A stretch of DNA of 64,000 nt, from assembly GCA_964016885.1 (NCBI GenBank), contig OZ024741.1, positions 408,022,001 through 408,086,000 on the forward strand, written 5' to 3'. The translations under genes were made by a program, and so were the position numbers. Shown here piece after piece: positions 1-64,000 of the stretch. The notes below the pieces were generated by a model, which saw only the letters and a program-made list of their open reading frames with translations, had not been told where the DNA came from and did no database searches. The stretch is from Eledone cirrhosa. Taxonomy: Eukaryota. Every line of letters begins with the position of its first letter. Position 1 is the stretch's first letter.

Positions 1-94
1 TGATGCCATCTCTAACATACGAATGCTACTTCTAATTTGATGTAAAAAATAAATATCATGGATTATGACATTTTACACTGCAGTGATTCATAAT

Positions 95-274
95 TGTTTC
101 TACTTTTGGCACAAGGCCAGCAATTACTCCAGTATATTACTGGTACTTTATTTTATCGACCCCGTAAGGATGAAAGGCAAAGTTAACCTCAGATTTGAAC
201 TCAGATCACAAAAGGCCGTAACTCTATGCTACAAAGCATGGCGTCCGACCGTCTACCGATACTGCCAATCCACC
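95..274 (-). mobile_element. tRNA-derived SINE copy A (near full length)
   Basis: The reverse complement reads GGTGGATTGGCAGTATCGGTAG (A-box-like), then GAGTTCAAATC (B box), then the core GTTAACTTTGCCTTTCATCCTTACGGGGTCGATAAAATAAAGTACCAGT, then the tail AATTGCTGGCCTTGTGCCAAAAGTAG. The same core recurs five more times within 1.6 kb. Confidence 0.85.
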
Positions 275-295
275 AAACTGTAGTGATGAATTATG

Positions 296-452
296 GCCCT
301 TTACGTTCTGATTTCAAATCCCGCCATGGTTAACTTTGCCTTTCATCATTATGAGGTCCATAAAATAAAGTACCAGTAAGGCACTGGGGTCGATCTCATC
401 GACTTCCCCCTCCCCAAAAATTGCTGGCCTTGTACTTATAGTAGAAATTATT
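296..452 (+). mobile_element. tRNA-derived SINE copy B, 5'-truncated, with a 10-bp target-site duplication
   Basis: Degenerate B box GATTTCAAATCC, core GTTAACTTTGCCTTTCATC...TAAAATAAAGTACCAGT, and tail AATTGCTGGCCTTGT. Flanked by the exact direct repeat ATGAATTATG at 286-295 and 453-462. Confidence 0.85.
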
Positions 453-566
453 ATGAATTATGACATTTTATGAAATAAACTGTAGTGATTCGCCTTAAGA
501 ATGGAAAGATCAAGGAGGAATGTGGATTCCAAGTGACCTTCCCACAAACATAATTCTTATACATGA

Positions 567-718
567 GGGCGGTGGATGGTCAGAATCGGTAGAGCTTCGG
601 ACACAATATTTAGCAGCATTTAGCTACGGCTGTTAGGTTCTGAGTTCAAATCCCGCCGAGGTCAACTTTGCCTTTCATCCTTACGGGGTCGATAAAATAT
701 AGTACCAGTAATACACTG
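567..718 (+). mobile_element. tRNA-derived SINE copy C with Pol III A and B boxes
   Basis: A-box-like TGGTCAGAATCGG (577-589), B box GAGTTCAAATCC (642-653), and core GCCGAGGTCAACTTTGCCTTTCATCCTTACGGGGTCGATAAAATATAGTACCAGT. From recall the core resembles the Meta-type SINE central domain; not searched. Confidence 0.85.
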
Positions 719-771
719 AAGAAGAAGAAGAAGAAGAAGAAGAAGAAGAAGAAGAAGAAGAAGAAGAAGAA
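718..771. repeat. (GAA)18 microsatellite
   Basis: Perfect GAA run read directly, abutting the 3' end of SINE copy C. Confidence 0.97.
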
Positions 772-799
772 TTTATTTATATCCGTTTTACACACAATC

Positions 800-920
800 T
801 GATGCCGTCTCTAACATAAGAATGCTACTTCTAATTTTATGTAAAAAATAAATAAAGATATTATGACGTCAATGTATCATGTGAAATAAACTGCTGTGAT
901 TCAACTTAGGAATGGAAAGA
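800..920 (+). repeat. Diverged local duplication of about 1-90 and 457-510
   Basis: TGATGCC(A/G)TCTCTAACATA(C/A)GAATGCTACTTCTAATTT(G/T)ATGTAAAAAATAAATA occurs at 1 and 800. TGAAATAAACTGnnGTGATTCnnCTTAnGAATGGAAAGA occurs at about 471-509 and 883-920. Confidence 0.85.
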
Positions 921-954
921 ACAGCAGATTTCTGACTTAGAAGGATAGAAAGGA

Positions 955-1094
955 ATAAGATATAGAGGAAACATCTACACAGTTCTTGACTAGTAATTTT
1001 TTTATTGACCTCGAAAGGATGAAAGACAAATTCGACCTCGGCGGGATTATAACTCAGAAATAAGAGAACCGGAATAACACAAAGAATTCTATTC
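955..1094 (-). mobile_element. Degenerate SINE copy D
   Basis: ATTGACCTCGAAAGGATGAAAGACAAATTCGACCTCGGCGGGATTATAACTCAGAA is the reverse complement of the SINE core plus B box. The flank AGATATAGAGGAA...CACAGT is shared with copy E. Ends approximate. Confidence 0.75.
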
Positions 1095-1160
1095 TACTTT
1101 CTAATGCTTCGTTGCATGGGAAAATAATCATCATCTAAGTCTTGTAGGGGCACAGCAGAC

Positions 1161-1212
1161 ATAAGGCATTTGTAGGGTATTTGTAGGGTATATAAGGCAT
1201 TTGTAGGGTATT
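1161..1212. repeat. Short tandem duplication (ATAAGGCATTTGTAGGGTAT x2, TTGTAGGGTA x3)
   Basis: Read directly from the sequence. Confidence 0.8.
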
Positions 1213-1304
1213 TTTGAACCTGGTGCGGTTCATCTCCTCGCCAGGTCTGAATATAGTAGATTTCTTCCGGAGAATGATAAAGAGTGAGAGAATGGAAGTG
1301 AGAT

Positions 1305-1452
1305 AGAGATACAGAGGAAGAATTGACCACAGTACTAGACTGGTTACTGTTTTACTGACTTCGAAAGGATGAAAAGCAAAGTTGATCTCGGTTTGCTTTG
1401 AACTGAGAGAAGAGAGAGCCGTAACGAATAATACAAAGCATTATATTCGGCA
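1305..1452 (-). mobile_element. Degenerate SINE copy E
   Basis: CGAAAGGATGAAAAGCAAAGTTGATCTCGG...TTTGAACTGAGA...AGCCGTAAC is the reverse complement of the SINE core and B box. Ends approximate. Confidence 0.75.
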
Positions 1453-1632
1453 GTGGACTGGTAAAGGGTCGGATGCCGTGCTTTGCAGCATAGAGTTACG
1501 GCCATTTACGTCCTGAGATCATATCCCACCGAAGTTAACTTTGTCTTTCATCTTTAGGTGGTCGATAAAATAAAGTACCAGTAATGTACTGGTATAATTG
1601 CTGGCCTTGTGCCAAAAGTAGACACAATTATA
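1453..1632 (+). mobile_element. SINE copy F (same subfamily as copy A)
   Basis: GGTCGGATGCCGTGCTTTGCAGCATAGAGTTACGGCC...GTTAACTTTGTCTTTCATC...GTCGATAAAATAAAGTACCAGTAAT...AATTGCTGGCCTTGTGCCAAAAGTAG is a close inverted match to 95-274. Confidence 0.85.
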
Positions 1633-2057
1633 TTCACCGCCTCTGTCTCTATTAGAAATTTGGGAAAGCATGTTTTTTTACTAAAACTATATTTGTCTCT
1701 ATTATAAATCATTATTTTATATGCATAACATTCCAAAAGTATTTTCTTAATCTTTTCTATCTGTATTGCCAATCCACAGCCCCAGTATTGTAAAATAAGA
1801 AGAAATTATTGCGGGTAAAATGTTACAAAGTGGTCGAGAGTGAGAGTGTCTCTGTGTGTAACAAATGGAATACGAATGGTTTTGTGTGATGGAAGATCCT
1901 CCTAAAATTGAAGCAGCCTCAGAGTTAAAATTTATCAAGCGCATCAGATTTTCACGGACCCCTCGAAACGATGTACCTGGATAATGGACTTCACTCACAT
2001 GTTTATTAGTTGTTTCTGATAAACATACGAATAATTTTAAAATTTACTAAAACTAAA

Positions 2058-2317
2058 CGAATTGAGGGATCATAGTCCTGATACTGCGCCGCGCATGGGG
2101 TTAGAATGTCTCAGGAAAGAATCACTGGGCAGATTTTACGGACAAGACCAAGCGGTGGGGGACCCAGGGTTGACTCCAGGCAAGATGGTTGGATAACATG
2201 GATGAGCTTGGCTGGTTTCGCTTGGAGATCCAGCCTGATCAGTTGGAGACGGTTGCTTCTGAGAGGACCTGCTGAAGGGAGTGTTTGAGGACTCTACACC
2301 CACGACGACCCTCTCAA

Positions 2318-2323
<6 letters not shown>
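2058..2323 (+). mobile_element. Decayed, 5'-truncated 3' end of an RTE-clade LINE (Rex3/Expander-like)
   Basis: Manual translation across stops and one frameshift gives RIEGS*..AHGVRMSQERITGQILRTRPSGGGPR / ARWLDNMDELGWFRLEIQPDQLETVASERTC*RECLRTLHPRRPSQE*. This matches the recalled RTE C-terminal pattern IERSQLRW.GH..RM...GRPR.RW.D...L.W.RL.I.P..L..VA.ER..W...L..L.PRP. The stop runs straight into a (TAA)n tail. Confidence 0.8.
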
Positions 2324-2380
<57 letters not shown>

Positions 2381-2419
2381 TAATAATAATAACAATAATA
2401 ATAATAATAATAATAATAA
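2319..2419. repeat. (TAA)~33 microsatellite, tail of the RTE fragment
   Basis: AAT/TAA run with two AAC interruptions, starting at the stop codon of the RTE ORF remnant. Confidence 0.95.
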
Positions 2420-2663
2420 CGCACGTGGTGGTAGAAGGTCATGAAATCGCTCCCGTAAGTTTTTGATTTTTAACATTTTTAAATCAATTGTGAAATAACA
2501 ATTCTTAGTACAAATGATGCATAAACCACCGAATCAAGTCTCATAAAATTTCGGATCCATATTATATTGTTATATCGCTCAAATATTCAATTTTGTATTA
2601 TATATTTTGTATTCAAAAAGAAAATGGTTATAAATGGAAGAAAACACCCTCTGTCTACACTAT

Positions 2664-2776
2664 ATAGAACAGCCAAATAACAGCAATTTCACCAACACCA
2701 GAAACTTGATACACCACCTACCCCATCACACTAAATATAACAGCCAGATAACGGCAATTTCACCACCACCACCACC
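2664..2776. repeat. Two diverged direct repeats (AACAGCCARATAACRGCAATTTCACCAMCACCA)
   Basis: Copies at about 2668-2700 and 2738-2770. Confidence 0.75.
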
Positions 2777-2934
2777 AATCCCAGCATCATAATAATAATT
2801 ACTATTATTATTGTCTCAAGTTTTAACAAAATGTTTAATTCCAATTTTACGGGAATATGTCAACACAATATATATTAAACATACGCGACACAAACTCATA
2901 GATACTACATATCACAAAACTCAGTAACGACAAC

Positions 2935-3022
2935 GCCACCGCCGCCACCACTCCATCCATCATTGCTACCACTATCCCATCACCGCCGCCACCACTCCTT
3001 CATTGCTACCACCACTATTCCC
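2935..3022. repeat. Two-copy tandem repeat of a CCA/CCG-rich unit
   Basis: CACCGCCGCCACCACTCC...TCATTGCTACCAC...TAT(T)CCC occurs twice in tandem. Confidence 0.75.
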
Positions 3023-3390
3023 CTGTTAACTTAAGAAAGGGGAAGGTGACGGTATCACTAGACAAGGGAGAGGCTAGCAAAAATATAAATAGATTGACTT
3101 AGTGACCTGGCCACCGGCCAAACGTCAACAACTATGGCACTGCTGGCTCCTCCCTTCCTCACCAACAATATAAAAAGCCCCAGCACCACCACCGACATAG
3201 CCAACAACAATAACAGGCAACTTCAGCAAAAAGTATATTATATTATTGTAATGCACTGGGTGATTGCTTGCCTTGTGCCTGGAGTGGAGACAATTATTAA
3301 TAATTTCATTCTTAAGCCACGCAATGCTCACATTAAGGAGCCACTCATGATAATAACAATTTAAAAAAAACAACAAAAAGAAAACCCCGT

Positions 3391-3508
3391 GACCAAGAAA
3401 TACCGGGATGGCGGCCGGCGGGGAATAGCCGTGTCTCTAGGGGAGAACGACCCCTCTAGTCTTGGTTGACACTCGTTCTAGAAGTGGTAACACGAAATGA
3501 TTACCCCT
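3391..3508 (+). ncRNA. Candidate HDV-like self-cleaving ribozyme or structured 5' UTR
   Basis: By-eye fold in HDV order: P1 GACCAA(3391-3396)/TTGGTT(3462-3467) with a G.U first pair; P2 AGGGGAGAAC(3439-3448)/GATTACCCCT(3499-3508), imperfect; P3 GAC/GTC closing the 7-nt loop CCCTCTA; P4 CACT/AGTG; CGAAA at 3493-3497. Not computed. Confidence 0.35.
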
Positions 3509-3544
3509 TGGCTGATAAGAATAAAACGCGACAAAATAAAGTAA

Positions 3545-6028
3545 ATGTCTAATGATAAAATCTCATACCGGATCGGCCGTCACCCGGGTAAAAAAGGGCC
3601 GCGTCCCTCAGAGAGGAACCAGACTGGGGTCGAAAAATCAGCTAATGGTTCAAACCTTCCCATCACTTCGGAGCTGGAGACCTCCCATAACCGGAATACT
3701 CCTACTGTTGGCCCTCCATGCTCACCACCAAGAAATCCAAAGAAAAAGAGAGAAAAATGGTCAAGGGAAGATAATAAAGAAGTCCTTGAGGTTTTCTACA
3801 CTGTCATGTACTACCCATCAAATACATCGAATACAGAACAGACATATATCAACTGGAAAAAGAAACATCCCGAAAACAGAGGCTATATTGACAGTAACAA
3901 ACTAGCCAATATACGAAGAAATATTGTAAGAAAAAAGTTACTAACTGATATAGAAATTGATCAGATCAAGCTATTAGCACAAAGTCAGCGAAGGGAAAAT
4001 GAAACATGTGTCAGTGAAAACGAGGTAAATTGTAACACTTCGAATCCCAGGGTTAGGGCGGAATCACTGGCAACAGAACAAATTAAAGAAAGGATCGAAA
4101 AAGTGGAGGGAGTGCATGCTCAAGATGAAACTACAAATGAAAATAATGAGATCGTAAATGATAAAGAAATGAATGAGAATGAACTTGCCAACTTGAAGGA
4201 TGAAATTATGATCGAATGGATGAAAATGAAAGAATCTGACATGGGGCAACGAGACACCCTCCCTAAGATCCAGAACTCCAAACAGAACCAAAAGATAATA
4301 CACAAGACTAACATCATTCTCAAAAACATTATCATCACAAACAAACTAAACATTACTGATTTGAATCATCTCTATTATGCATCGGGTAAAGTCACCACTC
4401 ACTTATGTGGAGTGAAGATGAAAAAACAAAGGAATTCCCACAAGAAATCTACTTGGCAAGAGAACATCAATCGCCAAATAAACCTTCTCCGATCTGACAT
4501 AGAAATTTTAACAAACTATAAAGTAGGTGAACATGTTAAACAAACTAAACTTAGAAAATTGAAAAGAAAGTACAGTATAAAATCAACAAGTGACATAGAC
4601 ATGCTGATAGAAATAATCAAGCAAAAAGTGTCGGCCAAAGCTGCTCGTATAAGGCGCTTTGAAAAACGATCTAGATTCTATAAGGACAATAATATGTTCA
4701 AAAACAACCAAAGAAACTTCTACAGAAAAATTGGTAAGTCAACAATAACTGCTAAATCAATACCACCCAAGGAGGAAGTGCAAGAATTCTGGGAAAAGAT
4801 CTGGGCCGAAGAAAAAGTTCATAACATACATGCCCCATGGATAGACAGACAAATGAAAGATACAGCTCACCTTGAGGAACAAATATGGGAAAATATAACA
4901 GTTGAACAGTTGCGCTTGGCTCTAAGAAAAACCAGCAAATGGAAATCCCCAGGAAAAGACAAAATACAAAATTTTTGGATAAATGCCTTCACAGAGTCTC
5001 ATGAGCTGTTAGCCCAACTTTACAATGAAATAGTTAAGGAGCCAGAAAAGATACCATCATGGCTAGTTAACGGCATTACATTCCTGCTTCCGAAGAATGA
5101 TGAGACAAACAATCCCAAACATTACAGACCGATAACTTGCTTGACCACAATGTATAAAATTTTAACATCAGTCCTAACTGAATACACATATGACCACCTG
5201 ATAACAAATGACCTATTTCCCATTGAGCAGAAAGGGTGTAAACGAGGCTCATATGGCTGTAAGGATCAGCTTTTGGTTAACAAAATGATACTGGAAGATT
5301 GTCATAGTAGACACAAAAATCTATCGATTGCTTGGATAGATTATAAAAAAGCATTCGATAGTTTGCCACACAGTTGGATTGAAAAATGTTTAGAGATTTT
5401 CAAAATATCCCCCGTTGTCAGGAGGTTTTTGTCATTCAGTATGAAGACATGGAAAACGACACTCCTTTTGAATAGTGAAACAAAATCACTGGAAGCTGGA
5501 GAAGTTAATATTAATTGTGGAATTTTTCAGGGTGACTCTTTATCACCGCTTTTATTCTGCATCGCACTTATACCATTAAGTAAAATCCTCAATGAAACAA
5601 AACATGGATATAAAGTCTATGACAAAACCATTAATCACTTGTTCTACATGGATGACCTGAAACTATTTGCAAAAAATGATGAACAATTGCAAGGGCTATT
5701 ATCCACTGTGGAGCAGTTCAGGGATGGCATTAAAATGGAGTTTGGACAAGATAAATGCGCAAAAGCAACGTTCACCAGAGGAAAGCTGCTGAAGAGTTCA
5801 GACATTAATCTTGATCGGGGGAACGTGATAAGAGAACTTGATCAAGAAAAAACTTACAAATATCTAGGTGTTTGTGAAGGAGACGGAATCAAGCACTCGA
5901 CAATGAGGGAAAGGATAAGGGAGGAATGTTACCGCAGAGTAAGAGCAATCTTAAGAACGGAATTGAATGCAAGGAATAGGATCGATGCCATAAACACGCT
6001 TGCCATACAAGTAGTAACCTACATTTAA
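3545..6028 (+). CDS. Reverse transcriptase ORF of the R4/Dong-like element (827 aa, C-terminally truncated, probably non-functional)
   Basis: N-terminal Myb-like region REKWSREDNKEVLEVFY...KLANIRRNIVRKKLLT. RT motifs: KWKSPGKDKIQNFW, YRPITCLTTMYKILT, EQKGCKRGSYGCKDQLL, AWIDYKKAFDSLPHSW, GIFQGDSLSPLLF, catalytic HLFYMDDLKLFA, EFGQDKC, YKYLG. No GGRGL, CCHC or PD-(D/E)xK endonuclease region follows. Confidence 0.9.
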   Translation: MSNDKISYRIGRHPGKKGPRPSERNQTGVEKSANGSNLPITSELETSHNRNTPTVGPPCSPPRNPKKKREKWSREDNKEVLEVFYTVMYYPSNTSNTEQTYINWKKKHPENRGYIDSNKLANIRRNIVRKKLLTDIEIDQIKLLAQSQRRENETCVSENEVNCNTSNPRVRAESLATEQIKERIEKVEGVHAQDETTNENNEIVNDKEMNENELANLKDEIMIEWMKMKESDMGQRDTLPKIQNSKQNQKIIHKTNIILKNIIITNKLNITDLNHLYYASGKVTTHLCGVKMKKQRNSHKKSTWQENINRQINLLRSDIEILTNYKVGEHVKQTKLRKLKRKYSIKSTSDIDMLIEIIKQKVSAKAARIRRFEKRSRFYKDNNMFKNNQRNFYRKIGKSTITAKSIPPKEEVQEFWEKIWAEEKVHNIHAPWIDRQMKDTAHLEEQIWENITVEQLRLALRKTSKWKSPGKDKIQNFWINAFTESHELLAQLYNEIVKEPEKIPSWLVNGITFLLPKNDETNNPKHYRPITCLTTMYKILTSVLTEYTYDHLITNDLFPIEQKGCKRGSYGCKDQLLVNKMILEDCHSRHKNLSIAWIDYKKAFDSLPHSWIEKCLEIFKISPVVRRFLSFSMKTWKTTLLLNSETKSLEAGEVNINCGIFQGDSLSPLLFCIALIPLSKILNETKHGYKVYDKTINHLFYMDDLKLFAKNDEQLQGLLSTVEQFRDGIKMEFGQDKCAKATFTRGKLLKSSDINLDRGNVIRELDQEKTYKYLGVCEGDGIKHSTMRERIREECYRRVRAILRTELNARNRIDAINTLAIQVVTYI

Positions 6029-9000
6029 AATGTCATCAACTGGTCAACAACAACGGTAATGATATAACATAGGTCATCACATAGCTGACTTCTAGTTACA
6101 ACAACAACGGTAATAATATAACATAGGTCATCACATAGCTGACTTCTGGTGACAACAACAACGGTAACAATATAACATAGGTCATCACATAGCTGACTTC
6201 TGGTGATAACAGCAACGGTAACAATATAACATAGGTCATCACATAGCTGACTTCTGGTGACAACAGCAACGGTAACAATATAACATAGGTCATCTCATAG
6301 ATGACTTCTGGTGTCAACAACAACAACAATATAACATACGTCATCACATACCTGACTTCTGGTGACAACAACAACGGTAACAATATAACATAGGACATCT
6401 CATAGCTGACATCTGGTGACAACAACAACAATATAACATAGGTCATCTCATAGCTGACTTCTGGTGACAACAACAACGGTAACAATATAACATAGGACAT
6501 CTCACAGCTGACTTCTGGTGACAACAACAACGGTAACAATATAACATAGGTCATCACATAGCTGACTTCTGGTGACAACAACAACAACTATATAACATAG
6601 GTCATCTCATAGCTGACTTCTAGTGACAACAACAACGGTAACAATATAACATAGGTCATCACATAGCTGACTTCTGGTGACAACAACAACAACAATATAA
6701 CATAGGACATCACATAGCTGACTACTGGTGACAACAACGGTAACAATATAACATAGGACATCACATAGCTGACTTCTGGTGACAACAACAACGGTAACAA
6801 TATAACATAGGTCATCTCATAGCTGACTTCTGGTGACAACAACAACGGTAACAATATAACATAGGTCATCACATAGCTGACTTCTGGTGACAACAACAAC
6901 GGTAACAATATAACATAGGTCATCACATAGCTGATTTCTGGTGACAACAACAACAACAATATAACATAGGTCATCTCATAGCTGACTTCTGGTGACAACA
7001 ACAACGGTAACAATATAACATAGGTCATCACATAACTGACTTCTGGTGACAACAATAACAATATAACATAGAACATCTCATAGCTGACTTCTGGTGAAAA
7101 CAACACCCTTAACAATATAACATAGGTCATCACATAGCTGACTTCTGGCGAAAACAACAACGGTAACAATATAACATAGGTCATCACATAGCTGACTTCT
7201 GGTGACAACAACAACAACAATATAACATAGGTCATCACATAGCTGACTTCTGGTGACAACAACAACGGTAACAATATAACATAGGTCATCACATAGCTGA
7301 CTTCTGGTGACAACAACAACAACAATATAGCATAGGTCATCTCACAGCTGACATCTGGTGACAACAACAAGAAAAACGATATAACATAGGTCATCTCATA
7401 GCTGACTTCTGGTGACAATAACAACGGTAACAATATAACATAGGTCATCACATAGCTGACTTCTGGTGACAACAACAACGGTAACAATATAACATAGGTC
7501 ATCACAAAGCTGACTTCTGGTGACAACAACAACGGTAACAATATAACTTAGGACATCTCATAGCTGACATCTGGTGACAACAACAGCGGTAACAATATAA
7601 CATAGGTCATCTCATAGCCGACTTCTGGTGACAACAGCAACGGTAACAATATAACATAGGTCATCACATAGCTGACTTCTGGTGACAACAGCAACGGTAA
7701 CAATATAACATAGGTCATCACATAGCTGACTTCTGGTGACAACAACAACGGTAACAATATAACATAGGACATCTCATAGTTGACTTCTGGTGACAACAAC
7801 AACGGTAACAATATAACATAGGTCATCACATAGCTGACTTCTGGTGACAACAGCAACGGTAACAATATAACATAGGTCATCACATAGCTGACTTCTGGTG
7901 ACAACAGCAACGGTAACAATATAACATAGGTCATATCATAGCTGACTTCTGGTGTCAACAACAACAACAATATAACATACGTCATCACATAGCTGACTTC
8001 TGTTGACAACAACAACGGTAACAATATAACATAGGACATCTCATAGCTGACTTCTGGTGACAACAACAACAACAATATAACATAGGTCATCTCATAGCTG
8101 ACTTCTGGTGACAACAACAACGGTAACAATATAACATAGGACATCTCACAGCTGATTCTGGTGACAACAACAACGGTAACAATATAACATAGTCATCACA
8201 TGGCTGACTTCTGGTGTCAGCAACAACAACAATATAACATAGGTCATCTCATAGCTGACTTCTGGTGACAACAACGGTAACAATATAACATAGGACATCT
8301 CATAGCTGACTTCTGGTGACAACAACAACAATAACAATATAACATAGGACATCTCATAGCTGACTTCTGGTGAAAACAACACCGGAAAAAATATAACATA
8401 GGTCATCACATAGCTGACTTCTGGTGATAACAACAACAACAATATAACATAGGTCATCTCACAGCTGACATCTGGTGACAACAACAAGAACAACAATATA
8501 ACATAGGTCATCTCATAGCTGACTTCTGGTGACAACCCTAACGGTAACAATATAACATAGGTCATCACATAGCTGACTTCTGGTGACAACAACAACGGTA
8601 ACAATATAACATAGGACATCTCATGGGTGACTTCTGGTGACAACAACAACAATATAACATAGGTCATATCATAGCTGACTTCTGGTGTCAACAACAGCAA
8701 CAATATAACATACGTCATCACATAGCTGACTTCTGGTGACAACAACAACGGTAATGATATAACATAGGACATCTCATAGCTGACTTCTGGTGACAACAAC
8801 AACGGTAACAATATAACATAGGTCATCTCATAGCTGACTTCTGGTGACAACAACAACGGTAACGATATAACATAGGACATCTCATAGCTGACTTCTGGTG
8901 ACAACAACAACAACAATATAACATAGTACATCTCATAGCTGACTTCTGGTGACAACAACAACGGTAACAATATAACATAGGTCATCTCATAACTGACTTC

Positions 9001-12000
9001 TGGTGACAACAACAACGGTAACAATATAACATAGGTCATCACATAGCTGACTTCTGGTGAAAACAACAACGGTAACAATATAACATAGGTCATCACATAG
9101 CTGACTTCTGGTGACAACAACAACAACAATATAAAAAAAGGTCATCACATAGCTGACTTCTGGTGACAACAACAACGGTAACAATATAACATAGGTCATC
9201 ACATAGCTGACTTCTGGTGACAACAACGGTAACAATATAACATAGGACATCACATAGCTGACTTCTGGTGACAACAACAACGGTAACAATATAACATAGG
9301 TCATCTCATAGCTGACTTCTGGTGACAACAACAACGGTAACAATATAACATAGGACATCTCATGGGTGACTTCTGGTGACAACAACAACAACAATATAAC
9401 ATAGGTCATATCATAGCTGACTTCTGGTGTCAACAACAACAACAATATAACATACGTCATCACATAGCTGACTTCTGGTGACAACAACAACGGTAACGAT
9501 ATAACACAGGTCATCACATAGCTGACTTCTGGTGACAACAATAACAATATAACATACGACATCACATAGCTGACTTCTGGTGAAAACAACAACGGTAACA
9601 ATATAACATAGGTCATCACATAGCTGACTTCTGGTGATAACAACAACAACAATATAACATAGGTCATCTCACAGCTGACATCTGGTGACAACAACAAGAA
9701 CAACAATATAACATAGGTCATTACATAGCTGACTTCTGGTGACAACAACAACAACAATATAACATAGGTCATCTCATAGCTGACTTCTGGTGACAACAAC
9801 AACGATAACAATATAACATAGGTCATTACATAGCTGACTTCTGGTGACAACAACAACAACAATATAACATAGGTCATCTCATAGCTGACTTCTGGTGACA
9901 ACAACAAGAACAGCAATATAACATAGGTCATCACATAGCTGACTTCTGGTGACAACAACAACGGTAACGATATAACATAGGACATCTCATAGCTGACTTC
10001 TGGTGACAACAACAACAACAATATAACATAGGTCGTCTCATAGCTGACTTCTGGTGACAACAACAACGGTAACAATATAACATAGGACATCTCATAGCTG
10101 ACTTCTGGTGACAACAACAACGGTAACAATATAACATAGGTCATCACATAGCTGAATTCTGGTGACAACAACAACGGTAACAATATAACATAGGTCATCA
10201 CAAAGCTGACTTCTGGTGACAACAGCAACGGTAACAATATAACATAGGTCATATCATAGCTGACTTCTGGTGTCAACAACAACAACAATATAACATACGT
10301 CATCACATAGCTGACTTCTGGTGACAACAACAACGGTAACGATACAACATAGGACATCACATAGCTGACGTCTGGTGAAAACAACAACGGTAACAATATA
10401 ATATAGGTCATCACATAGCTGACTTCTGGTGACAACAACAACAACAATATAACATAGGTCATCTCACAGCTGACACCTGGTGACAACAACAAGAACAACA
10501 ATATAACATAGGTCATCTCATAGCTGACTTCTGGTGACAACAACAACAATAATATAACATAGGTCGTCTCATAGCTGACTTCTGGTGACAACAACAACGG
10601 TAACAATATAACATAGGACATCTCATAGCTGACTTCTGGTGACAACAACAACAACAATATAACATAGGTCGTCTCATAGCTGACTTCTGGTGACAACAAC
10701 AACGGTAACAATATAACATAGGACATCTCATAGCTGACTTCTGGTGACAACAACAACGGTAACAATATAACATAGGTCATCACATAGCTGAATTCTGGTG
10801 ACAACAACAACGGTAACAATATAACATAGGTCATCACAAAGCTGACTTCTGGTGACAACAGCAACGGTAACAATATAACATAGGTCATATCATAGCTGAC
10901 TTCTGGTGTCAACAACAACAACAATATAACATACGTCATCACATAGCTGACTTCTGGTGACAACAACAACGGTAACGATACAACATAGGACATCACATAG
11001 CTGACGTCTGGTGAAAACAACAACGGTAACAATATAATATAGGTCAACACATAGCTGACTTCTGGTGACAACAACAACAACAATATAACATAGGTCATCT
11101 AACAGCTGACAACTGGTGAAAACAACAACGGTAACAATGTAACATAGGACATCTCATAGTTGACTTCTAGTGACAACAACAACGCTAACAATATAACATA
11201 GGTCATCACATAGCTGACTTCTGGTGACAACAACAACGGTAACAATATAACATAGGTCATCACATAGCTGACTTCTGGTGAAAACAACAACGGTAACGAT
11301 ATAACATAGGTCATCACATAGCTGACTTCTGGTGACAACAATAACAATATAACATAGGACATCTCATAGCTGACTTCTGGTGAAAACAACACCGGAAACA
11401 ATATAACATAGGTCATCACATAGCTGACTTCTGGTGATAACAACAACAACAATATAACATAGGTCATCTCACAGCTGACATCTGGTGACAACAACAAGAA
11501 CAACAATATGACATAGGTCATCACATAGCTGACTTCTGGTGACAACAACAACAACAATATAACATAGGTCATCTCATAGCTGACTTCTGGTGACAACAAC
11601 AACGGTAACAATATAACATAGGTCATCACATAGCTGACTTCTGGTGACAACAACAACAACAATATAACATAGGGCATCTCACAGCTGACACCTGGTGACA
11701 ACAACAAGAACAGCAATATAACATAGGTCATCACATAGCTGACTTCTGGTGACAACAACAACGGTAACGATATAACATAGGACATCTCATAGCTGACTTC
11801 TGGTGACAACAACAACAACAATATAACATAGGTCGTCACATAGCTGACTTCTGGTGACAACAACAACGGTAACAATATAACATAGGACATCTCATAGCTG
11901 ACTTCTGGTGACAACAACAACGGTAACAATATAACATAGGTCATCACATAGCTGACTTCTGTTGACAACAACAAGAACAATATAACATAGGTCATCACAT

Positions 12001-15000
12001 AGCTGACTTCTGGTGATAACAGCAACGGTAACAATATAACAAAGGTCATCACAAAGCTGACTTCTGGTGACAACAACAACGGTAACAATATAACATAGGT
12101 CATATCATAGCTGACTTCTGGTGTCAACAACAACAACAATATAACATACGTCATCACATAGCTGACTTCTGGTGACAACAACAACGGTAACGATACAACA
12201 TAGGACATCACATAGCTGACGTCTGGTGAAAACAACAACGGTAACAATATAACATAGGTCATCACATAGCTGACTTCTGGTGACAACAACAACAACAATA
12301 TAACATAGGTCATCTCACAGCTGACACCTGGTGACAACAACAAGAACAACAATATAACATAGGGCATCTCATAGCTGACTTCTGGTGAAAACAACAACGG
12401 TAACAATGTAACATAGGACATCTCATAGTTGACTTCTGGTGACAACAACAACGCTAACAATATAACATAGGTCATCACATAGCTGACTTCTGGTGACAAC
12501 AACAACGGTAACAATATAACATATGTCATCACATAGCTGACTTCTGGTGATAACAGCAACGGTAACAATATAACATAGGTCATCACATAGCTGACTTCTG
12601 GTGACAACAGCAACGGTAACAATATAACATAGGTCATCTCATAGCTGACTTCTGGTAACAACAACAATATAACATACGTCATCACATAGCTGACTTCTGG
12701 TGACAACAACAACGGTAATGATATAACATAGGACATCTCATAGCTGACTTCTGGTGACAACAACAACGGTAACAATATAACATAGGTCATCTCATAGCTG
12801 ACTTCTGGTGACAACAACAACGGTAACGATATAACATAGGACATCTCATAGCTGACTTCTGGTGACAACAACAACAACAATGTAACATAGTACATCTCAT
12901 AGCTGACTTCTGGTGACAACAACAACGGTAACGATATAACATACGACATCTCATAGCTGACTTCTGGTGACAACAACAACAACAATATAACATAAGTCAT
13001 CTCATAGCTGACTTCTGGTGACAACAACAACGGTAACAATATAACATAGGACATCTCACAGCTGACTTCTGGTGACAACAACAACGGTAACAATATAACA
13101 TAGGACATCTCATAGCTGACTTCTGCGGACAACAACAACGGTAACAATATAACATAGGTCATCTCATAGCTGACTTCTGGTGACAACAACAACGGTAACA
13201 ATATAACATAGGTCATCACATAGCTGAATTCTGGTGACAACAACAACGGTAACAATATAACATAGGTCATCACATAGCTGACTTCTGGTGACAACAACAA
13301 CGGTAACAATATAACATAGGTCATCACATAGCTGACTTCTGGTGACAACAACAACGGTAACAATATAACATAGGTCATTACATAGCTGACTTCTGGTGAC
13401 AACAACAACAACAATATAACATAGGACATCTCATAGCTGACTTCTGGTGAAAACAACAACGGTAACAATATAACATAGGTCATCACATAGCTGACGTCTG
13501 GTGAAAACAACAACGGTAACAATATAACATAGGTCATCACATAGCTGACATCTGGTGACAACAACAACAACAATATAACATAGGTCATCTCATAGCTGAC
13601 TTCTGGTGACAACAACAACGGTAACAATATAACATAGGTCATCACATAGCTGACTTCTGGTGACAACAACAACAACAATATAACATAGGACATCTCATAG
13701 CTGACTTCTGGTGAAAACAACAACGGTAACAATATAACATAGGTCATCACATAGCTGACTTCTGGTGAAAACAACAACGGCAACAATATAACATAGGTCA
13801 TCACATAGCTAACTTCTGGTGACAACAACAACAACAATATAACATAGGACATCTCATAGCTGACTTCTGGTGAAAACAACAACGGTAACAATATAACATA
13901 GGTCATCACATAGCTGACTTCTGGTGACAACAACAACAACAATATAACATAGGTCATCACATAGCTGACGTCTGATGAAAACAACAACGGTAACAATATA
14001 ACATAGGTCATCACATAGCTGACTTCTGGTGACAACAACAACAACAATATAACATAGGTCATCTCATAGCTGACTTCTGGTGACAACAACAACGGTAACA
14101 ATATAACATAGGTCATCACATAGCTGACTTCTGGTGACAACAACAACAACAATATAACATAGGTCATCTCACAGCTGACACCTGGTGACAACAACAAGAA
14201 CAACAATATAACATAGGTCATCACATAGCTGACTTCTGGTGACAACAACAACGGTAACAATATAACATAGGTCATCACATAGCTGACTTCTGGTGACAAC
14301 AACGGTAACAATATAACATAGGACATCACATAGCTGACTTCTGGTGACAACAACAACGGTAACAATATAACATAGGTCATCTCATAGCTGACTTCTGGTG
14401 ACAACAACAACAATATAACATAGGTCATATCATAGCTGACTTCTGGTGTCAACAAAAACAACAATATAACATACGTCATCACATAGCTGACTTCTGGTGA
14501 CAACAATAACAATATAACATAGGTCATCTCACAGCTGACATCTGGTGAAAACAACACCGGAAACAATATAACATAGGTCATCACATAGCTAACTTCTGGT
14601 GATAACAACAACAACAATATAACATAGGTCATCTCACAGCTGACATCTGGTGACAACAACAAGAACAACAATATAACATAGGTCATCACATAGCTGACTT
14701 CTGGTGACAACAACAACAACAATATAACATAGGTCATCTCATAGCTGACTTCTGGTGACAACAACAACGGTAACAATATAACATAGGTCATCACATAGCT
14801 GACTTCTGGTGACAACAACAACAACAATATAACATAGGTCATCTCACAGCTGACACCTGGTGACAACAACAAGAACAATATAACATACGTCATCACATAG
14901 CTGACTTCTGGTGACAACAACAACGGTAACGATATAACATAGGACATCTCATAGCTGACTTCTGGTGACAACAACAACAACAATATAACATAGATCGTCA

Positions 15001-17747
15001 CATAGCTGACTTCTGGTGACAACAACAACGGTAACAATATAACATAGGACATCTCATAGCTGACTTCTGGCGACAACAACAACGGTAACAATATAACATA
15101 GGTCATCTCATAGCTGACTTCTGGTGACAACAACAACGGTAACAATATAACATAGGTGATCACATATCTGAATTCTGGTGACAACAACAACGGTAACAAT
15201 ATAACATAGGTCATCACATAGCTGACTTCTGGTGACAACAACAACGGTAACAATATAACATAGGTCATCACATAGCTGACTTCTGGTGACAACAACAACG
15301 GTAACAATATAACATAGGTCATCACATAGCTGACTACTGGTGACAACAACAACAACAATATAACATAGGACATCTCATAGCTGACTTCTGGTGAAAACAA
15401 CAACGGTAACAATATAACATAGGTCATCACATAGCTGACGTCTGGTGAAAACAACAACGGTAACAATATAACATAGGTCATCACATAGCTGACATCTGGT
15501 GACAACAACAACAACAATATAACATAGGACATCTCATAGCTGACTTCTGGTGAAAACAACAACGGTAACAATATAACATAGGTCATCACATAGCTGACTT
15601 CTGGTGAAAACAACAACGGTAACAATATAACGTAGGTCATCACATATCTGAATTCTGGTGACAACAACAACGGTAACAATATAACATAGGTCATCACATA
15701 GCTGACTTCTGGTGACAACAACAACGGTAACAATATAACATAGGTCATCACATAGCTGACTTCTGGTGACAACAACAACGGTAACAATATATCATAGGTC
15801 ATCACATAGCTGACTTCTGGTGACAACAACAACAACAATATAACATAGGACATCTCATAGCTGACTTCTGGTGAAAACAACAACGGTAACAATATAACAT
15901 AGGTCATCACATAGCTGACGTCTGGTGAAAACAACAACGGTAACAATATAACATAGGTCATCACATAGCTGACATCTGGTGACAACAACAACAACAATAT
16001 AACATAGGACATCTCATAGCTGACTTCTGGTGAAAACAACAACGGTAACAATATAACATAGGTCATCACATAGCTAACTTCTGGTGACAACAACAACAAC
16101 AATATAACATAGGACATCTCATAGCTGACTTCTGGTGAAAACAACAACGGTAACAATATAACATAGGTCATCACATAGCTGACTTCTGGTGACAACAACA
16201 ACAACAATATAACATAGGTCATCACATAGCTGACGTCTGGTGAAAACAACAACGGTAACAATATAACATAGGTCATCACATAGCTGACTTCTGGTGACAA
16301 CAACAACAACAATATAACATAGGTCATCTCATAGCTGACTTCTGGTGACAACAACAACGGTAACAATATAACATAGGTCATCACATAGCTAACTTCTGGT
16401 GACAACAACAACAACAATATAACATAGGACATCTCATAGCTGACTTCTGGTGAAAACAACAACGGTAACAATATAACATAGGTCATCACATAGCTGACTT
16501 CTGGTGACAACAACAACAACAATATAACATAGGTCATCACATAGCTGACGTCTGGTGAAAACAACAACGGTAACAATATAACATAGGTCATCACATAGCT
16601 GACTTCTGGTGACAACAACAACAACAATATAACATAGGTCATATCACAGCTGACACCTGGTGACAACAACAAGAACAACAATATAACATAGGTCATCACA
16701 TAGCTGACTTCTGGTGACAACAACAACGGTAACAATATAACACAGGACATCTCATAGCTGACTTCTGGTGACAACAACAACGGTAACAATATAACATAGG
16801 TCATCTCATAGCTGACTTCTGGTGACAACAACAACGGTAACAATATAACATAGGTCATCACATAGCTGAATTCTGGTGACAACAACAACCGTAACAATAT
16901 AACATAGGTCATCACATAGCTGACTTCTGGTGACAACAACAACAACAATATAACATAGGTCATCACATAGCTGACTTTTGGTGACAACAACAACGGTAAC
17001 AATATAACATAGGTCATCACATAGATGACTTCTGGTGACAACAACAACGGTAACAATATAACATAGGTCATCACATAGCTGACTTCTGGTGACAACAACA
17101 ACAACAATATAACATAGGACATCTCATAGCTGACTTCTGGTGAAAACAACAACGGTAACAATATAACATAGGTCATCACATAGCTGACGTCTGGTGAAAA
17201 CAACAACGGTAACAATATAACATAGGTCATCACATAGCTGACATCTGGTGACAACAACAACAATATAACATAGGACATCTCATAGCTGACTTCTGGTGAA
17301 AACAACAACGGTAACAATATAACATAGGTCATCACATAGCTGACTTCTGGTGAAAACAACAACGGTAACAATATAACATAGGTCATCACATAGCTAACTT
17401 CTGGTGACAAAAACAACAACAATATAACATAGGACATCTCATAGCTGACTTCTGGTGAAAATAACAACGGTAACAATATAACATAGGTCATCACATAGCT
17501 GACTTCTGGTGACAACAACAACAACAATATAACATAGGTCATCACATAGCTGACGTCTGGTGAAAACAACAACGGTAACAATATAACATAGGTCATCACA
17601 TAGCTGACTTCTGGTGACAACAACAACAACAATATAACATAGGTCATCTCATAGCTGACTTCTGGTGACAACAACAACGGTAACAATATAACATAGGTCA
17701 TCACATAGCTGACTTCTGGTGACAACAACAACAACAATATAACATAG

Positions 17748-20700
17748 GTCATATCACAGCTGACACCTGGTGACAACAACAAGAACAACAATATAACATA
17801 GGTCATCACATAGCTGACTTCTGGTGACAACAACAACGGTAACAATATAACACAGGACATCTCATAGCTGACTTCTGGTGACAACAACAACGGTAACAAT
17901 ATAACATAGGTCATCTCATAGCTGACTTCTGGTGACAACAACAACGGTAACAATATAACATAGGTCATCACATAGCTGAATTCTGGTGACAACAACAACC
18001 GTAACAATATAACATAGGTCATCACATAGCTGACTTCTGGTGACAACAACAACAACAATATAACATAGGTCATCACATAGCTGACTTTTGGTGACAACAA
18101 CAACGGTAACAATATAACATAGGTCATCACATAGCTGACTTCTGGTGACAACAACAACAACATTATAACATAGGTCATCACATAGCTGACTTCTGGTGAC
18201 AACAACAACAACAATATAGCATAGGTCATCTCATAGCTGACATCTGGTGACAACAACATCGGTAACAATATAACATAGGTCATCACATAGCTGACTTCTG
18301 GTGACAACAACAACAACAATATAGCATAGGTCATCTCATAGCTGACTTCTGGTGACAACAACAACGGTAACAATATAACATAGGTCATCTCATAGATGAC
18401 TTCTGGTGACAACAACAACAACAATATAACATATGTCATCACATAGCTGACATCTGGTGACAAGAGCAATGGTAAAAATATAACATAGGACATCTCATAG
18501 TTGACTTCTGGTGACAACAACAACGGTAACAATATAACATATGTCATCACATAGCTGACTTCTGGTGACAACAACAACGGTAACAATATAACATAGGTCA
18601 TCACATAGCTGACTTCTGGTGACAACAACAACGGTAACAACATAACATAGGTCATCTCATAGCTGACTTCTGGTGAAAACAACGACAACAATATAACATA
18701 GGTCATCACATAGCTGACTTCTGGTGACAAAAACAAAGGTAACAACATAACATAGGTCATCTCATAGCTGACTTCTGGTGACAACAACAACGGTAACAAT
18801 ATAACATAGGTCATCTCATAGCTGACTTCTGGTGACAACAACAACGTTAACAATATAACATAGGTCATCACTTAGCTGACTTCTGGTGACAACAACGGTA
18901 ACAATATAACATAGGTCATCTCATAGCTAACTTCTGGTGACAAGAATAACAACAATATAACACAGGTCATCACATAGCTGACTTCTGGTGACAACAACAA
19001 CGGTAACAATATAACATAGGTCATCTCATAGCTAACTTCTGGTGACAACAACAACAACAATATAACATAGGTCATCACATAGCTGACTTCTGGTGACAAC
19101 AACAACAACAATATAACATAGGTCATCACATAGCTGACTTCTCGTGACAACAACAACAACAATATAGCATAGGTCATCTCATAGCTGACTTCTGGTGACA
19201 ACAACAACGGTAACAATATAACATAGGTCATCTCATAGCTGACTTCTGGTGACAACAACAACGGTAACAATATAACATAGGTCATCACATAGCTGACTTC
19301 TGGTGACAACAACAACAACAATATAGCATAGGTCATCTCATAGCTGACTTCTGGTGACAACAACAACGGTAACAATATAACATAGGTCATCTCATAGATG
19401 ACTTCTGGTGACAACAACAACAACAATATAGCATAGGTTATCTCATAGCTGACGTCTGGTGACAACAACAACAACTATATAGCATAGGTCATCTTATAGC
19501 TGACTTCTGGTGACAACAACAACGGTAACAATATAACATAGGTCATCACATAGCTGACTTCTGGTGACAACAATAACGGTAACAATATAACATAGGTCAT
19601 CTCATAGCTGACTTCTGGTGACAACAACAACGGTAACAATATAAAATAGGTCATCACCTCGATGACTTCTGGTGACAACAACAACGACAATATAGCATAG
19701 GTCATCTCATAGCTGACTTATCGTGACAACAACAACAATAATATAACATAGGTCATCACATAGCTGACTTCTGGTGACAACAACAACAACAATATAGCAT
19801 AGGTCATCTCATAGGTGACTTCTGGTGACAACAACAACGACAATATAGCATAGGTCATCTAATAGCTGACTTCTCGTGACAATAACAACGGTAACAATAT
19901 AACATAGGTCATCACATAGCTGACTTCTGGTGACAACAACAACAACAATATAACATAGGTCATCACATAGCTGACTTCTGGTGACAACAACAACAACAAT
20001 ATAGCATAGGTCATCTCATAGGTGACTTCTGGTGACAACAACAACGACAATATAGCATAGGTCATCTAATAGCTGACTTCTCGTGACAATAACAACGGTA
20101 ACAATATAACATAGGTCATCTCATAGCTGCCTTCTGGTGACAACAACAACGGTAACAATATAAAATAGGTCATCTCATAGCTGACTTCTGGTGACAACAA
20201 CAACGGTAACAATATAAAATAGGTCATCACCTCGATGACTTCTGGTGACAACAACAACAACAATATAACATAGGTAATCTCATAGCTGACTTCTGGTGAC
20301 AACAACAACAACAATATAGCATAGGTCATCTCTAAGTTGACTTCTGGTGACAACAACAACGGTAACAATATATCATATGTTATCACATAGCTGACATCTG
20401 GTGACAACAACAACAACAATATAACATAGGTCATCTCATAGCTGACTTCTGGTGACAACAACAACAACAATATAACATAGGTCATATCACAGCTGACACC
20501 TGGTGACAACAACAAGAACAACAATATAACATAGGTCATCACATAGCTGACTTCTGGTGACAACAACAACGGTAACAATATAACACAGGACATCTCATAG
20601 CTGACTTCTGGTGACAACAACAACGGTAACAATATAACATAGGTCATCTCATAGCTGACTTCTGGTGACAACAACAACGGTAACAATATAACATAGGTCA

Positions 20701-22460
20701 TCACATAGCTGAATTCTGGTGACAACAACAACCGTAACAATATAACATAGGTCATCACATAGCTGACTTCTGGTGACAACAACAACAACAATATAACATA
20801 GGTCATCACATAGCTGACTTTTGGTGACAACAACAACGGTAACAATATAACATAGGTCATCACATAGCTGACTTCTGGTGACAACAACAACAACATTATA
20901 ACATAGGTCATCACATAGCTGACTTCTGGTGACAACAACAACAACAATATAGCATAGGTCATCTCATAGCTGACATCTGGTGACAACAACATCGGTAACA
21001 ATATAACATAGGTCATCACATAGCTGACTTCTGGTGACAACAACAACAACAATATAGCATAGGTCATCTCATAGCTGACTTCTGGTGACAACAACAACGG
21101 TAACAATATAACATAGGTCATCTCATAGATGACTTCTGGTGACAACAACAACAACAATATAACATATGTCATCACATAGCTGACATCTGGTGACAAGAGC
21201 AATGGTAAAAATATAACATAGGACATCTCATAGTTGACTTCTGGTGACAACAACAACGGTAACAATATAACATATGTCATCACATAGCTGACTTCTGGTG
21301 ACAACAACAACGGTAACAATATAACATAGGTCATCACATAGCTGACTTCTGGTGACAACAACAACGGTAACAACATAACATAGGTCATCTCATAGCTGAC
21401 TTCTGGTGAAAACAACGACAACAATATAACATAGGTCATCACATAGCTGACTTCTGGTGACAAAAACAAAGGTAACAACATAACATAGGTCATCTCATAG
21501 CTGACTTCTGGTGACAACAACAACGGTAACAATATAACATAGGTCATCTCATAGCTGACTTCTGGTGACAACAACAACGTTAACAATATAACATAGGTCA
21601 TCACTTAGCTGACTTCTGGTGACAACAACGGTAACAATATAACATAGGTCATCTCATAGCTAACTTCTGGTGACAAGAATAACAACAATATAACACAGGT
21701 CATGACATAGCTGACTTCTGGTGACAACAACAACGGTAACAATATAACATAGGTCATCTCATAGCTAACTTCTGGTGACAACAACAACAACAATATAACA
21801 TAGGTCATCACATAGCTGACTTCTGGTGACAACAACAACAACAATATAACATAGGTCATCACATAGCTGACTTCTCGTGACAACAACAACAACAATATAG
21901 CATAGGTCATCTCATAGCTGACTTCTGGTGACAACAACAACGGTAACAATATAACATAGGTCATCTCATAGCTGACTTCTGGTGACAACAACAACGGTAA
22001 CAATATAACATAGGTCATCACATAGCTGACTTCTGGTGACAACAACAACAACAATATAGCATAGGTCATCTCATAGCTGACTTCTGGTGACAACAACAAC
22101 GGTAACAATATAACATAGGTCATCTCATAGATGACTTCTGGTGACAACAACAACAACAATATAGCATAGGTTATCTCATAGCTGACGTCTGGTGACAACA
22201 ACAACAACTATATAGCATAGGTCATCTTATAGCTGACTTCTGGTGACAACAACAACGGTAACAATATAAAATAGGTCATCACATAGCTGACTTCTGGTGA
22301 CAACAATAACGGTAACAATATAACATAGGTCATCTCATAGCTGACTTCTGGTGACAACAACAACGGTAACAATATAAAATAGGTCATCACCTCGATGACT
22401 TCTGGTGACAACAACAACGACAATATAGCATAGGTCATCTCATAGCTGACTTATCGTGAC
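17748..22460. repeat. Higher-order duplication, offset 2733 bp
   Basis: Identical or near-identical ORF-track strings at 18872/21605 and 19475/22208. The marker GTCATATCACAGCTGACACC occurs at 17748 and 20481. Confidence 0.9.
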
Positions 22461-25400
22461 AATAACAACGGTAACAATATAACATAGGTCATCTCATAGC
22501 TGACTTCTGGTGACAACAACAACAACAATATAACATAGGTCATCACATAGCTGACTTCTGGTGACAACAACAACAACAATATAACATAGGTCATCACATA
22601 GCTGACTTCTGGTGACAACAACAACAACAATATAGCATAGGTCATCTCATAGGTGACTTCTGGTGACAACAACAACGACAATATAGCATAGGTCATCTAA
22701 TAGCTGACTTCTCGTGACAATAACAACGGTAACAATATAACATAGGTCATCTCATAGCTGCCTTCTGGTGACAACAACAACGGTAACAATATAAAATAGG
22801 TCATCTCATAGCTGACTTCTGGTGACAACAACAACGGTAACAATATAAAATAGGTCATCACCTCGATGACTTCTGGTGACAACAACAATATAACATAGGT
22901 AATCTCATAGCTGACTTCTGGTGACAACAACAACAACAATATAGCATAGGTCATCTCATAGCTGACTTCTGGTGACAACAACAACGGTAACAATATAACA
23001 TAGGTCATCTCATAGCTGACTTCTGGTGACAACAACAACGGTAACAATATAAAATAGGTCATCACCTCGATGACTTCTGGTGACAACAACAACGACAATA
23101 TAGCATAGGTCATCTCATAGCTGACTTCTCGTGACAATAACAACGGTAACAATATAACATAGGTCATCACATAGCTGACTTCTGGTGACAACAACAACAA
23201 TATAACATAGGTCATCTCATAGCTGACTTCTGGTGACAACAACAACGGTAACAATATAACATAGGTCATCTCATAGCTGACTTCTGGTGACAACAACAAC
23301 GGTAACAATATAAAATAGGTCATCACCTCGATGACTTCTGGTGACAACAACAACGACAATATAGCATAGGTCATCTCATAGCTGACTTCTCGTGACAATA
23401 ACAACGGTAACAATATAACATAGGTCATCACATAGCTGACTTCTGGTGACAACAACAACAATATAACATAGGTCATCAAATAGCTGACTTCTGGTGACAA
23501 CAACAACAACAATATAACATAGGTCATCACATAGCTGACTTCTGGTGACAACAATAACAACAATATAGCATAGGTCATCTCATAGCTGACTTCTGGTGAC
23601 AACAACAACGGTAACAATATAACATAGGTCATCACATAGCTGATTTCTGGTGACAACAACAACAAGAATATAGCATAGGTCATCACATAGCTGACTTCTG
23701 GTGACAACAACAACAAGAATATAGCATAGGTCATCTCATAGATGACTTCTGGTGACAACAACAAAAAGAATATAGCATAGGTCATCTCATAGATGACTTC
23801 TGGTGACAACAACAACAAGAATATAGCATAGGTCATCTCATAGATGACTTCTGGTGACAACAACAACAAGAATATAGCATAGGTCATCTCATAGATGACT
23901 TCTGGTGACAACAACAACAACAATATAGCATAGGTCATCTCATAGCTGACGTCTGGTGACAACAACAACAACTATATAGCATAGGTCATCTCATAGCTGA
24001 CTTCTGGTGACAACAACAACGGTAACAATATAAAATAGGTCATCACCTCGATGACTTCTGGTGACAACAACAACAACAATATAACATAGGTCATCACATA
24101 GCTGACTTCTGGTGACAACAACAACAACAATATAACATAGGTCATCTCATAGCTGACTTCTCGTGACAATAACAACGGTAACAATATAACATAGGTCATC
24201 TCATAGCTGACTTCTGGTGACAACAACAACAACAATATAACATAGGTCATCACATAGCTGACTTCTGGTGACAACAACAACAACAATATAACATAGGTCA
24301 TCACATAGCTGACTTCTGGTGACAACAACAACAACAATATAGCATAGGTCATCTCATAGGTGACTTCTGGTGACAACAACAACGGTAACAATATAACATA
24401 GGTCATCTCATAGCTGACTTCTGGTGACAACAACAACGGTAACAATATAACATAGGTCATCACATAGCTGACTTCTGGTGACAACAACAACAACAATATA
24501 GCATAGGTCATCTCATAGCTGATTCTGGTGACAACAACAACGGTAACAATATAACATAGGTCATCTCATAGATGACTTCTGGTGACAACAACAACAACAA
24601 TATAGCATAGGTCATCTCATAGCTGACGTCTGGTGACAACAACAACAACTATATAGCATAGGTCATCTTATAGCTGACTTCTAGTGACAACAACAACGGT
24701 AACAATATAACATAGGTCATCACATAGCTGACTTCTGGTGACAACAACAACGGTAACAATATAACATAGGTCATTTCATAGCTGACTTCTGGTGACACCA
24801 TTAACGGTAACAATATAACATAGGTCATCTCATAGCTGACTTCTGGTGACAACAACAACGGTAACAATATAACATAGGTCATCTCATAGCTGACTTCTGG
24901 TGACAACAACAACGGTAACAATATAACATAGGTCATCTCATAGCTGACTTCTGGTGACAACAACAACGGTAACAATATAACATAGGTCATCTCATAGCTG
25001 ACTTCTGCTGACAACAACAACGGTAACAATATAACATAGGTCATCTCATAGCTGACTTCTGGTGACAACAACAACGGTAACAATATAACATAGGTCATCT
25101 CATAGCTGACTTCTGATGACAACAACAACGGTAACAATATAAAATAGGTCATCACCTCGATGACTTCTGGTGACAACAACAACGACAATATAGCATAGGT
25201 CATCTCATAGCTGACTTCTCGTGACAATAACAACGGTAACAATATAACATAGGTCATCTCATAGCTGACTTCTGGTGACAACAACAACGGTAACAATATA
25301 ACATAGGTCATCACATAGCTGACTTCTGGTGACAACAACAACGGTAACAATATAACATAGGTCATTTCATAGCTGACTTCTGGTGACAACAACAACGGTA

Positions 25401-28400
25401 ACAATATAACATAGGTCAACACATAGCTGACTTCTGGTGACAACAACAACAACAATATAGCATAGGTCATCTCATAGCTGACTTCTGGTGACAACAATAA
25501 CGGTAATAATATAAAATAGGTCATCCCATAGCTGACTTCTGGTGACAACAACAACGGTAACAATATATCATGTTATCTCATAGCTGACTTCTGGTGACAA
25601 CAACAACGGTAACAATATAACATAGGTCATCACATAGCTGACATCTGGTGACAACAACAACAACAATATAACATAGGTCATCACATAGCTGACTTCTGGT
25701 GACAACAACAACAACAATATAGCATAGGTCATCTCATAGCTGACTTCTGGTGACAACAACAACGGTAACAATATATCATATGTTATCTCATAGCTGACTT
25801 CTGGTGACAACAACAACGGTAACAATATAACATAGGTCATCACATAGCTGACTTCTGGTGACAACAACAACAACAATATAACATAGGTCATCACATAGCT
25901 GACTTCGGGTGACAACAACAACAACAATATAGCATAGGTCATCACATAGCTGACTTCTGGTGACAACAACAACAACAATATAACATAGGTCATCAAATAG
26001 CTGACTTCTGGTGACAACAACAACAACAATATAACATAGGTCATCACATAGCTGACTTCTGGTGACAACAACAACGGTAACAATATAACATAGGTCATCA
26101 CATAGCTGACTTCTGGTGACAACAACAACGGTAACAATATAACATAGGTCATCTCATAGCTGACTTCTGGTGACAACAACAACGGTAACAATATAACATA
26201 GGTCATCTCATAGCTGACTTCTGGTGACAACAACAACGGTAACAATATAAAATAGGTCATCTCATAGCTGACGTCTGGTGACAACAACAACAACTATATA
26301 GCATAGGTCATCTCATAGCTGACTTCTGGTGACAACAACAACGGTAACAATATAAAATAGGTCATCACCTCGATGACTTCTGGTGACAACAACAACGACA
26401 ATATAGCATAGGTCATCTCATAACTGACTTCTGGTGACAACAACAACGGTAACAATATAACATAAGTCATCTCATAGCTGACTTCTGGTGACAACAACAA
26501 CAACAATATAACATAGGTCATCACATAGCTGACTTCTGGTGACAACAACAACAACAATATAACATAGGTCATCTTATAGGTTTCTTCTGGTGACAACAAC
26601 AACGGTAACAATATAACATATGTGATCTCATAGCTGACTTCTGGTGACAACAACAACAATAACAATATAGCATAGGTCATCTCAAAGCTGACTTCTCGTG
26701 AAAACAACAACAACAATATAGCATAGGTCATCTCATAGCTGACTTCTGGTGACAACAACAACGGTAACAATATAACACATGTCATCTCATAGATGACTTC
26801 TGGTGAAAACAACAACAACAATATAATATAGGTCATCTCATAGCTGACTTCTGGTGACAACAACAAAGGTAACAATATAACATAGGTCATCACATAGCTG
26901 ACTTCTGGTGACAACAACAACGGTAACAATATAACATAGGTCATCAGATAGCTGACTTCTGGTGACAACAACAACGGTAACAATATAACATAGGACATCT
27001 CACAGCTGACTTCTGGTGACAACAGCAACGGTAACAATATAACATAGGTCATCACATAGCTGACTTCTGGTGACAACAACAACGGTAACAATATAACATA
27101 GGTCATCACTTAGCTGACTTCTGGTGACAACAACAACGGTAACAATATAACATAGGTCATCTCATAGCTGGCTTCTGGTGACAACAACAACGGTAGCAAT
27201 ATAACATAGTTCATCACATAGCTGACTTCTGGTGACAACAACAACAACAATATAACATAGGTCATCACATAGCTGACTTCTGGTGACAACAACAACAAGA
27301 ATATAGCATAGGTCATCACATAGCTGACTTCTGGTGACAACAACAACAAGAATATAGCATAGGTCATCTCATAGATGACTTCTGGTGACAACAACAACAA
27401 GAATATAGCATAGGTCATCTCATAGATGACTTCTGGTGACAACAACAACAAGAATATAGCATAGGTCATCTCATAGATGACTTCTGGTGACAACAACAAC
27501 AAGAATATAGCATAGGTCATCTCATAGATGACTTCTGGTGACAACAACAACAACAATATAGCATAGGTCATCTCATAGCTGACGTCTGGTGACAACAACA
27601 ACAACTATATAGCATAGGTCATCTCATAGCTGACTTCTGGTGACAACAACAACGGTAACAATATAAAATAGGTCATCACCTCGATGACTTCTGGTGACAA
27701 CAACAACAACAATATAACATAGGTCATCACATAGCTGACTTCTGGTGACAACAACAACAACAATATAACATAGGTCATCTCATAGCTGACTTCTCGTGAC
27801 AATAACAACGGTAACAATATAACATAGGTCATCTCATAGCTGACTTCTGGTGACAACAACAACAACAATATAACATAGGTCATCACATAGCTGACTTCTG
27901 GTGACAACAACAACAACAATATAACATAGGTCATCACATAGCTGACTTCTGGTGACAACAACAACAACAATATAGCATAGGTCATCTCATAGGTGACTTC
28001 TGGTGACAACAACAACGGTAACAATATAACATAGGTCATCTCATAGCTGACTTCTGGTGACAACAACAACGGTAACAATATAACATAGGTCATCACATAG
28101 CTGACTTCTGGTGACAACAACAACAACAATATAGCATAGGTCATCTCATAGCTGACTTCTGGTGACAACAACAACGGTAACAATATAACATAGGTCATCT
28201 CATAGATGACTTCTGTTGACAACAACAACAACAATATAGCATAGGTCATCTCATAGCTGACGTCTGGTGACAACAACAACAACTATATAGCATAGGTCAT
28301 CTTATAGCTGACTTCTAGTGACAACAACAACGGTAACAATATAACATAGGTCATCACATAGCTGACTTCTGGTGACAACAACAACAACAATATAGCATAG

Positions 28401-31400
28401 GTCATCTCATAGCTGACTTCTGGTGACAACAACAACGGTAACAATATAACATAGGTCATCTCATAGATGACTTCTGTTGACAACAACAACAACAATATAG
28501 CATAGGTCATCTCATAGCTGACGTCTGGTGACAACAACAACTATATAGCATAGGTCATCTTATAGCTGACTTCTGGTGACACCATTAACGGTAACAATAT
28601 AACATAGGTCATCTCATAGCTGACTTCTGGTGACAACAACAACGGTAACAATATAACATAGGTCATCTCATAGCTGACTTCTGGTGACAACAGCAACGGT
28701 AACAATATAACATAGGTCATCTCATAGCTGACTTCTGGTGACAACAACAACGGTAACAATATAACATAGGTCATCTCATAGCTGACTTCTGGTGACAACA
28801 ACAACGGTAACAATATAACATAGGTCATCTCATAGCTGACTTCTGGTGACAACAACAACGGTAACAATATAACATAGGTCATCTCATAGCTGACTTCTGG
28901 TGACAACAACAACGGTAACAATATAAAATAGGTCATCACCTCGATGACTTCTGGTGACAACAACAACGACAATATAGCATAGGTCATCTCATAGCTGACT
29001 TCTCGTGACAATAACAACGGTAACAATATAACATAGGTCATCTCATAGCTGACTTCTGGTGACAACAACAACGGTAACAATATAACATAGGTCATCACAT
29101 AGCTGACTTCTGGTGACAACAACAACAACAATATAACATAGGTCAACAAATAGCTGACTTCTGGTGACAACAACAACAACAATATAACATAGGTCATCAC
29201 ATAGCTGACTTCTGGTGACAACAACAATAACAATATAGCATAGGTCATCTCATAGCTGACTTCTGGTGTCAACAACAACGGTAACAATATAACATAGGTC
29301 ATCTCATAGCTGACTTCTGGTGACAACAAGAACGGTAACAATATAACATAGGTCATCACATAGCTGACTTCTGGTGACAACAACAACGGTAACAATATAA
29401 CATAGGTCATCACATAGCTGACTTCTGGTGACAACAACAACGGTAACAATATAACATAGGTCATTTCATAGCTGACTTCTGGTGACAACAACAACGGTAA
29501 CAATATAACATAGGTCAGCACATAGCTGACTTCTGGTGACAACAACAACAACAATATAGCATAGGTCATCTCATAGCTGACTTCTGGTGACAACAACAAC
29601 GGTAATAATATAAAATAGGTCATCCCATAGCTGACTTCTGGTGACAACAACAACGGTAACAATATATCATATGTTATCTCATAGCTGACTTCTGGTGACA
29701 ACAACAACGGTAACAATATAACATAGGTCATCACATAGCTGACGTCTCGTGACAACAACAACAACAATATAACATAGGTCATCACATAGCTGACTTCTGG
29801 TGACAACAACAACAACAATATAGCATAGGTCATCTCATAGCTGACTTCTGGTGACAACAACAACGGTAACAATATATCATATGTTATCTCATAGCTGACT
29901 TCTGGTGACAACAACAACGGTAACAATATAACATAGGTCATCACATAGCTGACTTCTGGTGACAACAACAACAACAATATAACATAGGTCATCACATAGC
30001 TGACTTCTGGTGACAACAACAACAACAATATAGCATAGGTCATCACATAGCTGACTTCTGGTGACGACAACAACAACAATATAACATAGGTCATCAAATA
30101 GCTGACTTCTGGTGACAACAACAACGGTAACAATATAACATAGGTCATCACATAGCTGACTTCTGGTGACAACAACAACAACAATATAGCATAGGTCATC
30201 TCATAGCTGACGTCTGGTGACAACAATAACAACTATATAGCATAGGTCATCTCATAGCTGACATCTGGTGACAACAACAACGGTAACAATATAAAATAGG
30301 TCATCACCTCGATGACTTCTGGTGACAACAACAACGACAATATAGCATAGGTCATCACATAGCTGACTTCTGGTGACGACAACAACAACAATATAACATA
30401 GGTCATCAAATAGCTGACTTCTGGTGACAACAACAACGGTAACAATATAACATAGGTCATCACATAGCTGACTTCTGGTGACAACAACAACAACAATATA
30501 GCATAGGTCATCTCATAGCTGACGTCTGGTGACAACAATAACAACTATATAGCATAGGTCATCTCATAGCTGACTTCTGGTGACAACAACAACGGTAACA
30601 ATATAACATAAGTCATCTCATAGCTGACTTCTGGTGACAACAACAACAACAATATAACATAGGTCATCACATAGCTGACTTCTGGTGACAACAACAACAA
30701 CAATATAACATAGGTCATCTTATAGGTTTCTTCTGGTGACAACAACAACGGTAACAATATAACATATGTGATCTCATAGCTGACTTCTGGTGACAACAAC
30801 AACAATAACAATATAGCATAGGTCATCTCAAAGCTGACTTCTCGTGAAAACAACAACAACAATATAGCATAGGTCATCTCATAGCTGACTTCTGGTGACA
30901 ACAACAACGGTAACAATATAACACATGTCATCTCATAGATGACTTCTGGTGAAAACAACAACAACAATATAATATAGGTCATCTCATAGCTGACTTCTGG
31001 TGACAACAACAAAGGTAACAATATAACATAGGTCATCACATAGCTGACTTCTGGTGACAACAACAACGGTAACAATATAACATAGGTCATCAGATAGCTG
31101 ACTTCTGGTGACAACAACAACGGTAACAATATAACATAGGACATCTCACAGCTGACTTCTGGTGACAACAGCAACGGTAACAATATAACATAGGTCATCA
31201 CATAGCTGACTTCTGGTGACAACAACAACGGTAACAATATAACATAGGTCATCACTTAGCTGACTTCTGGTGACAACAACAACGGTAACAATATAACATA
31301 GGTCATCTCATAGCTGACTTCTGGTGACAACAACAACGGTAGCAATATAACATAGTTCATCACATAGCTGACTTCTGGTGACAACAACAACAACAATATA

Positions 31401-34400
31401 ACATAGGTCATCACATAGCTGACTTCTGGTGACAACAACAAGAACAATATAGCATAGGTCATCTCATAGCTGACTTCTGGTGACAACAACAACGGTAACA
31501 ATATAACATAGGTCATCTCATAGATGACTTCTGGTGACAACAACAACAACAATATAATAATATGTCATCACATAGCTGACATCTGGTGACAACAACAACG
31601 GTAACAAAATAACATAGTTCATCACATAGCTGACTTCCGGTGACAACAACAACGGTAACAATATAACATACGTCATCACATAGCTGACTTCTTGTGACAA
31701 CAACAACGGTACAATATAACATAGGTCATTTAATAGCTGACTTCTGGTGACAATAACAACGGTACAATATAACATAGGTCATTTAATAGCTGACTTCTGG
31801 TGACAACAACAACGGTAACGATATAACATAGGACATCTCATAGCTGCCTTCTGGTGACAACAACAACGGTAACAATATAACATAGGTCATCACATAGCTG
31901 ACTTCTAGTGACAACAACAACAACAATATATCATAGGTCATCTCATACCTGACTTCTGGTGACAACAACAACGGCAACAATATAACATAGGTCATCTCAT
32001 AGATGACTTCTGGTGACAACAACAACAACAATATAATAATATGTCATCACATAGCTGACATCTGGTGACAAGAGCAATGGTAACCATATAACATATGTCA
32101 TCACATAGCTGACTTCTGGTGACAACAACAACAACAATATAATAATATGTCATCACATAGCTGACATCTGGTGACAACAACAACGGTAACAAAATAACAT
32201 AGTTCATCACATAGCTGACTTCCGGTGACAACAACAACGGTAACAATATAACATTGGTCATCACATAGCTGAATTCTGGTGACAACAATAACGGTAACAG
32301 TATAACATAGGTCATCAGATAGCTGACATCTGGTGACAACAACAACAACAACAATATAACATAGGTCATCTCATAGCTGACTTCTGGTGACAACAACAAC
32401 GGTAACAATATAACATAGGTCATCACATAGCTGACTTCAGGTGACAACAACAACGGTAACAATATAACATAGGTCATCACATAGCTGACTTCTGGTGACA
32501 ACAACAACGGTAACAATATAACATAGGTCATTTTATAGGTTTCTTCTGGTGACAACAACAACGGCAACAATATAACATACGTTATCTAATAGCTGACTTC
32601 TGGTGACAACAACAACAATAACAATATAGCATAGGTCATCTCAAAGCTGACTTCTCGTGAAAACAACAACTACAATATAGCATAGGTCATCTCATAGCTG
32701 ACTTCTGGTGACAACAACAACGGTAACCATATAACATAGGTCATCTCATAGATGACTTCTGGTGAAAACAACAACAACAATATAATATAGGTCATCTCAT
32801 AGCTGACTTCTGGTGACAACAACAAAGGTAACAATATAACATAGGTCATCACATAGCTGACTTCTGGTGACAGCAACAACGGTAACGATATAACATAGGT
32901 CATCACATAGCTGACTTCTGGTGATAACAACAACGGTAACAATATAACATAGGTCATCACATAGCTGACTTCTGGTGACAACAACAACAACAATATAGCA
33001 TAAGTCATCTCATAGTTGACTTCTGGTGACAACAACAATGGTAACAAAATAACATAGTTCATCACATAGCCGAATTCTGGTGACAACAACAACGGTAACA
33101 ATATAAAATATGTCATCACATAGCTGACTTCTGGTGACAACAACAACGGTAACAATATAACATAGATCATCACATAGCTGACTTCTGGTGGCAACAACAA
33201 CGGTAAAAATATAACATAGGTCATCTCATAGCTGACTTCTGGTGAAAACAACGACAACAATATAACATAGGTCATCACATAGCTGACTTCTGGTGACAAC
33301 AACAAAGGTAACAACATAACATAGGTCATCTCATAGCTGACTTCTGGTGACAACAACAACGGTAACAATATAACATAGGTCATCTCATAGCTGAATTCTG
33401 GTGACAACAACGGTAACAATATAACATAGGTCATCACATAGCTGACTTCTGGTGACAACAACAACAACAATATAGCATAAGTCATCTCATAGCTGACTTC
33501 TGGTGACAACAACAACGGTAACAATATAACAGAGGACATCACATAGCTGACTTCTGGTGACAACAGCAACGTTAACAATATAACATAGGTCATCACATAG
33601 CTGACTTCTGGTGACAACAACAACGGTAACAATATAACATAGGTCATCACTTTGCTGACTTCTGGTGACAACAACAACGGTAACAATATAACATAGGTCA
33701 TCACATAGCTGACTTCTGGTGACAACAACGGTAACAATATAACATAGCTCATCTCATAGCTGACTTCTGGTGACAACAACAACAACAATATAACATAGGT
33801 CATCACATAGCTGACTTCTGGTGACAACAACAACAACAATATAACATAGATCATCACATAGCTGACTTCTGGTGACAACAGCGGTAACAATATAACATAG
33901 GTCATCTCATAGCTGACTTCTGGTGACAACAACAACGGTAACAGTATAACATAGGTCATCAGATAGCTGACTTCTGGTGACAACAACAACGGTAACAATA
34001 TAACATAGGACATCACATAGCTGACTTCTGGTGACAACAGCAACGTTAACAATATAACATAGGTCATCACATAGCTGACTTCTGGTGACAACAACAACGG
34101 TAACAATATAACATAGGTCATCACTTTGCTGACTTCTGGTGACAACAACAACGGTAACAATATAACATAGGTCATCACATAGCTGACTTCTGGTGACAAC
34201 AACGGTAACAATATAACATAGCTCATCTCATAGCTGACTTCTGGTGACAACAACAACAACAATATAACATAGATCATCACATAGCTGACTTCTGGTGACA
34301 ACAGCGGTAACAATATAACATAGGTCATCTCATAGCTGACTTCTGGTGACAACAACAACAACAATATAGCATAGGTCATCACATAGCTGACATCTGGTGA

Positions 34401-36599
34401 CAACAACGGTAACAATATAACATAGGTCATCTCATAGCTGACTTCTGGTGACAACAACAACGGTAACAATATAACATAGGTGATCACATAGCTGACTTCT
34501 GGTGACAACAAGAGCGGTAACAATATAACGTAGGTCATCACATAGCTGACTTCTGGTGACAACAACGGTAACAATATAACATAGGTCATCACATAACTGA
34601 CTTCTGCTGACAACAACAACAACAATATAACATAGGTCATCACATAGCTGACTTCTGGTGAAAACAACAACAACAATATAGCATAGGTCATCTCATAGCT
34701 GACTTCTCGTGACAACAACAACAATATAGCATAGGTCATCTCATAGCTGACTTCTGGTGACAACAACAACGGTAACAATATAACATAAGTCATCTCATAG
34801 CTGACTTCTGGTGACAACAACAACGGTAACAATATAACATAGGTCATCACATAGCTGACTTCTGGTGACAACAACAACGGTAACAATATAACATAGGTCA
34901 TCACATAGCTGACTTCTGGTGACAACAACAACAACAATATAACATAGGTCATCTCATAGCTGACTTCTGGTGACAACAACAAAGGTAACAATATAAAATA
35001 GGTCATCACCTCGATGACTTCTGGTGACAACAACAACGACAATATAGCATAGGTCATCTCATAGCTGACTTCTGGTGACAACAACAACAACAATATAGCA
35101 TAGGTCATCTCATAGCTGACTTCTGGTGACAACAACAACGGTAACAATATAACATAGGTCATCTCATAGCTGACTTCTGGTTACAACAACAACGGTAACA
35201 ATATAACATAGGTCATCACATAGCTGACTTCTGGTGACAACAACAAAGGTAACAACATAACATAGGTCATCTCATAGCTGACTTCTGGTGACAACAACAA
35301 CGGTAACAATATAACATAGGTCATCTCATAGCTGAATTCTGGTGACAACAACGGTAACAATATAACATAGGTCATCACATAGCTGACTTCTGGTGACAAC
35401 AACAACAACAATATAGCATAAGTCATCTCATAGCTGACTTCTGGTGACAACAACAACGGTAACAATATAACAGAGGACATCACATAGCTGACTTCTGGTG
35501 ACAACAGCAACGTTAACAATATAACATAGGTCATCACATAGCTGACTTCTGGTGACAACAACAACGGTAACAATATAACATAGGTCATCACTTTGCTGAC
35601 TTCTGGTGACAACAACAACGGTAACAATATAACATAGGTCATCACATAGCTGACTTCTGGTGACAACAACGGTAACAATATAACATAGCTCATCTCATAG
35701 CTGACTTCTGGTGACAACAACAACGGTAACAATATAACATAGGTCATCACATAGCTGACTTCTGGTGGCAACAACAACGGTAACAATATAACATAGGTCA
35801 TCTCATAGCTGACTTCTGGTGAAAACAACGACAACAATATAACATAGGTCATCACATAGCTGACTTCTGGTGACAACAACAAAGGTAACAACATAACATA
35901 GGTCATCTCATAGCTGACTTATGGTGACAACAACAACGGTAACAATATAACATAGGTCATCTCATAGCTGAATTCTGGTGACAACAACGGTAACAATATA
36001 ACATAGGTCATCACATAGCTGACTTCTGGTGACAACAACAACAACAATATAGCATAAGTCATCTCATAGCTGACTTCTGGTGACAACAACAACGGTAACA
36101 ATATAACATAGGTCATCTCATAGATGACTTCTGGTGACAACAACAACAACAATATAGCATAGGTCTTCTCATAGCTGACTTCTGGTGACAACAACAACGG
36201 TAACAATATAACATAGGTCATCACATAGCTGACTTCTGGTGACAACAAGAGCGGTAACAATATAACGTAGGTCATCACATAGCTGACTTCTGGTGACAAC
36301 AACAACGGTAACAATATAACATAGGTCATCACATAACTGACTTCTGCTGACAACAACAACAACAATATAACATAGGTCATCACATAGCTGACTTCTGGTG
36401 AAAACAACAACAACAATATAGCATAGGTCATCTCATAGCTGACTTCTCGTGACAACAACAACAATATAGCATAGGTCATCTCATAGCTGACTTCTGGTGA
36501 CAACAACAACGGTAACAATATAACATAAGTCATCTCATAGCTGACTTCTGGTGACAACAACAACGGTAACAATATAACATAGGTCATCACATAGCTGAC

Positions 36600-39500
36600 T
36601 TCTGGTGACAACAACAACGGTAACAATATAACATAGGTCATCACATAGCTGACTTCTGGTGACAACAACAACAACAATATAACATAGGTCATCTCATAGC
36701 TGACTTCTGGTGACAACAACAAAGGTAACAATATAAAATAGGTCATCACCTCGATGACTTCTGGTGACAACAACAACGACAATATAGCATAGGTCATCTC
36801 ATAGCTGACTTCTGGTGACAACAACAACAACAATATAGCATAGGTCATCTCATAGCTGACTTCTGGTGACAACAACAACGGTAACAATATAACATAGGTC
36901 ATCTCATAGCTGACTTCTGGTTACAACAACAACGGTAACAATATAACATAGGTCATCACATAGCTGACTTCTGGTGACAACAACAAAGGTAACAACATAA
37001 CATAGGTCATCTCATAGCTGACTTCTGGTGACAACAACAACGGTAACAATATAACATAGGTCATCTCATAGCTGAATTCTGGTGACAACAACGGTAACAA
37101 TATAACATAGGTCATCACATAGCTGACTTCTGGTGACAACAACAACAACAATATAGCATAAGTCATCTCATAGCTGACTTCTGGTGACAACAACAACGGT
37201 AACAATATAACAGAGGACATCACATAGCTGACTTCTGGTGACAACAGCAACGTTAACAATATAACATAGGTCATCACATAGCTGACTTCTGGTGACAACA
37301 ACAACGGTAACAATATAACATAGGTCATCACTTTGCTGACTTCTGGTGACAACAACAACGGTAACAATATAACATAGGTCATCACATAGCTGACTTCTGG
37401 TGACAACAACGGTAACAATATAACATAGCTCATCTCATAGCTGACTTCTGGTGACAACAACAACAACAATATAACATAGGTCATCACATAGCTGACTTCT
37501 GGTGACAACAACAACAACAATATAACATAGATCATCACATAGCTGACTTCTGGTGACAACAGCGGTAACAATATAACATAGGTCATCTCATAGCTGACTT
37601 CTGGTGACAACAACAACGGTAACAGTATAACATAGGTCATCAGATAGCTGACTTCTGGTGACAACAACAACGGTAACAATATAACATAGGACATCACATA
37701 GCTGACTTCTGGTGACAACAGCAACGTTAACAATATAACATAGGTCATCACATAGCTGACTTCTGGTGACAACAACAACGGTAACAATATAACATAGGTC
37801 ATCACTTTGCTGACTTCTGGTGACAACAACAACGGTAACAATATAACATAGGTCATCACATAGCTGACTTCTGGTGACAACAACGGTAACAATATAACAT
37901 AGCTCATCTCATAGCTGACTTCTGGTGACAACAACAACAACAATATAACATAGGTCATCACATAGCTGACTTCTGGTGACAACAACAACAACAATATAAC
38001 ATAGATCATCACATAGCTGACTTCTGGTGACAACAGCGGTAACAATATAACATAGGTCATCTCATAGCTGACTTCTGGTGACAACAACAACAACAATATA
38101 GCATAGGTCATCACATAGCTGACATCTGGTGACAACAACGGTAACAATATAACATAGGTCATCTCATAGCTGACTTCTGGTGACAACAACAACGTTAACA
38201 ATATAACGTAGGTCATCACATAGCTGACTTCTGGTGACAAGAGCAATGGTAACAATATAACATAGGATATCTCATAGTTGACTTCTGGTGACAACAACAA
38301 TGGTAACAATATAACATAGTTCATCACATAGCCGAATTCTGGTGACAACAACAACGGTAACAATATAAAATATGTCATCACATAGCTGACTTCTGGTGAC
38401 AACAACAACGGTAACAATATAACATAGGTCATCACATAGCTGACTTCTGGTGGCAACAACAACGGTAACAATATAACATAGGTCATCTCATAGCTGACTT
38501 CTGGTGAAAACAACGACAACAATATAACATAGGTCATCACATAGCTGACTTCTGGTGACAACAACAACAACAATATAGCATAAGTCATCTCATAGCTGAC
38601 TTCTGGTGACAACAACAACGGTAACAATATAACATAGGTCATCTCATAGATGACTTCTGGTGACAACAACAACAACAATATAGCATAGGTCTTCTCATAG
38701 CTGACTTCTGGTGACAACAACAACGGTAACAATATAACATAGGTCATCAAATAGCTGACTTCTGGTGACAACAACAACAACAATATAGCATAGGTCATCT
38801 CATAGCTGACTTCTGGTGACAACAACAACGGTAACAATATAACATAGGTCATCAAATAGCTGACTTCTGGTGACAACAACAACAACAATATAACATAGGT
38901 CATCACATAGCTGACTTCTGGTGACAACAACAACGGTAACAATATAACATAGGTCATCTCATAGCTGACTTCTGGTGACAACAACAACAACAATATAACA
39001 TAGGTCATCACATAGCTGACTTCTGGTAACAACAACAACGGTAACAATATAACATAGGTCATCTCATAGCTGACTTCTGGTGACAACAACAACAACAATA
39101 TAACATAGGTCATCACATAGCTGACATCTGGTGACAACAACAATGGTAACAATATAACATAGGACATCACATATCTGACTTCTGGTGACCACAACAACGG
39201 TAACCATATAACATAGGTCATCTCATAGCTGATTTCTGGTGACAACAACAACGGTAACAATATAACATAGGACATCGCATATCTGACATCTGGTGACAAC
39301 AACATCGGTAACAATATAACATAGGTCATCACATAGCTGACTTCTGGTGACAACAAAAACGGTAATAATATAACATAGGTCATTTAATAGCTGCCTTCTG
39401 GTGACAACAACAACGGTAACAATATAACATAGGTCATCACATAGCTGACTTCTGGTGACAACAACAACGGTAACAATATAACATAGGTCATCACATAGCT

Positions 39501-42500
39501 GACTTCTGGTGACAACAACAACGGTAACAATATAACATAGGTCATCACATAGCTGACTTCTGGTGACAACAACAACAACAATATAGCATAGGTCATCTCA
39601 TAGCTGACTTCTGGTGACAACAACAACGGTAATATTATAAAATAGGTCATCCCATAGCTGACTTCTGGTGACAACAACAACGGTAACAATATAACATAGG
39701 TCATCTCATAGCTGATTTCTGGTGACAACAACAACGGTAACAATATAAAATAGGTCATCACCTCGATGACTTCTGGTGACAACAACAACGACAATATAGC
39801 ATAGGTTATCTCATAGCTGACTTCTCGTGACAATAACAACGGTAACAATATAACATAGGTCATCACATAGCTGACTTCTGGTGACAACAACAACAACAAT
39901 ATAACATAGGTCATCACATAGCTGACTTCTGGTGACAACAACAACAACAATATAACATAGGTCATCACATAGCTGACTTCTGGTGACAACCACAACAACA
40001 ATATAGCATAGGTCATCTCATAGCTGACTTCTGGTGACAACAACAACGGTAACAATATAACATAGGTCATCTCATAGCTGACTTCTGGTGACAACAACAA
40101 CAACAATATAGCATAGGTCATCTCATAGCTGACTTCTGGTGACAACAACAACGGTAACAATATAACATAGGTCATCTCATAGCTGACTTCTGGTGACCAC
40201 AACAACAACAATATAGCATAGGTCATCACATAGCTGACTTCTGGTGACAACAACAACGGTAACAATATAAAATAGGACATCACATAGCTGACTTCTGGTG
40301 ACAACAACAACGGTAACAATATAACATAGGTCATCTCATAGATGACTTCTGGTAACAACAACAACAACAATATAGCATAGGCCATCTCATAGGTGACTTC
40401 TGGTGACAACAACAACGGTAACAATATAACATAGGTCATAACATAGCTGACATCTGGTGACAACAACAACGGTAACAATATAACATAGGTCATCACATAG
40501 CTGACTTCTGGTGACAACAACAACAACGGTAACAATATAACATAGGTCATCACATAGCTGACTTCTGGTGACAACAACAACGGTAACAATATAACATAGG
40601 ACATCACATAGCTGACATCTGGTGACAACAACAACGGTAACAATATAAAATAGGTCATTACATAGCTGACTTCTGGTGACAACAACAACGGTAACAATAT
40701 AAAATAGGTCATCACATAGCTGACTTCTGGTGACAACAACAACGACAATATAGAATAGGTCATCTCATAGCTGACTTCTGGTGACAACAACAAAGGTAAC
40801 AATATAACATAGGTCATCACATAGCTGACTTCTGGTGACAACAACAACGGTAACAATATAACATAGGTCATCACATAGCTGACTTCTGGTGACAACAACA
40901 ACGGTAACAATATAACATAGGTCATCACATAGCTGACTTCTGGTGACAACAACAACAACAATATAACATAGGTCATCTCATAGCTGACTTCTGGTGACAA
41001 CAACAAAGGTAACAATATAAAATAGGTCATCACCTCGATGACTTCTGGTGACAACAACAACGACAATATAGCATAGGTCATCTCATAGCTGACTTCTGGT
41101 GACAACAACAACAACAATATAGCATAGGTCATCTCATAGCTGACTTCTGGTGACAACAACAACGGTAACAATATAACATAGGTCATCTCATAGCTGACTT
41201 CTGGTTACAACAACAACGGTAACAATATAACATAGGTCATCACATAGCTGACTTCTGGTGACAACAACAAAGGTAACAACATAACATAGGTCATCTCATA
41301 GCTGACTTCTGGTGACAACAACAACGGTAACAATATAACATAGGTCATCTCATAGCTGAATTCTGGTGACAACAACGGTAACAATATAACATAGGTCATC
41401 ACATAGCTGACTTCTGGTGACAACAACAACAACAATATAGCATAAGTCATCTCATAGCTGACATCTGGTGACAACAACAACGGTAACAATATAACAGAGG
41501 ACATCACATAGCTGACTTCTGGTGACAACAGCAACGTTAACAATATAACATAGGTCATCACATAGCTGACTTCTGGTGACAACAACAACGGTAACAATAT
41601 AACATAGGTCATCACTTTGCTGACTTCTGGTGACAACAACAACGGTAACAATATAACATAGGTCATCACATAGCTGACTTCTGGTGACAACAACGGTAAC
41701 AATATAACATAGCTCATCTCATAGCTGACTTCTGGTGACAACAACAACAACAATATAACATAGGTCATCACATAGCTGACTTCTGGTGACAACAACAACA
41801 ACAATATAACATAGATCATCACATAGCTGACTTCTGGTGACAACAGCGGTAACAATATAACATAGGTCATCTCATAGCTGACTTCTGGTGACAACAACAA
41901 CGGTAACAGTATAACATAGGTCATCAGATAGCTGACTTCTGGTGACAACAACAACGGTAACAATATAACATAGGACATCACATAGCTGACTTCTGGTGAC
42001 AACAGCAACGTTAACAATATAACATAGGTCATCACATAGCTGACTTCTGGTGACAACAACAACGGTAACAATATAACATAGGTCATCACTTTGCTGACTT
42101 CTGGTGACAACAACAACGGTAACAATATAACATAGGTCATCACATAGCTGACTTCTGGTGACAACAACGGTAACAATATAACATAGCTCATCTCATAGCT
42201 GACTTCTGGTGACAACAACAACAACAATATAACATAGGTCATCACATAGCTGACTTCTGGTGACAACAACAACAACAATATAACATAGATCATCACATAG
42301 CTGACTTCTGGTGACAACAGCGGTAACAATATAACATAGGTCATCTCATAGCTGACTTCTGGTGACAACAACAACAACAATATAGCATAGGTCATCACAT
42401 AGCTGACATCTGGTGACAACAACGGTAACAATATAACATAGGTCATCTCATAGCTGACTTCTGGTGACAACAACAACGTTAACAATATAACGTAGGTCAT

Positions 42501-45070
42501 CACATAGCTGACTTCTGGTGACAAGAGCAATGGTAACAATATAACATAGGATATCTCATAGTTGACTTCTGGTGACAACAACAATGGTAACAATATAACA
42601 TAGTTCATCACATAGCCGAATTCTGGTGACAACAACAACGGTAACAATATAAAATATGTCATCACATAGCTGACTTCTGGTGACAACAACAACGGTAACA
42701 ATATAACATAGGTCATCACATAGCTGACTTCTGGTGGCAACAACAACGGTAACAATATAACATAGGTCATCTCATAGCTGACTTCTGGTGAAAACAACGA
42801 CAACAATATAACATAGGTCATCACATAGCTGACTTCTGGTGACAACAACAACAACAATATAGCATAAGTCATCTCATAGCTGACTTCTGGTGACAACAAC
42901 AACGGTAACAATATAACATAGGTCATCTCATAGATGACTTCTGGTGACAACAACAACAACAATATAGTATAGGTCTTCTCATAGCTGACTTCTGGTGACA
43001 ACAACAACGGTAACAATATAACATAGGTCATCAAATAGCTGACTTCTGGTGACAACAACAACAACAATATAGCATAGGTCATCTCATAGCTGACTTCTGG
43101 TGACAACAACAACGGTAACAATATAACATAGGTCATCAAATAGCTGACTTCTGGTGACAACAACAACAACAATATAACATAGGTCATCACATAGCTGACT
43201 TCTGGTGACAACAACAACGGTAACAATATAACATAGGTCATCTCATAGCTGACTTCTGGTGACAACAACAACAACAATATAACATAGGTCATCACATAGC
43301 TGACTTCTGGTAACAACAACAACGGTAACAATATAACATAGGTCATCTCATAGCTGACTTCTGGTGACAACAACAACAACAATATAACATAGGTCATCAC
43401 ATAGCTGACATCTGGTGACAACAACAACGGTAACAATATAACATAGGACATCACATATCTGACTTCTGGTGACCACAACAACGGTAACCATATAACATAG
43501 GTCATCTCATAGCTGATTTCTGGTGACAACAACAACGGTAACAATATAACATAGGACATCGCATATCTGACATCTGGTGACAACAACATCGGTAACAATA
43601 TAACATAGGTCATCACATAGCTGACTTCTGGTGACAACAAAAACGGTAATAATATAACATAGGTCATTTAATAGCTGCCTTCTGGTGACAACAACAACGG
43701 TAACAATATAACATAGGTCATCACATAGCTGACTTCTGGTGACAACAACAACGGTAACAATATAACATAGGTCATCACATAGCTGACTTCTGGTGACAAC
43801 AACAACGGTAACAATATAACATAGGTCATCACATAGCTGACTTCTGGTGACAACAACAACAACAATATAGCATAGGTCATCTCATAGCTGACTTCTGGTG
43901 ACAACAACAACGGTAATATTATAAAATAGGTCATCCCATAGCTGACTTCTGGTGACAACAACAACGGTAACAATATAACATAGGTCATCTCATAGCTGAT
44001 TTCTGGTGACAACAACAACGGTAACAATATAAAATAGGTCATCACCTCGATGACTTCTGGTGACAACAACAACGACAATATAGCATAGGTTATCTCATAG
44101 CTGACTTCTCGTGACAATAACAACGGTAACAATATAACATAGGTCATCACATAGCTGACTTCTGGTGACAACAACAACAACAATATAACATAGGTCATCA
44201 CATAGCTGACTTCTGGTGACAACAACAACAACAATATAACATAGGTCATCACATAGCTGACTTCTGGTGACAACAACAACAACAATATAGCATAGGTCAT
44301 CTCATAGCTGACTTCTGGTGACAACAACAACGGTAACAATATAACATAGGTCATCTCATAGCTGACTTCTGGTGACAACAACAACAACAATATAGCATAG
44401 GTCATCTCATAGCTGACTTCTGGTGACAACAACAACGGTAACAATATAACATAGGTCATCTCATAGCTGACTTCTGGTGACAACAACAACAACAATATAG
44501 CATAGGTCATCACATAGCTGACTTCTGGTGACAACAACAACGGTAACAATATAAAATAGGACATCACATAGCTGACTTCTGGTGACAACAACAACGGTAA
44601 CAATATAACATAGGTCATCTCATAGATGACTTCTGGTAACAACAACAACAACAATATAGCATAGGCCATCTCATAGGTGACTTCTGGTGACAACAACAAC
44701 GGTAACAATATAACATAGGTCATAACATAGCTGACATCTGGTGACAACAACAACGGTAACAATATAACATAGGTCATCACATAGCTGACTTCTGGTGACA
44801 ACAACAACAACGGTAACAATATAACATAGGTCATCACATAGCTGACTTCTGGTGACAACAACAACGGTAACAATATAACATAGGACATCACATAGCTGAC
44901 ATCTGGTGACAACAACAACGGTAACAATATAAAATAGGTCATTACATAGCTGACTTCTGGTGACAACAACAACGGTAACAATATAAAATAGGTCATCACA
45001 TAGCTGACTTCTGGTGACAACAACAACGACAATATAGAATAGGTCATCTCATAGCTGACTTCTGGTGACA
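36600..45070. repeat. Higher-order tandem duplication, period 4284 bp
   Basis: ORF strings 36921..39383 and 41205..43667 differ at only two residues. Rare markers (GGTTACAAC, CATTTAATAGCTGCC, CATAACATAG) recur at +4284. Ends approximate. Confidence 0.9.
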
Positions 45071-45599
45071 ATAACAACGGTAACAATCTAAAATAGGTCA
45101 TCACATAGCTGACTTCTGGTGACAACAACAACAACAATATAACATAGGTCATCACATAGCTGACTTCTGGTGACAACAACAACAACAATATAACATTGGT
45201 CATCACATAGCTGACTTCTGGTGACAACAACAACAACAATATAACATAGGTCATCACATAGCTGACTTCTGGTGACAACAACAACAACAATATAGCATAG
45301 GTCATCACATAGCTGACTTCTGGTGACAACAACAACGGTAACAATATAACATAGTTCATCTCATAGCTGACTTCTGGTGACAACAACAACGGTAACAATA
45401 TAACATAGGTCATCTCATAGTTCACTTCTGGTGACAACAACAACGGTAACAATATAACATAGGTCATCTCATAGATGACTTCTGGTAACAACAACAACAA
45501 CAATATAGCATAGGCCATCTCATAGCTGACTTCTGGTGACAACAACGGTAACAATATAACATAGGTCATCACATAGCTGACTTCTGGTGACAACAACAA

Positions 45600-47230
45600 C
45601 AACAATATAACATAGGTCATCACATAGCTGACTTCTGGTGACAACAACAACAACAATATAACATAGGTCATCACATAGCTGACTTCTGGTGACAACAACA
45701 ACAACAATATAGCATAGGTCATCTCATAGCTGACTTCTGGTGACAACAACAACGGTAACAATATAAAATAGGTCATCTCATAGCTGACTTCTGGTGACAA
45801 CAACAACAACAATATAACATAGGTCATCACATAGCTGACTTCTGGTGACAACAACAACAACAATATAACATAGGTCATCACATAGCTGACTTCTGGTGAC
45901 AACAACAACAACAATATAGCATAGGTCATCTCATAGCTGACTTCTGGTGACAACAACAACGGTAACAATATAAAATAGGTCATCTCATAGCTGACTTCTG
46001 GTGACAACAACAACAACAATATAACATAGGTCATCACATAGCTGACTTCTGGTGACAACAACAACAACAATATAACATAGGTCATCACATAGCTGACTTC
46101 TGGTGACAACAACAACAACAATATAGCATAGGTCATCTCATAGCTGACTTCTGGTGACAACAACAACGGTAACAATATAAAATAGGTCATCTCATAGCTG
46201 ACTTCTGGTGACAACAACAACAACAATATAACATAGGTCATCACATAGCTGACTTCTGGTGACAACAACAACAACAATATAACATAGGTCATCACATAGC
46301 TGACTTCTGGTGACAACAACAACAACAATATAGCATAGGTCATCTCATAGCTGACTTCTGGTGACAACAACAACGGTAACAATATAAAATAGGTCATCTC
46401 ATAGCTGACTTCTGGTGACAACAACAACAACAATATAACATAGGTCATCACATAGCTGACTTCTGGTGACAACAACAACAACAATATAACATAGGTCATC
46501 ACATAGCTGACTTCTGGTGACAACAACAACAACAATATAGCATAGGTCATCTCATAGCTGACTTCTGGTGACAACAACAACGGTAACAATATAAAATAGG
46601 TCATCTCATAGCTGACTTCTGGTGACAACAACAACAACAATATAACATAGGTCATCACATAGCTGACTTCTGGTGACAACAACAACAACAATATAACATA
46701 GGTCATCACATAGCTGACTTCTGGTGACAACAACAACAACAATATAGCATAGGTCATCTCATAGCTGACTTCTGGTGACAACAACAACGGTAACAATATA
46801 AAATAGGTCATCTCATAGCTGACTTCTGGTGACAACAACAACAACAATATAACATAGGTCATCACATAGCTGACTTCTGGTGACAACAACAACAACAATA
46901 TAACATAGGTCATCACATAGCTGACTTCTGGTGACAACAATAACAACAATATAGCATAGGTCATCTCATAGCTGACTTCTGGTGACAACAACAACGGTAA
47001 CAATATAAAATAGGTCATCTCATAGCTGACTTCTGGTGACAACAACAACAACAATATAACATAGGTCATCACATAGCTGACTTCTGGTGACAACAACAAC
47101 AACAATATAACATAGGTCATCACATAGCTGACTTCTGGTGACAACAACAACAACAATATAGCATAGGTCATCTCATAGCTGACTTCTGGTGACAACAACA
47201 ACGGTAACAATATAAAATAGGTCATCTCAT
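45600..47230. repeat. Homogeneous 4-monomer higher-order repeat, 207 bp (54+51+51+51), about 8 copies
   Basis: The marker ATATAAAATAGG recurs every 207 bp (45761, 45968 and onward to about 47210). Confidence 0.9.
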
Positions 47231-48899
47231 AGCTGACTTCTAGTGACAACAACAACGGTAACAATATAACATAGGTCATCACATAGCTGACTTCTGGTGA
47301 CAACAACAACGGTAACAATATAACATAGGTCATCACATAGCTGACTTCTGCTGACAACAACAACAACAATATAACATACGTCATCACATAGCTGACTTCT
47401 GGTGAAAACAACAACAACAATATAGCATAGGTCATCTCATAGCTGACTTCTCGTGACAACAACAACAACAATATATCATAAGTCATCTCATAGCTGACTT
47501 ATGGTGACAACAACAACGGTAACGATATAACATAGGTCATCTCATAGATGACTTCTGGTGACAACAACAACAACAATATAGCATAGGACATCTCATAGCT
47601 GACTTCTGGTGACAACAACAACGGTAACAATATAACATAGGTCATCACATATCTGACTTCTGGTGACAACAACAACGGTAACAATATAACATAGGTCATC
47701 TCATAGCTGATTTCTGGTGACAACAACAACGGTAACAATATAACATAGGACATCGCATATCTGACATCTGGTGACAACAACATCGGTAACAATATAACAT
47801 AGGTCATCACATAGCTGACTTCTGGTGACAACAACAACGGTAACGATATAACATAGGTCATCACATAGCTGACTTCTGGTGACAACAAGAGCGGTAACAA
47901 TATAACATAGGGCATCACATAGCTGACATCTGGCGACAACAACAACGGTAACAATATAACATAGGTCATCACATAGCTGACTTCTGCTGACAACAACAAC
48001 AACAATATTGCATAGGTCATCTCATAGTTGACTTCTGGTGACAACAACAACGGTAACAATATAACATAGGTCATCTCATAGATGACTTCTGGTGACAACA
48101 ACAACAACAATATAACATAGGTCATCACTTAGCTGACTTCTGGTGACAACAACAACGGTAACGATATAACATAGGTCATCACATAGCTGACTTCTGGCGA
48201 CAACAACAACGGTAACAATATAACATAGGTCATCACATAGCTGACTTCTGCTGACAACAACAACAACAATATTGCATAGGTCATCTCATAGTTGACTTCT
48301 GGTGACAACAACAACGGTAACAATATAACATAAGTCATCTCATAGATGACTTCTGGTGACAACAACAACAACAATATAGCATAGGACATCTCATAGCTGA
48401 CTTCTGGTGACAACAACAACGGTAACAATATAACATAGGTCATCACATAGCTGATTTCTGGTGACAACAACAACGGTAACAATATAACATAGGTCATCTC
48501 ATAGCTGATTTCTGGTGACAACAACAACGGTAACAATATAACATAGGACATCGCATATCTGACATCTGGTGACAACAACATCGGTAACAATATAACATAC
48601 GTCATCACATAGCTGACTTCTGGTGACAACAACAACGGTAACGATATAACATAGGTCATCACATAGCTGACTTCTGGTGACAACAAGAGCGGTAACAATA
48701 TAACATAGGGCATCACATAGCTGACTTCTGGCGACAACAACAACAACGGTAACAATATAACATAGGTCATCACATAGCTGACTTCTGCTGACAACAACAA
48801 CAACAATATTGCATAGGTCATCTCATAGTTGACTTCTGGTGAAAACAACAACGGTAACAATATAACATAGGTCATCTCATAGATGACTTCTGGTGACAA

Positions 48900-51800
48900 C
48901 AACAACAACAATATAACATAGGTCATCACTTAGCTGACTTCTGGTGACAACAACAACGGTAACGATATAACATAGGTCATCACATAGCTGACTTCTGGCG
49001 ACAACAACAACGGTAACAATATAACATAGGTCATCACATAGCTGACTTCTGCTGACAACAACAACAACAATATTGCATAGGTCATCTCATAGTTGACTTC
49101 TGGTGACAACAACAACGGTAACAATATAACATAGGTCATCTCATAGATGACTTCTGGTGACAACAACAACAACAATATAGCATAGGACATCTCATAGCTG
49201 ACTTCTGGTGACAACAACAACGGTAACAATATAACATAGGTCATCACATAGCTGATTTCTGGTGACAACAACAACGGTAACAATATACATAGGACATCGC
49301 ATATCTGACATCTGGTGACAACAACAACGGTAACAATATAACATAGGTCATTTCATAGCTGACTTCTGGTGACAACAACAACGGTAACAATATAACATAG
49401 GTAATCTCATAGCTGCCTTCTGGTGACAACAACAACGGTAACAATATAACATAGGTCATCACATAGCTGACTTCTGGTGACAACAACAACAACAATATAG
49501 CATAGATCATCTCATAGCTGACATCTGGTGACAACAACAACGGTAACAATATAAAATAGGTCATCCCATAGCTGACTTCTGGTGACAACAACAACGGTAA
49601 CAATATAAAATAGGTCATCACATAGCTGACTTCTGGTGACAACAACAACGACAATATAGAATAGGTCATCTCATAGCTGACGTCTGGTGACAACAACAAC
49701 AACTATATAGCATAGGTCATCTTATAGCTGACTTCTGGAGACAACAACAACGGTAACAATATAACATAGGTCATCTCATAGATGACTTCTGGTGACAACA
49801 ACAACAACAATATAACATAGGTCATCACATAGCTGACTTCTGGTGACAACAACAACGGTAACGATATAACATAGGTCATCACATAGCTGACTTCTGGTGA
49901 CAACAAGAGCGGTAACAATATAACATAGGACATCGCATATCTGACATCTGGTGACAACAACATCGGTAACAATATAACATAGGTCATCACATAGCTGACA
50001 TCTGGTGACAACAACAACGGTAACAATATAAAATAGGTCATCACCTCGATGACTTCTGGTGACAACAACAACGACAATATAGCATAGGTCATCTCATAGC
50101 TGACTTCTCGTGACAATAACAACGGTAACAATATAACATAGGTCATCACATAGCTGACTTCTGGTGACAACAACAACAACAATATAACATAGGTCATCAC
50201 ATAGCTGACTTCTGGTGACAACAACAACAACAATATAACATAGGTCATCACATAGCTGACTTCTGGTGACAACAACAACAACAATATAGCATAGGTCATC
50301 TCATAGCTGACTTCTGGTGACAACAACAACGGTAACAATATAAAATAGGTCATCTCATAGCTGACTTCTGGTGACAACAACAACAACAATATAACATAGG
50401 TCATCACATAGCTGACTTCTGGTGACAACAACGACAACAATATAACATAGGTCATCACATAGCTGACTTCTGGTGACAACAACAACAACAATATAGCATA
50501 GGTCATCTCATAGCTGACTTCTGGTGACAACAACAACGGTAACAATATAAAATAGGTCATCTCATAGCTGACTTCTGGTGACAACAACAACAACAATATA
50601 ACATAGGTCATCACATAGCTGACTTCTGGTGACAACAACAACAACAATATAGCATAGGACATCTCATAGCTGACTTCTGGTGACAACAACAACGGTAACA
50701 ATATAACATAGGTCATCACATATCTGACTTCTGGTGACAACAACAACGGTAACAATATAACATAGGTCATCTCATAGCTGATTTCTGGTGACAACAACAA
50801 CGGTAACAATATAACATAGGACATCGCATATCTGACATCTGGTGACAACAACATCGGAAACAATATAACATAGGTCATCACATAGCTGACTTCTGGTGAC
50901 AACAACAACGGTAACGATATAACATAGGTCATCACATAGCTGACTTCTGGTGACAACAAGAGCGGTAACAATATAACATAGGGCATCACATAGCTGACTT
51001 CTGGCGACAACAACAACAACGGTAACAATATAACATAGGTCATCACATAGCTGACTTCTGCTGACAACAACAACAACATTATTGCATAGGTCATCTCATA
51101 GTTGACTTCTGGTGACAACAACAACGGTAACAATATAACATAGGTCATCTCATAGATGACTTCTGGTGACAACAACAACAACAATATAACATAGGTCATC
51201 ACTTAGCTGACTTCTGGTGACAACAACAACGGTAACGATATAACATAGGTCATCACATAGCTGACTTCTGGCGACAACAACAACGATAACAATATAACAT
51301 AGGTCATCACATAGCTGACTTCTGCTGACAACAACAACAACAATATTGCATAGGTCATCTCATAGTTGACTTCTGGTGACAACAACAACGGTAACAATAT
51401 AACATAGGTCATCTCATAGATGACTTCTGGTGACAACAACAACAACAATATAGCATAGGACATCTCATAGCTGACTTCTGGTGACAACAACAACGGTAAC
51501 AATATAACATAGGTCATCACATAGCTGATTTCTGGTGACAACAACAACGGTAACAATATACATAGGACATCGCATATCTGACATCTGGTGACAACAACAA
51601 CGGTAACAATATAACATAGGTCATTTCATAGCTGACTTCTGGTGACAACAACAACGGTAACAATATAACATAGGTAATCTCATAGCTGCCTTCTGGTGAC
51701 AACAACAACGGTAACAATATAACATAGGTCATCACATAGCTGACTTCTGGTGACAACAACAACAACAATATAGCATAGATCATCTCATAGCTGACATCTG

Positions 51801-54800
51801 GTGACAACAACAACGGTAACAATATAAAATAGGTCATCCCATAGCTGACTTCTGGTGACAACAACAACGGTTACAATATAAAATAGGTCATCACATAGCT
51901 GACTTCTGGTGACAACAACAACGACAATATAGAATAGGTCATCTCATAGCTGACGTCTGGTGACAACAACAACAACTATATAGCATAGGTCATCTTATAG
52001 CTGACTTCTGGTGACAACAACAACGGTAACAATATAACATAGGTCATCTCATAGATGACTTCTGGTGACAACAACAACAACAATATAACATAGGTCATCA
52101 CATAGCTGACTTCTGGTGACAACAACAACGGTAACGATATAACATAGGTCATCACATAGCTGACTTCTGGTGACAACAAGAGCGGTAACAATATAACATA
52201 GGACATCGCATATCTGACATCTGGTGACAACAACATCGGTAACAATATAACATAGGTCATCACATAGCTGACATCTTGTGACAACAACAACGGTAACAAT
52301 ATAAAATAGGTCATCACCTCGATGACTTCTGGTGACAACAACAACGACAATATAGCATAGGTCATCTCATAGCTGACTTCTCGTGACAATAACAACGGTA
52401 ACAATATAACATAGGTCATCACATAGCTGACTTCTGGTGACAACAACAACAACAATATAACATAGGTCATCACATAGCTGACTTCTGGTGACAACAACAA
52501 CAACAATATAACATAGGTCATCACATAGCTGACTTCTGGTGACAACAACAACAACAATATAACATAGGTCATCACATAGCTGACTTCTGGTGACAACAAC
52601 AACAACAATATAGCATAGGTCATCTCATAGCTGACTTCTGGTGACAACAACAACGGTAACAATATAAAATAGGTCATCTCATAGCTGACTTCTGGTGACA
52701 ACAACAACAACAATATAACATAGGTCATCACATAGCTGACTTCTGGTGACAACAACAACAACAATATAACATAGGTCATCACATAGCTGACTTCTGGTGA
52801 CAACAACAACAACAATATAGCATAGGTCATCTCATAGCTGACTTCTGGTGACAACAACAACGGTAACAATATAAAATAGGTCATCTCATAGCTGACTTCT
52901 GGTGACAACAACAACAACAATATAACATAGGTCATCACATAGCTGACTTCTGGTGACAACAACAACAACAATATAACATAGGTCATCACATAGCTGACTT
53001 CTGGTGACAACAACAACAACAATATAGCATAGGTCATCTCATAGCTGACTTCTGGAGACAACAACAACGGTAACAATATAAAATAGGTCATCTCATAGCT
53101 GACTTCTGGTGACAACAACAACAACAATATAACATAGGTCATCACATAGCTGACTTCTGGTGACAACAACAACAACAATATAACATAGGTCATCACATAG
53201 CTGACTTCTGGTGACAACAACAACAACAATATAGCATAGGTCATCTCATAGCTGACTTCTGGTGACAACAACAACGGTAACAATATAAAATAGGTCATCT
53301 CATAGCTGACTTCTGGTGACAACAACAACGGTAACAATATAACATAGGTCATCACATAGCTGACTTCTGGTGACAACAACAACGGTAACAATATAACATA
53401 GGTCATCACATAGCTGACTTCTGCTGACAACAACAACAACAATATAACATACGTCATCACATAGCTGACTTCTGGTGAAAACAACAACAACAATATAGCA
53501 TAGGTCATCTCATAGCTGACTTCTCGTGACAACAACAACAACAATATATCATAAGTCATCTCATAGCTGACTTATGGTGACAACAACAACGGTAACGATA
53601 TAACATAGGTCATCTCATAGATGACTTCTGGTGACAACAACAACAACAATATAGCATAGGACATCTCATAGCTGACTTCTGGTGACAACAACAACGGTAA
53701 CAATATAACATAGGTCATCACATATCTGACTTCTGGTGACAACAACAACGGTAACAATATAACATAGGTCATCTCATAGCTGATTTCTGGTGACAACAAC
53801 AACGGTAACAATATAACATAGGACATCGCATATCTGACATCTGGTGACAACAACATCGGTAACAATATAACATAGGTCATCACATAGCTGACTTCTGGTG
53901 ACAACAACAACGGTAACGATATAACATAGGTCATCACATAGCTGACTTCTGGTGACAACAAGAGCGGTAACAATATAACATAGGGCATCACATAGCTGAC
54001 TTCTGGCGACAACAACAACAACGGTAACAATATAACATAGGTCATCACATAGCTGACTTCTGCTGACAACAACAACAACAATATTGCATATGTCATCTCA
54101 TAGTTGACTTCTGGTGACAACAACAACGGTAAAAATATAACATAGGTCATCTCATAGATGACTTCTGGTGACAACAACAACAACAATATAACATAGGTCA
54201 TCACTTAGCTGACTTCTGGTGACAACAACAACGGTAACGATATAACATAGGTCATCACATAGCTGACTTCTGGCGACAACAACAACGGTAACAATATAAC
54301 ATAGGTCATCACATAGCTGACTTCTGCTGACAACAACAACAACAATATTGCATAGGTCATCTCATAGTTGACTTCTGGTGACAACAACAACGGTAACAAT
54401 ATAACATAGGTCATCTCATAGATGACTTCTGGTGACAACAACAACAACAATATAGCATAGGACATCTCATAGCTGACTTCTGGTGACAACAACAACGGTA
54501 ACAATATAACATAGGTCATCACATAGCTGATTTCTGGTGACAACAACAACGGTAACAATATACATAGGACATCGCATATCTGACATCTGGTGACAACAAC
54601 AACGGTAACAATATAACATAGGTCATTTCATAGCTGACTTCTGGTGACAACAACAACGGTAACAATATAACATAGGTAATCTCATAGCTACCTTCTGGTG
54701 ACAACAACAACGGTAACAATATAACATAGGTCATCACATAGCTGACTTCTGGTGACAACAACAACAACAATATAGCATATATCATCTCATAGCTGACATC

Positions 54801-57800
54801 TGGTGACAACAACAACGGTAACAATATAAAATAGGTCATCCCATAGCTGACTTCTGGTGACAACAACAACGGTAACAATATAAAATAGGTCATCACATAG
54901 CTGACTTCTGGTGACAACAACAACGACAATATAGAATAGGTCATCTCATAGCTGACGTCTGGTGACAACAACAACAACTATATAGCATAGGTCATCTTAT
55001 AGCTGACTTCTGGTGACAACAACAACGGTAACAATATAAAATAGGTCATCTCATAGATGACTTCTGGTGACAACAACAACAACAATATAACATAGGTCAT
55101 CACATAGCTGACTTCTGGTGACAACAACAACGGTAACGATATAACATAGGTCATCACATAGCTGACTTCTGGTGACAACAAGAGCGGTAACAATATAACA
55201 TAGGACATCGCATATCTGACATCTGGTGACAACAACATCGGTAACAATATAACATAGGTCATCACATAGCTGACATCTGGTGACAACAACAACGGTAACA
55301 ATATAAAATAGGTCATCACCTCGATGACTTCTGGTGACAACAACAACGACAATATAGCATAGGTCATCTCATAGCTGACTTCTCGTGACAATAACAACGG
55401 TAACAATATAACATAGGTCATCACATAGCTGACTTCTGGTGACAACAACAACAACAATATAACATAGGTCATCACATAGCTGACTTCTGGTGACAACAAC
55501 AACAACAATATAACATAGGTCATCACATAGCTGACTTCTGGTGACAACAACAACAACAATATAGCATAGGTCATCTCATAGCTGACTTCTGGTGACAACA
55601 ACAACGGTAACAATATAAAATATGTCATCTCATAGCTGACTTCTGGTGACAACAACAACAACAATATAACATAGGTCATCACATAGCTGACTTCTGGTGA
55701 CAACAACAACAACAATATAACATAGGTCATCACATAGCTGACTTCTGGTGACAACAACAACAACAATATAACATAGGTCATCACATAGCTGACTTCTGGT
55801 GACAACAACAACAACAATATAGCATAGGTCATCTCATAGCTGACTTCTGGAGACAACAACAACGGTAACAATATAAAATAGGTCATCTCATAGCTGACTT
55901 CTGGTGACAACAACAACAACAATATAACATAGGTCATCACATAGCTGACTTCTGGTGACAACAACAACAACAATATAACATAGGTCATCACATAGCTGAC
56001 TTCTGGTGACAACAACAACAACAATATAGCATAGGTCATCTCATAGCTGACTTCTGGTGAAAACAACAACGGTAACAATATAAAATAGGTCATCTCATAG
56101 ATGACTTCTGGTGACAACAACAACGGTAACAATATAACATAGGTCATCACATAGCTGACTTCTGGTGACAACAACAACGGTAACAATATAACATAGGTCA
56201 TCACATAGCTGACTTCTGCTGACAACAACAACAATATAACATACGTCATCACATAGCTGACTTCTGGTGAAAACAACAACAACAATATAGCATAGGTCAT
56301 CTCATAGCTGACTTCTCGTGACAACAACAACAACAATATATCATAAGTCATCTCATAGCTGACTTATGGTGACAACAACAACGGTAACGATATAACATAG
56401 GTCATCTCATAGATGACTTCTGGTGACAACAACAACAACAATATAGCATAGGACATCTCATAGCTGACTTCTGGTGACAACAACAACGGTAACAATATAA
56501 CATAGGTCATCACATATCTGACTTCTGGTGACAACAACAACGGTAACAATATAACATAGGTCATCTCATAGCTGATTTCTGGTGACAACAACAACGGTAA
56601 CAATATAACATAGGACATCGCATATCTGACATCTGGTGACAACAACATCGGTAACAATATAACATAGGTCATCACATAGCTGACTTCTGGTGGCAACAAC
56701 AACGGTAACGATATAACATAGGTCATCACATAGCTGACTTCTGGTGACAACAAGAGCGGTAACAATATAACATAGGGCATCACATAGCTGACTTCTGGCG
56801 ACAACAACAACAACGGTAACAATATAACATAGGTCATCACATAGCTGACTTCTGCTGACAACAACAACAACAATATTGCATATGTCATCTCATAGTTGAC
56901 TTCTGGTGACAACAACAACGGTAAAAATATAACATAGGTCATCTCATAGATGACTTCTGGTGACAACAACAACAACAATATAACATAGGTCATCACTTAG
57001 CTGACTTCTGGTGACAACAACAACGGTAACGATATAACATAGGTCATCACATAGCTGACTTCTGGCGACAACAACAACGGTAACAATATAACATAGGTCA
57101 TCACATAGCTGACTTCTGCTGACAACAACAACAACAATATTGCATAGGTCATCTCATAGTTGACTTCTGGTGACAACAACAACGGTAACAATATAACATA
57201 GGTCATCTCATAGATGACTTCTGGTGACAACAACAACAACAATATAGCATAGGACATCTCATAGCTGACTTCTGGTGACAACAACAACGGTAACAATATA
57301 ACATAGGTCATCACATAGCTGATTTCTGGTGACAACAACAACGGTAACAATATACATAGGACATCGCATATCTGACATCTGGTGACAACAACAACGGTAA
57401 CAATATAACATAGGTCATTTCATAGCTGACTTCTGGTGACAACAACAACGGTAACAATATAACATAGGTAATCTCATAGCTGCCTTCTGGTGACAACAAC
57501 AACGGTAACAATATAACATAGGTCATCACATAGCTGACTTCTGGTGACAACAACAACAACAATATAGCATAGATCATCTCATAGCTGACATCTGGTGACA
57601 ACAACAACGGTAACAATATAAAATAGGTCATCCCATAGCTGACTTCTGGTGACAACAACAACGGTAACAATATAAAATAGGTCATCACATAGCTGACTTC
57701 TGGTGACAACAACAACGACAATATAGAATAGGTCATCTCATAGCTGACGTCTGGTGACAACAACAACAACTATATAGCATAGGTCATCTTATAGCTGACT

Positions 57801-60800
57801 TCTGGTGACAACAACAACGGTAACAATATAAAATAGGTCATCTCATAGATGACTTCTGGTGACAACAACAACAACAATATAACATAGGTCATCACATAGC
57901 TGACTTCTGGTGACAACAACAACGGTAACGATATAACATAGGTCATCACATAGCTGACTTCTGGTGACAACAAGAGCGGTAACAATATAACATAGGTCAT
58001 CACCTCGATGACTTCTGGTGACAACAACAACGACAATATAGCATAGGTCATCTCATAGCTGACTTCTCGTGACAATAACAACGGTAACAATATAACATAG
58101 GTCATCACATAGCTGACTTCTGGTGACAACAACAACAACAATATAACATAGGTCATCACATAGCTGACTTCTGGTGACAACAACAACAACAATATAACAT
58201 AGGTCATCACATAGCTGACTTCTGGTGACAACAACAACAACAATATAGCATAGGTCATCTCATAGCTGACTTCTGGTGACAACAACAACGGTAACAATAT
58301 AAAATAGGTCATCTCATAGCTGACTTCTGGTGACAACAACAACAACAATATAACATAGGTCATCACATAGCTGACTTCTGGTGACAACAACAACAACAAT
58401 ATAACATAGGTCATCACATAGCTGACTTCTGGTGACAACAACAACAACAATATAGCATAGGTCATCTCATAGCTGACTTCTGGTGACAACAACAACGGTA
58501 ACAATATAAAATAGGTCATCTCATAGCTGACTTCTGGTGACAACAACAACAACAATATAACATAGGTCATCACATAGCTGACTTCTGGTGACAACAACAA
58601 CAACAATATAGCATAGGACATCTCATAGCTGACTTCTGGTGACAACAACAACGGTAACAATATAACATAGGTCATCACATATCTGACTTCTGGTGACAAC
58701 AACAACGGTAAGAATATAACATAGGTCATCTCATAGCTGATTTCTGGTGACAACAACAACGGTAACAATATAACATAGGACATCGCATATCTGACATCTG
58801 GTGACAACAACATCGGTAACAATATAACATAGGTCATCACATAGCTGACTTCTGCTGACAACAACAACAACAATATTGCATAGGTCATCTCATAGTTGAC
58901 TTCTGGTGACAACAACAACGGTAACAATATAACATAGGTCATCTCATAGATGACTTCTGGTGACAACAACAACAACAATATAACATAGGTCATCACTTAG
59001 CTGACTTCTGGTGACAACAACAACGGTAACGATATAACATAGGTCATCACATAGCTGACTTCTGGCGACAACAACAACGGTAACAATATAACATAGGTCA
59101 TCACATAGCTGACTTCTGCTGACAACAACAACAACAATATTGCATAGGTCATCTCATAGTTGACTTCTGGTGACAACAACAACGGTAACAATATAACATA
59201 GGTCATCTCATAGATGACTTCTGGTGACAACAACAACAACAATATAGCATAGGACATCTCATAGCTGACTTCTGGTGACAACAACAACGGTAACAATATA
59301 ACATAGGTCATCACATAGCTGATTTCTGGTGACAACAACAACGGTAACAATATACATAGGACATCGCATATCTGACATCTGGTGACAACAACAACGGTAA
59401 CAATATAACATAGGTCATTTCATAGCTGACTTCTGGTGACAACAACAACGGTAACAATATAACATAGGTAATCTCATAGCTGCCTTCTGGTGACAACAAC
59501 AACGGTAACAATATAACATAGGTCATCACATAGCTGACTTCTGGTGACAACAACAACAACAATATAGCATAGATCATCTCATAGCTGACATCTGGTGACA
59601 ACAACAACGGTAACAATATAAAATAGGTCATCCCATAGCTGACTTCTGGTGACAACAACAACGGTAACAATATAAAATAGGTCATCACATAGCTGACTTC
59701 TGGTGACAACAACAACGACAATATAGAATAGGTCATCTCATAGCTGACGTCTGGTGACAACAACAACAACTATATAGCATAGGTCATCTTATAGCTGACT
59801 TCTGGTGACAACAACAACGGTAACAATATAACATAGGTCATCTCATAGATGACTTCTGGTGACAACAACAACAACAATATAACATAGGTCATCACATAGC
59901 TGACTTCTGGTGACAACAACAACGGTAACGATATAACATAGGTCATCACATAGCTGACTTCTGGTGACAACAAGAGCGGTAACAATATAACATAGGACAT
60001 CGCATATCTGACATCTGGTGACAACAACATCGGTAACAATATAACATAGGTCATCACATAGCTGACATCTGGTGACAACAACAACGGTAACAATATAAAA
60101 TAGGTCATCACCTCGATGACTTCTGGTGACAACAACAACGACAATATAGCATAGGTCATCTCATAGCTGACTTCTCGTGACAATAACAACGGTAACAATA
60201 TAACATAGGTCATCACATAGCTGACTTCTGGTGACAACAACAACAACAATATAACATAGGTCATCACATAGCTGACTTCTGGTGACAACAACAACAACAA
60301 TATAACATAGGTCATCACATAGCTGACTTCTGGTGACAACAACAACAACAATATAGCATAGGTCATCTCATAGCTGACTTCTGGTGACAACAACAACGGT
60401 AACAATATAAAATAGGTCATCTCATAGCTGACTTCTGGTGACAACAACAACAATATAGCATAGGTCATCTCATAGCTGACTTCTGGTGACAACAACAACG
60501 GTAACAATATAAAATAGGTCATCTCATAGCTGACTTCTGGTGACAACAACAACAACAATATAACATAGGTCATCACATAGCTGACTTCTGGTGACAACAA
60601 CAACAACAATATAACATAGGTCATCACATAGCTGACTTCTGGTGACAACAACAACAACAATATAGCATAGGTCATCTCATAGCTGACTTCTGGTGACAAC
60701 AACAACGGTAACAATATAAAATAGGTCATCTCATAGCTGACTTCTGGTGACAACAACAACAACAATATAACATAGGTCATCACATAGCTGACTTCTGGTG

Positions 60801-62380
60801 ACAACAACAACAACAATATAGCATAGGTCATCTCATAGCTGACTTCTGGTGACAACAACAACGGTAACAATATAAAATAGGTCATCTCATAGCTGACTTT
60901 TGGTGACAACAACAACAACAATATCACATAGGTCATCACATAGCTGACTTCTGGTGACAACAACAACAACAATATAACATAGGTCATCACATAGCTGACT
61001 TCTGGTGACAACAACAACAACAATATAGCATAGGTCATCTCATAGCTGACTTCTGGTGACAACAACAACGGTAACAATATAACATAGGTCATCACATAGC
61101 TGACTTCTGCTGACAACAACAACAACAATATAACATACGTCATCACATAGCTGACTTCTGGTGAAAACAACAACAACAATATAGCATAAGTCATCTCATA
61201 GCTGACTTATGGTGACAACAACAACGGTAACGATATAACATAGGTCATCTCATAGATGACTTCTGGTGACAACAACAACAACAATATAGCATAGGACATC
61301 TCATAGCTGACTTCTGGTGACAACAACAACGGTAACAATATAACATAGGTCATCACATAGCTGACTTCTGCTGACAACAACAACAACAATATAACATACG
61401 TCATCACATATCTGACTTCTGGTGACAACAACAACGGTAACAATATAACATAGGTCATCTCATAGCTGATTTCTGGTGACAACAACAACGGTAACAATAT
61501 AACATAGGACATCGCATATCTGACATCTGGTGACAACAACATCGGTAACAATATAACATAGGTCATCACATAGCTGACTTCTGGTGACAACAACAACGGT
61601 AACGATATAACATAGGTCATCACATAGCTGACTTCTGGTGACAACAAGAGCGGTAACAATATAACATAGGGCATCACATAGCTGACTTCTGGCGACAACA
61701 ACAACAACGGTAACAATATAACATAGGTCATCACATAGCTGACTTCTGCTGACAACAACAACAACAATATTGCATAGGTCATCTCATAGTTGACTTCTGG
61801 TGACAACAACAACGGTAACAATATAACATAGGTCATCTCATAGATGACTTCTGGTGACAACAACAACAACAATATAGCATAGGACATCTCATAGCTGACT
61901 TCTGGTGACAACAACAACGGTAACAATATAACATAGGTCATCACATAGCTGATTTCTGGTGACAACAACAACGGTAACAATATACATAGGACATCGCATA
62001 TCTGACATCTGGTGACAACAACAACGGTAACAATATAACATAGGTCATTTCATAGCTGACTTCTGGTGACAACAACAACGGTAACAATATAACATAGGTA
62101 ATCTCATAGCTGCCTTCTGGTGACAACAACAACGGTAACAATATAACATAGGTCATCACATAGCTGACTTCTGGTGACAACAACAACAACAATATAGCAT
62201 AGATCATCTCATAGCTGACATCTGGTGACAACAACAACGGTAACAATATAAAATAGGTCATCCCATAGCTGACTTCTGGTGACAACAACAACGGTAACAA
62301 TATAAAATAGGTCATCACATAGCTGACTTCTGGTGACAACAACAACGACAATATAGAATAGGTCATCTCATAGCTGACTT
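48900..62380. repeat. Variable-length higher-order repeat (2.0-3.0 kb), six copies of a marked block
   Basis: The same 1-bp deletion monomer CAATATACATAGGACATCGCATATC occurs near 49283, 51556, 54558, 57350, 59350 and 61980 (spacings 2273, 3002, 2792, 2000, 2630). Confidence 0.9.
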
Positions 62381-64000
62381 CTGGTGACAATAACAACGGT
62401 AACAATCTAAAATAGGTCATCACATAGCTGACTTCTGGTGACAACAACAACAACAATATAACATAGGTCATCACATAGCTGACTTCTGGTGACAACAAAA
62501 ACAACAATATAACATAGGTCATCACATAGCTGACTTCTGGTGACAACAACAACAATATAGCATAGGTCATCTCATAGCTGAATTCTGGTGACAACAACAA
62601 CGATAACAATATAACATAGGTCATCACATAGCTGACTTCTGGTGACAACAACAACGGTAACAATATAACATAGGTCATCTCATAGCTGACTTCTGGTGAA
62701 AACAACGACAACAATATAACATACGTCATCACATAGCTGACTTCTGGTGACAACAACAAAGGTAACAACATAACATAGGTCATCTCATAGCTGACTTCTG
62801 GTGACAACAACAACGGTAACAATATAACATAGGTCATCTCATAGCTGACTTCTGGTGAAAACAACAACAACAATATAATATAGGTCATCTCATAGCTGAT
62901 TTCTGGTGACAACAACAAAGGTAACAATATAACATAGGTCATCACATAGCTGACTTCTGGTGACAACAACAACGGTAACAATATAACATAGGTCATCAGA
63001 TAGCTGACTTCTGGTGACAACAACAACGGTAACAATATAACATAGGTCATCACATAGCTGACTTCTGGTGACAACAACAACGGTAACAGTATAACATAGG
63101 ACATCACATAGCTGACTTCTGGTGACAACAGCAACGGTAACAATATAACATAGGTCATCACATAGCTGACTTCTGGTGACAACAACAACGGTAACAATAT
63201 AACATAGGTCATCACTTAGCTGACTTCTGGTGACAACAACAACGGTAACAATATAACATAGGTCATCTCATAGCTGACTTCTGCTGATAACAACAACGGT
63301 AACAATATAACATAGGTCATCACATAGCTGACTTCTGGTGACAACAACAATGGTAACAATATAACATAGGTCATCACATAGCTGACTTCTGCTGACAACA
63401 ACAACGGTAACAATATAACATAGGTCATCACTTAGCTGACTTCTGGTGACAACAACAACGGTAACAATATAACATAGGTCATCTCATAGCTGACTTCTGC
63501 TGACAACAACAACGGTAACAATATAACATAGGTCATCACATAGCTGACTTCTGGTGACAACAACAATGGTAACAATATAACATAGGTCATCACATAGCTG
63601 ACTTCTGCTGACAACAACAACGGTAACAATATAACATAGGTCATCACATAGCTGACTTCTGGTGACAACAACAATGGTAACAATATAACATAGGTCATCT
63701 CATAGCTGACTTCTGCTGACAACAACAACGGTAACAATATAACATAGGTCATCACATAGCTGACTTCTGGTGACAACAACAACAACAACAATATAACATA
63801 GATCATCACATAGCTGACTTCTGGCGACAACAACAACAGCGGTAACAATATAACATAGGTCATCCCATAGCTGACTTCTGGTGACAACAACAACAACAAT
63901 ATAACATAGGTCATCACATAGCTGACTTCTGGTGACAACAACGGTAACAATATAACATAGGTCATCTCATAGTTTACTTCTGGCGACAACAACAACGGTA

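What the first reader, a model, noticed from the sequence alone, without database searches (positions are those of the whole stretch)
5990..6100. R4/Dong retrotransposon is cut at its 3' side and fused seamlessly to a satellite of at least 58 kb
Seen: element-like coding sequence continues in frame to NVINW (6029-6043) and switches with no spacer into satellite monomers. The remaining C-terminus, 3' UTR and tail are missing, while the 5' end appears complete. Known: target-primed reverse transcription yields 5'-truncated copies with intact 3' ends, so a simple insertion into the satellite does not explain this junction. Inference: the array either arose or expanded inside the element, with the missing half lying beyond the array, or a deletion or break repair joined the two.
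Basis: partly seen in the sequence, partly recalled or inferred. Interest (0 to 1): 0.75.

Follow-up and report, generated by a model that had tools for sequence, protein, structure and literature searches.

The report
Satellite edge clipped a young retrotransposon
A young jumping-gene copy ends abruptly against a 62,000-base block of unrelated tandem repeats and its missing tail is not on the far side, so a later deletion likely fused the two; a second, unrelated case elsewhere in the genome suggests this is likely recurring wear at repeat-block edges rather than a new mechanism.

Summary
The junction is in the assembly, with corrections. The R4/Dong copy spans about 2419-6047, is 5'-complete, about 1% from its sisters, has a stop codon (6026-6028) before NVINW and lacks its last 1,290 nt. 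The 54/51-bp array is 61.9 kb and occurs only here (1139 of 1139 genome-wide pattern hits). Its monomer is not derived from this Dong family, and no Dong 3' part follows within 214 kb. So 'array grew inside the element, other half beyond' fails; 'deletion or break repair joined them' holds. The join carries 3 nt of exact and a longer gapped microhomology. It is not unique as a class: 5 of 80 unbiased Dong copies do not reach their 3' end, and one (L168) is fused without spacer to a different, 229-kb, 56-bp array, again with gapped microhomology and no continuation. Best reading: normal insertion into an (AAT)n tract near an array, then microhomology-guided loss of the array-facing end. Reads across the junction could not be tested usefully. 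The scan noted satellites born from R4/Dong pieces elsewhere in this genome; this locus is not of that kind. Modest interest.

The parts
2058..2318 (+). Older short interspersed element (82-87% to its best copies) whose 3' end looks RTE-like (label recalled, not tested); its tail is the Dong target
   Evidence: 6,501 candidates, matches start at about 2058
2319..2418 (+). (AAT)n tract, 33 units: 5' side of the Dong insertion site
   Evidence: sisters also begin behind (AAT)n
2419..3544 (+). Dong 5' untranslated region, about 9 nt short of the first base of full-length sisters
3545..6028 (+). Dong ORF, 827 aa, N-terminus and reverse transcriptase (Pfam RVT_1, E 7e-28), ended by a premature TAA at 6026-6028
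   Evidence: intact sister ORFs are 1,213 and 1,216 aa
5722..6047 (+). Last 326 nt of the element, holding 8 of its 16 private substitutions
6029..6047 (+). Last element bases (NVINWS codons); break at element nt 3,651 of 4,944
6040..6047 (+). Junction microhomology: CAA exact (6045-6047); CTGGT--CAA against monomer CTGGTGACAA with a 2-nt gap
6045..64000 (+). Single-locus 54/51-bp satellite; continues to G000:C2:408089925 (61.9 kb in all); first monomer is complete, no degenerate run-in

Best explanation
A full-length Dong copy likely inserted normally into the (AAT)n tail of an older element close to a probably pre-existing satellite array, and a later deletion, likely guided by a few matching bases, removed its last 1,290 nt, its tail and any DNA in between, leaving the element joined directly to a monomer. 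Shown: the 5'-complete start in an (AAT)n tract, the break at 6047, the microhomology, the absence of the 3' part behind the array, the single-locus monomer unrelated to this Dong family, and a second case with another array. Inferred: the order (insertion, then deletion), that the array was there first, and the repair route (end joining or template switching at an unstable array edge). The size of the deletion beyond 1,290 nt cannot be known from one assembly; it may have been nearly zero, as at L153, where an intact Dong tail abuts an array.
For: Canonical 5' junction in (AAT)n, as Dong targets (TAA)n (PMC7998251, passages). Exact overlap 3 nt (P 0.021) and gapped overlap (P 0.009). No 3' part in 214 kb downstream. 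Monomer not from this Dong family and nowhere else in the assembly (262 of 262, 1139 of 1139, 1150 of 1150). Deletions are common in this family: 12 deletions of 20 nt or more in 11 of 36 sisters, 8 of 12 with 2-4 nt overlap; 5 of 80 unbiased copies and 2 of 37 top-hit copies (L080, L083) fail to reach the 3' end. L168: 98% copy cut at nt 4,422 and fused to an unrelated 56-bp array of about 229 kb, gapped overlap P 0.016, no continuation within 30 kb of the far end. L153: full-length copy from (AAT)n to a 4-unit tail directly against a 59-bp array, no monomers upstream, a likely pre-deletion state. The left edge starts with a whole monomer, while the neighbouring 40-bp array fades out at both ends. 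The first 20 monomers differ by 5.9% pairwise against 0.64% (0.37-1.04) private change in the Dong copy. The region is array-rich: 156-kb and 15-kb arrays follow, and 6 of 11 probes over the next 6 Mb fall in arrays.
Against: No pre-event allele or ortholog is available: the upstream flank is single-copy and the genome has no relatives in the tool. The order is not proven: edge monomers are 0.63-1.08% from their nearest neighbours, equal to the Dong copy's age within error, and a faster clock in or near the array (2.45% in the element's last 326 nt) would erase the age gap. The far edge lies about 10 nt from the AAT tail of a reversed short element, the same element that follows 3 of 34 Dong tails, which a replacement model would predict; such tail ends occur only 9 times in 60 kb nearby. 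Microhomology was scored against representative monomers, not the lost one. The second case is n = 1.
Confidence: 0.7

Rival explanations
1. Replacement: a break inside the Dong copy was repaired with filler or captured DNA that replaced its 3' 1.29 kb and then grew into the 62-kb array between the element and its original 3' neighbour.
For: The monomer has no source elsewhere in the assembly. The far flank is a short AAT run plus a reversed short element, as behind 3 of 34 Dong tails. Edge monomers are about as old as the Dong copy. 8 of 16 private substitutions cluster in the last 326 nt (binomial P 4e-4, window chosen after the fact), as error-prone repair might leave.
Against: No trace of Dong 3' UTR or long tail at the far end. 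The short AAT run is intrinsic to that element: 0 of its 24 closest copies have a Dong end upstream and several adjoin AAC/AAT-rich DNA; it is about 9% diverged, so the monomer can have been born beside it long before. Monomer diversity at the junction edge is 5.9%. At L168 the far flank is unrelated DNA. 2 of 33 sisters show an equal substitution cluster somewhere and L168 shows no marked cluster (12 in 2,016 nt).
Confidence: 0.12
2. Assembly or read chimera joining a Dong copy to the array.
For: No contig of 8 public runs spans the junction (uninformative, see Tried and rejected). Both sides are repeats.
Against: No N at the join; the array shows a true edge gradient (nearest-neighbour distance 1.08% in the first 20 monomers, 0.18% inside, 0.78% in the last 31); non-random microhomology at this and at the L168 junction; upstream flank single-copy.
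Confidence: 0.07
3. Endonuclease-independent insertion: a broken array end annealed to the middle of Dong RNA through CAA, primed reverse transcription to the RNA's 5' end, and the copy bridged a deletion, so it never had a 3' end.
For: Such 3'-truncated, tailless, deletion-associated insertions are described for human L1 (21 loci, 18 with target deletions; PMC1920257, passages). Microhomology sits at the would-be priming end.
Against: The 5' end lies in a 33-unit (AAT)n tract, the normal target; the same holds at L168. A break-bridging copy has no reason to land there twice.
Confidence: 0.06
4. One reading: the array arose or expanded inside the element and the missing half lies beyond it.
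For: Other notes of this scan report such cases elsewhere in this genome (unchecked).
Against: No continuation in 214 kb; monomer unrelated to the break site under three scoring schemes (16-22% of 488 windows score as well).
Confidence: 0.02

Closest known systems
Dong (R4 clade, RLE non-LTR retrotransposons), PMC7998251 (passages read)
   Same: Single ORF with RT, CCHC and PD-D/E-K endonuclease in intact sisters; (TAA)n target and tail.
   Different: This copy has lost CCHC, endonuclease, 3' UTR and tail and has a premature stop; it is dead.
Transposon/tandem-array junctions of rye pSc200 and pSc250, PMC4857426 (passages read)
   Same: Elements joined to monomers directly or through 1-10 nt, attributed to end joining and microhomology-driven repair.
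   Different: Rye junctions mostly involve LTR ends of LTR elements at multi-locus families; here a LINE is cut inside its ORF at a single-locus array.
Microhomeology at human rearrangement join-points, PMC6902434 (passages read)
   Same: 5 bp or more, at least 70% identity, gap up to 2 nt, often with exact microhomology at one end: fits CTGGT--CAA.
   Different: Described for copy gains at one human locus; no repair pathway is tested here.
Non-classical (endonuclease-independent) L1 insertion, PMC1920257 (passages read)
   Same: 3'-truncated young LINE without tail.
   Different: Those loci lack endonuclease hallmarks and were verified against pre-insertion alleles; here the 5' side is the normal target and no pre-insertion allele is available.
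Retrotransposon-derived satellites (Ogre-derived FabTR repeats of Lathyrus sativus, PMC7004042, passages read)
   Same: Array next to retrotransposon coding sequence.
   Different: There the arrays are embedded in and derived from the elements at many loci; here the monomer is unrelated to the element, the element does not resume and there is one locus.

Membership tests
R4/Dong non-LTR retrotransposon | Single long ORF with reverse transcriptase | tested here: met
   RVT_1 E 7e-28; 1,213- and 1,216-aa ORFs in 2 of 37 sisters
R4/Dong non-LTR retrotransposon | C-terminal CCHC knuckle and restriction-like endonuclease (PD..D..K) | tested here: met
   Motif patterns (recalled) found in intact sisters L059 and L068; absent from this copy by truncation
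R4/Dong non-LTR retrotransposon | (TAA)n target and tail | tested here: met
   5' flank (AAT)33 here; TAA tails in 34 of 37 sisters; target as in PMC7998251
R4/Dong non-LTR retrotransposon | N-terminal Myb/SANT-like domain; RT tree placement in the R4 clade | not tested
   Pfam gave only RVT_1; no tree built
Retrotransposon-derived satellite | Monomer homologous to the host element | tested here: not met
   Junction windows rank in the top 16-22% of 488 only; best scores anywhere are short chance matches. Older, unrelated elements were tested only by patterns with 2-3 mismatches
Retrotransposon-derived satellite | Element resumes in register beyond the array | tested here: not met
   No 3' part in 214 kb
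Retrotransposon-derived satellite | Same array in other copies of the element | tested here: not met
   All genome-wide pattern hits lie in this array
Non-classical (endonuclease-independent) LINE insertion | 3' truncation without tail | tested here: met
Non-classical (endonuclease-independent) LINE insertion | Site departs from the endonuclease target | tested here: not met
   5' side is a 33-unit (AAT)n tract
Non-classical (endonuclease-independent) LINE insertion | Pre-insertion allele shows boundaries matching the insert | not testable with these tools
   Flank single-copy; no related genome held
Post-insertion microhomology-joined deletion | Short (imperfect) homology between the two joined ends | tested here: met
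   P 0.021 exact, 0.009 gapped; L168 0.016 gapped
Post-insertion microhomology-joined deletion | Undeleted allele exists or existed | not testable with these tools
   One assembly only

The most novel reading that the evidence does not exclude
Large single-locus satellites in this genome actively eat into their flanks by template switching on short imperfect matches, and young Dong copies, which land in the (AAT)n tracts beside arrays, are dated rulers of that erosion: 1 of 80 sampled copies implies about 25 (95% range 1-137) such clipped, array-fused copies among the 2,023 that carry the probe, enough to measure rate, polarity and junction signature of array-edge loss in one genome.
Probability: 0.3. 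Interest if true: 0.5.

Novelty: new member of a known kind. Interest (0 to 1): 0.24.

Why it matters
As a single locus it is a dead retrotransposon clipped by a deletion at a repeat edge, a known kind of junction. It shows that a 5'-complete, 3'-less LINE at an array border need not mean that the array was born in the element. Its only wider value is as one of probably tens of dated junctions that could show how satellite edges remove neighbouring DNA.

Tried and rejected
Read support: 8 public runs laid, all as Logan contigs. None spans the junction, but these contigs drop single-copy variants of this family: the A at 6009 stands in 6 of 11 sister loci of G000 yet has about 3 of 236,184 depth in X4. 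So no conclusion; whether any run is the assembled individual is unknown. Lack of monomer cover in X7, X8, X9 is likewise no evidence. Monomer derived from Dong: an eye-catching match (GTAAC…GTCATCA…CTGGT…CAA) was not better than 16-22% of other windows. Target-site duplication of the older upstream element at the far edge: none seen. Empty site or paralog of the flanks: upstream flank single-copy; far flank is other interspersed repeats. Chimera of two Dong subfamilies near the break: no diagnostic sites for this copy's subgroup lie there, so untestable. An early estimate of 1.7% edge divergence was inflated by 2 indel-shifted monomers; corrected values are 0.63% (98 of first 100) and 1.08% (first 20). 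One search's first junction position and one search failed by script errors, redone. Rows set aside: 4 of 37 sisters left out of the ORF alignment for large indels or truncation; L050 runs off its locus through a 2-kb insertion and was not classed; 4 of the first 84 pattern hits were skipped as already sampled, 16 of the 100 listed were not fetched, and all 80 sampled lie on C1. Of the 5 unbiased copies that do not reach the 3' end, L198 lacks only about 95 nt, L237 joins what looks like the end of a related element and L239 joins another Dong piece, so these may be deletions or chimeras rather than plain truncations. Literature: six searches listed no paper on Dong/satellite junctions; the library is partial; no supplements were read.
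Full report
Place and anatomy. The window is G000:C2:408022001-408086000, 8.2 Mb from the end of a 416-Mb contig in a 3.0-Gb animal genome. An 827-aa ORF at 3545-6028 carries a reverse transcriptase domain. Sister copies are 95-98% identical over window 2419-6047 and are about 4.93-4.94 kb long; 2 of 37 have intact ORFs of 1,213 and 1,216 aa with YMDD, GGRGL, a CCHC knuckle and a PD..D..K endonuclease motif. They start behind (AAT)n and end in TAA tails, as described for Dong (PMC7998251, passages). An exact 24-mer of the RT region occurs 2,023 times. So the element is a young, abundant Dong family, and this copy starts about 9 nt short of the first base, in the 33-unit (AAT)n tail of an older short element.

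The junction. The frame is broken by TAA at 6026-6028 before NVINW. Identity to sisters ends at 6047, element nt 3,651 of 4,944; 1,290 nt are missing. The last three element bases, CAA, are also the first three of a complete monomer. Exact overlap of 3 nt or more arises in 2.1% of 100,000 random pairs; the gapped match CTGGT--CAA / CTGGTGACAA is reached by 0.9% of 3,000. It fits the definition of microhomeology in PMC6902434 (passages).

The array. It holds 1,161 monomers between anchors, mostly 54 and 51 bp, and ends at C2:408089925, 61.9 kb in all. It is the only array of this monomer in the assembly: genome-wide counts equal local counts for three patterns (262 of 262, 1139 of 1139 at 3 mismatches, 1150 of 1150 at 2). 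No monomer lies in the 20 kb upstream of the window. The far edge is followed after about 10 nt by the AAT tail of a reversed short element (about 9% from its best copies), another interspersed repeat, a 40-bp array of 156 kb and a 64-bp array of 15 kb. No Dong 3' sequence was found in 214 kb of contiguous DNA (blastn on all of it; tblastn on 120 kb and the probes; the other 94 kb are pure 40-bp array). The monomer does not come from this Dong family: windows around the break score no better than 16-22% of 488 element windows.

Ages. The copy differs from the family majority at 25 of 2,503 sites, 16 privately (0.64%, 0.37-1.04). Edge monomers are 1.08% (first 20) and 0.63% (98 of the first 100) from their nearest neighbours, against 0.18% inside and 0.78% in the last 31: both ends are true, frozen edges of about the element's age, which speaks against a fresh cut into the interior and against a misjoin. 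The first 20 monomers differ by 5.9% pairwise, so under equal clocks the array had diversified before the insertion. Clocks may not be equal: 8 of the 16 private changes lie in the last 326 nt (P 4e-4, window chosen after the fact; 2 of 33 sisters reach 8 in some 330-nt window). The order of events is therefore inferred, not shown.

Is it unique? Among 37 top-hit sisters, 34 reach the 3' end, L083 lacks 58 nt, L050 runs off its locus, and L080 is 5'-complete but cut at nt 3,456 with no resumption in about 29 kb. 11 of 36 carry internal deletions of 20 nt or more, 8 of 12 with 2-4 nt overlap. In an unbiased sample of 80 copies on C1, 72 are whole at the 3' side, 3 resume after an internal deletion and 5 do not reach the end. 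One of these, L168, repeats the window's anatomy with other parts: a 98% copy that starts behind a (TAA)n tail, is cut at nt 4,422 and joins without spacer a different 56-bp array (3,924 hits, all on one strand, span about 229 kb), with gapped overlap (P 0.016) and no continuation within 30 kb of the far end. L153 is a full-length copy whose 4-unit tail abuts a 59-bp array with no monomers upstream, a likely picture of the state before such a deletion. 1 of 80 scales to about 25 (1-137) array-fused clipped copies among 2,023.

Mechanism. Most likely (0.70): normal target-primed insertion in an (AAT)n tract near an array, then loss of the array-facing end by a deletion joined on a few matching bases. 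Direct element-to-monomer joins attributed to end joining and microhomology-driven repair are known from rye (PMC4857426, passages). Rivals: replacement of the 3' end by filler that grew into the array (0.12; the far-flank short element follows 3 of 34 Dong tails, but its AAT run is intrinsic and 0 of 24 of its closest copies follow a Dong end); misassembly (0.07); endonuclease-independent insertion as for human L1 (0.06; PMC1920257, passages; but both clipped copies start in the normal target); growth inside the element (0.02).

Read check. Eight runs, all contigs, gave no junction-spanning piece, but they also lack single-copy variants known from G000, so they cannot decide.

Relation to earlier notes. 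The scan has unchecked notes on satellites born from R4/Dong pieces elsewhere in this genome and on Dong, Tx1 and a short element sharing AAT repeats; nothing near this place and nothing for the words. The first set prompted the monomer-origin test, which failed here.

Verdict. Real in the assembly, explained by a known kind of rearrangement, recurrent with unrelated arrays. New member of a known kind; interest 0.24. The bolder reading, that array edges erode their flanks and Dong copies date the process, is open (0.3) and testable by a genome-wide census.

Noticed in passing
L168, L201, L204 (G000:C1:45785866-46017700, minus strand): Second young Dong copy cut at nt 4,422 and fused without spacer to an unrelated 56-bp array of about 229 kb; no continuation at the far end.
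   Followed up: yes
L153, L205-L213 (G000:C1:35196666-35290000, minus strand): Full-length Dong whose 4-unit TAA tail abuts a 59-bp array; the array is interrupted twice by what looks like another LINE family (Tx1-like by recall) and followed by 22-bp and 30-bp arrays.
   Followed up: partly
L080, L103 (G000:C1:113394661): 5'-complete Dong cut at nt 3,456 and joined, through a short duplicated AT-rich stretch, to sequence that looks like a Penelope-type GIY-YIG end (label recalled); Dong does not resume in about 29 kb.
   Followed up: partly
window 5722-6047: 8 of the copy's 16 private substitutions lie in the 326 nt before the junction (2.45% against 0.37%); 4 of the 8 are C>A or G>T. Not clearly repeated at L168.
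   Followed up: partly
G000:C28:114444330-114459595 (L047, L048): Head-to-tail array of at least 4 Dong copies with 4,955-bp period and 99.9-100% identity, a very recent tandem amplification.
   Followed up: no
G000:C22:8267554-8269607: An 89-bp tandem array of about 20 units built from the end of an interspersed repeat and starting right behind a copy of it: an element-derived minisatellite.
   Followed up: no
G000:C2:408090731-408262945 and probes to 414 Mb: Chain of unrelated large arrays (40 bp, 156 kb; 64 bp, 15 kb; 53, 49, 25/23, 61 bp); the same 49-bp unit appears at 408.7 Mb and, reversed, at 412.0 Mb.
   Followed up: no
L229, L230 (G000:C1:91.0 and 91.9 Mb): Two Dong copies with the same 5' truncation point (nt 574) and near-identical 5' flank: a segmental duplication or a transduction.
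   Followed up: no
Contigs of runs under five different organism labels hold this Dong family with few differences (for example 9 in 348 nt in X8); close relatives, label differences, cross-talk or transfer cannot be told apart.
   Followed up: no
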